Origin: a virus
Strand: one strand, 5' to 3'
DNA length: 64,000 bases
Virus record (IMG/VR): IMGVR_UViG_3300004806_000019
Span: 20,224 to 84,223 of that record
The position numbers and the translations under genes were made by a program. This document shows, piece after piece, positions 1 to 64,000 of the stretch (positions are counted from its first letter, which is position 1; the number at the start of each line of letters is the position of its first letter). The notes below the pieces were generated by a model that saw only the letters and a program-made list of their open reading frames with translations, had not been told where the DNA came from and did not search any database.

Positions 1-1439
1 TTCCTGGTGGTGATTGGACGATACTTTTGGTTAGGGCGGGAAGAGGGTTTGGCAAGACGGAGATGTTAGTACAGGCGGGGTGGTGGGACTGTTACGAGTT
101 TCCGGGTTTGATTGTACATGCTTTGGCACCGACGCAGAGTGACGTTCGTGGGACATTGTTTGAGGGTCCGGTTGGTTTCTGCAATGTTGTACCGAAGGAG
201 TTATTGCTTGGGTGTAGTTTAGACAAGGCATACAACAAGAGCACCCATGAGTTGAGGTTTAAGAACGGGAGTTTGATTAGGGGGTTTAGCACGACGGAGC
301 AGGCCAATCGGTTGCGTGGTCCTCAGTGTAATTTGATGTTGGGTGATGAGTTAGCGGCTTGGGATGTACCTGCGGGAAATTTGGAGACGGCATTTAACGT
401 TAGTATGTTTGGTGTTCGGTTGCCTTATCCGAAGGGTTTGAACGGTGAGTTTTTGCCTGCGAGGGCTGTTTTGGGTACGACGCCTAGACCTATTGGCTTC
501 CTGAAGAGGTTAGAGAGGCGTGACGATGTTAAGGTTATTACGGGGAGTAGTTTTGAGAACATCAATAATTTGAGTGGTGCGTATCGCGCTCAGATTATGA
601 ATTTGGCTGGGACGAAAATTGGGAAGCAGGAGATTGAGGGGTTATACGTTGATGAGGAGAATGACCAGAGTATTTTCAAGCGGGGTTGGTTTCGGTTATG
701 GCCGTGTGAGAAGAAGTTGCCTGAGTTTAGTTTTGTGATGGAGGTTTATGACACGGCTTTTACGGAGGAGACGTTTGACAGGAAGCGTCAGGAGAGTGAC
801 CCGACTGCTTGTTTGATATTGGGGGTATTTAACATTAATGCGGCGTTTACGGAGAGTGAGCGTCGTCAGATGAATGTTCGTGCGAAGTACGGTGTTGTTA
901 TTTGCGATGCTTGGGCGGAGCGGTTGGGTTTTCCTGAGTTGATGGACAGGGCGAGGAAGCAGCATCGTCTGAAGTGGGGGGCGCAGGGAAAGCGGAGTGA
1001 CATAGTCCTCATTGAAGAGAAGGGTTCGGGGATTTCGTTACGTCAGAGCTTGGGGAAGCACGGTGTACCGACATGGCCTTATAATCCGGGGCGGCAGAGT
1101 AAGTTAATACGGGCTAACGCGATTAGTCCGATTGTGGCGCAGGGAATGGTGTTTGTTCCTGAATCGATGCGCCCGGAGAGGAAGGGTTTGCCTAGAGATT
1201 GGGTTGAGCCTTTTTTGGAACAGGTCTGTGCATATTACGGTCCTGGCACTACCGAGCATGATGACTATGTGGACGTTCTGAGTTCTGGTCTTTTATACCT
1301 TCGGAACAGAAGTATGCTCGAGTCTACCACTGAGAATAAGTATTTAGATATGGATGAAAAAAGGGAACAAGATGAACGCAAAGCTCAACAAATCTATTAC
1401 AACCAAAAGTCCTCTAGCAGAGGTAATCCCTACGGCTGA
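1..1439 (+). CDS. terL: Terminase large subunit (5' end lies outside the window)
   Basis: Frame is open from the window start. Walker A RAGRGFGKT, LRGPQ..GDE Walker B, TTP motif III, nuclease motifs YDTA, IEEKGSG and HDDYVD. Lies upstream of the portal. Confidence 0.95.
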   Translation, partial: PGGDWTILLVRAGRGFGKTEMLVQAGWWDCYEFPGLIVHALAPTQSDVRGTLFEGPVGFCNVVPKELLLGCSLDKAYNKSTHELRFKNGSLIRGFSTTEQANRLRGPQCNLMLGDELAAWDVPAGNLETAFNVSMFGVRLPYPKGLNGEFLPARAVLGTTPRPIGFLKRLERRDDVKVITGSSFENINNLSGAYRAQIMNLAGTKIGKQEIEGLYVDEENDQSIFKRGWFRLWPCEKKLPEFSFVMEVYDTAFTEETFDRKRQESDPTACLILGVFNINAAFTESERRQMNVRAKYGVVICDAWAERLGFPELMDRARKQHRLKWGAQGKRSDIVLIEEKGSGISLRQSLGKHGVPTWPYNPGRQSKLIRANAISPIVAQGMVFVPESMRPERKGLPRDWVEPFLEQVCAYYGPGTTEHDDYVDVLSSGLLYLRNRSMLESTTENKYLDMDEKREQDERKAQQIYYNQKSSSRGNPYG

Positions 1440-1974
1440 CCAAAACCAGATTGAGTTTGCCCAAGAGATTTTTGATAACATCGATGGTCGGTATGACAGC
1501 AAGATTATCACCAAGGTAGAGCCGGGTGATGACATCGAGTGGACATCGATATCATCTGCATGGACAGATGACCCACGAGAGGCGGCAAATGAAGTCATGG
1601 AGAAGTTCAACGCTTATGCCTCGGGGAAAGGAGGCGTATTGCTGTGGAGACTTCTCCCCGCCATGTATGCACGGGAAGGTAAGATCCAGATTAGAACGGT
1701 GCTTTCGATTTCTAATTTAGGGAAGGCAATCGAGGTCAAGGAAGAGGCCGATGAGAAGCTGGCTTCCTTGAAGGATATGTCCGTTGGACCTCTTACGCGC
1801 CGAAGCAAGGAAAGGAAATGCCCGACCTGCACTTTTTGGGATCGCAAAAGCGCAGAGCATAATGTCGGACTATGCCGCAAGAACCCCCCCGCATTCTGGC
1901 CAGAGACACCCTTGCAGAGGTGGGCCTATACAGCAGAAACCGATTGGTGCGGTGCCTATGAGGTGAAACCATGA
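1372..1974 (+). CDS. Hypothetical protein with C-terminal 4-Cys (CxxC...CRKNPP...WCG) metal-binding domain
   Basis: AGGGA upstream of ATG 1372; CPTC...CRKNPP...DWCG motif. Confidence 0.7.
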   Translation: MNAKLNKSITTKSPLAEVIPTADQNQIEFAQEIFDNIDGRYDSKIITKVEPGDDIEWTSISSAWTDDPREAANEVMEKFNAYASGKGGVLLWRLLPAMYAREGKIQIRTVLSISNLGKAIEVKEEADEKLASLKDMSVGPLTRRSKERKCPTCTFWDRKSAEHNVGLCRKNPPAFWPETPLQRWAYTAETDWCGAYEVKP

Positions 1975-2189
1975 ACTTCGGAAAGATCATTAGCTGCACA
2001 GATTGCGCCTATGCCGTCCCGGTTAAACTCCAAAGCGGAGCTAACCAGTGCAGAAAGAACCCGCCAATAGCCGTTCCCGTGCAAGGCCACGGAGGGTTGG
2101 GGTCCGTGTCAATGTACCCTATAGTCGGAAAAGGAGACGGGTGCGGCGAAGGGTGGAGCATTCCCGATGTCGGCGGTCTGGGAAAATGA
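1971..2189 (+). CDS. Small 4-Cys protein, paralogous to the C-terminus of the previous gene
   Basis: ATGA overlap with the previous stop, GAGG SD; CTDC...CRKNPP...DGCG. Confidence 0.75.
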   Translation: MNFGKIISCTDCAYAVPVKLQSGANQCRKNPPIAVPVQGHGGLGSVSMYPIVGKGDGCGEGWSIPDVGGLGK

Positions 2190-2247
2190 TTCCAACAATA
2201 AAGAGTTTGAGGTAAAAGTATAAATTCTCTTGCGAAGGACACCCGTC

Positions 2248-4830
2248 TTGGCTGATGACAAGAACCCCATTCCACCTGATCGCCGCGCTCCTACCGGAAG
2301 TCCAGATGACCCCGTCTACCAAAAGACAGGAATGGATTCCGGCGTAGATGTCGGAGAGTATATGTCCGTCGATACAAGCGAAGACGGGCCGGAAATCATC
2401 GATAGCCCTGACGGGGGCGCCTTCGTCGTAATCGGAGAGGCAAAGGAATCAAACCCACCAGACCTGGAGTTCTACGCAAACCTCGCGGAAACACTCCCTG
2501 AAGACATCATGTCTAAACTCGCTTCCGACCTCCTGAAGAAGATTGAGAATGACAAAGAGTCCAGAAAGAAACGCGACGAACTCTATGAAGAGGGACTGCG
2601 GAGAACAGGTCTAGGAAAAGACGCCCCCGGAGGCGCCGAGTTCGACGGAGCCTCTAAAGTCGTCCACCCAATGATGACTGAAGCCTGCATAGACTATTGC
2701 GCCCGTATTATGAAGGAAATCTACCCCGTCGCAGGGCCTGTAAGAGAACGCCTCATTGGCGCCCCTACACAGGAAAAAGCCGATAGAGCCAAGCGCAAAG
2801 TCGAGCATATGAACTATCAGTTCACAACACAGATCAAAGAAGCTCGGGGTGTGCTGGAACAAACCTTTACTCAAACCCCGCTCTCAGGATCCGAATATAT
2901 CCTCCTCTATCAGGATCACAGACTGAAACGCCCAAGAATGGAATGTATGCCCTCCGATAAGGTCTACATCCCAATCGCAGCAGCAGACTTCTATTCAGCA
3001 AATAGAAAGACGTGGGAAGAAAACCTGACCGACGTGGACTTCAAACAACGCGTCAACTCAGGTATGTACCGTGATCTGGAGTTGGGGAAATCAGACACAA
3101 CACCAGAACCAAGTAAGGCCGAAGCCGCCAATATGAAAATCGAAGGTATGGAGGATACCGGAGAGAATATCGATGGAGAAAGAACCCTCTATACCTCTAT
3201 GACCTATGTCGATGTCACAGAGGATATGGCTGACGAACTCGACGTGGAAGAAGCAGGGGAACTCTACCCGTACCTGATCACAATTGATAAGACGACAAAG
3301 AAAGTCTTGGCCATCTATCGTGATTGGGAGAAAAACGATGAGGCAAGAGAACCAATCGAACACCTATTCGAGTTCGGATTCATCCCATGGAGAGGAGCAT
3401 ACTCAATCGGGTTTGCACAAATTATTGGAGGACTTTCTGCTGCGGCTACTGGTGCTCTTCGTGCTCTACTCGATTCTGCTCATGCTAATAACGCTGTCAC
3501 AGCCTTCGTCCTCAAAGGGTCTGGAATTTCGGGACAGTCTTCTCGTCCTCAAATCGGTGAACTCATCGAGATCGACGCAGGACTAGAAACAGACGATATC
3601 CGTAAACGGGTAATGCCCCCACCATTCAATCAGCCGTCACCCGTTCTGTTCCAGCTTCTAGGACTCCTCGTCTCCGCCGCTCAAGGCGTCGTCCGTACAA
3701 CCATGGACGAAAACGCAACCAATATGAACTCACAGGTTCCCGTTGGAACCCAACTGTCCAGAGTGGAAGAAGGGCTGGTCGTCTTCTCACATATCCACGG
3801 ACGCGCTCATGCCGCCTTCAATAGACTGATAAACGGACTCCATAGACTGAACCGACTCTACCTCCCCGAAACTCTCAGGGTGGACAGAGAAGGAAAGGAA
3901 CTCATGGTCCGTAGATCTGACTATGATGGCCCCATCGACGCACAGCCCGTATCAGACCCGACACTCTATTCCGATCAGCAACGCTTCATGCAGATCACGG
4001 CTATCGAACAAGCCGCCGCTATGTTCCCGCAACTCTATAATATTCGGGAGATACAAAAGCGAAAGCTGAAGCTGTGGAAAGTTCCTGACCCCGATGCTCT
4101 CTTGAAGGATGAGCCTAAAGCAACCGAGATGAATGCCATTGCAGAAAACCTCGCAATGTCACTTGGAAAACCCGTGGTCGCCTTTCCAGAACAGGATCAC
4201 CTCGCTCATCTGAAGTGCATCCTAGACTTCATTCAAAACCCCGTGCTGGGCGCAAACCCACTCATTGCACCCAAATATCTCCCAATGGCATTGCAACATG
4301 CAGTCGAGCATATCGTGTTCTTCTATGTTAAACATGCCGTCGATACCGTGGAAAGCGCAGCAGGGGTTAAATCAATAACCGAACTGATGAGCAATGATAC
4401 CGGAGTAAAAGCGGAGTTCGATAAACTCCTGGCTAACGCCTCAACTGATGTCATGGGCGATATCACGCAAATCCTCCAACAGTACATGCCCGTCCTGCAA
4501 CAGGCGCAGCAGATGATGCAGTCCTTTATGCCCAAACCCCCCATGGATCCGGCAGAGGCTGCACTCCAGGCACAACAGATGGAGACACAAAGACGTTCCG
4601 CCGCCGATCAGGCAGAGAACCAGATCGAACAACAACGCGTGGCTATCGAACAGCAAAACGCGCAAATCAATGCTCTCAAAGTGCAAAATGCAGAAAAATC
4701 AGCTACAATTACCGCTTTGACAAAGCTAAAAACTACGCAGATGGATAACGCTACCGCCAGACAATCTATTGTAGATAAAGCGATGGCAGGACAACAAAAC
4801 CATATGGTCAATGGTGAAGGCTTGAAATAG
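2248..4830 (+). CDS. Portal protein
   Basis: About 860 aa after terL. FYANLAE, GASKVVHP and Q-rich coiled-coil C-terminus resemble P22-like portals. Likely TTG start behind GAAGGA. Confidence 0.9.
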   Translation: MADDKNPIPPDRRAPTGSPDDPVYQKTGMDSGVDVGEYMSVDTSEDGPEIIDSPDGGAFVVIGEAKESNPPDLEFYANLAETLPEDIMSKLASDLLKKIENDKESRKKRDELYEEGLRRTGLGKDAPGGAEFDGASKVVHPMMTEACIDYCARIMKEIYPVAGPVRERLIGAPTQEKADRAKRKVEHMNYQFTTQIKEARGVLEQTFTQTPLSGSEYILLYQDHRLKRPRMECMPSDKVYIPIAAADFYSANRKTWEENLTDVDFKQRVNSGMYRDLELGKSDTTPEPSKAEAANMKIEGMEDTGENIDGERTLYTSMTYVDVTEDMADELDVEEAGELYPYLITIDKTTKKVLAIYRDWEKNDEAREPIEHLFEFGFIPWRGAYSIGFAQIIGGLSAAATGALRALLDSAHANNAVTAFVLKGSGISGQSSRPQIGELIEIDAGLETDDIRKRVMPPPFNQPSPVLFQLLGLLVSAAQGVVRTTMDENATNMNSQVPVGTQLSRVEEGLVVFSHIHGRAHAAFNRLINGLHRLNRLYLPETLRVDREGKELMVRRSDYDGPIDAQPVSDPTLYSDQQRFMQITAIEQAAAMFPQLYNIREIQKRKLKLWKVPDPDALLKDEPKATEMNAIAENLAMSLGKPVVAFPEQDHLAHLKCILDFIQNPVLGANPLIAPKYLPMALQHAVEHIVFFYVKHAVDTVESAAGVKSITELMSNDTGVKAEFDKLLANASTDVMGDITQILQQYMPVLQQAQQMMQSFMPKPPMDPAEAALQAQQMETQRRSAADQAENQIEQQRVAIEQQNAQINALKVQNAEKSATITALTKLKTTQMDNATARQSIVDKAMAGQQNHMVNGEGLK

Positions 4831-4839
4831 GAGTGTGTG

Positions 4840-5061
4840 ATGGTAAAGAAAGCCAAAATGGAAAATGGTGGTCACTTGGACGTTGGCGCTTCTAAGCGTT
4901 TTGAAACTATGCGTGACTACAGTAAAGACGCTCCCATCCCCCAACATCGCCGTTTGGCAATGGGAGAGAAGGTAGATGGGACAACCTACCCTGCTGAAGA
5001 TAATATCTCCCTTAAACCGACGACAGGGGGAAATGGTCGTCATATTAAGGGAGCTTGGTAG
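4840..5061 (+). CDS. Small hypothetical virion-associated protein
   Basis: AGGAG SD, directly follows the portal. Confidence 0.65.
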   Translation: MVKKAKMENGGHLDVGASKRFETMRDYSKDAPIPQHRRLAMGEKVDGTTYPAEDNISLKPTTGGNGRHIKGAW

Positions 5062-5064
5062 AAC

Positions 5065-5232
5065 TTCTGGTGGCTGTCGCACTTTCAGTTTCTGGAACAG
5101 CCCACCAGAACGAAGCCGGGGATGTCACTCAACCTTAACCACCGTCTTTAGTCATTTGTGGTTGAAGTGATCAAGTGTCGCGGCAGCAGGGGTTTGGTCA
5201 TTGGCCCCCTGGATTTGGACATCAATCCCCGG
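5065..5232. other. Highly base-paired intergenic region between convergent genes (terminator or structured RNA)
   Basis: Inverted repeats TTCTGGTGGCTGT 5065-5077 / ACAGCCCACCAGAA 5097-5110; CCGGGGAT 5116-5123 / ATCCCCGG 5225-5232; internal stems. Confidence 0.5.
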
Positions 5233-5239
5233 AACGGGC

Positions 5240-6481
5240 TTATCCTTTACGGATTGAGTCAACCCATAGATATGCCTTAGCGATACAATCACCCCATTCG
5301 TAAAGCCTCTCCTGACGAATAATCTTCATACGAGGATACCAAGGTGACTTATCGCCAGTAGTAACAAGCCAACGCCAATCAGGAACGGCAGGAATAAGAA
5401 GGCAAACTGGAATATCCAATGCACCGGCAAGATGAGCAACTCCCGTATCACAAGTGACAAGAGCATCCATGGATTTTAAAAATGTCGCAGCAGCACTCCA
5501 CTTGGCTTCAATCAACCCAGATAAATCTGTCACCAAAGCTTGCGCTCCAGCATTCGCTATAGCAGCGGAATGCTTGCCAACCTGAAAGCTGAACAAATCC
5601 CAATCAGGGGAATTAGCTAAAGGAAGAAACTCCTCAAAGAGGATGGACCTCCAGCTATCACGCAAATGACCCGTGCTTCCCGCCCAACAGATTCCAACAT
5701 TGAACCCTGTGCGACTCTGAGGCTTGTCCATTTCAGCATAGGTAAGAAGACCAGGATCCGAAGGAAGCGTATCCGGCATAATGTCAAAAAGCTTCGGAAC
5801 ACTATGAAGAAGGATCTCTTCATCAACTCCATCAACCGCATATCCCTTTAAGGAAATGTCTCCATATTCTTTATATCCCTGGAATAAGGAGTACATCGAA
5901 GCTGGGACGGAAAATGTAACCTTGCTTGCATGTTCAGCAATCAAAGGAACAAACCGGGCAAACTGAATAGCGTCACCCGCACCCTGTTCACTGGAAATAA
6001 GAATATGCTTTCCCTTCAGATCGTCCGGATATCCGCCAAAAGGTTGAGCAACAAACCTATGATCAATTATATTGATCCTATGTTCGTACTCATTCCACCC
6101 CTCATCCCACTCCCCTAGAAGCATCAGAGAGGCCGAATAATCAATATGAAAGGCCGTATTCTCAGGATTATATAAAACAGAGGTTGCAAAAGAATCCCTC
6201 GATTCCTCAAACAACCCGATTGCACTCTGCGCTAAACCAAGGATGCTCCAAGCACCCCCAATATTCTGGTTCTTATCGAGAACCTCAGAAACCATAGAAA
6301 TGGATTCTTCTGGCTTTCCAACGCGCAAAAGAGTGCTGGCCAAATTTAATTGATAGCTAATCTGACTAGGGTCAATCGATACAGCACGACGCAGACAAGC
6401 CTCTGCCGCATGATGATTGCCTGCATTAATCCGGATAATACCTAGGCTTGCAAGCTCACGGGCATAAATCAAAGGGTCCAT
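5240..6481 (-). CDS. TPR-repeat glycosyltransferase (GT-B, GT9-like C-terminus; FlmG-like architecture)
   Basis: N-terminal TPRs, EQGAGDAIQFARF, VGICWAGS, DTGVAHLAGAL, DWRW, SPWYP. Confidence 0.85.
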   Translation of the reverse strand: MDPLIYARELASLGIIRINAGNHHAAEACLRRAVSIDPSQISYQLNLASTLLRVGKPEESISMVSEVLDKNQNIGGAWSILGLAQSAIGLFEESRDSFATSVLYNPENTAFHIDYSASLMLLGEWDEGWNEYEHRINIIDHRFVAQPFGGYPDDLKGKHILISSEQGAGDAIQFARFVPLIAEHASKVTFSVPASMYSLFQGYKEYGDISLKGYAVDGVDEEILLHSVPKLFDIMPDTLPSDPGLLTYAEMDKPQSRTGFNVGICWAGSTGHLRDSWRSILFEEFLPLANSPDWDLFSFQVGKHSAAIANAGAQALVTDLSGLIEAKWSAAATFLKSMDALVTCDTGVAHLAGALDIPVCLLIPAVPDWRWLVTTGDKSPWYPRMKIIRQERLYEWGDCIAKAYLWVDSIRKG

Positions 6482-6482
6482 G

Positions 6483-8246
6483 TTATTCCTTCACAGTAAA
6501 AGAGATGGGAGATTTCCCACTGATGTAGGAGAACCATGCAGAGGAAAAAACATTCTCCATGAGTTCTCCAAACTTTTTGATGTTGCAAAGCGGTGAGCTA
6601 AGAAGACGATCTCTCATTCCAAACCTTATCGCTCGTAAATAATTTGGATTCTCCGCAAGGGATATAGCCTTTTTGCGATATTCAGCAGGAGAGGAAGCAA
6701 TGAACTCATCAAGCCATATAGACTTTAAATAGGCTGATGAATGGCGGGAGGGGTAAGTGAACTTAGGAAGAGTGATAACCGGCAACCCCATCCATAAGCA
6801 TTCAGTCGTTGTAACCCCTCCTGCATAGGGAAAGCTATCAAGCGCAATGTCAACCTGACCCATTGCCTCTTGATGCTCCTCTGAAGAGGAATAGCCAAGA
6901 AAGGAAATCCTCTCAGGATTAATCCCCCGATCACTGAACATCTGGCGATAACGAGATACAGTGTCAGGACAGTCCAAAGCAGGAGACTTCATTAGAAGCT
7001 TAGACTTCGGAACAGAGGAAAGAATGTCAGACCACAACGTTATGACGTTAGAGCCAATCTTTTTCAGAACATTGAAGGATCCAAAGGTGATGTACCCATT
7101 CCTGTCAAAGGGTAAGGAAGGAAGAGGATCATAATAAGAAGGCTCAAAACATACCGTTGTATGAGGAAGCTTGATCAGCTTCTCAGTAAAATACTCGTCC
7201 AGGCCATCAAGCTCAGTCTTACTGGCAATCAGGTAATCCATTTGAGGGGAACCCGTAGTGCCAGGATACCCAAACCAAGTCATTTGAATCGGGGCAGGCT
7301 TTCTTGCAAAGACCTCGAGTCTATTCCCAGCCGTATACCCGGCGAGATCAACCAGAATATCAATTTCATCCAACATGATACGTTTGTGAAGCTCATCGTC
7401 ATCTAATCCATAAGCAGGAACAAAGGCCCCAACGTTCCTGAATCTCCTTGAGATATGATCCTCAAGTGGTGTTGTTGAATAGAAAAACAGGCTATAATTC
7501 ATGTCAGAAAGGTACTCAGCAACCGGAGCAACCGCTAATCCAACAGGGTGCTTTCTAAGGTCGCCAGAGACAAATCCGATTGTTGGTCTTGTATGCTCCC
7601 GTTTCTGATGGAGCGTAATCGGGTAATTCAGATGACGACGGGCGACAAACTCAGACTGAGCAAGGACAAGAACAGGATCATCCTGCCGATAAAGTTCTGA
7701 GAAGGCGATATTGAAAGAAGGGTTCTTAGCCATAGGGTCATGGCGCCCCGCTTCCGTAAAACACTGAATCGCTTCATCAACCCGTCCCTGATCGAGATAA
7801 ATATTGCCAAGATTGTTCCAGGCACTCGTAAAAAATGGGTTGAGTTCAAGTGCCTTCTTTAGGGAAACTTCCGCATCTCCAAGCTTGCGAAGGCTCTGAA
7901 GCGTAAGCCCAAGGTTGCTGTAAGACTCACTGCTGTTGGCATTCAAATGTATAGCCTCTCTGAAATGACGTTCAGCCTCCTCATACCTCATAAGAAGATG
8001 ACAAAGCAGACCGCAATTAATGTTGGAAGGAAGGTTATCTTTGTTGATAAGGATAGAGCGGCGATAGTCCTCAATCGCCTTCTTGATGATACCCGTCTGA
8101 TGCTCAATCATGGCAACATGGGCGTAAAGGTCAGACCGTTCAGGAGAGAGGCAGACGGCAGATCTGAATGTATCTGCCGCTGCTAAATATTCTCTCTTCA
8201 TAAAATGACGGGTTGCCTTGGCGAAAAGAGTTACAGCATTCACCAT
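6483..8246 (-). CDS. TPR + GT41 (OGT/SPINDLY/HMW1C-like) protein glycosyltransferase
   Basis: TPRs (AWNNLGNIY), IGFVSGDLRKHPV, DILVDLAGYT, PAPIQ..W.GYPGTTG, TFGSFN..KK, DIALDSFPY.GG.TT.ECLWMG. Confidence 0.9.
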   Translation of the reverse strand: MVNAVTLFAKATRHFMKREYLAAADTFRSAVCLSPERSDLYAHVAMIEHQTGIIKKAIEDYRRSILINKDNLPSNINCGLLCHLLMRYEEAERHFREAIHLNANSSESYSNLGLTLQSLRKLGDAEVSLKKALELNPFFTSAWNNLGNIYLDQGRVDEAIQCFTEAGRHDPMAKNPSFNIAFSELYRQDDPVLVLAQSEFVARRHLNYPITLHQKREHTRPTIGFVSGDLRKHPVGLAVAPVAEYLSDMNYSLFFYSTTPLEDHISRRFRNVGAFVPAYGLDDDELHKRIMLDEIDILVDLAGYTAGNRLEVFARKPAPIQMTWFGYPGTTGSPQMDYLIASKTELDGLDEYFTEKLIKLPHTTVCFEPSYYDPLPSLPFDRNGYITFGSFNVLKKIGSNVITLWSDILSSVPKSKLLMKSPALDCPDTVSRYRQMFSDRGINPERISFLGYSSSEEHQEAMGQVDIALDSFPYAGGVTTTECLWMGLPVITLPKFTYPSRHSSAYLKSIWLDEFIASSPAEYRKKAISLAENPNYLRAIRFGMRDRLLSSPLCNIKKFGELMENVFSSAWFSYISGKSPISFTVKE

Positions 8247-8860
8247 AGGAGGTACGAGCCTCCGCTAATGAGGAACTGAACTTCGTGATTGCCGTATAAG
8301 AGATCTGTCTCCAGGCTCATCTTCCTTATGCCCGTTGGTGGTCCCATATAAGCAATCACTTCGTCATAAGTCATGCCGTTCCGAAGGTGCTTGAATTTCT
8401 CATCAATCGTTTCAAGCCGCGAGAATGAAGCTTGTTGGACAACTGGCTTCCTGTCCTCCTCTGCCATTTTGTAGATGAGATCCCTGATCTGGCCAGGATC
8501 AAAGGAAACCTGTGCAATGCAGGAAACCCGAAGATGATCCTCCTCCATAGAGGGAACTACAGAAATCGGGGTTATCTTAACCACAGAGCCAACCCACGAC
8601 TTCACTCTCTGAAGAAGCTTCTCATCAACCTTGCCGCTGGATTCATTCGTGGTAATCGTCGTAGAAGCCGTAACGATTGTCCCTGACGCCTCAAGTGCTT
8701 TTCTCGCTGCTTTGGCGAAGCAAGCCGATCTTGCAGCGGAATTGGTGTCAGAATCAGAGGCAATATAGGATGCACTTTGCATGACTGTTGCCGCCTCAAC
8801 TGGGACAAATGAGGCAATAAGAGGGGTAATTATCGTAAGAAGTGGAATTAATTTCCTCAT
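8240..8860 (-). CDS. Secreted protein, LPP20/FlgT-N-like N-terminus and SmpA/BamE-like C-terminal motif
   Basis: Signal peptide (..VEA); C-terminal FKHLRNGMTYDEVIAYMGPP. Confidence 0.6.
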   Translation of the reverse strand: MRKLIPLLTIITPLIASFVPVEAATVMQSASYIASDSDTNSAARSACFAKAARKALEASGTIVTASTTITTNESSGKVDEKLLQRVKSWVGSVVKITPISVVPSMEEDHLRVSCIAQVSFDPGQIRDLIYKMAEEDRKPVVQQASFSRLETIDEKFKHLRNGMTYDEVIAYMGPPTGIRKMSLETDLLYGNHEVQFLISGGSYLLW

Positions 8861-8865
8861 AATGG

Positions 8866-9447
8866 TCACTCCTTAATGACTTCTGGACGAGGCGCAGAAG
8901 CCGGTTGAGGAGGCTCAGAAGCCTTCTTTATGTCGTTATCAAGCTCCTGATAGGCTTTTGAGGCGCGAAAATCATCCCGTGCAGTGTGATCAGACTGAGC
9001 AATTGCTTGCACCAGAGGGGCATTAAGTAAAACCCAAACCCGATAACCACCATTCTCAATGACGATCTTCTGATCCTTAACGATGTATCCGGAAATCGGC
9101 GCATTGATGGCCGTCTCTTTAACTGTCCTCTCAAAGTGAGAAGCAATGACTCTGGCGTCCTCAAGATGATCGGTTGTTTTTAGAGAGAGCTTTCCGGAAA
9201 TCTTTTCGGCAATCTGTCGTCTGGCCTGAAGGGAAGCCTTATCGATGGCCAACTGAAGATCCGAACTGGTAGCCGTTGCCACACCGATCAGCTTCCCGTC
9301 ATCATCAGGTGGGCTTGTGTACCAGCCAGGACTTTCGTCAGCAACCCGGCTGACTTGTTGCTCTATATAAGCAGGAGTCCCCGGCTTCGGGGATGAACAG
9401 GCCGTTAAAGCTATCGCAGAGACTGCGACATAAAGAACGTGTTTCAT
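8866..9447 (-). CDS. LPP20-like lipoprotein
   Basis: GGAGG SD, lipobox LTAC, P.WY..PP...G.A.S.D...A...A...AR..IA pattern. Confidence 0.75.
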   Translation of the reverse strand: MKHVLYVAVSAIALTACSSPKPGTPAYIEQQVSRVADESPGWYTSPPDDDGKLIGVATATSSDLQLAIDKASLQARRQIAEKISGKLSLKTTDHLEDARVIASHFERTVKETAINAPISGYIVKDQKIVIENGGYRVWVLLNAPLVQAIAQSDHTARDDFRASKAYQELDNDIKKASEPPQPASAPRPEVIKE

Positions 9448-9458
9448 AAAACCCTCCG

Positions 9459-9743
9459 TCATTTAATCCATTCAGTTTGCTGTCTTGCCCACTCAAGAAG
9501 ATCACTTTTGCGGTAACTCACATAGTTCCATCTGAACCGGATGTAAGGTGGGCCTCCCCCCGCATTGTTATTGATGGCCATGTTTGCCAAACGCTTTGTG
9601 GAAATTGGACACCCAATTGATTTCAGAAAGACGGTTGCCGCTTTCCGATTGAGCCATTCATCCCCATCCTCAAGAAGGAGTTTTGACTTCTTCATGTTCT
9701 CCCTAAACTCTTCCTTGAGCTTATCGGTTAAAACGCCAGCCAT
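9459..9743 (-). CDS. AlpA/excisionase-like helix-turn-helix DNA-binding protein
   Basis: WLNRKAAT.FL...S.K.LAN....GGGPPY.R....V.YRKSDL.EW signature; GAGG SD. Confidence 0.8.
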   Translation of the reverse strand: MAGVLTDKLKEEFRENMKKSKLLLEDGDEWLNRKAATVFLKSIGCPISTKRLANMAINNNAGGGPPYIRFRWNYVSYRKSDLLEWARQQTEWIK

Positions 9744-9763
9744 CTTGTAACCTCACTAAGAAA

Positions 9764-9792
9764 CCCATTGGATCAATCTTATCCCATTGGAT
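9764..9792. promoter_or_regulatory. 10-bp direct repeat in the divergent promoter region (candidate operator)
   Basis: CCCATTGGAT at 9764-9773 and 9783-9792. Confidence 0.4.
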
Positions 9793-9847
9793 TTAGATTA
9801 TCAAAAGGTTCTTGAACGTTCCCAACAAATCAAGACAATCTCTCCTA

Positions 9848-10021
9848 ATGACGCACTTTGAAAAACTGATACAGCAGGCACAGGCAGACTGTGTCGCGGC
9901 GATGATGAAGGCGGAATTAGGAAATTCCCACCTTCATGCGTTTCTCAAGGGGCAGCATGGAGGTTTAACCGTCGCCTTGCAGATTTTTAAAAAAGCAATG
10001 CGGCTTGATGCGGAGGAATGA
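9848..10021 (+). CDS. Small hypothetical head-module protein
   Basis: Helical ORF (..GQHGGL..AL..) coupled to the GroES-like gene. Confidence 0.6.
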   Translation: MTHFEKLIQQAQADCVAAMMKAELGNSHLHAFLKGQHGGLTVALQIFKKAMRLDAEE

Positions 10022-10479
10022 TGAGCTTACCGAAGAAAGAAGAAACAGTAGAGGATGTCTTTCCAGAGATCCCTTGTGGACATATACCCTTCGGAATGTT
10101 TGTCATTGTCCAGATTAAGTTATCCAAGCGCGTAACGTCTGGGGGCATCATCATCATTGATGATACCAAGCAGACAGAACAGGACAATACGCAGGTTGCC
10201 AAGGTCGTCGCTATCGGGCCAGCAGCATTTAAAGATCGTCGTACCTTTGAGCCATGGCCGGAAGGGGCTTGGTACAAGGTCGGTGATTATGTTCGTTGCC
10301 CGAAATATGGCGGTGATCGCTGGCGGGTAGATTATGAATATCAAGAGGAAGAGCGTAAGGTGGGGAACCTCGTTCTTGCTCCATCAGTTGTGCAGGGGAA
10401 AGTGGAGTTTGCCATGTTCAAGGACATGGACATCCGGTCCTCTGTAGAAGACCCCCTTAAAATCAAGGCGTATATCTAA
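10018..10479 (+). CDS. groES: Phage co-chaperonin GroES-like protein
   Basis: P.G..VIVQ, TSGGIII mobile loop, KVVAIGP, KVGD.V, KYGG. Confidence 0.9.
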   Translation: MMSLPKKEETVEDVFPEIPCGHIPFGMFVIVQIKLSKRVTSGGIIIIDDTKQTEQDNTQVAKVVAIGPAAFKDRRTFEPWPEGAWYKVGDYVRCPKYGGDRWRVDYEYQEEERKVGNLVLAPSVVQGKVEFAMFKDMDIRSSVEDPLKIKAYI

Positions 10480-11666
10480 TGGCTGGTAGAGAAGCACAGA
10501 TCCTGACTGACGACGATGACGATAGTGGCGTAGGCATCGCTGAAGCGGTATCCAGCAATGCACCGGCAGGGCTTGCCAACAATAATGTTGGATTAGGCTC
10601 CCGTATCGATAATCGTCCCCCGGAAGCCCCTCAGACTGAATTTGAGATCATCGAGACGGATGATAACTTCAATCCTCTCGATCAAGTCCATGTAGAGCCT
10701 GAGAATCGCAATGAAGGACAAGAGGAAACTCTTGTTCAGGAAACGCAGCAGGAACGTGAGGAACGCGCTCATCGTGGTAAGCGTCCTCCGAAAGCTGTTC
10801 GGCAGAGGGAAGCAAAGGACCGGACGGTAAGTGAGCTTAATTTCCTTCGTAGCCGGGTTCAGGAACTTGAGACAAAGGTAACGCAAAGCGTTGAGCCTCG
10901 TCTTTCTGAGTTCGATGAAAACCGTCGCCGGATGGAATTGACAGCGGTTGAAAATGCTCTTGCGGAAGCAGAGAGCCGCTCAATCCATGCTTATAAGAAA
11001 ATGTCAGAGGCAATGGTCAATGCTGATGGAGATGCTTTTGCAAAAGCTCTCCAAGAGCGGGATGAAGCCATTCTTCATGGGCAGCGGTTGCAACTCCGTA
11101 AGAACCAGATGACGACTGAAGCGCAGAGCATTCAGCAACGTCAGCAGCAACCCGCTCAACAAACGCAACCGACACAGCGTCAGTCTCCGCCGATCCCTTC
11201 GATGGTGCAAGAATACATCGATGACTTCACTGAAGAGTTCCCATGGTACAATCCAAAGTCTGGCGATGTAGATTCACAGATTGTCCTTATGCTCGACAAT
11301 GAAGTCGCCTCTGAAGGTTTTGATTCAAAGACTCCAGAGTATTGGGAAGAATTGCGCTATCGCATGGAGCGCAGGCTTCCTGATCGTTTTGAAAGCCAGA
11401 AAGCTCCAAAACAGGCACAAAGAGCAAGACCTCAGACCCAGCAGATTGCGCCTCAAAAACGTGGGCCGCAAATTGGAGGAGGGTCTGAGAGAAGTGCAGG
11501 AACACCTTCTAATCAAGTCTATATTAATCCCGACAGAAAGAGGGCGCTTATAGCTGCCGGGGCGCTAGACAGTGATGGAAGAACTGTGGTAAACAGAGAT
11601 AAGTTTAATGGGTACTTGAAACAGTACCGTGACTTTGATCGCGCAAACGGCGTGGTTCGGCAATGA
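10479..11666 (+). CDS. Probable capsid scaffolding protein
   Basis: Acidic N-terminus, long coiled coil, PWY..YWEEL motif, position before the capsid genes. Confidence 0.7.
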   Translation: MAGREAQILTDDDDDSGVGIAEAVSSNAPAGLANNNVGLGSRIDNRPPEAPQTEFEIIETDDNFNPLDQVHVEPENRNEGQEETLVQETQQEREERAHRGKRPPKAVRQREAKDRTVSELNFLRSRVQELETKVTQSVEPRLSEFDENRRRMELTAVENALAEAESRSIHAYKKMSEAMVNADGDAFAKALQERDEAILHGQRLQLRKNQMTTEAQSIQQRQQQPAQQTQPTQRQSPPIPSMVQEYIDDFTEEFPWYNPKSGDVDSQIVLMLDNEVASEGFDSKTPEYWEELRYRMERRLPDRFESQKAPKQAQRARPQTQQIAPQKRGPQIGGGSERSAGTPSNQVYINPDRKRALIAAGALDSDGRTVVNRDKFNGYLKQYRDFDRANGVVRQ

Positions 11667-12274
11667 GCGGAGATCTATACATGGAATCGTATGAAGAGCA
11701 GGATATGTCGGAGTCGCCCTCGGTTCGGCGTCAGGGACGTAAGCCTCGTTCAACGATTGCCCATGCAGTGGATGAGCGCCTGGAGACTGAACGGGGCTTT
11801 GATGAGCGTGATGTGCAGGAACGTGAGATCACTGAAGACGACCGTCTTGAGATGTTCCGCGACTCCTTGCAACAGTCGGTCTTACCGGACCTTCCTCCAA
11901 TGCCCGGTTTCCACGTCTGTTGGCTTAGTACATCAAACCCGCGAGATTCTATTCAGTGGCGCATCCGTATCGGATATGAATTGATCCGAACCGATGATCT
12001 CCCTGGATGGGATGGTGTGTCTCTTAAAACAGGGGATTACGCTGGTGTGATTGGCGTCAACGAAATGGTGGCGGCGAAAATCCCATTGGGCCTCTACAAT
12101 AAGTATATGCGAGAGGTTCATCACAACATGCCTTTGCATGAAGAAGAGAAGCTTCGGACTCGTACCGAACTCCTCAAAGATCAGGCAAAGGCAATGGGTA
12201 GCATTATTGAAGAAGGTGACGGTATGGCCGAGATCGTACAACGAGCTAGGCCAATGGCGGAGTTTGACGCCTAA
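11663..12274 (+). CDS. Phage head-module protein
   Basis: LPPMPGFHVCWLST..R.R.GYE motif; lies between scaffold and capsid genes. Confidence 0.7.
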   Translation: MSGDLYMESYEEQDMSESPSVRRQGRKPRSTIAHAVDERLETERGFDERDVQEREITEDDRLEMFRDSLQQSVLPDLPPMPGFHVCWLSTSNPRDSIQWRIRIGYELIRTDDLPGWDGVSLKTGDYAGVIGVNEMVAAKIPLGLYNKYMREVHHNMPLHEEEKLRTRTELLKDQAKAMGSIIEEGDGMAEIVQRARPMAEFDA

Positions 12275-12339
12275 AACGTCGTTACTTGCGTTCATGGACT
12301 AGCTCTTTTGGGTTAAAAACCTTTTGGAGCTAGACAAAG

Positions 12340-12963
12340 ATGGCATCAATTTCCTCGCCTTATGGCTTGGACCCCATCTCCAATCAGGAGGGGTTCAGCA
12401 ACCGTTCTCTGCGTATTCAGAACGGTATTGCAAACGGATACGCTACCAGCATCTTCAAAAATTCGCCTGTGACGATTAACCCGGTAACGGGTACAATCCA
12501 GGCTGTCACCACTGCTGGCACGACGGCAACGGCAACTGGCCCGACTCAGATCTTCGGTGTCTTCCAGGGTTGTGAATACACTCCGCTTGGTGGTCGCCCG
12601 GTTGTGTCGAACTTCTGGCCTGCTGGTACATCAATCGATCCGAACTATGACTTCATGGTGTATGTAACACCGCAGTTCGATTCGACCCTTCGTTTCAAAG
12701 TTCAGGCCAACGGCCCGATCACACAGGCGATGCTTGGCGCTCAATTCCAGCTTACAAACTTTGTGGGCAATACCGTAACTGGCCTGTCTCAGGTTCAGTT
12801 GGCGGCTTCCCCAATTGCGGCTGGTCAGTATGGCCAAGTCACTCTTGTAGAGTTCTTTGACAATACAGGCGTGTACGGGTCCATCGGTGATGCTTTCACG
12901 GATTGCATCGTCATTGTTAATGCCACCCAGCTTGGTGGTGCATCAGCGGCTTCCATCGGCTAA
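12340..12963 (+). CDS. Capsid-associated (decoration/cement) protein
   Basis: PYGL.P N-terminus, GVFQGCEY motif, immediately upstream of the major capsid gene. Confidence 0.7.
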   Translation: MASISSPYGLDPISNQEGFSNRSLRIQNGIANGYATSIFKNSPVTINPVTGTIQAVTTAGTTATATGPTQIFGVFQGCEYTPLGGRPVVSNFWPAGTSIDPNYDFMVYVTPQFDSTLRFKVQANGPITQAMLGAQFQLTNFVGNTVTGLSQVQLAASPIAAGQYGQVTLVEFFDNTGVYGSIGDAFTDCIVIVNATQLGGASAASIG

Positions 12964-12993
12964 TGGCCGTATAGCTAGAGAAGGAGATTAGTT

Positions 12994-13908
12994 ATGGCCA
13001 CTCCGATGAGGTCAACAGACTTTCGGGCCATCGTTGAGCCTATTCTTAATGAAGAGTTTGACGGTGTATATGAACAGCGCGTCGATGAATGGCGCGGCCC
13101 TTTCCGTGAACAGACCGGCATTCCGCGTAACTACCATGAAGAGCCTGTGCTGTACGGATTCGGCGCAGCCCCTGAACTTCCGGACGGTTCTCCGGTAACG
13201 TATCAGGCTGGTGGCGTTCTGTTTATGAAGCGTTACCAGTATCGTGTATGGGGTCTGGCTTTCGCCTTGACGCAAGTCCTGGTGGAAGACGGCGATCATA
13301 TCCGTATCGGTCAGATCTATGCGCGTCATCTTGGTCAGTCTTTGATTGAAACCAAGGAAACCCTTTGCGCCAACATTCTGAACCGCGCTTTCAATTCATC
13401 CTATCCGGGTGGTGATGGCGTGTCGTTAGTGAACTCGGCCCATCCTATTCAGGCTGGTACGTTCTCCAATCAGTTGTCTACAGCGGCTGCTTTGTCGCAG
13501 ACTTCTCTGGAGCAGATTCTGGTTCAGGTTCGTCAGGCAGTTGACAACAACGGCAAGCGCATTCGCTTGCAGCCTCGCGCTATCGTTGCTGCACCGTCTA
13601 ACGTGTTCCAGGCTGAAACCATCCTGAAGTCGGCTCTCCGCACTGGTACTGCCAATAATGACGTGAACCCGATCAAGACGATGGGTTTGCTGAATGAAGG
13701 CCAGTACAACATGAGCCGTCTGACCAGCAACACCGCTTGGTGGGTTGTCACTGACGCCCCCGAAGGTCTGAAGCTGATGATGCGCCGTGGTCTGAAGCGC
13801 AGCATGGAAGGTGACTTTGAGACTGACACCATGCGGTTCAAAGCTACGGAACGATATATTCCGGGTTGGACTGATCCCCGTGCCGCTTTTGGCACCCCCG
13901 GCCTGTAA
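12994..13908 (+). CDS. Major capsid protein (HK97 fold)
   Basis: 304 aa, AAGGAG SD, GFGAAPE..G..V.Y, DGVSL...HP, EGDFET...FKATERY..GW.DPR...G. Confidence 0.9.
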   Translation: MATPMRSTDFRAIVEPILNEEFDGVYEQRVDEWRGPFREQTGIPRNYHEEPVLYGFGAAPELPDGSPVTYQAGGVLFMKRYQYRVWGLAFALTQVLVEDGDHIRIGQIYARHLGQSLIETKETLCANILNRAFNSSYPGGDGVSLVNSAHPIQAGTFSNQLSTAAALSQTSLEQILVQVRQAVDNNGKRIRLQPRAIVAAPSNVFQAETILKSALRTGTANNDVNPIKTMGLLNEGQYNMSRLTSNTAWWVVTDAPEGLKLMMRRGLKRSMEGDFETDTMRFKATERYIPGWTDPRAAFGTPGL

Positions 13909-13919
13909 GGAGTATTGAG

Positions 13920-14294
13920 ATGTCGGCACAAAGACTTTCTCTTGCTGCTGGTTCAACTGCGTCGAACGTCGTTCGTTTACCGACTTCGTTCCAAACGTGG
14001 AATGGCACTGGCATCGCTTGCCTGTTGAACTTTTCCGGTCAGGGCGCCGCTGGCGGTACTGCTGCTGCCGGTAACGTAACGCTTCAGGTTTCTCTCGATC
14101 CGAACGCTAACCCGTCAAACACCCCGGCTGTCCTGGCGACGGCGCGTTGGAACAACCATGATACGCTTGCCAGCATCACTGCTGATAAGAACTCATCGAT
14201 TGTTTACCAATGTGCTTATGTCCGGTTGGTTGGGACTGTTACTGCCGGTGTAGTCACTTGTGATCTTGGGTATCCTGATAGTGGCAACCCGTAA
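13920..14294 (+). CDS. Virion structural protein (beta-rich)
   Basis: AAGGAG SD; LQVSLD...W and YVRL motifs. Confidence 0.65.
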   Translation: MSAQRLSLAAGSTASNVVRLPTSFQTWNGTGIACLLNFSGQGAAGGTAAAGNVTLQVSLDPNANPSNTPAVLATARWNNHDTLASITADKNSSIVYQCAYVRLVGTVTAGVVTCDLGYPDSGNP

Positions 14295-14305
14295 GGAGAT
14301 GTGAC

Positions 14306-14506
14306 ATGGCAAACGGTATTGCTGGTGATACCGCCGTCGTAGCTGCAAGCGGCTATCCCGCTGAAGATCTGATGGCGATTGAGCTTCGTGTTATTTCCAA
14401 CATTTTGCAGTTGCAGCAAGGCAACTTCTCGTTGGACGAACTGAAGCAGCTTCGTAATGATCAAGCTCTTGAATTGAGCTTGGCTGTACCCGTACCGGGT
14501 AACTAA
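14306..14506 (+). CDS. Small hypothetical virion protein
   Basis: AAGGAG SD, in the capsid operon. Confidence 0.65.
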   Translation: MANGIAGDTAVVAASGYPAEDLMAIELRVISNILQLQQGNFSLDELKQLRNDQALELSLAVPVPGN

Positions 14507-14550
14507 CCGATCCGGCGCTTCTCGGATCTTGACTAGGAAGGAAGAGTATT

Positions 14551-15204
14551 ATGCCTGTTATTTATGGTCAGGTGGCGGCTCCGTCCACCAGTTCTTTGGG
14601 TGACTCCACCAACGCTCCCCTGCTGCAAGGCAAGGCTGGCGAAGCCGTCGTCACTGAGTTGCATGGCAAGTGGTATACTGAAGCCTATCGTGGCCACGTT
14701 TTCACTGCCGCGACTGCGATTGCCGGTACTGCCGTTGGTACGGCCACCAGCACCAACCTCACCAGCTTGACGCTGTGGAACCCGCTGGGTTCGGGCGTTA
14801 ACTTTGAGTTGATCTCTGTTGACGTTAACATCCTGGCGACCATCGGTGTCGGCGGTCTGGGCCTGTCCTATGCGACCGGTTTGGGCGCCAACATTGGTAC
14901 TGGCGCTCCGGTGATTTCCGGTACGTTCATTACCCCGATCAACACCTTCATTGGTGCTTCGGCCACGGTTGCTGGTACTTCGGCTGCTAAAGCCGGAACC
15001 ACCGTGTCGTTGACGACTGCTCCGGTGTTGTTCACCAACTTGGGCATCAGCACTCAGTCTTCGACGGCTGGTACTGGCGCGTATATGACCCGTGTTGACG
15101 TTGATGGCAAGATCATCGTTGCTCCTGGCTCGTTGATCACTCTGGTCGCGGCTGCTGCTACGACTGCTTCTGCCAGCTTCTTCTGGGCGGAAATACCCGC
15201 CTGA
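14551..15204 (+). CDS. Virion structural protein (A/G/T-rich)
   Basis: Capsid-like codon usage; LWNP.GSG motif. Confidence 0.7.
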   Translation: MPVIYGQVAAPSTSSLGDSTNAPLLQGKAGEAVVTELHGKWYTEAYRGHVFTAATAIAGTAVGTATSTNLTSLTLWNPLGSGVNFELISVDVNILATIGVGGLGLSYATGLGANIGTGAPVISGTFITPINTFIGASATVAGTSAAKAGTTVSLTTAPVLFTNLGISTQSSTAGTGAYMTRVDVDGKIIVAPGSLITLVAAAATTASASFFWAEIPA

Positions 15205-15220
15205 GGAATCGGAATGGTTG

Positions 15221-15244
15221 GGAGGCACTCTTCGGGGTGCCTCC
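15221..15244 (+). terminator. GC-rich hairpin with UUCG loop closing the capsid operon
   Basis: GGAGGCACTC-TTCG-GGGTGCCTCC; no immediate U-tract. Confidence 0.55.
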
Positions 15245-15294
15245 TACTCCATATGATGATATATTTATTTGTTTCTAAATTTATCAGGTGAGCC

Positions 15295-15744
15295 ATGCGT
15301 CCGATTATTTATGCAGCAACGGCAACAGACGTAGCCAATGGCTTCACCGTAGCATTTCCGCTTGATTTTAACCGTGTGGCTGGAAGTTATTCCATTCAGT
15401 ATCTTACCTATGCTGGACAAGGAACGGTCTTGTTAAGCACAGGTTTATACTCTGGCCCTCCATTGGCGGCAGGGGCTACCTCAACGGCTCCTACTTCATC
15501 GATCACGGCAGGGACAGGTGCAGCAGGGGCTGGCACTGTTCAGCAAACCTATGATGATGTTTTTGCTGCTAATGCTTTAGCTCAAGCAATTGGGAGTGGA
15601 ACTCCTAACATTATTTGGACTAGCGTGACGCTTACATCTGGACGAGCGATTGTCTCTCCTCCAGTGAAAGCATTCAGAATTTTGTCTCCTACGCTTGGTG
15701 ATGTTATTACTATCATCGCGCAGGGCAGCAGTGTCGGCGGGTAA
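15295..15744 (+). CDS. Virion structural protein
   Basis: AGGTGAG SD; TVQQTYDDVF motif. Confidence 0.6.
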   Translation: MRPIIYAATATDVANGFTVAFPLDFNRVAGSYSIQYLTYAGQGTVLLSTGLYSGPPLAAGATSTAPTSSITAGTGAAGAGTVQQTYDDVFAANALAQAIGSGTPNIIWTSVTLTSGRAIVSPPVKAFRILSPTLGDVITIIAQGSSVGG

Positions 15745-15755
15745 GGAGCCATAGT

Positions 15756-16913
15756 ATGACCGCTAAATATTTGAAAGATGGCGAAGGCTTCAAGTTTCCA
15801 ACTGAGTTCGGATTTCGCGGCTCGGCGGAAGGTCGGCATGACGCCAAGCGTCAGCCTGTTATTGATGACCAGGAATATGGAGATGGGTCTTATATTTCTC
15901 GTCAGAAGAGGGCTAAGGGTGGCGACGTTGGTGCGGAGATTCATCCGAAAGAAGATATGAAGGTTCATGGTAGAAACGCTAAGAGTGAGCGATATGCCAA
16001 ACCTGAAGATCGTGATGAGAATGTGTTAGGGACTGAGAAAGAGAACTTCAAATCAGATCCTGATTCTTATAATGAGTATCGTGCTGCTGCTGAAGGTGGT
16101 CGTGCTCATTATGATGTTGGTGGGAATGTTGTTCCGCCTCCTGGTGCTCCTGGTGCTGGATGGCAGGGGCGTTTCCAGGGAGCGCCAATGCAGCGGCCAC
16201 CAATGCCAATGCCGCAACAAGGTGCAATGCCACAGGGCGCAATGCCGCAACGGCCTATGCCTCCCATGGGGCGTCCTATGCCGCAAGGAATGTCACCGCA
16301 GGCTATGCCACAAGGAATGTCACAGCAGGGAATGATGCAGCGTCCAGGCGGAATGCCTCCTGGTATGCCACAGCGTCCTGGTATGCCTCCAATGGGGGCG
16401 CCACAAGGTGGAATGCCGCAAGGTATGCCTTTAGCTAGGGCAAAAGGTGGCCGGATGTGTCGTGCCGATGGTGGGGCCTCTGAGCCTGAAAAGAAAGATG
16501 ATCCAATTTACGATGAGATGATGAGGCAGGATCAGGGTAGCCGGGATCATCAGATTCCTAATCCTGAGAAAAGTTCTCCTGCTGATGGACGGTTGCATCG
16601 TGCAGATGGTGGTCCTGCGGGACAAGAGCCAACTATTTCCATGCCATTATCTACGGCTCAGACAATGGCGCAGAATTTAGTTCAGGCAGGTAAGGCGGCT
16701 GGGCAACGTGCTCAATATGGTATGACAGGTGGTTTGGCTAATACCGCTAGGTTTGGCGCTCAAGGGAATCAAATCCCTCCATCTCACATTGCATTACCTC
16801 CGCAACCGAATGATATTAGCCGCCTAGGCCAGCAAAACACTGGATTAGGCTCCGGAGCACCGGGTAAGCCGGTTGCTATGGCCAAGGGTGGTCACGCAAA
16901 GAAGCGGTATTAA
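15756..16913 (+). CDS. Disordered P/M/Q/G-rich protein with repeated xAxGG motifs
   Basis: AAGGAG SD; PQG/PMG low-complexity block; seven xAxGG-type motifs. Confidence 0.75.
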   Translation: MTAKYLKDGEGFKFPTEFGFRGSAEGRHDAKRQPVIDDQEYGDGSYISRQKRAKGGDVGAEIHPKEDMKVHGRNAKSERYAKPEDRDENVLGTEKENFKSDPDSYNEYRAAAEGGRAHYDVGGNVVPPPGAPGAGWQGRFQGAPMQRPPMPMPQQGAMPQGAMPQRPMPPMGRPMPQGMSPQAMPQGMSQQGMMQRPGGMPPGMPQRPGMPPMGAPQGGMPQGMPLARAKGGRMCRADGGASEPEKKDDPIYDEMMRQDQGSRDHQIPNPEKSSPADGRLHRADGGPAGQEPTISMPLSTAQTMAQNLVQAGKAAGQRAQYGMTGGLANTARFGAQGNQIPPSHIALPPQPNDISRLGQQNTGLGSGAPGKPVAMAKGGHAKKRY

Positions 16914-16932
16914 GAGAAGAAAGGTTAAGGAT

Positions 16933-18036
16933 ATGGTTCATCATCTTAAAGACGGCGAGGACTTTGGCCCTAGCCATTTTTCCAAAGACTTCGGTTTCCA
17001 CGGAAGCTCATCTGGTGTCGGTCCTGGCAAGCATCATTCCAAGGCGACACATCTGCCAGAGCGTCAGAGTCCTTCGGATCTGAGCGCAAAGCATGTTTCC
17101 CCTGGAGACAATACCTACCGCAAAGGTGGTGAAGTCGGTCACGCTCATCCCCATGGCCATCATGTGGTTGAAGTCGAACACCATGAAGATGGTAGTGTTA
17201 CACATCACCATGCTCATGGTGGCATGACCCATCACCATGCAGATGGACACATCTCTCATCACCATGCTCATGGTGGGGAGATCAGCGCCCATGAAGGTCA
17301 TCAAGGACATCATGGCGGTCATTCATCCGTTCATGCTCATCCTCATGGTCATCATGTGACCCATGTAGAGTCTCTGCATGATGGCAGTGAAGTCCATCAT
17401 CATTCTCATGGTGGTTATACGATCCATCATGCTCATGGTGGCGTGTCTCATCACGGCGCTCATGGTGAGACTGCTGGCAATGGTCAGGCTGGCCATGCTC
17501 GTCATACAGAAGCTGAGTATATGCCGAAGGGTAAAAACGGCGGATTTGAGGATGAAGACCAGTATACTGAGTATGAAGCCCATGAGGCCAAGCTCCGTAA
17601 AGGGGGTCAACCGAAGCACGGTAAACACCCTTTTCAGACTGAGGAAGCATACGATGATGGAGAAGAGCATGAAGCGATGAGCGGGAAAGGTTCTTATGCT
17701 CGTGGCGGTCATGCTGGTCATCCTGACTATGCTGAAGATAAGGCGATGATTGAGAAGGGTTTCCGTCAGCATGACGAGCATATGCACGGCGGAAAGCATG
17801 AGCAAATTCATCTGGCTCGTGGTGGTCTTCCTCCTGCGTTACGCGCTGGTAAGCCTCCGATTGGTCAGGCTCCTCGCCCGTCTCGTCAGGTAACTCCTCG
17901 TCAGGCGGTTCCATTAGGTGGGGCGCCGATGGGTGTTGAGCCGAGTGCTGAACCGAATGCTGCCGGGTCCGAACAGGGTATTCCGCAGCTTCGCAAAGGT
18001 GGTCAGGCTCATCATAAGAAGCATCATCGGTATTAA
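16933..18036 (+). CDS. Histidine-rich disordered protein with repeated xxGG motifs; shares termini with the previous gene
   Basis: AAGGA before ATG 16933; LKDGE.F...FGF.GS N-terminus; HAHGG repeats. Confidence 0.8.
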   Translation: MVHHLKDGEDFGPSHFSKDFGFHGSSSGVGPGKHHSKATHLPERQSPSDLSAKHVSPGDNTYRKGGEVGHAHPHGHHVVEVEHHEDGSVTHHHAHGGMTHHHADGHISHHHAHGGEISAHEGHQGHHGGHSSVHAHPHGHHVTHVESLHDGSEVHHHSHGGYTIHHAHGGVSHHGAHGETAGNGQAGHARHTEAEYMPKGKNGGFEDEDQYTEYEAHEAKLRKGGQPKHGKHPFQTEEAYDDGEEHEAMSGKGSYARGGHAGHPDYAEDKAMIEKGFRQHDEHMHGGKHEQIHLARGGLPPALRAGKPPIGQAPRPSRQVTPRQAVPLGGAPMGVEPSAEPNAAGSEQGIPQLRKGGQAHHKKHHRY

Positions 18037-18037
18037 T

Positions 18038-18304
18038 ATGAATGGTCCTGTCTCTCAAGCTCAGATCCAGACACTTCTTGAATGGGCTGACTTCTGGGAC
18101 AGGGCCGTTGATATTGAAGGGAAAGATGAAATTTCCTTTCTTCTTCGCCGGGTAGCAATGAAGATTGCTGGAATTATGGGAGTTGAAAATGCCATACCGG
18201 AGCGAGTCTCAGAAGAGGTTGATGCTTGCATCAGCACACAACAAGAGTTTTGCTCAGAAGGTGGGGATCCCCCAGAAGACAGCAAAGAAGTTCGTGAAAG
18301 ATAG
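18038..18304 (+). CDS. Hypothetical protein
   Basis: ATG just after the previous stop; its 3' half overlaps the next gene. Confidence 0.4.
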   Translation: MNGPVSQAQIQTLLEWADFWDRAVDIEGKDEISFLLRRVAMKIAGIMGVENAIPERVSEEVDACISTQQEFCSEGGDPPEDSKEVRER

Positions 18305-18386
18305 TTCGGGACAAGACACTTCAAATCTTCCTGAACGTGTGGAAAAATGCTCTGGCGGGACTGCTTCCCGTCCTTTCAGGTGGTGA
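18189..18386 (+). CDS. Small basic phage protein (MP..S..Q.R.M...AHN..FA.KVGIPQ type)
   Basis: GGGAG SD; motif recognisable from phage morphogenesis regions. Confidence 0.7.
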   Translation: MPYRSESQKRLMLASAHNKSFAQKVGIPQKTAKKFVKDSSGQDTSNLPERVEKCSGGTASRPFRW

Positions 18387-18389
18387 GAT

Positions 18390-18692
18390 ATGGCGACTCT
18401 TTATATTACTGAGGTATCTGCCCTTGGATATGACATGACTCTTGGAACAGTCCCGGCTCCGAGAGTTCCTGCACTTGCTGAACAAGCTGTTCCCATTACA
18501 GGGGCATCTGTTCAAAGTAATCCATTTAATGTCTCCACCAGTATAATTCTTGTGAATACAGACTCTGCCTGTTCGTTGGCGTTTGGCCCAAATCCATTGG
18601 CTCAAATAACAGCGCATCGTTTGGGGGCAAACGAGACTCGGTTTTATTCGGTCATTCCTGGCCAATGCCTTGCTGTTATTGCAAATATGTAA
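18390..18692 (+). CDS. Small virion structural protein
   Basis: MATLYITE start; AFG.NP.A motif. Confidence 0.7.
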   Translation: MATLYITEVSALGYDMTLGTVPAPRVPALAEQAVPITGASVQSNPFNVSTSIILVNTDSACSLAFGPNPLAQITAHRLGANETRFYSVIPGQCLAVIANM

Positions 18693-18706
18693 TCGGAGTA
18701 AAAGAT

Positions 18707-19372
18707 ATGATGGGTGGTTCCTCTCCTCCGAATGCACAAGCGATTGACGGGTTTATCTCTCTCGTAAATGTTCTTAGCGATCCTGACGGTGTTAAGAAGA
18801 CAGTGGCCCAATTAGCTGAAGCTAAGAAGGCGCATGATACTTCTGCAAAGGTTGCTAAAGACGCTCATGCAAAGGCGATTGCAAAGGCGCGTGAGGTTGA
18901 TGCAAAGGTTTCCGATCTTGAAAAGCGGGAGAAGGCTCTTCAGGAATCATTGGCACGACACCTTGAAGATAAAGCTTCTTTGGAAGCTGCCCGTAAGACG
19001 CATGATGCGTTGATGGCTGCACATAACCAGCATGTTCAGAATCTTCATTCTCAGATCTCAGGGCAGAATCAGAATATGGTTCTGGCTCTGGAGGAAGAGA
19101 AGCGGAAGGTTGCTGAACTTACGGCGGCTTTAGAGCAAGAGCGTATGGAAGTTGCGCGTCAGGCTTCTGAGCTTGCTCGTCGCAGTAACGATATGCTGGC
19201 TCAACATACTCTTATGCAGAGTTCGGTAGATCAGCAGCTTAAAGAAGCTGCTAATAAAATGGATGAAGTAAATTCAAGATTGTCTGCATTGGAAAAGCGG
19301 GAGTCTCTGGTTTCTGCAAAGGAAGCAGATCTTCAGCTTAAACATAGCAAATTGCGCGACATTCTTAGTTAG
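18707..19372 (+). CDS. Coiled-coil protein
   Basis: GGAG SD; continuous heptad A/E/K/L/Q composition. Confidence 0.7.
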   Translation: MMGGSSPPNAQAIDGFISLVNVLSDPDGVKKTVAQLAEAKKAHDTSAKVAKDAHAKAIAKAREVDAKVSDLEKREKALQESLARHLEDKASLEAARKTHDALMAAHNQHVQNLHSQISGQNQNMVLALEEEKRKVAELTAALEQERMEVARQASELARRSNDMLAQHTLMQSSVDQQLKEAANKMDEVNSRLSALEKRESLVSAKEADLQLKHSKLRDILS

Positions 19373-19382
19373 GAGATGGTTA

Positions 19383-19823
19383 ATGCCAAAATCTACAAAC
19401 ACTTGTAACGCTATTTTGGCGTTGATCTTTAATGCGACGACATGGACATCGATGGCACAAAATGCTACGGCATCGCCATATACAAGTCTGTATCTATCTC
19501 TGCATAACTCCACAGGGCCGGGACTCACGGACTCTCAGACTGTGAACGAAACAGCTTATACAAACTATGCTCGGGTTGGCGTAACCCGTGCCTCTGGTGC
19601 TGGTGGCTGGACAGTTAGCACGAATACCTCAACCAATGCTTCTTTGACGCAGTTTGCTCAGTGCGGTGCTTCTGGCGACACATTGACATATGTGGCGATT
19701 GGAACGGCATCGAGTGGTACAGGGCATGTGCTGTATGAGGGGGCTTTGAATAGTAATCTTGTTGTGTCCAACGGGATTCAGCCTCAATTCGCCGCTACAA
19801 GCTTGACGATCACAGAGTCATAG
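19383..19823 (+). CDS. Tail/fibre-associated structural protein
   Basis: YLSLH...PG....E.AY.NYAR..V and LY.G.L motifs. Confidence 0.7.
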   Translation: MPKSTNTCNAILALIFNATTWTSMAQNATASPYTSLYLSLHNSTGPGLTDSQTVNETAYTNYARVGVTRASGAGGWTVSTNTSTNASLTQFAQCGASGDTLTYVAIGTASSGTGHVLYEGALNSNLVVSNGIQPQFAATSLTITES

Positions 19824-19867
19824 TGATATGATATTCCTCATTGGATTAAATTACCTGTGAGGAAAAA

Positions 19868-20668
19868 GTGATCAAGAAACGCAGTCAAGCTGAAATAGAT
19901 TTTGCACTTGAGCTTTATAATGAGCTTGGTAGCGCATACAAAGTTGCCACTCGTATGGGCCTATCAAACAAAGCGGTCTATCGTATGCTTCACGATGCTG
20001 GTGCAGATATTCCTGGTTGGACAGATCCTAAACCGCGAAAACTAAAGTTTGATGGGGATAGCGCGAAAGCAGTAATAGAAGACTATTTATCTGGCATGTC
20101 TTGGGCTGATATGCGGGTAAAATACGGGGCCGCTGACTATGCCATGCGTGAGTGTGTTCGGAGAGCAGGGATAAAACTTCGGGATCATGGCGGTCAGCGC
20201 CGCAGAATTACAGATCAGGAAGAACAAGAAATTGTTGGCTTGCTGAAATCTGGATTAAAGCAGGTTGCGGTATCTGCAAAGTTTGGTTGTCACCAAGGTA
20301 TCGTAAGCAAAATCGCCATTAAGCATGGAGTATCTGACGGTCGAAAAGCGTCTGGTGAAAGACATGGAAGCTGGAAGGGTGGGGTTGTCAAAAATGGCGA
20401 GGGATATGTTTTGGAGAGGATTTATCCAGACGATCCTAATTTCGGCATGGCGGGGCGCAGCGGGTACGTCCCACAGCATCGTTTGGTTATGGCTAGAAGT
20501 TTGAGGCGCAATATTTCGCCATATGAATCTGTCCACCATATCAATGGTGATAGAACAGATAATCGCCTTGAAAACCTTCAGCTTAGATATGGCAAGCATG
20601 GCAAAGGTGTTGTTCTTACCTGTCGCTGTTGCGGCTCTCATGACATAGAGGCATCTAATCTTGACTGA
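19868..20668 (+). CDS. HNH endonuclease (free-standing homing type) with N-terminal HTH repeats
   Basis: WKGG...GY, HRLVM, VHHINGDRTDNRLENL. Confidence 0.85.
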   Translation: MIKKRSQAEIDFALELYNELGSAYKVATRMGLSNKAVYRMLHDAGADIPGWTDPKPRKLKFDGDSAKAVIEDYLSGMSWADMRVKYGAADYAMRECVRRAGIKLRDHGGQRRRITDQEEQEIVGLLKSGLKQVAVSAKFGCHQGIVSKIAIKHGVSDGRKASGERHGSWKGGVVKNGEGYVLERIYPDDPNFGMAGRSGYVPQHRLVMARSLRRNISPYESVHHINGDRTDNRLENLQLRYGKHGKGVVLTCRCCGSHDIEASNLD

Positions 20669-20915
20669 TTGTCGCACTAAATTAGAGCGGTGGCTTGATA
20701 ATCATATCGGGCTACCGCTTTATTATTGTTCTGGTTGCCAACGGCCTGTGAAGGTCGTTAAGACAAAAATTCATCGCAAGTGTGATTGCACTGATATCGT
20801 AAATGCTCCTCGTAAGGTGTTTCTGCATGGAGCGCATGACAAGCCTAGCCTGGAATATCGCTTGATGGTAAAATTTCATCAAATTGCATCGTCTATTACA
20901 GGGAGGAATGTATGA
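20661..20915 (+). CDS. Small Cys-rich protein
   Basis: PLYYCSGC...V.V.....R.CDC...V.AP; overlaps both neighbours. Confidence 0.55.
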   Translation: MTDCRTKLERWLDNHIGLPLYYCSGCQRPVKVVKTKIHRKCDCTDIVNAPRKVFLHGAHDKPSLEYRLMVKFHQIASSITGRNV

Positions 20916-21115
20916 GTGTTTTTTATTGTGGTGAGTGTGATGCTCCTGCTGAGTGCAAAGACAATCCAGAGGGTGGAGTTGTTTTTGTTCGATCTTGTGA
21001 TCATGGCGAGGATAAGCCTGTTTTCTCTAGGGATAAGCCTCCAAATGTTCTTAAAGTGATTACTACTGACCCGAATATGGAAGCAAACCTGACGGGAACG
21101 AGTTCTCTGACGTGA
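20912..21115 (+). CDS. Small Cys-rich protein, similar to the previous gene
   Basis: GGAGG SD; FYCGEC.......VRSCDH. Confidence 0.6.
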   Translation: MSVFYCGECDAPAECKDNPEGGVVFVRSCDHGEDKPVFSRDKPPNVLKVITTDPNMEANLTGTSSLT

Positions 21116-21261
21116 CACACGCGGAAGAATTTGCTTTGATGAAGTCTGATCCGCAGGCTTTGTTCAATTATTATCTTGATCTCTTGCAGAGTGGAACTGT
21201 GCTGGACGATGCTCAAGTGGTAAAGCTTGAGTATTGCAAGTCTATGCTGGGGCTATTATGA
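21112..21261 (+). CDS. 49-aa hypothetical protein (below the ORF-track cut-off)
   Basis: GTGA and ATGA overlaps at both ends; reads MTHAEEFALMKSDPQALFNYY... Confidence 0.5.
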   Translation: MTHAEEFALMKSDPQALFNYYLDLLQSGTVLDDAQVVKLEYCKSMLGLL

Positions 21262-22592
21262 GCCTTTATAGCGTCAGTCAGTTAGCCTCGGCTGAGAACA
21301 ATGGGCAATCGTACTTTGCCTGTTGGAAGAAGGCTCCAACGCAAACGACGGGGGCGAATTACTGGTTTGATCTGAACATGTCACCAGGAAGCCCCCCTCC
21401 TAATTATTATATTGGCACACCCAGCAATTACGTCCCCAATGGGTATGTTGAGAATCTGGGGATTCCTCATGGACAGAACGTTAATGCTGTCGGTTATCAG
21501 AAGTATCTGAAGACGTTTATGCTGCTGAATGGAACGGCCTCGGCGGTTCCGTTGCCTTGCATTTTATATGATAACGTTGGGTTCTACCCGTTTCTTGACG
21601 AGTCAACTCCTGGTGTCCAGCCGACAGTACAAGGGAGCTTGCCTCAAAGATGGATACCCACACAGACGGCTTATCTTGGATCTGAAGTGGCGACACAGGT
21701 TCCTGTGAGTGGGACAACTGGGTTCACAGCATCAGCAAACTGCACTTTGTCTAATCCTGGGTCTGTGATCCAGATGAATGTGACTGCCGCATCTCCGTAT
21801 GCACAGACGACGATGACGGTTGTTCCTGAGCAGACATATCGATGTGAGTTTCAGTTTAGTGGATTTAGCTCTTCTGCTGGGGCTGTTACGGTGTATGGGG
21901 GAACGACATCGACCAATGGTGTTGGTGATAACTTCTCATTTGCGTTTGGGGCGAATGGAACGATTAACACCAACTTTTTTAACGTAACGAGGTCATTTAC
22001 GTTTGTTGCGAAGGGGACGACGTTTAACTTTAACTGGGGCATGGGGGCTTCAGCGCTTAATGGTGACACGTCAACATTAAACTATCTTTCTGTGAAGCCC
22101 GTTATGAACATGCTTCCTGCTTCTCAGAATCAATGTCTGCAAATGATGCCCACGGTTGTGGCCGGTCATTCGGGTATCCCTGTTTATTTTGTGCAGTATA
22201 CAAATCAGGATGGTTTGCCTAATCGCTGGGCTGGCCCGATTTATGGGACAACGCAAGCAGTTAATGGAACCATTCTTTCTGCGTCACCGAACTCTAGCGC
22301 CATGGCGAATACCCCATTTCTGACGCTTCAATATGGAGATATTGGCGTTAGGACGGTTGATTCGATTATGTTTACAACGCTTGATGTCGGGTTGATTTCG
22401 ATGGGTTTGGTTCGTCCGATAGTCAATTTTGCGTTACGAACTATTGATGCTCCGGTAGAAATGGATTTTTTTAAAGATTGGTCTAAACTGCCAACGATAC
22501 CGGATGATGCTGGTCTTGCTATAGTTTGCAATCCTCAAGGAACGTTAGCAGCAACGATATTTTGGGGATCGATCCAAACAATTTGGGGTTAA
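21258..22592 (+). CDS. Virion/tail structural protein, paralog A, with an inserted beta-rich domain
   Basis: W.K....A..W.DL, PF..LQ.GD.G.R, L.RP and terminal WG shared with the next gene. Confidence 0.7.
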   Translation: MSLYSVSQLASAENNGQSYFACWKKAPTQTTGANYWFDLNMSPGSPPPNYYIGTPSNYVPNGYVENLGIPHGQNVNAVGYQKYLKTFMLLNGTASAVPLPCILYDNVGFYPFLDESTPGVQPTVQGSLPQRWIPTQTAYLGSEVATQVPVSGTTGFTASANCTLSNPGSVIQMNVTAASPYAQTTMTVVPEQTYRCEFQFSGFSSSAGAVTVYGGTTSTNGVGDNFSFAFGANGTINTNFFNVTRSFTFVAKGTTFNFNWGMGASALNGDTSTLNYLSVKPVMNMLPASQNQCLQMMPTVVAGHSGIPVYFVQYTNQDGLPNRWAGPIYGTTQAVNGTILSASPNSSAMANTPFLTLQYGDIGVRTVDSIMFTTLDVGLISMGLVRPIVNFALRTIDAPVEMDFFKDWSKLPTIPDDAGLAIVCNPQGTLAATIFWGSIQTIWG

Positions 22593-22595
22593 AAA

Positions 22596-23807
22596 ATGAC
22601 TATTCTCAGTATGGATCAGCTAGTTGCCGCGATGTCGAATGGGCAGAGGTGGAGGGCTGACTGGAACAAGAACTGGTTGGGAACTTCTGCTCAGACGGCT
22701 GGTCTTTGGTATGACCTGTATCAGGGAGGCGGGAACCCAGCGGCTGGATCTCTGAACCCCGGTGGTCCTGCTTTGGCATTTCAGCCGATGTGGGATACAC
22801 AGCCGACAAACGCCTCTGGCATTCTGCACGGTGGTAATGTGGGGTTGGGTTATTCTGGATATACCAAAAGCATCCTTAACGCCTCAGTGTTCAGTGCGGC
22901 GGCAACGACGGCCCCTACTGTTCTGATGCTGGTTGATATCCAGGGCTTGTTTACGCTCGGTGGAACGACAACGGGTGCTCAGACGGTTGTGACCTCGGCA
23001 ACGGTCACAGCGACTAACTCTACAAACTTGTTGCTGACTTACTCCTCAACGTTTGATCCATATACCTCGATCTTCTGTTTTAGCATTTCCAACTCTGGTG
23101 GATCGCTACCGGGCAACCTTAATGCCAGTCAGGTTTACTATGGGGTGCGGCAGTCATCGACGACTTGCTGGGTATCGACCAGCTACTATAATGCGTTGAA
23201 TGCTGTTTATGTTGCTTACAGTTCGGCTGGTTCCGGCACGAACACAATTGTCCAGCAGATGCCGCGCTATAGTCAGAACTGGTCAACTGCCACGACCTCG
23301 ACAATCGGCCTGTCCTCGACGGCTGGCGCTGGTGTCCAGTGCTTTGCAGTTGCCGCTGGTGGCGCGATGGGTACAACTACTGGCACATTGACACTGACTT
23401 ATACGAACTCGGCTGGCACGGCTTCTCGTGCGACTCCGTCTTCCCCGGCTTTGCCGACATGTACGGCAACGGCTATTCAAGGTAACGTGGTTTATAGTGG
23501 TACGGCCTCTGGTAAGTACGGGCCATTCATGCCATTGCAGGCTGGTGACGCGGGTATTCGTGTTCCGACTGCTATTAACCTGTCGTCAACATATACGTCT
23601 GGAACTTTGGCGTTTGTTTTGGCGCGACCATTGTTGACCGTCCCCGTCACAACCGTTGGGGTCGCGGGTGAGAGAGATCTGGTTAATCAGCTTCCCAGCA
23701 TGCCAGTAGTACAGGATGGGGCCTGTTTAGCATGGATACAGTATGCAGGATCAGCAACGCCGACAAATAGTAGTTACTTTGGAAATCTGGACTTTGTTTG
23801 GGGATGA
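22596..23807 (+). CDS. Virion/tail structural protein, paralog B
   Basis: Same motifs as paralog A; S/T/G/A-rich. Confidence 0.7.
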   Translation: MTILSMDQLVAAMSNGQRWRADWNKNWLGTSAQTAGLWYDLYQGGGNPAAGSLNPGGPALAFQPMWDTQPTNASGILHGGNVGLGYSGYTKSILNASVFSAAATTAPTVLMLVDIQGLFTLGGTTTGAQTVVTSATVTATNSTNLLLTYSSTFDPYTSIFCFSISNSGGSLPGNLNASQVYYGVRQSSTTCWVSTSYYNALNAVYVAYSSAGSGTNTIVQQMPRYSQNWSTATTSTIGLSSTAGAGVQCFAVAAGGAMGTTTGTLTLTYTNSAGTASRATPSSPALPTCTATAIQGNVVYSGTASGKYGPFMPLQAGDAGIRVPTAINLSSTYTSGTLAFVLARPLLTVPVTTVGVAGERDLVNQLPSMPVVQDGACLAWIQYAGSATPTNSSYFGNLDFVWG

Positions 23808-23813
23808 TTTATT

Positions 23814-24881
23814 ATGGCGTTGTTAGGTAATTTCAGCGTCTATAATAAAGGCCCAGGTTTGTTTCTTGCTGGTGTTGGCAGTGGCGCAACCAATCCCGTA
23901 ACTGTTGAGGCTCAAGTAAGATCAACTTTCAACAAGGCTGGGGCTATTAGGAACTTTATCCTGATGGATGGAGCTTCTGGTGCGGCGGATACGTTAGCAA
24001 TTCCTACGGGGAACTATCCTCCTAATACCTGGATGATTCCAAAGACTGCTGGTGAGATGTCAACAGGGCCTAACGTTTCAGGGTCTGGCTCTACAGGCAC
24101 ACCTAATCTAGCTGGTGGCGTTAACATATCGGCAGGATTGACCGGGACAGGGTCAACGAATGTTGGCCTGAACGCTATTGCTATCTGCGCGGCAAGTTTG
24201 AGTGGCGCAGGAGACATTACGTCTTCAGTTATGAATGCGCTTGGTGTGATGCAGGCGGCACTGACGGGATCTGGGAATGTTGCCTCAACATTAAATGCGC
24301 TTGGAGCTTTAATCGCATCCGTCTCTGGATCTGGTGACGTTACCAATGCAGCATTAATTGGTGTGCAGTCTGCGTTTATGGTGGCTGCGTTGTCTGGGTC
24401 AGGAAGTGTATCGGCGCTTGTGAATGCGCTTGGGACGCTTCAGGCTTCAGTGAGCGGCAGTGGGAATATCACGAATGCAGCCGGGGTTGCTGCTCTACCT
24501 TTGGGCGCGTCTCTTTCTGGGTCTGGTGATATCACGGGCAATGCCAATTTGAATGCGCTCGGGAATTTGCTTGCTGGTCTTGCTGGCTCATCGTCTTTGT
24601 CTTCGACTTTAAATGCCATTGGTATTATGGGCGCGACGATCAGGTCTTACTCTGATCTTACGGCGCAGGGTGCTGCTGATGCTGTCTGGGCGCAGCTTCT
24701 TGAGGGCGGATATTCGGCAGAGCAATTGATGAGGCTTCTGTCTGCCGCACTTGCTGGGAAGGTATCAGGAGCAAGCGGAACAACGGTTACAATCCGTGAT
24801 ATTAACGACCTTGTAGACAGGATCGTTGCTACTGTTGACACATCAGGGGATCGCACCTCGATAACTTACGATGTGAACTGA
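23814..24881 (+). CDS. Fibre-like protein with A.L.GSG repeats
   Basis: About 21-aa (A/S)L(S/T)GSG repeats; C-terminal MRLL.A.LAGKVSGA...DRI.ATVD..G.R domain. Confidence 0.7.
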   Translation: MALLGNFSVYNKGPGLFLAGVGSGATNPVTVEAQVRSTFNKAGAIRNFILMDGASGAADTLAIPTGNYPPNTWMIPKTAGEMSTGPNVSGSGSTGTPNLAGGVNISAGLTGTGSTNVGLNAIAICAASLSGAGDITSSVMNALGVMQAALTGSGNVASTLNALGALIASVSGSGDVTNAALIGVQSAFMVAALSGSGSVSALVNALGTLQASVSGSGNITNAAGVAALPLGASLSGSGDITGNANLNALGNLLAGLAGSSSLSSTLNAIGIMGATIRSYSDLTAQGAADAVWAQLLEGGYSAEQLMRLLSAALAGKVSGASGTTVTIRDINDLVDRIVATVDTSGDRTSITYDVN

Positions 24882-24882
24882 T

Positions 24883-25287
24883 ATGGCTTATAACGCCGGT
24901 TCATATTTCTCCCCGAAATACTTTGCTAATAATTATTTTGCGACAGGAGTGGGGGTTGCTCCTTCAGGATATATGATTGCCTTTTTGTCAGGTTCTGGGG
25001 GTATATCAACATCAATAACTGGTATTGCAAACTTAGTATCTAATCTAACAGGGTCATCTTCATTAAATGGAGATATTACCGGCACTCTTAATTTATCTGC
25101 ATATCTTAGCGGAGAAGGTGATGTAAGCGGAGTTGTTATTGGTATTGGTTCAATGTCAGCAGCAATTAACGGTACGTCTAATGTAAAAGCTATCTTAACG
25201 TCTGGGGGTGGTGAAACTTCTCCTTCTTATCATGGTGGGTTCATAAAAAACACAGGTACGATGATGGGCCATGCCAGAATGAGTTAG
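24883..25287 (+). CDS. Short fibre-like protein with L.G.G repeats
   Basis: YF...YF...YF N-terminus; LSGSG-type repeats. Confidence 0.6.
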   Translation: MAYNAGSYFSPKYFANNYFATGVGVAPSGYMIAFLSGSGGISTSITGIANLVSNLTGSSSLNGDITGTLNLSAYLSGEGDVSGVVIGIGSMSAAINGTSNVKAILTSGGGETSPSYHGGFIKNTGTMMGHARMS

Positions 25288-25347
25288 TGAAGTTTCCATC
25301 ATTTAATTCTTTGTGGTAATGTTCATTGTTTTGACAGAGGCGACAGC

Positions 25348-26475
25348 ATGACCCTTCCAACAACATCTGGGACTGTATCCCAATATGGATTCACTCAAGG
25401 TCAGATAATCGATCATGCTTTTCGACGTGCAGGACTCCAACCTGAACAAGCGTCATCCGAGAATATCCAAATTGCCCAAGACTTGCTGTTCTCCATCCTT
25501 AGTGAGTGGAGCAATGCAGGCTTTCCTCTTTGGACAAAGCAATATCTGACCCTTGGTCCTGTTTTAGGATCTCCTGACGTTGCCTGCCCTCTTGGGACGG
25601 TTGATGTCATTCATGCCTATTGGCGAAACCTTAATCCATATAGGGGGCCTGCCGTTACAAGTGATGGTCAGGATGCAACGGTTTTATTCGGTGGGACAGT
25701 AAACTCTGACATTACAATAACCGGAACAACACCGCATGTTCAGGTAAGCTTTGGAAGCTCGACGGGTTTATACACGGTTGGAGTTTTGTTAGGTGGGACT
25801 TCTTCGATAACCACTTCCTTGCAGATCCTTGGATCTAATAACAACGTGACCTATACGGTTGTTCAAACGCTTCCGAGCACGACATTCACTCCGGGGGTTT
25901 GGCAATATTTTGACCTTAACCCTGTTCCCTCATATCCATATTTCCAGGTTCAATATGCTTCGGGAACGCCATGGGTTTTGAACCAATTGAATTTTGGGTT
26001 GGCCAATGCCTCTGACATTATGATTGGTCCCTTAAACATTGATGACTACTACAATCTTCCTAGCAAATTCCAGCAAGGGGATCGTGCTGTATCGGCTTGG
26101 GTTGATCGTCAGTTAAATTACCCGGTCATCAAGCTTTGGAATGTTCCGAACCAATTAGCTTTCTACAATGGATTAGTGTCTGTTCTGACGCGACGGTATA
26201 TCCAAGATCCCGGTCAGATGAGCAATGCGGTTGAGATTCCACAGCGATGCAATGAAGCTCTTATGTGGCGTCTTGCTTGTTCTTTGATCTATGAGATTAA
26301 AGATCGTGAGGATGCAAGTGCCGCCCAAGCGGGGTATATGGCTTTGATGCAAAGGCAGCAACGTATTCAGCAGATTGAAACAAAAGCAACAAAGGCTGAA
26401 TCTTTAATGTGGGCGGAAGAGAGATCAAAAGGGCCGATTAAGATTATGCCAAGAACCAGATGCTACACCAGATGA
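25348..26475 (+). CDS. Head-tail adaptor/tail tubular-like protein with an inserted beta-sandwich domain
   Basis: TTSGT...II..AF.R.G, EW.N.G..LWT, Y..LP.K...G, EIPQR..EA....LA motifs. Confidence 0.7.
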   Translation: MTLPTTSGTVSQYGFTQGQIIDHAFRRAGLQPEQASSENIQIAQDLLFSILSEWSNAGFPLWTKQYLTLGPVLGSPDVACPLGTVDVIHAYWRNLNPYRGPAVTSDGQDATVLFGGTVNSDITITGTTPHVQVSFGSSTGLYTVGVLLGGTSSITTSLQILGSNNNVTYTVVQTLPSTTFTPGVWQYFDLNPVPSYPYFQVQYASGTPWVLNQLNFGLANASDIMIGPLNIDDYYNLPSKFQQGDRAVSAWVDRQLNYPVIKLWNVPNQLAFYNGLVSVLTRRYIQDPGQMSNAVEIPQRCNEALMWRLACSLIYEIKDREDASAAQAGYMALMQRQQRIQQIETKATKAESLMWAEERSKGPIKIMPRTRCYTR

Positions 26476-26493
26476 CCGGATAGAGACTGAGTA

Positions 26494-27066
26494 ATGCCAA
26501 GGTACATCTCCACACAAGGTCTTTCCCCTATAGCCATTGGCATATGTGGGAGGTGTTCGAGAAAATTCCCGCTTGCGGATCTGACGGAAGATGGAAACAT
26601 TCCTGGGTTGTTAGTATGTCTTGAAGATTGGGATCGTATAGATCCGTGGAGATTGCCAGCTAGAGAGACAGAGGATATCTCTCTTCAGAATCCCAGACCT
26701 GACGTATCACTTAGTGTCGGACCTATGAATGTCGCTATTAACCCAATGCAGCTTGTGTTAGAGGCTGACAATATGGGTAATACGGTTGAGACGAATGATA
26801 CTCTTCAAGAGATCGGTTTTGGCAATTCAGTTTCTACAATTTATCCATCAACTCCATGGTTGGCAAACACGGTATATTCAGAAGGTCAGCAAGTTACGCC
26901 AACCATAGCTACGGGGCTAACTGCTGCTGGTCAAAACATCTATATTTATGTATGTTTGTATGCCGGAACATCGGGGGTATCTGCGCCTAATTGGCCACCG
27001 AATGATGGCGCGTTGATCATTGATAATACCGTTCTTTGGAAAAATGCGGGGCTATATTTGCCATGA
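26494..27066 (+). CDS. Zn-finger virion protein with a C-terminal CBM5/12-like module
   Basis: IC.RC..KF.L..L.......L.VC....D...PRPD; W.ANT.Y..G..V.P...Y.C..AGTSG...P.WP. Confidence 0.65.
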   Translation: MPRYISTQGLSPIAIGICGRCSRKFPLADLTEDGNIPGLLVCLEDWDRIDPWRLPARETEDISLQNPRPDVSLSVGPMNVAINPMQLVLEADNMGNTVETNDTLQEIGFGNSVSTIYPSTPWLANTVYSEGQQVTPTIATGLTAAGQNIYIYVCLYAGTSGVSAPNWPPNDGALIIDNTVLWKNAGLYLP

Positions 27067-28802
27067 CATCGCCTGTTTTTATAAGCGCATTGCCAGCAGC
27101 GACTTCATGGGGGAGCGGTGATTATACGTTAGTTTCACAACAGGGCGGGATAACTAAGAAGATTGGCATAAGTGCCATATTCACCGTTGGTACACCTGGA
27201 TATACGCCAAGCGGATCTAATGCCGCACAATTCACCGGAAACTCTAATAGCTATTATCAGATATCAATTCAGAACACGAACACAGGAACTTCTGCATCCT
27301 CAGACTTCGTGGCCACTTCTGACACTGGTAACGATGTAACTCATTATGCTGATTTTGGGATTAACAATAGTATCGGTGGCACGACGCCATTTCCCAATCC
27401 ATATTCCGGATATCTCTATGTCACAGACTCTGAATTGGATTTCGGTGTTTTAGGTAATGCCGGGGTTATTAATTTCTACGCAACCGGGGGAATGACTGCT
27501 CCTTATTATGTCGGGTCGATTAATTCTACCGGGCTTAATAATATGGCGATTGGTAATGCAACGCCATCCACAGGGAAATTCACGACTCTTTCTGCATCTG
27601 GGAATGTTACGGGTAGCCAGCTTGTTTCAACGATCTCTGGTCAGCCGCCGCTGGTTGTTGGTTCTACCTCACAAGTTGCAAACTTAAATGCTCAATATCT
27701 TGGCGGATATCTTCCGTCGTCATTTGCCAACGTCACGCTTCCAAACACATGGATGCAAACGCAGACCTTTGCAGATGGCGGGGCTTGGAGTTCGACGGGG
27801 ATACTTACGACCTATGCAGATATAGGTAACATGGGGACAGAAGGATCAAGCATCCTTCTAAATGGCGCGACTTATACTGCCGTCCTTAAAGCCTCTGATA
27901 TTGGGGCGATGAATCCTGTTCAAGAGATTCTGCATCGTCATTCGACTTCGTTAGAACCTATTTTCATGGGTGCTCGGAGTAACTCAGATACATCGGCTCA
28001 TGCGAATGTAACGAATGGACAGAATGTTCTGACGTTTATGGGATCTGGGTATGCTGGAACTAACGGATATGAGCAATTTGCCAGCATAAACTTTGCTGTA
28101 TCCAGTACGGGATCTATCAGCAATTCGTCATCTCCTGGCGCGATTAAGTTCAATACGACGCCAAATGGCAATAACTTCCCTGTGACGGCGGTAACGATAG
28201 ACCAAGATCAAAGCGTGACATTATCAGGGGCATTCAAACTTCCTGGTGGCACATTTTCTATTGGCGGCAACACGACCTTCTCTGGGGCATATACCTTTAC
28301 TGGGACGGTGACGAATAATACGACGGTGACGTTCCCAACAACGGGGACATTGTTAACGACCACAGGCTCTGGTTCGTCTCTGACCTTCGGGACAGGTTCT
28401 CTGTCGCTTGCTGGAAACCTGACAACCTCTGGCGCTTACAACATCGGCTTTACGATGCCGGGGGCTTATACCTACACGTTCCCATCATCGACAAGCACTC
28501 TTGCTATTCTTGGTGCTAACACGTTTACAGGGAAGCAAACGACGGTTGCCAGCGCCAGTGGTGCTGCTGGCCTTAATCTTCCTCCTGGTGCGGCCCCATC
28601 GGCGCCAGTTAATGGCGACATTTGGACAACGACAGCGGGTATTTACGTACAGATAAATGGTGGTACAGTTGGCCCACTTTCTGCGGGTGGAAGTGCTATC
28701 ACTGCCCTTACCGGCGATGTGACAGCTTCTGGAAGTGGTAGTGTTGCGGCTGCATTGGCATTGACGCCACAGACAGAGTTAATATCGTTATGGTTGAGGT
28801 GA
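27063..28802 (+). CDS. Tail fibre protein
   Basis: IS.LPAA start, IGNATPSTGKFTTL, P.VV.ST..VANLNA, APVNGDIW and LTGDVT fibre motifs. Confidence 0.8.
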   Translation: MTSPVFISALPAATSWGSGDYTLVSQQGGITKKIGISAIFTVGTPGYTPSGSNAAQFTGNSNSYYQISIQNTNTGTSASSDFVATSDTGNDVTHYADFGINNSIGGTTPFPNPYSGYLYVTDSELDFGVLGNAGVINFYATGGMTAPYYVGSINSTGLNNMAIGNATPSTGKFTTLSASGNVTGSQLVSTISGQPPLVVGSTSQVANLNAQYLGGYLPSSFANVTLPNTWMQTQTFADGGAWSSTGILTTYADIGNMGTEGSSILLNGATYTAVLKASDIGAMNPVQEILHRHSTSLEPIFMGARSNSDTSAHANVTNGQNVLTFMGSGYAGTNGYEQFASINFAVSSTGSISNSSSPGAIKFNTTPNGNNFPVTAVTIDQDQSVTLSGAFKLPGGTFSIGGNTTFSGAYTFTGTVTNNTTVTFPTTGTLLTTTGSGSSLTFGTGSLSLAGNLTTSGAYNIGFTMPGAYTYTFPSSTSTLAILGANTFTGKQTTVASASGAAGLNLPPGAAPSAPVNGDIWTTTAGIYVQINGGTVGPLSAGGSAITALTGDVTASGSGSVAAALALTPQTELISLWLR

Positions 28803-28806
28803 TAGC

Positions 28807-29160
28807 ATGGCTTCTTTAACTAAGATTGTTTTAAGTGGCGCGACTTACGGGGCGCCGATTCCTGTTGCGGGAACAACGATAACATCGCCTACGACGATCC
28901 ACACTTCGATTAATACGACAACTGCGGGGTTGGGTGATGAGGTCGTTCTCTACTGTGCAAACGTCGATACCGTTTCGCATACGTTGACGCTTGGAATCGG
29001 TGGGACGGTGACGGCTAACTTGGCTTATTTCATCGTTGCAGCGAATACAACGGCCCAAGTTCTTCCGGGGCATCTGCTTCTAAATGCACAGATTTTATAT
29101 GCCGTGTGTGACGTGACAAATAAAATGAATGTGTTTGGCTACTGCATTAGGTCTTCGTGA
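28807..29160 (+). CDS. Small tail-fibre adaptor/accessory protein
   Basis: DEV.LY..N.D motif; follows the fibre gene. Confidence 0.65.
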   Translation: MASLTKIVLSGATYGAPIPVAGTTITSPTTIHTSINTTTAGLGDEVVLYCANVDTVSHTLTLGIGGTVTANLAYFIVAANTTAQVLPGHLLLNAQILYAVCDVTNKMNVFGYCIRSS

Positions 29161-29231
29161 GTCATTATGGACGAACTCTCTCTACAATATGCGGCATCAC
29201 GCCTTTATAGCAAACAATATGGGGGTTTGCT

Positions 29232-29891
29232 ATGGCTACTAGCGTAACCTACAATACTCTGGTTCAGGACGTTCAGGCATATCTGGAGCGTGGCGCATCC
29301 TCTACGACTGATGCAACGGTTACGGCGCAGATCCCAAGGCTTATCAACGCAGCAGAGCGCAAGCTGGCTCAAATCCTCAAGCTTCTAGGTCAGATTGAGG
29401 TTTTATCTGACGTAACAGGACTCACTCCGGGGAATCCCGTTATTCCAAAGCCTGACAGGTGGCGCCAGACTGTATCTATGAATTATGGGGCAAGCTCGGA
29501 TTCTAACTTTAGAACGCCCTTGTTTCCTAGAAGCTATGAATATTGCAGAACATATTGGCCGGATGACTCCCTGACTTCTCCGCCAAAGTTTTACGCTGAC
29601 TATGGGTATACATCGTGGCTTATCGTCCCGACGCCTGATGTCACCTACCCCTTGGAGATCACTTGCTATATGCAGCCTCCTTTGTTGGATGCGAATAACC
29701 AATCTAACTTTTGGACGATATATTGCCCGAATGCTCTCCTTTATGGGACACTGGTTGAGGCAATGCCCTTCCTGAAGAATGATGAACGTATTCCTGTTTG
29801 GGAAAATATGTATAAGGCGGAGATCGCCACATTAAGCGGTCAGGATCTGCAACGGCAAATGGACCGGGCATCAGAGCGGAGGACCGTCTAA
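29232..29891 (+). CDS. Tail tubular protein A-like adaptor
   Basis: TY..L..D...YL.R, IP..I..AE, P.FYA.Y, .PTPD..Y, P.ALLYG.L.EA..FLK. Confidence 0.8.
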   Translation: MATSVTYNTLVQDVQAYLERGASSTTDATVTAQIPRLINAAERKLAQILKLLGQIEVLSDVTGLTPGNPVIPKPDRWRQTVSMNYGASSDSNFRTPLFPRSYEYCRTYWPDDSLTSPPKFYADYGYTSWLIVPTPDVTYPLEITCYMQPPLLDANNQSNFWTIYCPNALLYGTLVEAMPFLKNDERIPVWENMYKAEIATLSGQDLQRQMDRASERRTV

Positions 29892-30761
29892 ATGGCTGGG
29901 GGAAATTTTACAAATGTCTTCGGCGGTCAGGTAGTCCGACCTTCTCAATTGAGTTATCAGTCTATAACGATGTCGAGCAATACGACCTTGTTATGGCCTA
30001 CAGAGAGTTTGGAAGGCGCGGTTTATGTTGCCTCTGAAATCGATGTGACTGCAACGGCAACGCATTTGGCTTTGCTAATGCCGAGTGCTTTGATTGCAGC
30101 AACGGGACCGGCGACGACGATAACGAATGTCGGAACGAATACCTTCTCTGTTGCAGATAATACGGGGAACACAATCGTTAACATCGCTAGTGGTCAGGCT
30201 TGGATTATCACTCTCACGTCTAATACGACACAAGCGGGGACGTGGAGAACTTTACAGTTAGGATCAACGACGACTTCGGCGGTGGCTTCTCAGTTGGCCG
30301 ATGGGATTACGACTCAAGCCACAACACTGAACACGCTTCAGGTAGCTGAGTTTGTAAATACGTATTCCAATAGTGCCTTGCTGACGGCGGCAGTAAGGGG
30401 TGGTTGTTCGGTATTGGCTTCTGGTTCTGCTGCATCGACTTTTCAGATGGATTTGATTTTTAACCTTGGGGCTGGCTGGTATCAGGACATCGTAAATTTG
30501 AGTGGCAATACGTTGACTTTGTCGGGGTCATCGGGGCAGTTATTAAACTCGGCGCCGACCTTTGCGATGAGTGCTGGATCTTCAGCTAGGGTAATTGCGG
30601 GGGCATCATCGTTTACGGTTATCAACAATGTGAATGTGTCTGCGTTTGGTGTGGTAAATTCTGTTTTAGGGGGCAGCGGTATTCTTGCTTCAGGATCTAC
30701 CGTGATAACTGTAAGTGTGATTGATAACTACATGGAGTTGGCGCCGATATGGTGGCGCTAG
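29892..30761 (+). CDS. Tail fibre/spike-like structural protein
   Basis: S/T-rich beta protein following the adaptor. Confidence 0.65.
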   Translation: MAGGNFTNVFGGQVVRPSQLSYQSITMSSNTTLLWPTESLEGAVYVASEIDVTATATHLALLMPSALIAATGPATTITNVGTNTFSVADNTGNTIVNIASGQAWIITLTSNTTQAGTWRTLQLGSTTTSAVASQLADGITTQATTLNTLQVAEFVNTYSNSALLTAAVRGGCSVLASGSAASTFQMDLIFNLGAGWYQDIVNLSGNTLTLSGSSGQLLNSAPTFAMSAGSSARVIAGASSFTVINNVNVSAFGVVNSVLGGSGILASGSTVITVSVIDNYMELAPIWWR

Positions 30762-30785
30762 GATAGATAGATAAAGGTAACGGTT

Positions 30786-31172
30786 ATGAGTGATCGTCAG
30801 ATAGGTCTGAATGTAGTCTTAGGACAACCGATAGCCAGCGTTGGCGTCAACGGTGTCGGCTACCTGAGCATTCCCCAGAACTCTCAGAACGCCGGTTATA
30901 CCTGTGTCCTTGGTGACGCGGGGTATCACATCTATATGGCGACGGCGGGGACATTCACGATCCCGTCAAACGCGAGTGTGGCCTATCCGATTGGAACGGT
31001 GATTGCCTTCGTTAACCTGTCAGCATCCTCCAGCATCGCCATCACATCCGATACGATGTACCTGATGGGGTCTGGGTCTACCGGTACACGTACTCTAGCC
31101 CAATACGGCTGTGCGACGGCGCTAAAGACCGGCACAACCACATGGATCATCTCTGGTACAGGGTTAACTTGA
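30786..31172 (+). CDS. Tail-fibre adaptor domain protein
   Basis: IPQNSQ...YT.VL.D.G.HI, TIP.N.SVA.PIGT, RTLA.YG.ATA.K, W.ISG.GLT. Confidence 0.75.
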   Translation: MSDRQIGLNVVLGQPIASVGVNGVGYLSIPQNSQNAGYTCVLGDAGYHIYMATAGTFTIPSNASVAYPIGTVIAFVNLSASSSIAITSDTMYLMGSGSTGTRTLAQYGCATALKTGTTTWIISGTGLT

Positions 31173-31173
31173 T

Positions 31174-34100
31174 ATGTCAGGGGTAACTTCCGCATTACTC
31201 TGGGGCGGCAAAGCACCGGCAGCAGTGGGTCTGTTGGCGTGGGGGAATAATTCTTATGGTCAGCTAGGTCTTGGGAATACGACTTATTATTCAAGTCCTA
31301 AACAAGTTGGAGCGTTAACAAACTGGTCTAGCATTGTTGGTGGCGCCTATCATGGTGTTTCTATAAAGTCTGATGGCACTCTATGGGCGTGGGGATTAAA
31401 TCAATATGGTCAATTAGGTTTAGGAAATAGAACTTATTATTCCTCTCCAAAGCAAATCGGCGCTTTAACGAATTGGTCAAAAGTTGCTTGTGGCGGAAGG
31501 TTTACGACGGCCATTAAAACTGACGGAACCCTATGGACTTGGGGGTTTAATAATAATGGTCAACTTGGTTTAGGAAATAGAACTTATTATTCTTCTCCAA
31601 AGCAAATCGGAGCTTTAACTAATTGGTTAAAAGTCGCTTGTGGGTACTATCACACAATAGCGATAAAAACAGACGGAACACTATGGACTTGGGGACTAAA
31701 TCAATATGGTCAGTTAGGTTTAGGAAATATCACGAATTATTCTTCTCCGAAACAAGTTGGATTATTAACAAACTGGTCCAGTTGCGCTGGAGGGCAATCT
31801 CATACAATTGCCATTAAAACAGATGGGACTCTATGGACTTGGGGGTGGAACATTTTTGGTCAATTAGGGCTTGGAAACATTACGAATTATTCTTCTCCGA
31901 AACAAGTCGGCTTATTAACAAACTGGTCCAGTTGCGCTGGAGGGCATTATCATATAGTGGCAATTAAAACAGACGGCACCTTGTGGTCCTGGGGAAGAAA
32001 CAATTTTGGTCAATTAGGGCTTGGAAACATTACGAATTATTCTTCTCCGAAACAAGTCGGCTTATTAACAAACTGGTCTAGTTGCTCTGGAGGGCAATAT
32101 CATACAGTTGCCATTAAAACAGATGGGACTCTATGGACTTGGGGGTGGAACATTTTTGGTCAGCTTGGTTTAGGAAATATAACTTATTATTCCTCTCCAA
32201 AACAAGTTGGATCTCTTACTTCATGGGTAAAAGTCGCTTGTGGTTTTAACCAAACCCTCGCCATAGGCCGCCCCGTCCCCGTTGGCCTGATGTCGTGGGG
32301 GTATAATGGTTCTGGGCAGTTAGGTTTAGGAAATACGACTTATTATTCCAGTCCTAAAGCTGTGGGACAGTTGACGAACTGGTCAAAAATAGCAACAGGT
32401 AATACTTTTGTAGCTATAAAAACTGATGGGACACTTTGGGTTGGGGGATGGAATAATAATGGTCAATTAGGGCTTGGAAACATCACTTATTATTCTTCGC
32501 CTAAACAGGTTGGGGCATTGACTAACTGGTCTAGTGTGGCTTGCGGTCAATCCTCTACGGCAGCAATTAAAACTGACGGCACCTTGTGGTCCTGGGGAGG
32601 GAATCAATACGGTCAACTTGGTCTTGGAAATACCACAAGCTATTCAAGCCCCAAACAGGTAGGTGGTCTAACTAACTGGTTGGCTCTCGCTTGTGGTGAA
32701 TACTTTGCTATTGCCACCAAGACTGATGGCACATTATGGGCGTGGGGGCAGAATAATAGCGGTCAGTTAGGTCTTGGGAACAGAACCCATTATTCTTCTC
32801 CTAAACAAATAGGCGCTTTAACAAATTGGTTAAGTGTTGCCTGTGGGAACTATTACGTTTTATCAATTAAGACTGATGGATCTCTATGGGCTTGGGGTCA
32901 AAATAACTATGGTCAATTAGGGCTTGGAAATCAGACTTATTATTCTAGTCCCAAGCAAGTCGGTGGCCTGACGAATTGGTTAAAAGCTGTCCCTGGTGGT
33001 GGATACTTTGCTATTGCCACCAAGACTGATGGAACTTTATGGGCTTGGGGAAACAACCGATACGGCTCGTTAGGTCTTGGGAACATTACGAATTATTCTT
33101 CTCCAAAGCAAATCGGAGCTTTAACTAATTGGTTAAAAGTCGCTTGTGGGAGCTATCACGTTTTATCAATTAAGACTGATGGATCTCTATGGGCTTGGGG
33201 ATTAAATAATTATGGTCAATTAGGGCTTGGAAACATTACGAATTACTCCTCCCCCAAGCAAGTCGGCTCCCTCACCACATGGCAGAACGTCGCCTGCGGG
33301 CATTTTTCTGTCCTCGCCACGATAGTCCCCGTATCGCCGGGGCTGGCGGCTTGGGGGCAGAATAATTATGGTCAGCTAGGTCTTGGGAATCGGACTTATT
33401 ACTCTTCGCCTAAACAGGTTGGAGCGTTAACTAACTGGTCTAGCATTGCTGGCGGCATCTCTCATGTTGTTTCTATAAAGTCTGATGGAACCTTGTGGGC
33501 GTGGGGGGCTAATAACAATGGTCAGCTAGGTCTTGGGAATCGGACTTATTATTCAAGTCCTAAACAAGTTGGCGTTTTAACGAATTGGTCAAAAGTCGCT
33601 TGTGGGTACCTTAGCACAATGGCGATAAAAACTGACGGAACCTTGTGGGCATGGGGTCAAAATGCCCTTGGACAATTAGGGCTTGGGACCATTACGAATT
33701 ATTCTTCTCCAAAGCAAATCGGAGCTTTAACTAATTGGTTAAAAGTCGCTTGTGGGTACTATCACACAATAGCGATAAAAACAGACGGCACTTTATGGAC
33801 TTGGGGGTATAACTACTATGGTCAGTTAGGTTTAGGAAATATAACTTATTATTCCTCTCCGAAACAAGTCGGCTTATTAACAAACTGGTCCAGTTGCGCT
33901 GGATGGCAGTATTTTACAGTTGCCACCAAAACAGATGGCACTTTATGGACTTGGGGTCAAAATGCCTATGGTCAATTAGGGCTCGGAAACATTACGAATT
34001 ATTCTTCTCCAAAGCAGGTTGGAGCGTTAACTAACTGGTCTAGCATTGCTGGCGGCATCTCTCATGTTGTTTCTATAAAGTCTGATGGAACCTTGTGGTC

Positions 34101-34395
34101 CTGGGGGTATAATAACTTAGGTCAGTTAGGTTTAGGGAATCGGACTTATTATTCAAGTCCTAAACAAGTTGGCGTTTTAACGAATTGGTCAAGCGTTGCT
34201 TGTGGCGGAAGGTTTACGACGACCATTAAAACTGACGGAACCTTGTGGGCATGGGGTCAAAATGCCTATGGTCAATTAGGGCTCGGAAACATTACGAATT
34301 ATTCTTCTCCAAAGCAAATCGGAGCTTTAACTAATTGGTTAAAAGTCGCTTGTGGTGGATATACTACCATCGCCACCTTTGGGGTAATGACGTAA
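31174..34395 (+). CDS. RCC1-repeat protein, 21 blades (3 x 7-bladed propellers), probable receptor-binding protein
   Basis: 21 copies of an approximately 50-aa DG.LW.WG.N..GQLGLGN.T.YSSPKQ.G.LTNW repeat, with Pro-rich linkers after blades 7 and 14. Confidence 0.9.
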   Translation: MSGVTSALLWGGKAPAAVGLLAWGNNSYGQLGLGNTTYYSSPKQVGALTNWSSIVGGAYHGVSIKSDGTLWAWGLNQYGQLGLGNRTYYSSPKQIGALTNWSKVACGGRFTTAIKTDGTLWTWGFNNNGQLGLGNRTYYSSPKQIGALTNWLKVACGYYHTIAIKTDGTLWTWGLNQYGQLGLGNITNYSSPKQVGLLTNWSSCAGGQSHTIAIKTDGTLWTWGWNIFGQLGLGNITNYSSPKQVGLLTNWSSCAGGHYHIVAIKTDGTLWSWGRNNFGQLGLGNITNYSSPKQVGLLTNWSSCSGGQYHTVAIKTDGTLWTWGWNIFGQLGLGNITYYSSPKQVGSLTSWVKVACGFNQTLAIGRPVPVGLMSWGYNGSGQLGLGNTTYYSSPKAVGQLTNWSKIATGNTFVAIKTDGTLWVGGWNNNGQLGLGNITYYSSPKQVGALTNWSSVACGQSSTAAIKTDGTLWSWGGNQYGQLGLGNTTSYSSPKQVGGLTNWLALACGEYFAIATKTDGTLWAWGQNNSGQLGLGNRTHYSSPKQIGALTNWLSVACGNYYVLSIKTDGSLWAWGQNNYGQLGLGNQTYYSSPKQVGGLTNWLKAVPGGGYFAIATKTDGTLWAWGNNRYGSLGLGNITNYSSPKQIGALTNWLKVACGSYHVLSIKTDGSLWAWGLNNYGQLGLGNITNYSSPKQVGSLTTWQNVACGHFSVLATIVPVSPGLAAWGQNNYGQLGLGNRTYYSSPKQVGALTNWSSIAGGISHVVSIKSDGTLWAWGANNNGQLGLGNRTYYSSPKQVGVLTNWSKVACGYLSTMAIKTDGTLWAWGQNALGQLGLGTITNYSSPKQIGALTNWLKVACGYYHTIAIKTDGTLWTWGYNYYGQLGLGNITYYSSPKQVGLLTNWSSCAGWQYFTVATKTDGTLWTWGQNAYGQLGLGNITNYSSPKQVGALTNWSSIAGGISHVVSIKSDGTLWSWGYNNLGQLGLGNRTYYSSPKQVGVLTNWSSVACGGRFTTTIKTDGTLWAWGQNAYGQLGLGNITNYSSPKQIGALTNWLKVACGGYTTIATFGVMT
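31230..34375 (+). repeat. Approximately 150-bp coding tandem repeat array
   Basis: Identical or near-identical DNA blocks, e.g. 33421/34021, 33961/34261, 31801/32101. Confidence 0.9.
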
Positions 34396-34413
34396 TTCAA
34401 CGAAGGAGTTTTT

Positions 34414-36189
34414 ATGAACAAGACACTGCATTTCCTTAGTGGTATCCCCAGAAGTGGGAGCACTGTGTTAGCCGCCATTCTTAATCAAAACCCGCTAACC
34501 CATGTCTCTACCACCTCTGGCCTAGTACACGCCTTGGATGGGCTTGCGAATACGTGGCACTCAGGTCCACTTCTTGTAGACAAAGACCCGGATCATAAGC
34601 AGCTTTGCGCGGCTATGCGGGGCGTGATTGACAATTTCTACACCGATACCGACAAGCCCGTCATTATCGACAAGTCAAGAGGGTGGCCGATACCGATTAT
34701 TATGGGGGCGATGACGCAAGTGCTTGGGAGAAAGCCTCGTATCATTGCAACGGTCAGGTCGATCCCAGATTGCGCGGCGTCTTTCATTCGGGTTGCTAAA
34801 CCCCAAGATCTGGACAAGTTCATCGCTGACGGTCAGTTGATGGAGCATCTGAAGGCGGCTTACATCTCTCTGCAAGAGGGCTGGCAGGCTGCACCAGAGA
34901 ACTTCCTGATTGTTGAATATGAAGACCTGTTGGCTGATCCGAAAGAGGTCTTGAACAGGGTCCATGCTTTCCTTGGGCTTCCTGACTTCACCTATGACTT
35001 TGAGAATATCGACGGGGAGCCTGTTAAGGAAGACGACGAGAACCTTCACGGCTATGCTGGGATGCACGACATTAAGCCGAAGCTGGAACACCAGCATAAG
35101 CAGCATCCGAGAGATGTCCTGAAGGAGCATTATGGGAGCTTCTGCCAGCCTGAGTTCTGGTTGGATAAGCCCAGGACGATCCCTGACATCTCTGATCTTG
35201 ACCTCCAGCTTGTGGCGTCACGGACAGGGGACTTTGAAGAGGGTTGGCGTCTGGCGCAGAAGATGGAACGGGAGATCCCGAATAACCATCGTGCGGCTTT
35301 CAACCGTGGCTGGTATGCGCTTCGACAGGGCAAGATCCAAGAGGGCTATAAGCTGATGGAGCGCGGCAGATATGTACAAGTCTTTGGAGATCCGCCACCG
35401 GATGCGCCAACGAAGCCTTGGGACGGTCTGGCGAAGGGCATTGTGCTATTGAACCTTGAGCATGGGCTAGGTGATCAGATCCACCAGATCCGCTTTGCCA
35501 AGCATATTGCCAAACGGGCTGGTCGGTGCGTTGTGTCTTGCGCGGGTCAATTGGCGTCCTTGTTTGTGGATGTTGAGGGGGTTTCTGCTGTCGTCCAGAA
35601 AGAGGCCAACTTCGGTATCTACCATGACTTCTACGTCCAGGGGATGAGTGCAATCCTGCCGCTTGGGTTTGAACTGCCTGACATTACGGGTGAGGCTTAT
35701 ATCAGGAAGCCGAATGTCATTCGTGGCAAGAAGTTCCGCATTGGCCTGCGCTGGCTTGGTTCCACTCGCTTTGAGCCGGATCATGTGAAGAGGTTCCCCC
35801 ATGAACTGCTGTTCAATGCGGTCAAGGACATTCCTGACGTTGAGTTCGTAAGCCTCCAGAGGGATGAGGGTGCCGAGCATCGCCCCTATTGGTGCCGTGA
35901 GGTTCCGCTTCAGTCTTGGGAGGATACGCGCAATGCTGTCGCCTCCTGTGACTTGGTGATTTCGTCCTGCACCTCTATCTCTCACTTGTCAGCAGCGATG
36001 GGCGTTGAGACTTGGGTTATCACGCCAATCATGCCATACCACTTATATGCGCTTGATGGCGAGAAGACTCCTTACTATGACCATATGCGCCTGTTCAGGC
36101 AGGAAGTGTTTGGGGAGTGGGAGCATCCCTTCATCAACATAAACAAACGACTGATGGAACGGTTCAGTTCCAAGATGGCAGCGGAATAG
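34414..36189 (+). CDS. Sulfotransferase - degenerate TPR - GT-B (GT9-like) fusion
   Basis: PAPS-binding SGIPRSGSTVL, DKSR.W, R......AS, YEDL; then EHGLGDQI...RF, IGLRW.G, TSISHLSAAMG, TPYY..MRLFRQ. Confidence 0.85.
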   Translation: MNKTLHFLSGIPRSGSTVLAAILNQNPLTHVSTTSGLVHALDGLANTWHSGPLLVDKDPDHKQLCAAMRGVIDNFYTDTDKPVIIDKSRGWPIPIIMGAMTQVLGRKPRIIATVRSIPDCAASFIRVAKPQDLDKFIADGQLMEHLKAAYISLQEGWQAAPENFLIVEYEDLLADPKEVLNRVHAFLGLPDFTYDFENIDGEPVKEDDENLHGYAGMHDIKPKLEHQHKQHPRDVLKEHYGSFCQPEFWLDKPRTIPDISDLDLQLVASRTGDFEEGWRLAQKMEREIPNNHRAAFNRGWYALRQGKIQEGYKLMERGRYVQVFGDPPPDAPTKPWDGLAKGIVLLNLEHGLGDQIHQIRFAKHIAKRAGRCVVSCAGQLASLFVDVEGVSAVVQKEANFGIYHDFYVQGMSAILPLGFELPDITGEAYIRKPNVIRGKKFRIGLRWLGSTRFEPDHVKRFPHELLFNAVKDIPDVEFVSLQRDEGAEHRPYWCREVPLQSWEDTRNAVASCDLVISSCTSISHLSAAMGVETWVITPIMPYHLYALDGEKTPYYDHMRLFRQEVFGEWEHPFININKRLMERFSSKMAAE

Positions 36190-36198
36190 GAGAAGAAA

Positions 36199-36768
36199 AT
36201 GGGTTTGTGGGTTCAGGTTCAAAACAACCAAGTGACGGCTTGCATCGACACGCCTCCGGTCACGACGAACGATCCGAATTGGAAACCGGCTATTGAGATC
36301 AAGCCAGCTTTGAAGCCCTATGTTGAGTATTACGGGCAGGCTGTTTTTGATACGACGCAGAACCCGGTTACGATCACCTATCCGGTTCTTGAGTGGGATT
36401 CAACGACGGCTGCAAGGAATGAGGCTGACGCGAAAGCACAGGAAGCGAAGCAGGCTTATGCGTCTGCTATTGCGAATGGTCTGATTATTACGTCTGCTTC
36501 GACGCCTGCGATCAATGGGACTTACGCTCTTGAAGATAGCGATATTGCTAACCTCAATGCAGAGGCAAGCTTCATCAGCAATTTCCAAGAGTTCACGACG
36601 ATGAACACGAACGCCCTGCCGTGGATCACCATGACGGGCGTTGTGACCTTCCCGTCCCTGCCGTCGTTCATGTCGGTTGCTAAGGCTGTGGCTCAGTACG
36701 TCTCTGCCTGCAAGCTGGCGGCGAATGGCATTGGGACGTTCCCGGCTAACACGGTACAAGTGCCGTGA
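36199..36768 (+). CDS. Tail fibre assembly-like protein (DUF4376-like C-terminus)
   Basis: AGGAG SD; follows the fibre cluster. Confidence 0.55.
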   Translation: MGLWVQVQNNQVTACIDTPPVTTNDPNWKPAIEIKPALKPYVEYYGQAVFDTTQNPVTITYPVLEWDSTTAARNEADAKAQEAKQAYASAIANGLIITSASTPAINGTYALEDSDIANLNAEASFISNFQEFTTMNTNALPWITMTGVVTFPSLPSFMSVAKAVAQYVSACKLAANGIGTFPANTVQVP

Positions 36769-36776
36769 TAGAAAGG

Positions 36777-36917
36777 ATGCGAAAGAGGCTTGGCCTTCTG
36801 TTTGAGGAGCATAAGAAGCTGGAGGAAGAAATCCAGCTTCTCCTTGAACAGATAAAAGCTCTGGAGCATGAAGAGTATTCCCGTCGTCATCAGCTTGATG
36901 AACTCTGCCCGGACTGA
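36777..36917 (+). CDS. 46-aa coiled-coil peptide
   Basis: MRKRLGLLFEEHKKLEEEIQLLLEQIKALE... fills the intergenic gap. Confidence 0.45.
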   Translation: MRKRLGLLFEEHKKLEEEIQLLLEQIKALEHEEYSRRHQLDELCPD

Positions 36918-36922
36918 AGATT

Positions 36923-38515
36923 ATGAAGCTTGGAAAACTGCCTGCCGTTGTTGATCCGAAAGTCCCGGTATTTTCCAGAGCTTGCACTCCTCCTGTCCCT
37001 CCGGTAACGGCTGATTGGTGTTCAAAGGTCGCAGACTGGCCTTTGGATAAGAATGACACGGTGGGGGACTGCACGATTGCGGCGGCTCAACACTTGATCC
37101 AGGCATGGACGACTTATGCCGGGAACCCGGTGATAGTGTCTGAGGCTGACGTGTTAGCAGCGTATTCTGCGATCTCTGGATATAACGGGACGCCTGCGAC
37201 GGACGTTGGGTGTGTTGAGTTATCGGTTCTGAAATATTGGCAGGCGACGGGGATTGGGGGCCATAAGATTAACTCGTTTGCGGCTCTTAACATTGCCAAC
37301 CTGAATGAGATCAAGGCTGCGATTAATTGGTTCGGGGGAATTTATATCGGGGTGAGGTTGCCGATTTCGGCACAGACGCAACCGGCTGTCTGGGATGTCG
37401 TTCCGGGTTCAACGGGGATACCTGGATCGTGGGGAGGACATGCTGTTTGTGTCCAGTCTTATGATGCGACAGGCATAACCGTCATCTCGTGGGGCAAGAC
37501 GATCAAGATGACGTGGGCTTTCTGGCTGGCCTATGTTGACGAGGCGTATGCGGTTGTTTCGACGGATTTCTTGAATGCACAGGGTGTTGATCCGCAAGGG
37601 TTGACGCTGGCTAACCTCATCGCTGACGAGGCTCTCCTTGCTGCTAACGTGTCAGGACCGAGTGATGCCCTGGTGACGTTTATCAATGCGGCGACTGCGC
37701 CTTCAAGTGGCGTGGGTGCTTTATTGGCTCCTAACCTTCTTCTGACTGCCGCGCCTGAGATGGCTCTTGGCGGGATTAACTTCCCTATCTTGGCGGGTGG
37801 GACTCAGGTTGATGGCGTGACGGCGGTTCAGGCTGGGACGAGGTATGCGCTTGGGTTGCTGTCCACTCCCTATATGTGCAGCGGATATCTTGGGTACATG
37901 TCAGGATGGAGCGGCGGTCAGGCGACGATAGCTTATGGGAACAACCAGTTTGCGAGTCAGGTGTTTGCGCCTGACTTTACGACGACGGTTCTTGCTAATA
38001 GCGCGGGTGGTCTGGTGATCGTTGGTACGTCTATAGTTGGCGTGATGATCACGACAAGTTCGGCTTATATCTTTAGCTCTGCCGACATTGACCAGATAGA
38101 GAGTTTCATCACGACCCTGACGGGGGCGGCTCCTGCGATAGTCAGGTTATATGGCGGGATCTTAGGGCGTTACCCGACGATAGCTGAGAACCAGTGGTAC
38201 ACGAAGAACCTGTATCTTCCTGCCTATAACGCGTCACCAGGATCTGCGTTGCATGTGCTGGGAAACAATCTTGGTATTCTTTACTGCTTTACGCACTCGC
38301 CAGAGTTCATGGGTGGGAGTAGTGGTTATGGCAAAGACCCAGTAGCCTATGTGACATATTTGTACCAGAATGCCTTGGGGCGCTCTCCTTCTACTAGTGA
38401 GCTTACTTGGTATGTGGCACAATTAAAAAGCCGTGATCTCTGGGATGTTGTCGCACTGAACATCACTCAGAGCGATGAGGCCAGAGCTTACAACGGTGTT
38501 TGGAATCAGCAATAA
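36923..38515 (+). CDS. Papain-like (C1-type) cysteine peptidase + degenerate trypsin-like domain + DUF4214-like domain
   Basis: ND.VGDC, GGHAV, ISWG; ALLAPNLLLTAAP; YVTYLYQNALGRSPS..EL.WY. Confidence 0.7.
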   Translation: MKLGKLPAVVDPKVPVFSRACTPPVPPVTADWCSKVADWPLDKNDTVGDCTIAAAQHLIQAWTTYAGNPVIVSEADVLAAYSAISGYNGTPATDVGCVELSVLKYWQATGIGGHKINSFAALNIANLNEIKAAINWFGGIYIGVRLPISAQTQPAVWDVVPGSTGIPGSWGGHAVCVQSYDATGITVISWGKTIKMTWAFWLAYVDEAYAVVSTDFLNAQGVDPQGLTLANLIADEALLAANVSGPSDALVTFINAATAPSSGVGALLAPNLLLTAAPEMALGGINFPILAGGTQVDGVTAVQAGTRYALGLLSTPYMCSGYLGYMSGWSGGQATIAYGNNQFASQVFAPDFTTTVLANSAGGLVIVGTSIVGVMITTSSAYIFSSADIDQIESFITTLTGAAPAIVRLYGGILGRYPTIAENQWYTKNLYLPAYNASPGSALHVLGNNLGILYCFTHSPEFMGGSSGYGKDPVAYVTYLYQNALGRSPSTSELTWYVAQLKSRDLWDVVALNITQSDEARAYNGVWNQQ

Positions 38516-38519
38516 TGCC

Positions 38520-39002
38520 ATGGCAGATCCCGTATCCATTGATGTTGATCTCTTAGCCAAACAGATTGGTGGTTGGGCTGGGGCGATATTGGCGATGAGT
38601 GGTGCCTTGTATGGCATCCTCCGTATGCGGAATAATGACAAGCGGTCTGATGAGAAGAACTTTGAGATTGATCTGTTTTATCGGGGGATAACAGATCGGA
38701 TTAAGGAGTTAGAGCGTCGGATTGATGAGGGGAACACCAAATACGCGGAGCTATTGAAGAGTGCGGCTGAAGAGAGGATTCTGGCTCTTCAGGATAAAGT
38801 GAACCTAAGTAACAAGCTTCAAGTTATGACGGATGAGATTGATGAGCTTCGCATGAGCAATGCGATGCTGAGAAGTGAGGTTGAAGAGCTAAAAAAACAG
38901 GAGGTCGCCTTATTAGCTGAGAACGCTACATTGAAGGGGAAGACTCCAGGACGCAGGGCTGCTGATCCTCCTGCTGAAGAATGGTATATAACAGGGGGAT
39001 GA
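38520..39002 (+). CDS. Single-TM coiled-coil protein (holin/spanin-like topology)
   Basis: N-terminal hydrophobic helix, then a long coiled coil. Confidence 0.6.
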   Translation: MADPVSIDVDLLAKQIGGWAGAILAMSGALYGILRMRNNDKRSDEKNFEIDLFYRGITDRIKELERRIDEGNTKYAELLKSAAEERILALQDKVNLSNKLQVMTDEIDELRMSNAMLRSEVEELKKQEVALLAENATLKGKTPGRRAADPPAEEWYITGG

Positions 39003-39003
39003 C

Positions 39004-39366
39004 ATGAGCATGATCAATTTAATCCCCTGGCAGCATGGAGTTCTATGGACATTAACGTTGTTCTGCCTCTTTGTTCATTCACAGGTTGTAATTGTTGGGG
39101 CGATTATTGCGTATAAGGCAATAGAGAATAAGGCCGCACGAGCAGCCAGAGATACAATTTATATATCTTGTCTCTCTTTGTTATTTGTTGCATTGCAAGC
39201 AGACTGGATTATCGAGGGGTATACTGTTACAAAGATAAAGGCTATTTCCGATATCGGGTGGCGTCTTTTCGATTGTGGTGTCGGTGTTGCTTTATTGAGG
39301 CATATGAATGTCAGACGATGCTTCGCATGTGCATACTGGGGGAAAGGACGCTCGAATGACTGTTAA
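39004..39366 (+). CDS. Three-TM membrane protein
   Basis: Three hydrophobic segments; GGGGA SD. Confidence 0.6.
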   Translation: MSMINLIPWQHGVLWTLTLFCLFVHSQVVIVGAIIAYKAIENKAARAARDTIYISCLSLLFVALQADWIIEGYTVTKIKAISDIGWRLFDCGVGVALLRHMNVRRCFACAYWGKGRSNDC

Positions 39367-40063
39367 AGCTGTCGTTGCTGCTGTCTTTGTCTCGATTGGT
39401 CTTGGTTCTTTTATTGTCTGGCTTGATGTCATACGACCTATGAGACTAGTTACACAGATTCACCCTCCTTATCAGACGCTGAGTGGAAACCGTGTTGGAG
39501 GCTCTCTTACTGAGATTGTGCTTTGTGCCGCAACGAAGGTCGGCCATCCATTCACATTAGAATGGGGTCCGTGGGCTGAGATGCAGGATAGAGTTTATAA
39601 CAGTAAAGCAGACGCTTTCTTTGGGGCATTCAGGACAACGTGGCGGGACAGTTTTGCGACGGCCTCAAACCCTATTCTTCCTGCGCGGATCGTGAAGATC
39701 GTTGCTAATCACCTCCCTCATTACCCTCCTATCATTGGCGTCAAGATGGGTGCGGGAGTAAGTTCTCAAGCGATAACATCTGGGGCTGTTGCGATACGCC
39801 ACGAGTTCATGGACAATTATGAGATCGTTGATGCTTTGCTTGATGATACGATTGATTTTGCATTCTTGGATATCGTGATCTTAAATGAGATCCTGATGGA
39901 GAAGAGGCTTCCCCTGGACACCTTTAAGACAAGCTACATATACGATGAAAGCTATTCGGTGTATTTTTCCAATAAGTTTCTGGAAACCCATCCAGGGTTT
40001 TTGAGTTCATTTAATAAATCTTTGATAGAATGTAATCCTGCGTCTCAGGAGAGAGTTAAATGA
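39356..40063 (+). CDS. Membrane-anchored periplasmic solute-binding protein (SBP family 3-like)
   Basis: AAGGA SD, N-terminal TM, RLVT...PPY....G...EIV..A...G......PW, D.FF....T..R, F...FN..L. Confidence 0.75.
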   Translation: MTVKAVVAAVFVSIGLGSFIVWLDVIRPMRLVTQIHPPYQTLSGNRVGGSLTEIVLCAATKVGHPFTLEWGPWAEMQDRVYNSKADAFFGAFRTTWRDSFATASNPILPARIVKIVANHLPHYPPIIGVKMGAGVSSQAITSGAVAIRHEFMDNYEIVDALLDDTIDFAFLDIVILNEILMEKRLPLDTFKTSYIYDESYSVYFSNKFLETHPGFLSSFNKSLIECNPASQERVK

Positions 40064-40076
40064 ATGGTATTGTGAA

Positions 40077-41651
40077 GTGACAGCCATACCTATCGATATA
40101 AGCTTTGCTCCTGGTGTATCCAGAGACACCACATTATTTGATACGCAAACTGCGCTTGATGTGTTGTGGTGCAGATTCCGTAATGGTCGCCCTCGTAAGA
40201 TGGGTGGATATCAACGTATTACGGATAATCTTTCAGGCGTCCCTAGGCGCATCCATATTTTCTATCAAGGTTCTCAGGCAATCATTCACATCGGAACGAC
40301 AGCGGGGTTGCAGCAGGTCGTTATCGATTACAATGGTAACTTCATAAGTTCTGCGGATAGAACCCCTGTATCAGGGTTTACGCCTAGCGCGAATATCGGG
40401 TGGACCTTAGACTCGATCTTCGATACCAATACTGGCGTCGTGAACCTTATAGCTCACGCTACCGCTGATTCAAACGCTCCGTATAATCTGACCCAGACCG
40501 TTCCATTTATCGGGCAGATTACGCTGACTACTGTTCTGGTGAAGTTTTCAGATCCGGGGTCTTACGGTGGTGGGGCGTGGACTCAGCCTGATGTTGCTGG
40601 GGGTATCGTTTGTGTTCAGCCTTATGTCTTTGATTATGATGCTGCGGGATTGGTTGGGTGGAGCGCCCCAAACATCCCTCTCTATTTAGGGATAACCGGG
40701 GGAAGTTCTGGTGCTGGTCAAGCAAGGATTTCTTCTCAGAAGATTATGGCTGGCGCTCCTTTGCGAGGGGGTGGTGTTCAACAGCCATCGGTATTGTTCT
40801 GGAGTTTGTCCGAAGTTATAACCGGGACATTCGTTGGAAGTAATGCGGGTTATTTCGCTTTCTCCACGATTTCAAACTCATCATCGATCATCTCGACAAA
40901 GGCCAATATTGAATATGACGGACTGCATTACTGGTGCGGGATCGACAGGTTTCTGGTTTACAACGGAACCGCTCAAGAAGTGGCAAATCCTCATAACCAG
41001 GATTGGTTTTTCAATAATCTCAATTGGACTTATGCGGGTAAAGTCCAGGCTTTTAAAGTTCCTCGTTATGGAGAGATCTGGTGGTTAGCTCCGTTATTCG
41101 GGGCGACTGAATGCTCTCATGCGATTATCTACAATGTAAGAGAGGGAACTTGGTATGACACCGAGCTTCCCGATGGGGGGCGTTCCTGTGGTGCTTTTGC
41201 CCAAGGATTAAGATATCCGATTATGGGTGGCACGGCTCAGAACGCAAATGGATATAAGTTATGGCTGCATGAATCCGGTACGGATGAGGTCGATGGTAAT
41301 GTGACTAATCCTGTACGGTCTTACTTTGAAACGCCATATATGGGTGGACCTAGGCAGCAACAACCAAACGATAAGGGGTTGTCTTATCAGCAGTTAGAGC
41401 CTGATTTCATCCAAACTGGAGATATGACGGTTTCTATTGTTGGTACGGCGAATGCCAGAAGCCCTGTGTCGAATGGAACGGCTGTTCCTTTGAAGGCTGT
41501 CCCCGGAGTACCACAAGAGCAATTGGTTTCGTTTAAAGAAGGACATCGGTTAGGAAGCCTTCATATTGAATCAAATGTGTTAGGTGGGAGCTACATCTGT
41601 GGGAAAAACCTCCTTCATGTAGAGCCAGCGGAAGCAAGGATTGTATCGTGA
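40077..41651 (+). CDS. Tail nozzle / packaged-DNA stabilisation protein (P22 gp10/T7 gp12-like)
   Basis: PGV.RD.T, RF..G.P.KMGG, F.VYNG, YGEIWW, IYN..E..WY, EPDF.Q.G. Confidence 0.8.
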   Translation: MTAIPIDISFAPGVSRDTTLFDTQTALDVLWCRFRNGRPRKMGGYQRITDNLSGVPRRIHIFYQGSQAIIHIGTTAGLQQVVIDYNGNFISSADRTPVSGFTPSANIGWTLDSIFDTNTGVVNLIAHATADSNAPYNLTQTVPFIGQITLTTVLVKFSDPGSYGGGAWTQPDVAGGIVCVQPYVFDYDAAGLVGWSAPNIPLYLGITGGSSGAGQARISSQKIMAGAPLRGGGVQQPSVLFWSLSEVITGTFVGSNAGYFAFSTISNSSSIISTKANIEYDGLHYWCGIDRFLVYNGTAQEVANPHNQDWFFNNLNWTYAGKVQAFKVPRYGEIWWLAPLFGATECSHAIIYNVREGTWYDTELPDGGRSCGAFAQGLRYPIMGGTAQNANGYKLWLHESGTDEVDGNVTNPVRSYFETPYMGGPRQQQPNDKGLSYQQLEPDFIQTGDMTVSIVGTANARSPVSNGTAVPLKAVPGVPQEQLVSFKEGHRLGSLHIESNVLGGSYICGKNLLHVEPAEARIVS

Positions 41652-41884
41652 TTGATCCTAGAGGAATGACGTTTCAATCATGGGCTTGTCAGACAGTTCC
41701 TAGGTTTATGCAATATGGTTTCATCCCCACTCCACAAGGGGAAAAAAACTGGAAGCAATGGGCGAGTTACATTGTTGGGTTGTCTCAACTTTCTGCGATA
41801 AATCCTCCTCGACCAGAAAGTTATAAAGAGTGGAGAGATTGGGCTGTGAGATTTAACGGGTCAGTCGTAGCTCTTGGACTTTAA
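41648..41884 (+). CDS. Small tail protein (DPRGM..W..W type)
   Basis: GTGA overlap; Trp-rich pattern. Confidence 0.65.
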   Translation: MIDPRGMTFQSWACQTVPRFMQYGFIPTPQGEKNWKQWASYIVGLSQLSAINPPRPESYKEWRDWAVRFNGSVVALGL

Positions 41885-41932
41885 GAGAGTTTTTGGGTAT
41901 TATCCGAAAGTTATGCTTGGAAGGCGCGGCAT

Positions 41933-44395
41933 ATGCAGTCCACCGATTTTCAGAACTTGACACAACCATCCATGGATATGGTGGATTTGGTTCGTCATGC
42001 TTATGAGAAAGGTGGGAAAGCAGAGAGGGAATCGCAGAAGGAAAAAGGCAAGAAGAGTGGCGTGACGATTGCGATTGTCCTTCCTCAGATGCCTCATCCT
42101 GCTGTGCTTGGTGCGTTATCCCAGCCGTTGCTAGAGCAACATATGGCGGAGCAACAAGGCCAGGAACAACCGAAGCAGATGGCCAAGGGCGGAGGGGTCC
42201 GTAAGCACTTTGCCAGCGGTGGTGCAAACGATCCGACATCTGCCACTAACCTTGCCGGGGATGCCATAACAGGTGGGATGGCTGTATATAGTGGATCAAC
42301 AGGTGCCGGTGCTGGTTTAGGTAATTGGATTGATACAAGCCAACTTGGTCAATCCGTTGGTTTAGGGACATCAACCGCTCCATCTGCTGATGCCATTGCT
42401 TCTGCCGCAGCAGCCCCAAATGCTGATATTGGTCCTTCATTAGCAGATGCAACATTGCCATCGGTTCCAACGGAAACTGGAGCGGCTCTATCTTCAGCCA
42501 TGGCTGATGCCGGTTGGGGTGGGATTGGAACTGTCATTGGAAATGTTGCCGGTCTTCCTTCTAATCAAAACCCTCTTGTAAATGCAGGAATGAATATTGC
42601 CGGGTCATTGGGTGGCGCGGCATTAGGTTCGGCTGCTGGTGGGGCTTTGGGAGGAACAATTGCGGGGATGGAGGCAGGGAGTGTTCTTGGCCCCATCGGA
42701 GCTATTGGCGGGGCTTTAATTGGAACACTTGCAGGGTCATTGTTCGGCCCTAATCCCTCTGTAGGTCCAGATGCCAATACAACCATATCTGGTTGGGATT
42801 CAACCAATAACCAACCTACCTATGCTCAGGGCGCCGGAAATGGCGGAAGCTCTGCAATCTCAAATGCTTTGATGCAGCAAGCATATCAAAACGCAAACAA
42901 TTATATCAGTAAATTAGGTGGGCAGATTACAAACACGGCTCCATTGTCTACGGGGTATTTCAAGGGGAAATACTTTGTATCAGACACAAATGCCGGTGGT
43001 AATGCTACATATACTGGAAATCAGTTTTCCGATCCAAATGCTGCTATTCAAGATCTTACTCAAAGGATCGTTGAGGCAAGCGTTATTAATGGTCTGACGC
43101 CAACTCAATTGGCTGGCATCGGAAATTATGCAACTCCGACATCGCCAAATTATTCAGGGGATTATACGTCAGGTCCATTAAAGGGAGGCACAATAGATGC
43201 GTATAATCCAGCAACATATGCCAATGGAGTTCCGTCTATTGCGTCTTTAACGAATGGGGCAAATACCAGTGGTGGGAACGGAAGTTCTGGTGGAACTGGG
43301 GGAACTGGGGCTGGTGCGACGGCTGCAAATCCAACGTTAGATCAGCAGATAACAAATGACTATTTAAGCACTCTAGGACGCGCTCCATCATCGTCAGAGT
43401 TGTCTTATTATGAGTCTGATCCCAATTATGCGGCTCATATCGCTGCCTCACCGGAAGCATCTAGTTTAACGTCTAATATTCAAAAGACGTTTACAGCCGA
43501 TACAGGGCGTCCAGCAGATGCTGCAACGTTGGCATATTACGCAGCGGATCCGAACTATGCCGCTCATATCGCCGCCGCTCCTGAATCTCAAAATTATACA
43601 GCGAATGCGACAACGATTAATAATGCAGCAAATACTGTCCTTGGACAGCCTGCCGATCCGGCAACAGTAGCGGCATTAAATACAGCCCTTAATAATGGTA
43701 CATTAACGACTGCCGGTATTCCTGCTGCGTTAAAGGCAACCTCTCAATATACTAATAATGTCAATGCTGGAACGGTCGGTCCTCAAGGGAACTTTGCTCC
43801 TAGTTATACGGTTCCTTCTCAGGGCAGGGACGCCTATACGGTAGCTACGGCTAATTCAGCGGCTAATTCGCTGGTCCCAACATGGGGTCAGAATGCAGCA
43901 ATTGGTGCGGCAGATGCTCTTGGCGTTAATCATTCTCAGATTGGTGCCTTGAATGGGTACATGCCCTACACGCCTCCGCCTGGAACGGGTGCTGGAGCTT
44001 TTGCGCCATCGAGTCCTTTAAACGGAGGCGTTGCTGCTCCGCCTACTCCGTCAGCATCTAATCCATTAGGTGCTTTGAATAGCGCGAATCCTTCAGGGAC
44101 ATATTCAGGCCCTGCCTTACCTAGCACAGGAACTCCTGTAGATCTTGGTGCTGGAGTGACGGGTAGTAGTGGCTCCTATAGCCCTCCTAGCACAGAAAAT
44201 CCTGTGGCTCTTAATAGGACGGTAACGGGAGGCGTTCCTGCTAGTCCTGCATATTTACGGGCTGTATCTGGTCAGAGCACCCCTGTTGGATATGGAACTC
44301 CGATGGTGTTGCCTGATTCGACATTGATTGACCCGATTACCGGATTGCCGATCACGGCTGCATCTGGTGCGTTAAACCAAGCGGCTGGAGCGTAG
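41933..44395 (+). CDS. Ejection/internal virion protein with glycine zipper and three DUF4214-like repeats
   Basis: GG.LG..AG zipper; LGRAPS..EL.YY and TGRPAD...LAYY repeats. Confidence 0.65.
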   Translation: MQSTDFQNLTQPSMDMVDLVRHAYEKGGKAERESQKEKGKKSGVTIAIVLPQMPHPAVLGALSQPLLEQHMAEQQGQEQPKQMAKGGGVRKHFASGGANDPTSATNLAGDAITGGMAVYSGSTGAGAGLGNWIDTSQLGQSVGLGTSTAPSADAIASAAAAPNADIGPSLADATLPSVPTETGAALSSAMADAGWGGIGTVIGNVAGLPSNQNPLVNAGMNIAGSLGGAALGSAAGGALGGTIAGMEAGSVLGPIGAIGGALIGTLAGSLFGPNPSVGPDANTTISGWDSTNNQPTYAQGAGNGGSSAISNALMQQAYQNANNYISKLGGQITNTAPLSTGYFKGKYFVSDTNAGGNATYTGNQFSDPNAAIQDLTQRIVEASVINGLTPTQLAGIGNYATPTSPNYSGDYTSGPLKGGTIDAYNPATYANGVPSIASLTNGANTSGGNGSSGGTGGTGAGATAANPTLDQQITNDYLSTLGRAPSSSELSYYESDPNYAAHIAASPEASSLTSNIQKTFTADTGRPADAATLAYYAADPNYAAHIAAAPESQNYTANATTINNAANTVLGQPADPATVAALNTALNNGTLTTAGIPAALKATSQYTNNVNAGTVGPQGNFAPSYTVPSQGRDAYTVATANSAANSLVPTWGQNAAIGAADALGVNHSQIGALNGYMPYTPPPGTGAGAFAPSSPLNGGVAAPPTPSASNPLGALNSANPSGTYSGPALPSTGTPVDLGAGVTGSSGSYSPPSTENPVALNRTVTGGVPASPAYLRAVSGQSTPVGYGTPMVLPDSTLIDPITGLPITAASGALNQAAGA

Positions 44396-44399
44396 AAAG

Positions 44400-45689
44400 A
44401 TGGCTGAAGATCTTTTATCAGGTTGGCTATCCCCGGATATCACGTCATCTTTTGACGGTAGCTCTCTTGATACATCAAGTCTTTTTACTGGTTCTCCAGG
44501 CTTGGCGAGTTTTGACTCATCATCTCTTCCAGGGGCTTCTGGTATAGATTATTCAGTTGGTGGCGTTGGATCGTCGGGAACGATAGGTCTTGGAAGTGGT
44601 TTGCCTGTTGGGGCAGGGTCTTCAGTTGGGGCTGGAGCAATACCAGGAGATGTGTTTTTACCTGCTGGACAAACGATTAATGACCAAAATCTTAGCATTA
44701 TTAATTCGTTTTCTGAGGGCAATTACACACTTGATAAGAATGGTTTGCTGTCCGGAAAAGGCGCTTTAAATGGAATGTCCCCTGAAGAGGGGATGGCGCA
44801 GCTAGGTCTTGCTCCGCAGGCTCCAAGTGGCGGTATTCTTAGTGGAGTTCTAGGAACCAGTACTCCCTATGCTAATGACACTTCTGGGTTTTCTATCGGA
44901 AAATCAGGAACAGTGACAGGCGCTCCAGATGCTGCATTAGGGGCGGCAGCAACGAAAGGTCTTGTTTCAGCTTCTTCTTCCGGGGCTTCCGCAGATAATT
45001 CAGGAAATCCATCAAACAGTTCAACTGATAGCAATAGCGGCAAAGGGGCCTTGAACAGCATATTTGGTGGTGGGAATGGAATTAATGTTGGAACGGGTGC
45101 TTTAGCCCTTGGGGCTTTGGCTGGACTTGCTGCCGCCCTTGGAGGGTCGCCTAAACAAAACTCCGTATCTCAAACTGCAAACTCCGTCGCTAATGCAAAC
45201 GCTGCTACACAGACTCCTCAGTGGAATGCTCAATTGAGTAATAAGCTTTACACTCCTCCCGTTCCTAATCCTAACTATGTCGCAGGAACGGCGGCGAATA
45301 ATTATAAGAGTGTTGGTCTTCCCACTATGGGGGGTGGCTTTAATTTTGCTCATGGTGGAGCTTTAAGCAACCCAAGGATATATACGACTGACCCTGACCA
45401 TAATGAAGCTGTTCATGGTGGTCCGATGTTTGATAGTCGGAAAGGTGATCGTTATGTCCAAGGCCCCGGAGACGGTCAAGAGGATGCAATTCCTGCTGCA
45501 TTGAGTGATGGAGAGTACGTTGTCGATGCCCAGACCACTTCAATCCTAGGAGGGGGGTCGAATAAGAAGGGTGCCGAGCTACTCGATAAGTTTAGGGATG
45601 AAGTCCTGAAGAAAGCTCATAGCCAGAAGTTTTTACCAAAGGGACTTGGTAAAGGTGCATTGAGCAAATTAGCAAGTGGAGCGGCATAA
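44400..45689 (+). CDS. Ejection/internal virion protein with C-terminal GPGDG..D.IPA.LSDGEYV domain
   Basis: S/G-rich, one hydrophobic helix, tape-measure-associated motif at the C-terminus. Confidence 0.7.
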   Translation: MAEDLLSGWLSPDITSSFDGSSLDTSSLFTGSPGLASFDSSSLPGASGIDYSVGGVGSSGTIGLGSGLPVGAGSSVGAGAIPGDVFLPAGQTINDQNLSIINSFSEGNYTLDKNGLLSGKGALNGMSPEEGMAQLGLAPQAPSGGILSGVLGTSTPYANDTSGFSIGKSGTVTGAPDAALGAAATKGLVSASSSGASADNSGNPSNSSTDSNSGKGALNSIFGGGNGINVGTGALALGALAGLAAALGGSPKQNSVSQTANSVANANAATQTPQWNAQLSNKLYTPPVPNPNYVAGTAANNYKSVGLPTMGGGFNFAHGGALSNPRIYTTDPDHNEAVHGGPMFDSRKGDRYVQGPGDGQEDAIPAALSDGEYVVDAQTTSILGGGSNKKGAELLDKFRDEVLKKAHSQKFLPKGLGKGALSKLASGAA

Positions 45690-46960
45690 TGTCAGGCATA
45701 GGTAGCTTATTAACTGGCTCTCCCACTCCTCCGCAGCCAACAAGTGCTGATGCAACGTCATCATTTCCTGTATGGCTACAAGATTATTTGTCCAATATGG
45801 TCAGTGGGGCGAATAGCCTCATCGATACCACCCCTATGTCTGTTTATGGAGATGCAGCGAGTGGCTCTCCGTCTTTGGTGGCAACTCCTTCAGCCAACAC
45901 ACAGGCTGCATGGCAAAGTGCTGTAAACAATCAAGGTAGTTGGAAACCAGCTTTAGCAGATGCTGGTGGTCTAACAATGTCAGCAGCTTCCCCGATATCT
46001 GCTGACACAATGGGTTCTAATACTAACGCATATAACACAGATGCTTTAGGAAGTGTTGGTCAGTACGGAAGTGCAATGCAGGGCCAGACTTTGGGGAATC
46101 AATCTGCATATTCTGGAAATACCACAGGAAATCTTATCAATTCAGGAAATCAAATTACCGGGGCACTGAACAATGCTGTTCAGAGTAACGTTGGTGGGTA
46201 TTTAAACCCTTATACAGAGAACGTTATAGGTGGCATTGAGAGTTCAATGAACACCAATCTGATGCAGAATGTTCTACCTCAGATTCAAGATCGGATGGTT
46301 CAATCTGGTCAGGTTGCTTCTCCACAGCAGATGCAAGCTGAAAACAATGCTGTTTATCAAAACCAACAAGCTATTGGTCAAGCGATTGCCCAACCGTTGC
46401 AGTCTGGATATACAACGGCTCTTGGTGCCGCTCAGAACTCTGCAAACAATGCGTTTGGATATGGGAACCAAGGCGCTTTGTCATCTTTGACCACAGGTGC
46501 GGGTCAAGCTGGTCAGGCAGTGTCAAGCGCCCAAACGGGAGCAAGCGCCGGGAACCAGATGTCTCAGGCAGAACAGGCTGCTGCCCTTCAGGGTGGTTCT
46601 CAGATGGGGCAGATTGCAAGCCTCAATTCCAATCTAAATGCTTCAGATGTTGGACAGCTTGCAGCAGCAGGTGCAGCGCAGGATTCAGTAAACCAAGCGA
46701 ATATCAATGCGACGGCAAATCTGTACAACACAAGCCAACAGATGCCATATCAGCAGCTTGGATTTATGTCCAACTTGATCCGTGGTCAGAATATGCCAAC
46801 GAACGTACAAACGACTGCCTTGAGTTATCAACCTCAGTCTATGTACTCACCGTCTCCTTTATCCACGGCCGTTGGAACAACGGCTTTGGCCAGTGGGTTA
46901 GGGTTAGCTAAAGGTGGTAAGGTTAAGCCTAGGGGGGCTTTGTCCCTCTATGCAGCGTGA
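45689..46960 (+). CDS. DNA-transfer/pilot-type ejection protein
   Basis: Q/A/S/N-rich; YLNPYT.NV and PYQQL.F motifs. Confidence 0.7.
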   Translation: MSGIGSLLTGSPTPPQPTSADATSSFPVWLQDYLSNMVSGANSLIDTTPMSVYGDAASGSPSLVATPSANTQAAWQSAVNNQGSWKPALADAGGLTMSAASPISADTMGSNTNAYNTDALGSVGQYGSAMQGQTLGNQSAYSGNTTGNLINSGNQITGALNNAVQSNVGGYLNPYTENVIGGIESSMNTNLMQNVLPQIQDRMVQSGQVASPQQMQAENNAVYQNQQAIGQAIAQPLQSGYTTALGAAQNSANNAFGYGNQGALSSLTTGAGQAGQAVSSAQTGASAGNQMSQAEQAAALQGGSQMGQIASLNSNLNASDVGQLAAAGAAQDSVNQANINATANLYNTSQQMPYQQLGFMSNLIRGQNMPTNVQTTALSYQPQSMYSPSPLSTAVGTTALASGLGLAKGGKVKPRGALSLYAA

Positions 46961-46970
46961 GGGACGGAAA

Positions 46971-48098
46971 ATGGTTGGGATGTTAAACGCAATTGCTGGC
47001 AGATATCATTATGATGAAGGCGGCTCTACTGGAGATGACGACCAGCAGAGAGGTCCACTCTCCACTTATGACCCGTCTGTTCTTGGCAATATGCAGAATG
47101 CAGTCCTAGGGGGAACACCTGAATCTGCCTTGCAGAAATATAAGGATGCCCAATCAGCACAGGAAGCAGCGGCCCAAGCAAAGAAGGATCGTATCCAACA
47201 GGCAATGGATACACTGAGTGCAAATCGCTCCAATCTCCCGATGATGGCTTTTGGCGCAGGGATGATGAAGCCAACCCACACTGGCACGTTTGGCGAAACA
47301 CTTAGTAATGCAATGAGCGATACAATCCCCGCCATTGATAAGCAGCGTCAATATGAGGCGCAGCTTCAGCAGATGGGGGTTTCAGCGGCTGACGTTGATC
47401 TGGCCCAGAAGACTAAAGCGGCCCAAGATTGGACAGACCGGATGAAGCTTGGGTTGACTACGGCAGAAACAAACCAGAGATTGCAGCAAAGTGATCAGCA
47501 ACATCAGGATTCGCTTAATCTTCAGAGGCAGCAGCTTCAAGGACAAAAAGGATATTATGATTATTTGAAGCAAGAAGACCCTGACGAAGTTTCCTCATGG
47601 GTGCCATTGTATGAAAAACCGGGCGTTCAAAAGATGGACCCTGTAAGTGGCTTGCCGTTATATCAAGGCATGAGCAAAACAGAGAAGCCCGTCGGTCAGC
47701 CTCGGATTGTTAGAAGTGATGATTTGGATAGCAGCAATACAAGTTCCCGTGCAGATCCGATTATTTCGCAGTATAATTCGGCTCAGAAGGCGCTTGATGC
47801 TGCTATTAGCAAAAGGTACGTTATATTAGGATCAAATCCTAAAGCCGATACGAAAATGTTAGATGAGCAAATCGCTCGTCAAAGAGAGCTTGTTGAACAA
47901 TTGAGAGTTGCGGCTACGACAAGGTTGGGAGGCTCAACCACAACGCAGCCTGTATCGCCGGATCCCTTAGCGGCAGGATTAGGGGGAAACGGAAGTGTTC
48001 CTTCTAAGAAGCCAAACATTGATCCTGGCATATATTCTCCTTCTCAAGAAGCAGCTAGGTCTGGAGCATTTCCCGCCCCACAGCCAGGAATTGATTGA
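46971..48098 (+). CDS. Ejection/internal virion protein
   Basis: GAGGG SD; FG.GM..PT.TG.FGE motif; Q-rich helices. Confidence 0.65.
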   Translation: MVGMLNAIAGRYHYDEGGSTGDDDQQRGPLSTYDPSVLGNMQNAVLGGTPESALQKYKDAQSAQEAAAQAKKDRIQQAMDTLSANRSNLPMMAFGAGMMKPTHTGTFGETLSNAMSDTIPAIDKQRQYEAQLQQMGVSAADVDLAQKTKAAQDWTDRMKLGLTTAETNQRLQQSDQQHQDSLNLQRQQLQGQKGYYDYLKQEDPDEVSSWVPLYEKPGVQKMDPVSGLPLYQGMSKTEKPVGQPRIVRSDDLDSSNTSSRADPIISQYNSAQKALDAAISKRYVILGSNPKADTKMLDEQIARQRELVEQLRVAATTRLGGSTTTQPVSPDPLAAGLGGNGSVPSKKPNIDPGIYSPSQEAARSGAFPAPQPGID

Positions 48099-51000
48099 TG
48101 CCTGAAGATCGCGCAGATGCTCCCCTACCGGAATCAGTGGACATTTCGGAGGCTACTCCTGCACCTGTTATAAACTATGTTAATTACACTCCCGCCCCGA
48201 CTCAGGCGCCAATAAAATCATCATTGCCTCCTTTGACACCGCGTCCAACAGAAAAGCCAGCACAAGGTCTTCCGTTAGACGTTGTTAAGCAGAAAGTGGC
48301 AAAGTTAAAAGATGCCGGTTATTCGCAGGATGAGATTGCTGAATCTCTTATGAAGAATCCTTTTTTCGGCCCTCGTATATCTGAGGCGGCTGATAAAGGA
48401 TGGGAATATCCAGAAATTTTTTCGAGATTTGGCCTCGATGGATATGATCCAACGGAAGGTGGTCCGTTAAAGACTCCATGGCGATATGTCAAAGCAGGCG
48501 TTGAATCTGCTGGGGAAATGATTGGAAACACTCTCCAGGGCGGAGCTATCGCTTCAGACCGAAGATCTTTATATGCTCCATATTATGAGGACTACACCTC
48601 GTTTAAGAGCAAGTCTCCTGAAGAGCAGCAGCAGATTCTTAGTAAGATCGCTAATAGTGATATGGACTTGGAGGCCAGACAGAATCTTACAAAAGAGTTC
48701 CGCAGGCTTCAAGAGGGGGCAAATCCTAGACAATTTGACATGCTGGCAAATCAGCCAGTTGAACAATTGCCTGGATACAAAGTTGGACAATGGTTCAAAG
48801 ACACCACACAGGGACTGCTTAATCCTGAAGAGGAAAAGCTAACTGGCGTTAGGATTGCTAAAGCTGCTGCCCCTATCGTTCCTGCTATGGCTGCAACAGC
48901 ACTTGCCGGTCCTGCTGGCCCAATGGCTCTGTTTGGCGGGTCTTCTTATCAAGAGGGTTATGAGAAGGCAAAAAAGGTTGGCGCCTCAGAAGAAGCTGCC
49001 CGTGACGCTGCTATGAAAGAAGCCGGTATTGGTGCTGCCGCTGGTGTTCTGGATGTTGGAGCCATATTAGGCCCAATAGCAAAATACTCTCCTGAACTCC
49101 TTAATAGGGCGCAAGCAATCCTTTATAAAGGTATTCAAAGCGGTGTCATTGGAAGTTCAGTCGGAGAAGCTCAAAAGTGGCTGAATGCTCAGATTGAACG
49201 CACAACTTATGATCCAAATGCACAATATAAATTTGATCCGACAGAAGCTGCGATTGGATTTGCAGGGATGGCAATTCCAGGTGCAGTTCATGGGGCATTC
49301 CATGAGCAAGCCCCAAAAGAAACCGCTCCGACAGGAACAGATATTCCTCATCCATCATTGATTGCCCATGCTTATTGGAGGATTGATGAGCTTGAGTCTA
49401 TCTACAATGGAACAGAGGGAAACCCTCCAAGGGATCTAACTCCTGCTGAAGCTGCCGAATACGCATTTCTTCAGAAGAACAAAAATAAGCCCGAAGAGCT
49501 TTCTAAAGTGATTCGTGGGACTGAGCCTTCTGAGCAACCGGAGCCGACTCAAGCGCCAACAGTTACGCCAGCCCCAACTGTTTCTAAATCTAATAAGCCT
49601 CCGAAAGCGACAAAGGCTCCTGTGCAGGCTGAGATACAAGCTCAACCTGAAGCGCAAGTTCAACCGGAAACACAGGATAAGGTTCAAGAGGCTGCTAACG
49701 CCCTTGTCGAAGAGGCAAAGCAGAATCCTACGGTTACAACACCTGAAAAAGATAGTGATATCTCCGCTCAAATTAAGGAGATGATCAACCCAAACAACCC
49801 GAGAGATTCTGTCTACATTGCTCCAGGGAATGAGCATGAAATCCCTGTCAGTGCTTTAGATCATCCAGGTGTTGAGCTTGCTGAAAATCCCGTTAGTAAG
49901 GCTTTGTTGCTAACGACCAATATGGACAAAGCCATAGATTTTCAGAAGAACAGAGATCTCACAGAAGAAGAGAAAGCCAATTTGCTGGGTCTTTCTCAAC
50001 CCAAAACTGAGGCGTTAAAAGATCCTAATGCTGTCGTCGTTCAAGGGAAGAATGAGGATGGCGCTATTGTTCATCAGGAGCTTACCTCACAGGATAACCT
50101 GCCTAACTCTGTAGAGAACACAGCGAATAGGACTCCTGAAACTGGTCAAGTTGAAGTCGCCAGCACAACAGGAGCGCAAGCCCATAGAGTTGGTGGTGAT
50201 GATCAAGCTGTTCCTGTGGCAAAAGGAAAGGTTCCGACTCCCGATCCTGAGATACAGATTGCTGAGATCCGTAAGCAGATTGAATCATTTGAAGAACATC
50301 GGGATCAAGCTCTTGAAGTTGGGGATACTCCTACGGCTCAGAATTGGCATAACCGTATAAGGGAGGCTAATGAACAAATAGCCGAGCTTCAAAGAGGTCA
50401 ACCGTTAGAAAAAGAGCCAGCAGTTCAAGAGAGTGAACCCGCTTCTCCGCAGGCTCCGTCAACCGATATTCCTTGGGAAAATCATTATCAACGAGCAGTT
50501 GATGTCGTTGGGAGCGAGAGTTTCCCGCTTAAAAGCAAACCACTTGCAGATAAGCTTGGGGTTGATGAGGCTATGGCAACAAGGCTTTTACAAGCCATGG
50601 CGTCCAGGGGAGCTATTAGGCAAACAAAGAATGGTGGGTTTTCACGAAATCCAGATAGAGGCCCGTTAGACTTTCTTACATTCTTGGCAGCAAAGGGAGG
50701 TCTTCGGGATGATGAAGGCCATCTTCTTGCTCAAAGTATGGACGCTCAGAGGATGGTTCCGAATTACGGACCTTTAATCCGTAAGAATGGAATGGGGATT
50801 GATCAGGCAGGGGAAGCTTTGTGGCAGGCCGGATATTTTGGCCCGACTGATTCTACGCCAAGGCCAACAGAGACAGAAGTATTAAACAAGCTAAGTGAAG
50901 CCCTGAATGGGAGACTTCCTCTTGAAGAGCGGTATTCTGAATATGACCGAGATCGGGTGCAAAAGATTCAGGACACCAAGACCGCTAAAGATCGGGAGAA

Positions 51001-54000
51001 GCTTGAAAAAACAGCTAGGGCTGACATTGAGAAGCTTAATGAAGAAAAGACATATGGATTAACCCCAGAAGAAAAAGCTAGAGCGATTGAGCTTTTGGTT
51101 GAGCATCCAGAGGATTTCTCTCCAGAGGAGGCTGTTGTTCACGTTCTCGATACGTCAATGATTGAGGATCTTCATGGGGCTATTGACGTAGCAAGGGATG
51201 CACATGATGACGAGTTTTCCGATATACCGTTTGAGTGGCCAGCAGAGGTTGAACCTCCTCAACGAGGCGAAGAGGAGGGTAAAGGGACAGAAGTCTCTAT
51301 CCCCACTTCAGAGGAGGAATCTGGCACGGTTGGCAAAGAACCTGGAGAAGGTGAACGCCAAGATCTCCGTGACAAAGAAATAGGTGATGTCATTGGTGCA
51401 GGGGAACGGACAGCCCCACCAATGGACAGAGAGCGTCAGCAGGCGGAAATAAGGGCGCGACAGGCAGGTAAGAAAAGAAGCGGAAAAGAACAAGAAGAAC
51501 CGGGCGGGATGTTTGCCACGGAAGAAAAGGGGTTATTTTCCGAACCGAAGAAAACCGCTGATTATGGAACTCAGAATAAGGTCATTACAGCAGACGCGGC
51601 GGAGAAAGCTAGAGAGCTTCTTCGCAAGAAATCAAATCAGATTAATGCTGGTATTGACCCTGAAACCATGTTGGCTGGTGTTACGCTTGCTGCCTATCAC
51701 ATAGAGGCAGGAACAAGAAAGTTCGTAGATTTTGCAAGGGCTATGGTTTCTGATGTCGGCGCATGGATTAAGCCGTACCTGAAGTCATGGTATAATGCGA
51801 TCCGCGATTATCCGGGGTTGGAGGAAGCTGCCAAGGACATGACGCCGCATGAAGAAATGAATGCGGCCATGGATCAATTGGAAAGGGAAGGCTATGTATC
51901 AAGCGAATCCAGAGGTCTGGAACAAACTGGCGAGGGACCAAAAACTGAAAACGCCATGGGCAAAGAGGCTCTTCCCACTGAAGAGAGAGGAGCTTCACAA
52001 GGCGTTAGAGAAAGAAACGGAGAAGCTGAAGCAAGAGGGAATAACAAGCCCTCAAGTGAGGAGCAGCTTCCTTCAGATGGCGCCTCTTCTGTGGGAGAGA
52101 GAGGCAATAGCGAAAGAGACGCAGGAGAACCCGGCTTTGGGGCAGTGCCTGCCGAACGTGGAGGACGCCCAGGAGGCTACGATGTTAGCCAGCATGGACC
52201 GGCCATTGAGCATATCGAACCAGAAGAAGTTAATAAAACTGCTGGAGACTCCAAGACAGTAGCTCAGAGGTTTGCAGAGCAGAAGATTGCAAACTCTCGT
52301 CCAGTTGTCTGGAACGATATTAATAACATCAGAGAGACATTACCCGCTCTATTCCCTGATCAACAAGATGATGTTCATAAGTCTGAAAAACGTCTGAGTG
52401 TTGCTCATGGGATTATGATTACCAACGGAACTGGCACCGGCAAGACATGGAGTGCTGGTGGTGTAATCGCTAGATTTGTCCGTCAGGGAAAAGAAGACAT
52501 TCTTGTTGTTGCCCCCTCTCAGGACATCCTCACTGATTGGAAAGCTGCCCTTAAACATCTTGGTGTCGATGCCTCCGTTTTAGAAGGGACGCAGAAGTCT
52601 GGTAAGGGCGTAACACTTACTACCTATGCTAATCTTGGGGAAAATCGCCATATAGCGGATCGGAACTGGCATTTAGTTGTCGCAGACGAAAGCGATAATC
52701 TTATGTCAGATCAAAAAGGGAATACCACAAAAGCTCTAAATAGCTTCAGGGCGATCACGAACCATCCCGACGCATTGTATATTAGAGCGGATATGGCTTT
52801 GAGGGATCTTAATGATCGTGTTGCAGATCTCTCAGAGCGTGTTCATAAAAATTATAACAACAAAGAACTGACCTCTCAGTGGATAAACGCCCAGAGAGAG
52901 CTTGAGCAAAAACGCAAAGAGTTGGTTGATGTATACAAAGATCAACCGCGATCAAAGGCTATATTCCTTTCGGCCACTCCATTTTCATATGACAAAACAA
53001 CTGACTATGGAAATGGCTATCTGTTCGATTATCAAAAAGAAGGTAATAGAAGTGGGTATAACGTAGCTGAAGGTCGTAACCTTTTTATGGTTCAGAACTT
53101 TGGCTATCGGATGAGAAATGGGAAACTCACGGCTCCAGAAGCAAATGTTAATAGTGAGGTTCTTGAAAGAGATTTTCATGAACGCCTGAAGAAAGAAGGG
53201 GCTTTGATCGGGAGACGGTTGGAGGTTGATTCTGACTATGATCGTAAGTTCATATTAGTTAATGACGCTATTGGGAATAACATTGACCGGCTTCTTGAGT
53301 TTTTGCGTGAATCTGATGACGGGAAATTCCGTCCGATCTATTCATTCGTTAATGATAGATTTGATTATCTTTCAAGGCAGAGGTTGCTTGAGGCAATCAA
53401 GGCCAATCACGCAATCCCTATTATTCGGGAACACCTTGCTCTTGGCAGAAAGGTTGTTGTCTTCCATGACTTCAATGAAGGTGGTGGATTCCATCCTTTT
53501 GATACGAGTGAAATTCCAAATAACCCTGTCTTTGTTACCGTCAATGGAAAGTCACATGAGTTCAATTTAAAAGACCTCGCAAACGAATTTCACGACAGGA
53601 ACCCTGACGCAATAAAAATGGACTTCTCATCTATGAAAAGTCCGATTGAAACGATGACCAAGGCTTTTCCAGAAGCTCTTGTCTACAATGGAACGGTAAG
53701 TTCCAAGAACAGGGCCACCATCAAGCAACTCTTTAATCAAGATGGTTCTGGCAGAGATGTCATTGTTATTCAATCGGCTGCTGGTAGAGCGGGAATAAGC
53801 CTGCACGACACAACGGGAGTCCATCAAAGGGTTTTAATTAATCTTGGTATGCCCACTCGGCCAACAACCTCAATTCAACAAGAGGGGCGCATTTATCGTA
53901 CAGGGCAAAAGTCCGATGCAATGTTCCGGTATATGAATACTGGCACAGCATGGGAGCGGGAAGCATTTGCCAGTAGGATTGCTGAACGGGCAAGCTCAGT

Positions 54001-57000
54001 TGAAAACCTTGGAATGGGGAACCAAGCACGTCAATTGAAGCAATCATTCATTGATGCCTTCAATGACACATCTGAGTACCCTCCTTCTCCTGAAGAGGGA
54101 AAAGGTGGGAAATCATTAGACCGTCAGACATTCAGTGATATGTCTGATTTTGAAAGAGCTAAAACTTATTACTTTGCAGAGCAGAAGAAGACGGGTCGCA
54201 GAGATCAGCGTGAGGGTGTTGACTATTTTCCAACACCAGAACCGTTGGCACAGAAGATGGTTGAATGGGCAAATGTTAAGCCCGGAGAGAAAATCCTTGA
54301 ACCATCTGCTGGTCATGGCGCGATATCTCGTTATTTCCCAGAATCTACAGAACGCACTATCGTTGAGCCGTCTAAGGATCTTGCAACCAGAGCCAGCCTA
54401 ATGACTCCTGGCGCTAGAGTGGTGAACGATAAGTTTGAGAATCTGCATATCTCAAATAAGTACGATGGGATTGTTATGAATCCACCTTTTGGCATTGGTG
54501 GAAAAATGGCAATTGAACATCTGGCTAAAGCTGCTTCCCATGTTCGGGAAGGAGGGAGGATCGTTGCCCTTCTCCCAGAAGGACCGGCAACCGATAAACG
54601 TCTTGCTGCATTTAGAGATAGTGATGCGGCAAAAGACCTTCATCTAGTTGGAACGGTATCCTTGCCGACTCATATGTTTGATCGGGCAGGAACAAACGTT
54701 AAGTCTCATGTTCTTATATTTGAAAAGCATACCGTTCCAAAACAGGCAAATCAGTATGGCTCTGATGTCGGAGATAAGATCCGATCTGTTGTACACCATG
54801 CAGATCTGTCTAACTCTCCAAGCATTAACGATACGTTCAATCGACTTGAGCATTTGTCGATGCCTGATCGTATTGAGCCGGTGACTAAAGAGGTTGAGGC
54901 TCCAGAAGTTCCATCAAATGGAAAGGTTGTCGTTAGTGGGCTGGCCCTGAGTTCAATAACCAATAAAGACGGGTCTATCATGGTCAGCCCGACCAAGCGT
55001 CTTGGCGCCAATGATTATGCTCGGTTTATGCGGGTTGGTGAGAGATATGGGGGGGTCGAAAATGATTATTATAGTGGATTATCATTTAAATCTCCCGATG
55101 AGCGCAGTGCGTTTTTTAATGCTTTAGAGCGTGGTGAAACAGGGAATGAGCCTTCCGCTGAAGCTCAAAGGCAAATTGATAATGGTGGATTAGGCGTTAC
55201 CTTTGATCGTAAGCAAGGGTTGCGTGAAGATGGTGCTGTTTATGAGAAACTTCATACTCAGACCAGAAAAAAGCTTTTTTATGCAAAGCCTGATAACAGA
55301 GTATCCCCTGAGACTTATCAAAAGCTAAAACAGATTGCTGGAGAAAATGGCGGAGGATTCTGGGACCGCTATGAGAAAGCATTCAGGTTTAATGACGAAG
55401 ATAGCCGTCAAGCATTTATGAATAAAGTTACAGGGTCACTCCCCCTGAAGAGTGGAGACTTGCGGGTTGGCAAGAAAATGGACGCATTATATGTCCATAA
55501 GTCTGCCATCGATACGCTTCCAAAGGATGCTCAAAATCGTATTGAAAGAGCAAAGCCTCCGTTTGATTGGGATGTTGCCAAGATAAAAAGAGACAAAGAT
55601 GGCGCTCTTGAGAATGTCTCTCTTATTGAGGCAAAAGATTTTGATGAAGCTGATGAGCCGAGTGTCGGAAGATCCTTTGTCATAGATAGAGACGGAGAGA
55701 CTCGTATCATCCCAGCTTCTGGGAAAATTTATCATGGTAAATGGCAAATGGTTAAGTCCGACTATCAGGGCTTTGATGTTGATGCCAGCAAGGAAAGAAC
55801 ACGGCTTCTTGACAGCGTAACGTCAACTGAGGACAAGAGACGGTACGGTCAAAAAGATTACATGGATAATGTTGTCGCGCCTAAGCTGTCTAACAATGCA
55901 AAATTAGCAGATCGGTTCTTAACTGATCGGGACAAAGTTCCTGAGACAGTAACAACTCTCGACTACAACCCAAAAGATGGGATTGTTCAAAAAATTAGCT
56001 CGGCTAACACGGTGCGTCGTCAAGCTGCACAAGTTTTCGGCAATGATAAGTTTTATCCTAGATCCGAAACGCCGTCTTTTAATCTTGATCTTGGTGGCGG
56101 AAAATTCCCTGAAGGAACAGAACGACTTGCTGAAAAGGGAATAACCAATCTCATCCATGATAAATATAATCAGAGTGAGCAGCATAACAGGGATGTTGTT
56201 GAGAAGGTAAAGGCTGAGAAGGGAACCGGAATCGTTTCTGCCACTAATGTTCTAAATGTCATCAAGGAACCAATGGCAAGGCTTGACCTTATTCGCCAAG
56301 CTGCAAAAGGTTTGAAGGATGATGGGGTCGCTTATTTCCAAATCCATGAAGGTGATAAGAGTGGAGAAGGGAAAGAGACAAGTGATGGGTGGCAAGCCAA
56401 TAAGCTGACATCAACCTATCTTCCTATGGTCAGGCAGTATTTTGGCAAGGTTAAGCAGGTTGGCAGGCCAGATGCTCCTAAAGGCAATCTAATTATTGCC
56501 GCAGAGCCTAAGAGAATACCGGGACAAACTATTTGGGAAGGCACTGAGCCTTGGGATACCAAAGGCAATACCGTGCCTATGTTCTCGGGGGACGTGCGTA
56601 ATGAGCATTACTTCCCTGAAGATGGTGAGGGCCTGATTGCTCATAATGAATCTTTAAGCCCAGGAGATGCTGAGTTAGTTCATAACGATGCACGGGCATA
56701 TGTTTTGGATCGAGGAAACGAAACCGGCCATGAGCATGGGATTGCTGTTCATTCTGATGGGCGAGTTGAACATTTTACGGAAGGAAAAGAGGATACTCTT
56801 TCTATAAAGAAAGTTGCTCCAGAGCTATATCGTGAGATGGAGCAAGCTGGTAACAACATTGACGTTCATCATAATCACCCAGAGGGAACGAGCGCCCCAC
56901 TATCTGAAAGTGATTTGCAGCTATCGACTCTTGATGGTGTCAATCGTGTAATTGCCCATGCTGGAGACGGTGTATTTTCCGTTGCAAAATGTTCGGACGC

Positions 57001-59863
57001 CTTAAACCAATTCGGCAATGCTGGAGATCGGCAAAAGCTTATCCGAAATTCATACAGAGATGCTCTTCGGGCCATACAAGAAAGGATATTCACTGGTATC
57101 CGAGATGGAGAGATTTCTGAAGAGGGGATCCATAACATTGGTGATTATGAGCATATTATAAACATGGCCCTGGATCGGGTTGGGTTGATTGATTATGTTT
57201 CAAACCATCAGATTGAAGACACTCCTCTCAATCGGGAACTTGCTCAGAAGGCAATTCTTGCTGCATGGGATAGCGCAAATGAAAATGGATTTAGAGTAAG
57301 GAGTAGCCAGGATGCTGTCAGGCTTGATGCTAAATTATTCCATGATGGAACCTTTGCCGAAGTTGCGAAAAATTTTGGTGAACCTTCAGGAACTCTCCAA
57401 GGAGGATCCAGAGGCGAAGGAAGAATTGGAGAAACTGCGAGAGACTATCCGCTGGAGAGAGAAAATAAATCTTCTTCCCAAGAAGGAGCAGCGGAATCGT
57501 TAGGTCTTAAATCTGGCGACCTAAGAACAGAAGATGAGAAACGTGGGGCTGTAACAATCTCTCATGTCATCGATAAGTGGAGCGCGGAAGGACCGGGGAA
57601 GGGTCCACTTCGGCGCCCTGTTCAAGTCCTTGAGGGAGCGGCTGATTATGTTAAGGAAACACTTCCTATAACGAGTCAAATTTGGAAATGGGCAAGTCGT
57701 CGCATTTTCCCTGGTTCAGCAGATGCTTTCGCTAAATCAGCAGCAAGAACAATCCGTCATATGTATGGGCAGTCCTATCTCTGGGAGATCCAGATGGGAC
57801 ATAAGCTCGATGAAATATCCAATCGCCTCGATGCTCTTCCTGTCGATGAATGGAACAAGATCGGGATTGCTTGGGCCAAAGGGGACTATGAATCAATTCC
57901 GGAAGAATACCGCGAGGCGTTTAAACAAGCAGATGACTTTACAAAGAAAGCCACAGAGAGGCTTCAGTCTCTTGGGGTTCTGAAAGATGCAATGGGGCAT
58001 TATGTAGGAAGAATTTGGAAGAAGCGTGGAGAGAATGCCCCGTCAACTGATGAGGAAGGAAAGAAGATATTCAATCAGTTGATGAGCAAGTTCCCCCTTC
58101 TTGGAAGGAAATCCTTCCTGAAGAAAAGATATTTTGATGAGTATGAGGATGCTATCGCGGCAGGAATGGAGCCTGTCTACAACCCTCTGAAGACACAGAT
58201 GGTTAAGATTGCTGAGATGAACAGATATTATACAGGGACAACTCTTGTCCGTGCGGCGAAAGAAAGCGGTATAGCAAAGTTCTTTGCAAGAGGATCTCAG
58301 GTACCGGACGGTATGTTAGAGTTGGCTGGTCCTGAATTTCAACGCCCATTTATGAAGGTCATTGAGGGAGAAAAGACTACGTCTGTTCTTCCTGGCGCTT
58401 GGTATGCCCCAGAGGGATTTGCTCGGGTCTACAACAATCATGTTTCAAGAGGGTTCTCTGGAACACCAGAAGGTGAACCTGTGCAGATGCTTAGGAGCAT
58501 TGGTGGGTTTATGAACCAAGCACAGTTGGGTTTGTCTATGTTCCACCCTGTCTTTACAACGTTTGACGCCATGAGTAGCACCATGGCTATTGCCGTTGAT
58601 CAGGCTGTTCGTAAAGATTTTGGTCTTGCTGCTCAGACATTTGCAAAATCTATGAACCCATTCGGTGTTTATAAGGACGGGGATAATTTCCTAAAGGCAG
58701 TCCTTGATCCTGACAAGGCAACTCCAGATCAGAAGTTACTGATTAATGCTCTTGGAGAGGGTGGCGGAAGAGTTTGGATGGAGAGAGTTCTGCGCCCGAC
58801 TGATGAAGGGGCAATGGTTGCTAAAAGGATTTCGGATATACCCGCAACATTAGGAACGGCATGGAAGCTTGCGTCTCATAAGTATGACGGAAGTGGGATG
58901 ACTAATCAAATGAGGCGAGTGTTTAATGTCGCCGGTCGGGTTATGGAGACGATGTCGTCTCCGATTATGAACCATTTGGTTCCTCGTCAGAAGTTAGGTG
59001 TGTTCTCTCGTATGGCGGCTGATTGGCTTGCTGCAAATCCAAATGCAGGAAGTTTAGAGCGTATCACTAAAATGCAAGATATCTGGGAAAGCGTAGATAA
59101 CCGTTTGGGTCAAATGGTTTATGACAACCTTTTCTGGGACAAGACTCTTAAAGAAGCAAGCTTCCTTGCTGTCCGGTCTGTTGGTTGGAACATGGGGTCG
59201 ATCCGAGAGATTGGTGGAGGACTGACTGATTTCACAGGAGCCATAAAGGATAAGATTGCTGGTAGAGAGGCCGAGTGGACAAACAGAATGTCATATCTCA
59301 TCGCTATGACAGCTAGTACGGCCATCACCGGGGCAATAATGAATCGTCTCTTTACGGGAGAAGGTCCAAAAGAATTAAAGGATTATTTCTTCCCTCGTAC
59401 TGGAGAAACGAGGTTGGTTAAACTTCCAGGTCGCAATCACCCTGTGATGGAAGTTCCTGAGAGGTTGTCGATCCCCTCTTACTTCAAAGACATTATGGCT
59501 TGGACAACCCAACCGGGTCAGACTGCGAAGAATAAGATTCATCCCTTATTTAGTGCAATGGCTCAAGCTTGGGATAACCATGATTACTACGGTGATATCA
59601 TCTGGAATAGAGATGACCCTGCTTATAAACAGGCATTGGATATGGCAAAGTTTGCTGGCTCAACATTGATTCCGTTCTCAATCACCGGAACAATGAAAAT
59701 GTGGAAAGAGCGTCCAGGTCCAGTTGCCACTATGGGTATGCTTGGGTTCCAGCCTGCACCTGGATATATAGCCGCCCCAGAAGCAAGACAAGCATGGGAT
59801 GATTACATCCATGCTCAAGAGGTTAGAAAGAAAGCAGCGCGTGAGCTTAAAAATAGTAACTAG
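48095..59863 (+). CDS. Giant polyvalent internal virion protein (DarB-like): winged helix, SF2 helicase, N6-adenine MTase, second SAM-dependent MTase, JAB/MPN domain, helical C-terminal domain
   Basis: GTGTGKT (about 52427), ADESD, SAT, QQEGRIYR; LEPSAGHG + NPPF (about 54479); LDLGGG + NVLNV (about 56246); HNHP....LS..D (about 56870). Confidence 0.85.
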   Translation: MMPEDRADAPLPESVDISEATPAPVINYVNYTPAPTQAPIKSSLPPLTPRPTEKPAQGLPLDVVKQKVAKLKDAGYSQDEIAESLMKNPFFGPRISEAADKGWEYPEIFSRFGLDGYDPTEGGPLKTPWRYVKAGVESAGEMIGNTLQGGAIASDRRSLYAPYYEDYTSFKSKSPEEQQQILSKIANSDMDLEARQNLTKEFRRLQEGANPRQFDMLANQPVEQLPGYKVGQWFKDTTQGLLNPEEEKLTGVRIAKAAAPIVPAMAATALAGPAGPMALFGGSSYQEGYEKAKKVGASEEAARDAAMKEAGIGAAAGVLDVGAILGPIAKYSPELLNRAQAILYKGIQSGVIGSSVGEAQKWLNAQIERTTYDPNAQYKFDPTEAAIGFAGMAIPGAVHGAFHEQAPKETAPTGTDIPHPSLIAHAYWRIDELESIYNGTEGNPPRDLTPAEAAEYAFLQKNKNKPEELSKVIRGTEPSEQPEPTQAPTVTPAPTVSKSNKPPKATKAPVQAEIQAQPEAQVQPETQDKVQEAANALVEEAKQNPTVTTPEKDSDISAQIKEMINPNNPRDSVYIAPGNEHEIPVSALDHPGVELAENPVSKALLLTTNMDKAIDFQKNRDLTEEEKANLLGLSQPKTEALKDPNAVVVQGKNEDGAIVHQELTSQDNLPNSVENTANRTPETGQVEVASTTGAQAHRVGGDDQAVPVAKGKVPTPDPEIQIAEIRKQIESFEEHRDQALEVGDTPTAQNWHNRIREANEQIAELQRGQPLEKEPAVQESEPASPQAPSTDIPWENHYQRAVDVVGSESFPLKSKPLADKLGVDEAMATRLLQAMASRGAIRQTKNGGFSRNPDRGPLDFLTFLAAKGGLRDDEGHLLAQSMDAQRMVPNYGPLIRKNGMGIDQAGEALWQAGYFGPTDSTPRPTETEVLNKLSEALNGRLPLEERYSEYDRDRVQKIQDTKTAKDREKLEKTARADIEKLNEEKTYGLTPEEKARAIELLVEHPEDFSPEEAVVHVLDTSMIEDLHGAIDVARDAHDDEFSDIPFEWPAEVEPPQRGEEEGKGTEVSIPTSEEESGTVGKEPGEGERQDLRDKEIGDVIGAGERTAPPMDRERQQAEIRARQAGKKRSGKEQEEPGGMFATEEKGLFSEPKKTADYGTQNKVITADAAEKARELLRKKSNQINAGIDPETMLAGVTLAAYHIEAGTRKFVDFARAMVSDVGAWIKPYLKSWYNAIRDYPGLEEAAKDMTPHEEMNAAMDQLEREGYVSSESRGLEQTGEGPKTENAMGKEALPTEERGASQGVRERNGEAEARGNNKPSSEEQLPSDGASSVGERGNSERDAGEPGFGAVPAERGGRPGGYDVSQHGPAIEHIEPEEVNKTAGDSKTVAQRFAEQKIANSRPVVWNDINNIRETLPALFPDQQDDVHKSEKRLSVAHGIMITNGTGTGKTWSAGGVIARFVRQGKEDILVVAPSQDILTDWKAALKHLGVDASVLEGTQKSGKGVTLTTYANLGENRHIADRNWHLVVADESDNLMSDQKGNTTKALNSFRAITNHPDALYIRADMALRDLNDRVADLSERVHKNYNNKELTSQWINAQRELEQKRKELVDVYKDQPRSKAIFLSATPFSYDKTTDYGNGYLFDYQKEGNRSGYNVAEGRNLFMVQNFGYRMRNGKLTAPEANVNSEVLERDFHERLKKEGALIGRRLEVDSDYDRKFILVNDAIGNNIDRLLEFLRESDDGKFRPIYSFVNDRFDYLSRQRLLEAIKANHAIPIIREHLALGRKVVVFHDFNEGGGFHPFDTSEIPNNPVFVTVNGKSHEFNLKDLANEFHDRNPDAIKMDFSSMKSPIETMTKAFPEALVYNGTVSSKNRATIKQLFNQDGSGRDVIVIQSAAGRAGISLHDTTGVHQRVLINLGMPTRPTTSIQQEGRIYRTGQKSDAMFRYMNTGTAWEREAFASRIAERASSVENLGMGNQARQLKQSFIDAFNDTSEYPPSPEEGKGGKSLDRQTFSDMSDFERAKTYYFAEQKKTGRRDQREGVDYFPTPEPLAQKMVEWANVKPGEKILEPSAGHGAISRYFPESTERTIVEPSKDLATRASLMTPGARVVNDKFENLHISNKYDGIVMNPPFGIGGKMAIEHLAKAASHVREGGRIVALLPEGPATDKRLAAFRDSDAAKDLHLVGTVSLPTHMFDRAGTNVKSHVLIFEKHTVPKQANQYGSDVGDKIRSVVHHADLSNSPSINDTFNRLEHLSMPDRIEPVTKEVEAPEVPSNGKVVVSGLALSSITNKDGSIMVSPTKRLGANDYARFMRVGERYGGVENDYYSGLSFKSPDERSAFFNALERGETGNEPSAEAQRQIDNGGLGVTFDRKQGLREDGAVYEKLHTQTRKKLFYAKPDNRVSPETYQKLKQIAGENGGGFWDRYEKAFRFNDEDSRQAFMNKVTGSLPLKSGDLRVGKKMDALYVHKSAIDTLPKDAQNRIERAKPPFDWDVAKIKRDKDGALENVSLIEAKDFDEADEPSVGRSFVIDRDGETRIIPASGKIYHGKWQMVKSDYQGFDVDASKERTRLLDSVTSTEDKRRYGQKDYMDNVVAPKLSNNAKLADRFLTDRDKVPETVTTLDYNPKDGIVQKISSANTVRRQAAQVFGNDKFYPRSETPSFNLDLGGGKFPEGTERLAEKGITNLIHDKYNQSEQHNRDVVEKVKAEKGTGIVSATNVLNVIKEPMARLDLIRQAAKGLKDDGVAYFQIHEGDKSGEGKETSDGWQANKLTSTYLPMVRQYFGKVKQVGRPDAPKGNLIIAAEPKRIPGQTIWEGTEPWDTKGNTVPMFSGDVRNEHYFPEDGEGLIAHNESLSPGDAELVHNDARAYVLDRGNETGHEHGIAVHSDGRVEHFTEGKEDTLSIKKVAPELYREMEQAGNNIDVHHNHPEGTSAPLSESDLQLSTLDGVNRVIAHAGDGVFSVAKCSDALNQFGNAGDRQKLIRNSYRDALRAIQERIFTGIRDGEISEEGIHNIGDYEHIINMALDRVGLIDYVSNHQIEDTPLNRELAQKAILAAWDSANENGFRVRSSQDAVRLDAKLFHDGTFAEVAKNFGEPSGTLQGGSRGEGRIGETARDYPLERENKSSSQEGAAESLGLKSGDLRTEDEKRGAVTISHVIDKWSAEGPGKGPLRRPVQVLEGAADYVKETLPITSQIWKWASRRIFPGSADAFAKSAARTIRHMYGQSYLWEIQMGHKLDEISNRLDALPVDEWNKIGIAWAKGDYESIPEEYREAFKQADDFTKKATERLQSLGVLKDAMGHYVGRIWKKRGENAPSTDEEGKKIFNQLMSKFPLLGRKSFLKKRYFDEYEDAIAAGMEPVYNPLKTQMVKIAEMNRYYTGTTLVRAAKESGIAKFFARGSQVPDGMLELAGPEFQRPFMKVIEGEKTTSVLPGAWYAPEGFARVYNNHVSRGFSGTPEGEPVQMLRSIGGFMNQAQLGLSMFHPVFTTFDAMSSTMAIAVDQAVRKDFGLAAQTFAKSMNPFGVYKDGDNFLKAVLDPDKATPDQKLLINALGEGGGRVWMERVLRPTDEGAMVAKRISDIPATLGTAWKLASHKYDGSGMTNQMRRVFNVAGRVMETMSSPIMNHLVPRQKLGVFSRMAADWLAANPNAGSLERITKMQDIWESVDNRLGQMVYDNLFWDKTLKEASFLAVRSVGWNMGSIREIGGGLTDFTGAIKDKIAGREAEWTNRMSYLIAMTASTAITGAIMNRLFTGEGPKELKDYFFPRTGETRLVKLPGRNHPVMEVPERLSIPSYFKDIMAWTTQPGQTAKNKIHPLFSAMAQAWDNHDYYGDIIWNRDDPAYKQALDMAKFAGSTLIPFSITGTMKMWKERPGPVATMGMLGFQPAPGYIAAPEARQAWDDYIHAQEVRKKAARELKNSN
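51204..51383 (+). CDS. Candidate nested (+1 frame) basic helical protein inside the giant gene
   Basis: AAGGGA 5 nt upstream; amphipathic sequence; host frame is a disordered linker. Confidence 0.4.
   Translation: MMTSFPIYRLSGQQRLNLLNEAKRRVKGQKSLSPLQRRNLARLAKNLEKVNAKISVTKK
51894..52262 (+). CDS. Candidate nested (+1 frame) 122-aa protein inside the giant gene
   Basis: Purine-rich SD GGAAAGGGAAGG; globular-looking sequence; host frame is a G/E/R linker. Confidence 0.55.
   Translation: MYQANPEVWNKLARDQKLKTPWAKRLFPLKREELHKALEKETEKLKQEGITSPQVRSSFLQMAPLLWEREAIAKETQENPALGQCLPNVEDAQEATMLASMDRPLSISNQKKLIKLLETPRQ
57312..57503 (+). CDS. Candidate nested (+1 frame) 63-aa helical protein directly after the JAB domain
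   Basis: TAAGGAG SD 8 nt upstream of ATG; amphipathic helices. Confidence 0.5.
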   Translation: MLSGLMLNYSMMEPLPKLRKILVNLQELSKEDPEAKEELEKLRETIRWREKINLLPKKEQRNR

Positions 59864-59907
59864 ACAAGTTCTTTTATGTGGTGATAAGATTTTTTATGGA
59901 GGCAATT

Positions 59908-60222
59908 GTGCCTGAGATTGATGTTGGTCTTTACCAAGATGTCGGCGCTCTGAAGGCCATGTCTGAAGAACGTGGCAAGCAGATCGAGGCTCTCTTTGCC
60001 CTGACAAGAGAGATCTCTTCAAAGATGCTGACCAAGGATGACCTCTCTAAATATTCCGCAGACTGCGCGACAACCTGTGCTGATAATGATGCTCTTGTTG
60101 AGCGGGTTCTTAGCCTTGAGACTGACCGTAAAATGGTCAAACGGGCTTTTGCTGCGAGTGTAGGCGTCCCAGCCTTTCTAGCGTCGGTTATTGAAACCGC
60201 ACGTTATATCGTAGGGAAATAA
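59908..60222 (+). CDS. Holin/XhlA-like protein with C-terminal TM
   Basis: GGAGG SD + GTG; coiled coil then hydrophobic tail; directly before the endolysin. Confidence 0.55.
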   Translation: MPEIDVGLYQDVGALKAMSEERGKQIEALFALTREISSKMLTKDDLSKYSADCATTCADNDALVERVLSLETDRKMVKRAFAASVGVPAFLASVIETARYIVGK

Positions 60223-60226
60223 TCAT

Positions 60227-60661
60227 ATGAATGGACAGGATCTAACAAAATCCTACGAGGGATGTACTCTCGTAGCGATTAAGGATTCCCGTGGGGTGGA
60301 GATTGGTTGGGGGCATAATTCTCCTGATATCCAGCTTGGGATGACATGGACTCAGTCACAGGCTGATCAGGCTTTTGATTATGATTATGGCAAGGCTATG
60401 GATAATGCCAGAAGGATCCTTGGTATTGCAGTTTGGTCAATGCTTAATGAACCTCGCAAAGCCGTTGTTGCCGACATGATCTATGAGCTTGGTCCGAGTG
60501 GGTTTTCTGCTTTTAAGCAATTGATAGCTGCAATTGATGCCGGGAATTATTCAGCGGCTGAATCTGCAATGCTCGATAGCTTATGGGCGAAACAAGTTCC
60601 GAACAGAGCTAACCAGAATGCCAAAATTATGCTAACCGGAGAATGGCCAAATGGACAATAA
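60227..60661 (+). CDS. Endolysin, T4-lysozyme-like (GH24)
   Basis: EG-x7-D...IG.GH, L...R.AV..DM.Y.LG..G...F, A...MLDS.WAKQV..RA. Confidence 0.85.
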   Translation: MNGQDLTKSYEGCTLVAIKDSRGVEIGWGHNSPDIQLGMTWTQSQADQAFDYDYGKAMDNARRILGIAVWSMLNEPRKAVVADMIYELGPSGFSAFKQLIAAIDAGNYSAAESAMLDSLWAKQVPNRANQNAKIMLTGEWPNGQ

Positions 60662-60878
60662 CACGACTGCTATTACGACAACGATGTCGGCAGGGCTTGG
60701 GACGGCACAGGTTGCCGATCTCGTCCTGTGGGCGCTTGATGGTTTTCCGAAAGAGGGAAATCAGACTGCTGCATTTGCGATTGCAGCGGCTTTGATCATT
60801 GCGGCTCATGGTGTTCAGAAAGGCGTATCTGCCCTTCTTGCGAAGAAAGCCACTCCTGAAGTTACTCCTACTCCATAA
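60651..60878 (+). CDS. Probable two-TM holin
   Basis: 75 aa, two hydrophobic helices, overlaps the endolysin stop. Confidence 0.6.
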   Translation: MDNNTTAITTTMSAGLGTAQVADLVLWALDGFPKEGNQTAAFAIAAALIIAAHGVQKGVSALLAKKATPEVTPTP

Positions 60879-61050
60879 GGAATCTTATGTTTTAACACCT
60901 TCCCCGCCCTAAAGGACGGGGATTTCCGCAACCGGAGGCGCATGCTCGCGCCCGAGAATATTACAAGCAGCATTAACGTCACGGTCATGGATGGTTCCGC
61001 AATGCTCACAAGTCCATTCTCTTACTCCAAGGTCTGCGATACCTCTCGGC
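60872..61050 (-). ncRNA. Predicted omegaRNA (scaffold overlapping the tnpB 3' end/right end, guide from the flank); 5' boundary approximate
   Basis: Established TnpB locus architecture; right-end hairpin followed by TTAA, then AACATAAGATTCCTTATGGA. Confidence 0.5.
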
Positions 61051-62152
61051 CTCCCATTGGGCAACGCGCCACAACAGGAGCAGACTTGGGAACTGTATGC
61101 TTCGTTGACAATGCTGAACTTCCGGCCAAGCGCAATCGCTTTATAAGCAAGCTGGTTTCTAAACATCGTCCATCCGGCATCGCTGACGGATTTCGCCATT
61201 TTGGTTTTCATCAATCGGGATGGGCTGACGTTACCAACCACGATATGTCCGTATTGACGGACAATTCTTGTGCTTTCGACATGCAGGAAATGCCTGCGCT
61301 GTCTGGCAATCTTGGCCTGAATATCTCTGGCGCGACGTTTTTGTTTGCGCCGTTGATACAGAGCCAACTTTTCCTGAGAGGATCGGAAAAACTTTGGAGA
61401 CTCGATCTTGGTTCCGTCGCTCATAGTGGCGAAAGTTTTCAAGCCAAGATCAATCCCAACGGCGAGGCCATCCTGTTTTTCCCCATCTGGCAACTCGATC
61501 TGGATGTTGACAAACCAATGTCCTTGGCTATCGCAGGACAAGTTCCACGATTTAGGATTTCCGTTCTCTGGAATGGGGCGAGACAACCAAAGCCGGTAGT
61601 CACGACCAAGAAAACGCAGAGTATCCCCGTCCAATTTAGCAGGACGTTTGAAATTGCTGAATGGAATCCAGTCGAGGTTGCGCTTGGCCGACCGGAAGCG
61701 CGGCGTCTTTGGAAAACATGCGCTCCGAGAATCGGCAAACTTGGCACAAACCGCATCAACCGTGTCGGAGTGAATACCAAGTTCTTTGGTCACACCTCGG
61801 CACAAATTGGCAAGATCGAACGCAGAAGGACGCTTGATAGTCATCCCGGCGCGGTATCTGGATGCGGCAACGCGGTCAGTTTCGCAACAATAATTCCAGA
61901 CGAAATTAACCGCTCTAGCCTGCGTCCTAAGCGCACGACGAACGGCTTTATTTCCATCCTTGATTCGGTATTGGTGCGTCAATATCATCGAAAAGGGCGT
62001 CTTTCTGGTAATGACAGAAGCTCGTCTAGGGACTGTGCGACGTTGCAAGCGTCCACAGTCCCGATCAATTTACCCCACTTTTGTCTCAACATCAACAAGG
62101 GAGCGGCTTTCCTCCCCGGCCTAAACGCCGGGGTTTCCAGCCGAAACATCGG
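60892..62152 (-). mobile_element. Non-autonomous IS200/IS605-family (IS1341-like) element carrying only tnpB
   Basis: Sub-terminal hairpins TCCCCGCCCTAAAGGACGGGGA (about 60901-60922) and CCCCGGCCTAAACGCCGGGG (about 62114-62133); TCAT target on the minus strand at 62153-62156; no tnpA. Confidence 0.85.
60909..61988 (-). CDS. tnpB: TnpB RNA-guided endonuclease
   Basis: VGIDLGLK, SVSDAGW..F..QL.YKA, VNEAYSSQ.CS.CG, W.C..CG..HDRDVNAA.NI; probable start MILTHQYRIKD. Confidence 0.95.
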   Translation of the reverse strand: MILTHQYRIKDGNKAVRRALRTQARAVNFVWNYCCETDRVAASRYRAGMTIKRPSAFDLANLCRGVTKELGIHSDTVDAVCAKFADSRSACFPKTPRFRSAKRNLDWIPFSNFKRPAKLDGDTLRFLGRDYRLWLSRPIPENGNPKSWNLSCDSQGHWFVNIQIELPDGEKQDGLAVGIDLGLKTFATMSDGTKIESPKFFRSSQEKLALYQRRKQKRRARDIQAKIARQRRHFLHVESTRIVRQYGHIVVGNVSPSRLMKTKMAKSVSDAGWTMFRNQLAYKAIALGRKFSIVNEAYSSQVCSCCGALPNGRPRGIADLGVREWTCEHCGTIHDRDVNAACNILGREHAPPVAEIPVL

Positions 62153-62500
62153 ATGAGAAAATTATTTATCGTCCCTCTGCTTCTCTTAGCTGGGTGCAAC
62201 AGTGACGGAACCCTGAAGCCGGGTGTCCTGACATTCGTCAACAACGTCGTCACTGCTTCTTGTCAGATTGATCAGGCAATTCCTGGTCTTGTGTCACAGG
62301 GGGCGCTTATTACAGCTTTGGTTGCTCCTGAATATGCCCCAGAGGTTGCTTTGGCAACGAAGGTTGATCAGTTGGCGCATCCTGCTGTTGTCGCTGCGTG
62401 TAATGCGGCAGCGGCGGCTCAAGCGAATGCTGCTGCAAATCATCCTGTGGCTGTAGCTGTAACCCCGATCTCAACAACGGTAACGGTTCCTGCGCGATGA
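62153..62500 (+). CDS. Lipoprotein in the lysis cassette
   Basis: MRKLFIVPLLLLAG-C lipobox. Confidence 0.75.
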   Translation: MRKLFIVPLLLLAGCNSDGTLKPGVLTFVNNVVTASCQIDQAIPGLVSQGALITALVAPEYAPEVALATKVDQLAHPAVVAACNAAAAAQANAAANHPVAVAVTPISTTVTVPAR

Positions 62501-63222
62501 CGACACCAGATTTTCAGAGGCTTCACCAGCTTGCTCAGTTGGCAAGCCTCGTCTATCAGACAGATGCAAATGTCCTGGCTAAGGGCGCCGAGAACTTAGG
62601 GTTTGAGTTTGTCGGTCTGGTTGGGAATAAAGAATGCCAAGCAATGGTTCTCACTGAGTTTGGTGGGCAACTTATTGTAATCCGGGGAACTCAAGTGGAA
62701 GAGAATTTCTCTCCATGGGAGTTATGGGATGACGCCAACCCAAATCATACTGAGGTTGGTGGTGGTGCAAAGGTTCGGTCAGGGGCGTTTGATCCTCTGA
62801 AGGATCTATGGAAAGACATCTGGGATCTTGTAGATCCGAGTGAACCGCTTACCATCACAGGACACTCTCTTGGTGGTCAGAGGGCGGCGATATCAGCCTT
62901 CCTCGTTCCTAGGGGGGTTAAGTTATCGGTTGTTGCATTTGCCCCTCCGAAGGGAGGAAATAAGGAGTTCTGGACAGCGGCTTATTCTGGTCGGACTCTT
63001 CCTGTTATCGTTGGTAGAAGCAATGACTTTGCCCTTAGTTGGGCCTCTCTTGATACCGTGACCTGTCAACCATGCCCGGTTCTTCACCTTAAAGAAGACG
63101 GTGGGTGGGAGATGTTATCCTCCTGGCCGTTCCTCACTGCTTCGATTCCGGATCACGATGTTGATAAGTATGTTTCGGATCTTGAGTCCCTCCTCCCTAA
63201 GAAGGAAGCTCCCAAAGAATGA
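62497..63222 (+). CDS. Class 3 lipase (alpha/beta hydrolase)
   Basis: IRGT, TGHSLGG nucleophile elbow, F.PPK.GN, DH...Y catalytic His. Confidence 0.85.
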   Translation: MTTPDFQRLHQLAQLASLVYQTDANVLAKGAENLGFEFVGLVGNKECQAMVLTEFGGQLIVIRGTQVEENFSPWELWDDANPNHTEVGGGAKVRSGAFDPLKDLWKDIWDLVDPSEPLTITGHSLGGQRAAISAFLVPRGVKLSVVAFAPPKGGNKEFWTAAYSGRTLPVIVGRSNDFALSWASLDTVTCQPCPVLHLKEDGGWEMLSSWPFLTASIPDHDVDKYVSDLESLLPKKEAPKE

Positions 63223-63380
63223 GTGATTGGCAGAAGCAATGGGAAGCCGCTGTCGTCGCAAGTTGGGTTGCGGCTCAGATGGGAATTGCTCTCTGGACTA
63301 AGACTTTGATTGGCTCTCTTGAACAGGAGAAGCCAAAATTAAAACTCGTAACGATGAATGGGAGACGGATTGATGACTGA
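63219..63380 (+). CDS. 53-aa hypothetical protein
   Basis: ATGA overlap, AAGGA SD; MSDWQKQWEAAVVASWVAAQMG... Confidence 0.45.
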   Translation: MSDWQKQWEAAVVASWVAAQMGIALWTKTLIGSLEQEKPKLKLVTMNGRRIDD

Positions 63381-63864
63381 CCCTGCTAATGAACACCTAC
63401 AGAAGCAAACCCTGACTATTCAGGTCTATGCTCCTGACCACCCAGATCGTACCACGACGCCGATTTTCAATCATACCAGGGACAAACTGATTGCTAATAA
63501 CCCGAACGCAAAGTGCTGGATCGACAATGAGCATTGTGACAAAGACAACCCGCTTGAATTGCACCATAGCGTCGTCGAGTGGTGTGACAGTACGGCTGTT
63601 GATTGGGCCAAAGTGGCTGTCCTTGTCCCTGAGTTCGACTGGAAATCTTTTGACCCGTCAAAACCAGAAACATTTATCGATTCCGAATGGAACGCTAACC
63701 TCGTCTTATGCAAGAAGCATCATGTCGGGGCTGACCACGGCATCCATATGATGCCATATCCGTTGTGGCGTTTGCAGAAGCTGAAGCTGGCGTCGTTTGT
63801 CTATTCGCCCGACGAAGAAGCCTTGGCAAACGCTGCCATTGGCGCTTTAAGCGCAGGATCATAA
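63373..63864 (+). CDS. HNH-like Zn-binding protein
   Basis: CWI...C....LELHH...LVLCKKHH...HGIH; GGAG SD. Confidence 0.6.
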   Translation: MTDPANEHLQKQTLTIQVYAPDHPDRTTTPIFNHTRDKLIANNPNAKCWIDNEHCDKDNPLELHHSVVEWCDSTAVDWAKVAVLVPEFDWKSFDPSKPETFIDSEWNANLVLCKKHHVGADHGIHMMPYPLWRLQKLKLASFVYSPDEEALANAAIGALSAGS

Positions 63865-64000
63865 CCCACCGTTTGTATCTCAGGAATTGCCACCCATGGG
63901 CGCGAAAGAGTTGTTTCTTCAGACCAATCGGCCGGCACAACCATCATTTCTTCGCCATAACGCTGGTGGCAAATGGCTTTGATGATGTTCGGCAAATCGT

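Follow-up and report, generated by a model that had tools for sequence, protein, structure and literature searches.

Layout of the giant open reading frame

The window, i.e., the whole 64,000-nucleotide stretch of DNA that we analyzed, comes from an uncultured freshwater phage (IMG/VR record of 84,223 bp, completeness 100), and the terminase, portal, and capsid genes found within it establish that the giant protein described here is phage-encoded. Its open reading frame (ORF) lies in the late/structural gene block and overlaps the upstream ORF by 4 nt. This gene position, on the same strand and at the end of the structural block, suggests that the giant protein may be virion-associated. Its modules and the three short peptides between them are arranged as follows:

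48095..59863, plus strand: giant polyvalent-protein ORF, 3922 aa, TTG start (ORF prediction plus Pfam and PHROG domains)
51431..54919, plus strand: helicase and first methyltransferase block, aa 1113-2275 (phrog_10691, E = 0 over 1113-2275)
55436..55465, plus strand: junction peptide 1, SLPLKSGDLR, aa 2448-2457; the X domain (VGK..YVHK) starts at the next residue
55466..56569, plus strand: X domain and second methyltransferase cassette, aa 2458-2825 (phrog_16075 at 2454-2569)
56570..56599, plus strand: junction peptide 2, TVPMFSGDVR, aa 2826-2835, between the methyltransferase and the JAB-like module
56600..57496, plus strand: JAB/MPN+-like (RadC-like) module with low-complexity tail, aa 2836-3134 (signature residues in the module alignment)
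57497..57526, plus strand: junction peptide 3, SLGLKSGDLR, aa 3135-3144, in the linker preceding the conserved C-terminal domain
57527..59863, plus strand: conserved C-terminal domain, aa 3145-3922 plus stop, ~780 aa

The helicase is of the SNF2/strawberry-notch type (ResIII and Helicase_C_4, E about 7e-10), and several "DNA methyltransferase" PHROGs match at about aa 2030-2180, a methyltransferase region of the N6-adenine type; a match to the "DarB-like antirestriction" family phrog_10089 (E = 1.4e-40) and a weak wHTH were also detected. With at least two unrelated enzyme domains in one chain, the protein is of the polyvalent kind known from phages and conjugative elements, which it resembles in stringing together a helicase, two methyltransferases, and a RadC-type JAB. 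According to the portions of the 2017 study that we draw on (Iyer, Burroughs, Anand, de Souza, and Aravind 2017, PMC5512222), polyvalent proteins are predicted to travel with the DNA and to be released into separate domains by proteolysis, a processing that is likened there to that of RNA-virus polyproteins and is assigned to zincin-like metallopeptidases embedded in the polyvalent proteins. The giant protein differs from this kind in that HExxH (HE..H), and with it the sign of an embedded zincin-like metallopeptidase, is absent throughout its 3922 aa, and in that its C-terminal ~780 aa match no family in Pfam, NCBIfam, or PHROG. Pfam likewise finds no peptidase anywhere in the protein.

The giant protein also resembles DarB of phage P1 and the DarB-like giants, both in its helicase and methyltransferase core and as a giant ORF that ends a structural block, and it differs from them in its C-terminal domain, for which tblastn against 50,697 GenBank phage records returned nothing at E <= 1e-5. 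Two of these related giants, the DarB-like protein gp69 of the Bcep22-like podophage JC1 (4515 aa; PMC9144972) and the giant virion protein gp47 of phi24B, have been detected in virions by mass spectrometry; the passages that deal with them in the source portions we consulted give no processing data, nor any junction motif for DarB-like proteins.

The second methyltransferase is class-I SAM methyltransferase-like: the Pfam family Methyltransf_23 matches 11 of the 25 members of the X-methyltransferase family, and the D-x-GGG columns are invariant in it. The same cassette occurs as a free-standing protein elsewhere, for example in P0221 (318 aa) and P0206 (366 aa), whose contigs are 19-30 kb long. 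The next module carries the E...HxH...S..D (JAMM) signature at E2880, H2926-N-H2928, S2937, and D2940, and these residues recur in an alignment of 25 rows (the query and 24 copies from relatives) at E2880 in 23, at H2926 in all 25, and at H2928, S2937, and D2940 in 24 each; a "HHNHP.G" segment is shared with RadC. We call the module JAB/RadC-like from this catalytic signature, while family profiles fall short of it: the NCBIfam RadC model scored 13 bits (E = 0.055) where its cut-off is 180, no Pfam family (PF04002 included) was matched at E <= 1, and a PDB sequence search of the module gave no relevant match. The C-terminal domain is common to at least 122 proteins (E <= 1e-3), many of them giant, and it is also found in proteins of ~870 aa (P0201, 871 aa; P0205, 876 aa) on contigs of 28-40 kb. 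Its alignments start anywhere from aa 3139 to 3434, most full-length ones at about 3160-3215.

A ten-residue peptide repeated at three joints

The initial annotation had singled out a recurring SGD[LV]R motif as LKSGDLR (55445-55465), MFSGDVR (56579-56599), and again LKSGDLR (57506-57526), and re-translation confirmed these copies and placed them at aa 2451-57, 2829-35, and 3138-44. The core SGD[LV]R occurs in the giant ORF at aa 2453, 2831, and 3140, i.e., three copies, versus 0.0092 expected from composition; among 20,000 shuffles, 173 contained one copy and none contained two or more. LKSGDLR is the only 7-mer repeated within the protein. We found that the common peptide is longer than previously described, spanning ten residues, [ST][LV][PG][LM][KF]SGD[LV]R. 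Sites 1 and 3 are identical at 9 of 10 residues, and when all other 10-mers in the protein were scored against these two, site 2 came out best (score 51; runner-up, 41), a maximum that was reached in 1.35% of 2,000 shuffles (p about 0.014). When all six frames of the complete genome (84,223 bp) were translated, the ten-residue pattern occurred at these three places only. A fourth SGDLR lies on the minus strand at 7568, inside another ORF, and lacks the extended pattern. Across 267 proteins (633,225 aa), the pattern matched 6 times versus a shuffle mean of 0.0: the 3 sites here, 2 at a single equivalent position of P0127 and P0266, and 1 in P0085.

At the DNA level, a hand count between sites 1 and 3 gives 9 differing bases out of 21, spread over 6 of the 7 codons, which bears out the codon divergence that the initial annotation had pointed to. 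MAFFT could not align the three junction DNA stretches, and the 50-aa flanks of the three sites were no more similar to one another than shuffles (p 0.15-0.81). These comparisons show a similarity that is confined to the peptide, with selection apparently acting at the peptide level only.

All three copies fall between independently defined homology blocks. As first proposed, sites 1 and 2 bracket the second methyltransferase and sites 2 and 3 the JAB-like module, an arrangement on which the homology and the JAMM signature agree. Site 2 falls into the gap between about aa 2821, where the methyltransferase homology ends, and about 2856, where the JAB-like module starts, and in the linker before site 3, 90% of the 30 upstream residues are disorder-promoting. 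At site 1, homologue alignments of the X cassette begin at aa 2444-2458 and so overlap the peptide, which there coincides with an N-terminal, semi-conserved extension to the X domain, as in PVKRSKWGVGK (Vibrio phage proteins) and RRSGDRVGK (P0175). Because this extension is also present in free-standing homologues, site 1 is not a pure linker signal and is in part inherited domain sequence. The nested frame that had been reported to stop 2 nt before site 3 exists (stop-to-stop 57300-57503, 67 codons) and is trivial. We also considered internal translation starts at the sites and dropped them, as a GGAG and GTG arrangement fits site 1 only (by eye).

The overlap at site 1 is the starting point for a reading without any shared function, in which the three peptides would be a by-product of module history: site 1 would be the X-family extension, site 3 an extension of the C-terminal domain in a sub-lineage, and site 2 a weak look-alike, the resemblance going back to an old copying event or to chance convergence. 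We consider this unlikely, while recognizing that several observations fit it. Homologue alignments enter site 1, where relatives have [LI][KR]S..h.[VI]GK, and site 2 taken alone carries only the modest p value given above, with sites 2 and 3 as a JAB-bracketing repeat reaching p = 0.12. Against it, a 9-of-10 match with saturated synonymous differences between otherwise unrelated peptides is hard to obtain without selection, and we estimate a match of this quality anywhere in the protein at below 1e-3 (rough hand arithmetic). Placement of all three copies in joints and the uniqueness of LKSGDLR as a repeated 7-mer speak in the same direction.

Junctions and breakpoints in relatives

The exact motif was missing from the module borders of 120 relatives that have the C-terminal domain and of 139 further proteins from a wider search. 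In the nearest relative, P0266 (50% identity), and in P0127, the equivalent of site 3 reads SLGLHEDDIR, and P0266 keeps an island SLGL...D[LI]R.E within a linker ahead of the C-terminal domain that is otherwise poorly conserved. A site-2-like "GSDIER" in P0266 gave an alignment score under the shuffle mean and was dropped. P0266 contains HEVIH, and Pfam finds no family in it. The initial annotation had suggested checking in homologs whether breakpoints of domain gain and loss coincide with the motif, and its reading is supported in part: the motif does sit at module borders here, and homology to P0266 begins 21 residues past site 2, with different modules upstream, but the motif is absent from the borders of the relatives, an outcome that the initial annotation had counted against its own proposal and that formally applies. 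The inheritance of site 3 together with the C-terminal domain, as SLGLHEDDIR in P0266 indicates, and the absence of the exact motif from the borders of all other relatives are also what a mere by-product of module history would leave behind.

Several relatives have joint repeats of their own. P0170 brackets the same X-methyltransferase cassette with a repeat LPK[AV]E, P0037 and P0040 have repeated peptides of their own, PLFQRTD and ERGALGVP, placed just before their PBECR5 domains, and VGTSFG is repeated four times in P0006. With relatives at most about 55% identical and several of them carrying such repeats, the pattern is as a fast-evolving site code would look, and each phage lineage seems to use a short peptide of its own as a mark for the joints in its multi-enzyme cargo proteins. 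The peptide ahead of the C-terminal domain recurs upstream at z > 3.5 in about 10 of 155 relatives, several of these repeats being proline-rich low-complexity strings, a low count that again fits the by-product reading. A reduced-alphabet repeat count, which is a noisy measure, gave 31 of 172 proteins versus 14.7 in shuffles. The idea that JAB modules are generally bracketed by repeats was rejected, with only 2 of 25 copies reaching p <= 0.025 (P0159 and P0135; an artefact in P0141 was excluded). In another subfamily, the element "FDVLRDK" before the domain looks like site 3 by eye, and MAFFT aligns it to aa 3184-88 rather than to site 3. We also rejected the idea that "LPMTGG", present in two relatives, is a sortase-like LPxTG signal, since no C-terminal sorting signal follows and the MAG contigs are mostly labelled with phyla that we take to be Gram-negative.

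Searches of viral, metagenome, and genome collections brought up no closer relative, nor did a single-protein scan of viral contigs. Alignment-based scans yielded 80 loci from metagenomes, 41 from genome contigs, and a single viral one (L086, the contig of P0266), none of them above 59% identity; the locus at 59% covers the C-terminal end only. A search for shorter proteins gave 3 uninformative matches. Against GenBank phages, blastn found no DNA match, and tblastn found distant matches to the X domain and the methyltransferase only.

These results bear on whether the joints might be recombination points, where conserved linker DNA would serve as a crossover site for swapping cassettes between co-infecting phages. 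The autonomy of the cassettes elsewhere and the P0266 breakpoint shortly past site 2 would suit such a role. Crossover requires DNA identity, however, and is hard to reconcile with the base differences between sites 1 and 3 and with the unalignable junction stretches; moreover, the would-be exchange partners lack the motif, and none of the collections holds a close relative. We regard this as the least probable of the readings considered here.

Cutting or docking at the joints

The initial annotation had proposed that the motif marks processing sites or docking signals, and from the sequence evidence above, the repeated peptide probably does mark where the giant protein is cut or docked. We tentatively read the three peptides, with somewhat less than even confidence, as lineage-specific cleavage sites for one dedicated endopeptidase, located in exposed joints of a virion-type polyvalent protein. 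Consistent with this are the non-random recurrence, the similarity at the level of the peptide only, the placement in joints, the autonomous existence of the cassettes elsewhere, the island that P0266 keeps in its linker, the joint peptides in other polyvalent proteins, and the 2017 prediction of release by proteolysis. The small number of copies (three), with site 2 as a modest third member, argues against it, as do the lack of HExxH in the protein, the borders of relatives without the exact motif, P0266 with nothing resembling site 2, and the inherited domain sequence in site 1. Cutting at all three sites would yield four pieces: an N-terminal part of ~2,450 aa with the helicase and first methyltransferase, an X-methyltransferase enzyme of ~375 aa, a JAB-like enzyme of ~300 aa, and the conserved C-terminal domain of ~780 aa. 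Since the ten-residue conservation ends at Arg, we infer a cut just after this Arg, which would put Leu or Val at P2. That a common factor recognizes the peptides, that cleavage takes place, and when it would do so, in the capsid or after ejection, are likewise inferred. If the peptides are cut sites, then they would define the true mature products that are injected, which would include a helicase-methylase of the anti-restriction type as well as the second methyltransferase and the JAB enzyme, and they would provide natural boundaries for expressing each module. They would also give the 2017 prediction of polyvalent-protein cutting three exact positions in one protein. No cut site of polyvalent proteins is named in the literature that we searched, including the text of PMC5512222, in whose main text "linker" and "boundar" do not occur and "cleavage site" appears in the reference list only; the polyvalent kind as described there thus does not include a junction peptide that repeats.

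Candidates for the enzyme that would do the cutting are a phage protease that escaped recognition, a protease of the host, and the JAB module within the protein itself. Among the head-block ORFs that we scanned, neither PHROG nor Pfam revealed a prohead or head maturation protease, with remote homologues possible. A "papain-like peptidase" at 36923-38515 was set aside, as Pfam gives DUF4214 only and there was no PDB sequence match; the ORF at 10479-11666 had no informative match. The 304-aa capsid protein matches the capsid part alone of fused protease-capsid families. Because the motif, looser forms included, is absent from all other phage proteins, capsid and portal among them, it is not a general head-protease code. 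Head proteases offer a parallel nonetheless: T4 gp21 reportedly cuts internal proteins and Alt, and prohead proteases are said to act in phiKZ and SPN3US. The likeness is in packaged, ejected proteins that are cut at a short recurring consensus, and the difference is that here no prohead protease gene was recognised and that the capsid, portal, and other head proteins lack the motif.

Should the enzyme be the embedded module, then the RadC-type JAB would act as a self-excising polyprotein peptidase that reads the ubiquitin-tail-like L-K-S-G or M-F-S-G (compare LRGG), cutting itself out at either end, cutting also ahead of the methyltransferase cassette, and thereby freeing injected effectors from the C-terminal domain. 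Two of the three sites (2 and 3) lie on either side of the module, the motif occurs in no other protein of the phage, the JAB module adjoins the C-terminal domain in many relatives, and P0141 has GLSGLRGG after its JAB module. On the other hand, P0266 retains the JAB module but reads LHED at its site 3 and has no counterpart of site 2, the bracketing repeats in just two module copies count against it, and RadC domains have been argued, in the portions of PMC5512222 that we draw on, to act on nucleic acids. We judge JAB self-excision to be highly unlikely; if true, a RadC-like JAB domain would for the first time have a role as a peptidase, and the arrangement would amount to deubiquitinase-like processing in a phage.

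Other systems with repeated junction signals resemble the arrangement in part. In the MARTX toxins of Vibrio, a cysteine protease domain cuts between effector domains, and the analogy extends to effector modules, short exposed linkers, and release at a simple repeated site. The giant protein differs in having no detected cysteine protease domain and a ten-residue site, and in being a phage protein rather than a secreted toxin. RNA-virus polyproteins similarly repeat a virus-specific consensus at their junctions, conserved before the cut; in the giant protein, by contrast, the peptide is found at the last three junctions only, and an embedded protease is putative. The VENN-type demarcation motifs of polymorphic toxins are conserved at the constant/variable junction, also at the DNA level, which differs from what we found here in the borders of the 120 and 139 relatives and in the unalignable junction DNA.

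The main alternative to cutting is that the peptides are left uncut and serve as a docking short linear motif, maybe a strand-turn-strand with a KSG turn, so that one partner would bind three times. The partner could perhaps be another ejection protein, the capsid interior, the portal, or a chaperone, with a role in folding, packing, or threading the chain for ejection. We consider this docking reading rather unlikely. An isolated peptide island between unrelated flanks fits it, and P0266 swaps the middle (KSG to HED) and keeps the outer SLGL and D[LI]R, as for a turn between contact segments. That our protease search in the giant protein and the head block came up empty would also fit. Conversely, no other protein of the phage contains the motif, and the strand-turn-strand is conjecture. 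Even uncut, the peptides would still be conserved linear motifs, in a protein family that tblastn indicates to be absent from the sequenced isolate phages in GenBank. Other short motifs are conserved in abundance in the linkers of relatives, "DITPxMR..G.P[LM]F.R", "QGRLLE", and "ADEGLFARPE" among them, and P[LM]FS is enriched, with 20 observed versus 5.4 in shuffles, which again accords with docking.

The stretch is contained in 17 runs, and the four that we examined gave identical low-depth contig pieces covering sites 1 and 2: in these contigs from other samples, the DNA of site 1 is identical in run X9 and that of site 2 in run X12.

Module layout of the giant protein

The IMG/VR virus record (84,223 bp) is rated complete, and the window, its last 64 kb, carries genes for a terminase, a portal and a 304-aa HK97-type capsid protein, together with GroES-like and tail-fibre-like genes; the same-strand late block closes with a giant ORF, which has the following features:

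48095-59863, plus strand: giant ORF, 3922 codons
N-terminal ~700 aa: common in part to one relative
aa 808-846: weak winged-helix signal
about aa 1421-1995: SNF2/strawberry-notch-type helicase, inside the phrog_10691 match
about aa 2030-2180: first methyltransferase region, inside the phrog_10691 match
C-terminal order after methyltransferase 1: unassigned stretch; X domain (phrog_16075) and second methyltransferase-like domain (together the X-methyltransferase cassette, aa 2458-2825); JAB-like module; low-complexity linker; ~780-aa C-terminal domain

The phrog_10691 match (E = 0) spans aa 1113-2275 and contains both the helicase and the first methyltransferase, and the ORF also matches the PHROG 'DarB-like antirestriction'. 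The giant protein is a phage polyvalent protein with a DarB-like core, a known kind to which it belongs as defined in the pertinent passages of Iyer et al. 2017 (PMC5512222). Elsewhere in the window, the GroES/Cpn10-like co-chaperonin gene (10018-10479; Pfam Cpn10 E 1.6e-6; phrog_3188) lies between the portal and capsid genes, and the structural region also includes an HNH endonuclease gene (19868-20668; phrog_20891, E 9.5e-23).

Among 1.84 billion representatives searched, 3,651 matched at E<=1e-3, and in the best 150 of these 3,651 the cassette alignments start at aa 2444-2458 and stop at about aa 2786-2821. Free-standing proteins of 318-517 aa span the same region, including homologues from a Vibrio splendidus genome (P0221) and on 30-57 kb contigs (P0206 and P0225). 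The T4-like Vibrio phages F86 and 6E35.1a (loci L001 and L002) have free-standing 324-325-aa proteins with the X domain from residue 17-18, at 28-29% identity; in F86, this gene sits among genes annotated 'prohead protease inhibitor'. The second methyltransferase named in the initial annotation stands at the level of the family, an identity that the sequence matches support (Pfam Methyltransf_23 in 11 of 25 cassette-family members, with invariant D-x-G-G-G columns), while the giant protein's own copy reaches only E=0.019.

The JAB-like module begins at about aa 2856 and bears a RadC-like form of the JAMM signature (HHNHP.G), kept across a 25-row alignment of the query module and 24 copies from relatives (E2880 in 23 rows, H2926 in 25, and H2928, S2937 and D2940 in 24 each). 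For the giant protein's own module, Pfam gave no match and NCBIfam RadC E=0.055; Pfam recognises the module in no member tested. The 24 copies of this family (window 56600-57496), with conserved E, HHNH, S and D, come from 19 relatives, three of them from P0130; other carriers include P0267, P0007, P0008 and P0148, and in many relatives the module stands directly ahead of the C-terminal domain.

The C-terminal domain (aa 3145-3922, window 57527-59860) is common to 122 giant proteins (E<=1e-3; 120 listed) and also occurs as ~870-aa proteins, its family having at least 184 members in a local search. Most full-length alignments begin at about aa 3160-3215, within an overall range of 3139-3434. 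It had no match in Pfam, PHROG, NCBIfam or 50,697 GenBank phage records, and the family is found in MAG contigs labelled as many bacterial phyla (Acidobacteria, Proteobacteria, Nitrospirae, Verrucomicrobia and others).

A peptide repeated at three joints

Translation placed SGD[LV]R at aa 2453, 2831 and 3140, exactly at the coordinates first reported. From composition, 0.009 copies would be expected, and two copies turned up in none of 20,000 shuffles. The likeness extends over ten residues:

55436-55465, plus strand: site 1, SLPLKSGDLR
56570-56599, plus strand: site 2, TVPMFSGDVR
57497-57526, plus strand: site 3, SLGLKSGDLR

LKSGDLR is the sole repeated 7-mer of the protein, and site 2 outscores all its other 10-mers when compared with sites 1 and 3 (p about 0.014 by shuffling). 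A six-frame translation of the whole genome yielded the ten-residue pattern at these sites only. The one other SGDLR of the window (minus strand, 7568) falls within IGFVSGDLRKHPV of a 587-aa ORF (6483-8246), a segment that resembles the conserved motif of GT41 (OGT/SPINDLY-like) glycosyltransferases, and we take it to be unrelated.

By homology evidence independent of the motif, all three copies lie in joints and, as had been proposed, bracket the second methyltransferase and JAB modules. Site 1 forms the final ten residues ahead of the X domain, site 2 falls within the ~35 aa that separate the methyltransferase from the JAB module, and site 3 ends a disordered-looking linker immediately ahead of the C-terminal domain. 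Ahead of site 1 (aa ~2276-2447, window ~54900-55435), two similar units are visible by eye, SFKSPDERSAFFNAL and FRFNDEDSRQAFMNKV, each closing with '...F[KR].[PN]DE[RD]S..F[FM]N..', which suggests a duplicated small domain.

The divergence of codons was borne out as well: between sites 1 and 3, 9 of 21 bases and 6 of 7 codons are different (manual count), no alignment was obtained among the DNA of the three sites, and 50-residue flanks on each side, for every pair, were no more similar than shuffles. What the sites share is thus an isolated island kept at the peptide level, and, since the DNA is unlike, it is highly improbable that the sites are DNA-level recombination joints. At sites 1 and 2, contig pieces from other samples matched the DNA base for base.

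The X family has a semi-conserved N-terminal extension (IRSKKFGVGK, RRSGDRVGK; PVKRSKWGVGK in the free-standing Vibrio phage proteins), which site 1 overlaps. Site 1 is therefore in part inherited domain sequence, and sites 1 and 3 are thus seemingly of different origin; their near-identity suggests either that they converged under a common reader or that a copying event took place long ago. That the likeness is a historical by-product is a live alternative, though it seems to us rather improbable.

The peptide in relatives, and joint peptides of their own

The expectation that the motif would be conserved at domain borders in relatives did not hold: in the 120 listed proteins with the C-terminal domain, SGD[LV]R nowhere falls on a module border. 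The pentapeptide is present in four of them: three carry it inside a conserved 'EYLSGDVR.KL' motif of the methylase-helicase part, and one (P0113, 'PLSGDLRHEDD') in a linker 9 aa past a homology block, a single match near chance expectation. A looser scan for [ST]GD[LVIM][RK] in 139 further proteins from the best 150 of 3,651 found only SGDMK (P0246) and SGDVR (P0234, P0253), none with a visible tie to a module border. Across 267 proteins (633,225 aa), the ten-residue pattern matched six times against 0.0 in shuffles; the non-self matches were one site in P0085 and, in both P0127 and P0266, the orthologous site.

The closest relative, P0266 (2120 aa; locus L086, a 38,989-bp IMG/VR contig), aligns collinearly at 50% identity over aa 2856-3912 and is 33% identical over aa 480-698; the stretch between these blocks, which includes an HEVIH segment, is some 500 aa long in P0266, whereas the giant protein has around 2,150 aa of different cargo there. 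The right-hand breakpoint lies 21 residues past site 2, and no site-2-like peptide was found upstream of it in P0266. At site 3, P0266 reads SLGLHEDDIR.E, lacking the 'SG'; as it keeps SLGL...D[LI]R while the preceding linker is barely alignable, the island itself is under constraint.

Several other giant polyvalent proteins repeat short peptides of their own:

P0006: VGTSFG, four copies
P0037: PLFQR[TSK], five copies
P0040: ERGALG and GALGVP, four sites
P0063: GDIFDQVAP, four copies
P0067: ASLAD[IV], four copies
P0101: LPAPP, six copies, GLPAPP at three of these
P0004 and P0170: LPK[AV]E, three copies in each

In P0170, the X-methyltransferase cassette, the one enclosed here by sites 1 and 2, has one copy 28 aa ahead of it and another 8 aa past it, and P0037 and P0040 place different peptides 8-20 aa upstream of the first aligned PBECR5 residue. 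Several of these copies were seen right at cassette borders. The pattern is not universal: the peptide preceding the C-terminal domain is repeated upstream at z>3.5 in about ten of 155 relatives (the giant protein ranks tenth), some of these repeats being proline-rich strings; giant ORFs (>= 1,500 aa) of 19 loci from metagenome and viral collections (L006-L086) held few repeats, and the reduced-alphabet repeat count was only about twice the shuffle level.

Many relatives (P0011-P0030, P0042-P0061 and others) share a strongly conserved 'H(S/G)FDITPxMRxxAxxxG[FQ]P[LM]F[SAQ]R' 25-45 aa upstream of the C-terminal domain, and P[LM]FS occurs 20 times versus 5.4 in shuffles. This linker motif may have a local version in site 2 (PMFSGDVR). 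Further recurrent linker motifs are 'QGRLLE', 'ADEGLFARPE' and 'LYSFPGMLFDP'; the giant protein has 'EEKGLFSEPKK' near aa 1150.

Cleavage and the alternatives

An isolated peptide-level island at three joints, private to one protein, is most simply explained by one factor reading all three. It could do so without cutting, the peptide being a docking motif, which we regard as possible but unlikely. We tentatively favour cleavage, in which the factor would read all three sites and cutting would free module-sized pieces. This preference rests on the delimited pieces equalling autonomous proteins, on conservation that is one-sided and ends at Arg, on other lineages flanking the same cassettes with joint peptides of their own, a parallel to viral polyproteins, and on processing being a standing prediction for polyvalent proteins, made in the relevant part of Iyer et al. 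2017 (PMC5512222).

The weak point of the cleavage reading is the enzyme. PHROG and Pfam recognised no prohead protease in the head-gene block, the motif is absent from the head proteins, and the giant protein contains no HExxH; a 'papain-like' neighbour could not be confirmed as the protease. The embedded JAB module is the sole hydrolase candidate in cis, and L-K-S-G recalls the LRGG tail that JAMM enzymes cleave. However, P0266 retains the module without the small residues at site 3, a bracketing repeat reaches p<=0.025 in only 2 of the 25 module copies examined (a P0141 artefact excluded), and RadC domains are argued to act on nucleic acids in the relevant part of Iyer et al. (PMC5512222). 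Cutting by the JAB module is very unlikely.

In the papers searched, we found no repeated junction peptide put forward as a possible site code, and the pertinent text of Iyer et al. 2017 (PMC5512222) contains neither 'linker' nor 'boundar' and no cleavage-site discussion. The giant polyvalent proteins of phi24B and JC1 were shown in virions (preprint; PMC9144972), in sections that say nothing on processing. The junction-peptide feature described here is real, though limited to three copies, and supplies exact testable sites.

At least nine freshwater metagenomes of 2017, drawn from different studies, contain the same phage DNA (window 55300-57700; sequencing runs X1-X17). Identical fragments also occur in lake-water metagenomes of 2020, which makes this a persistent freshwater phage population.
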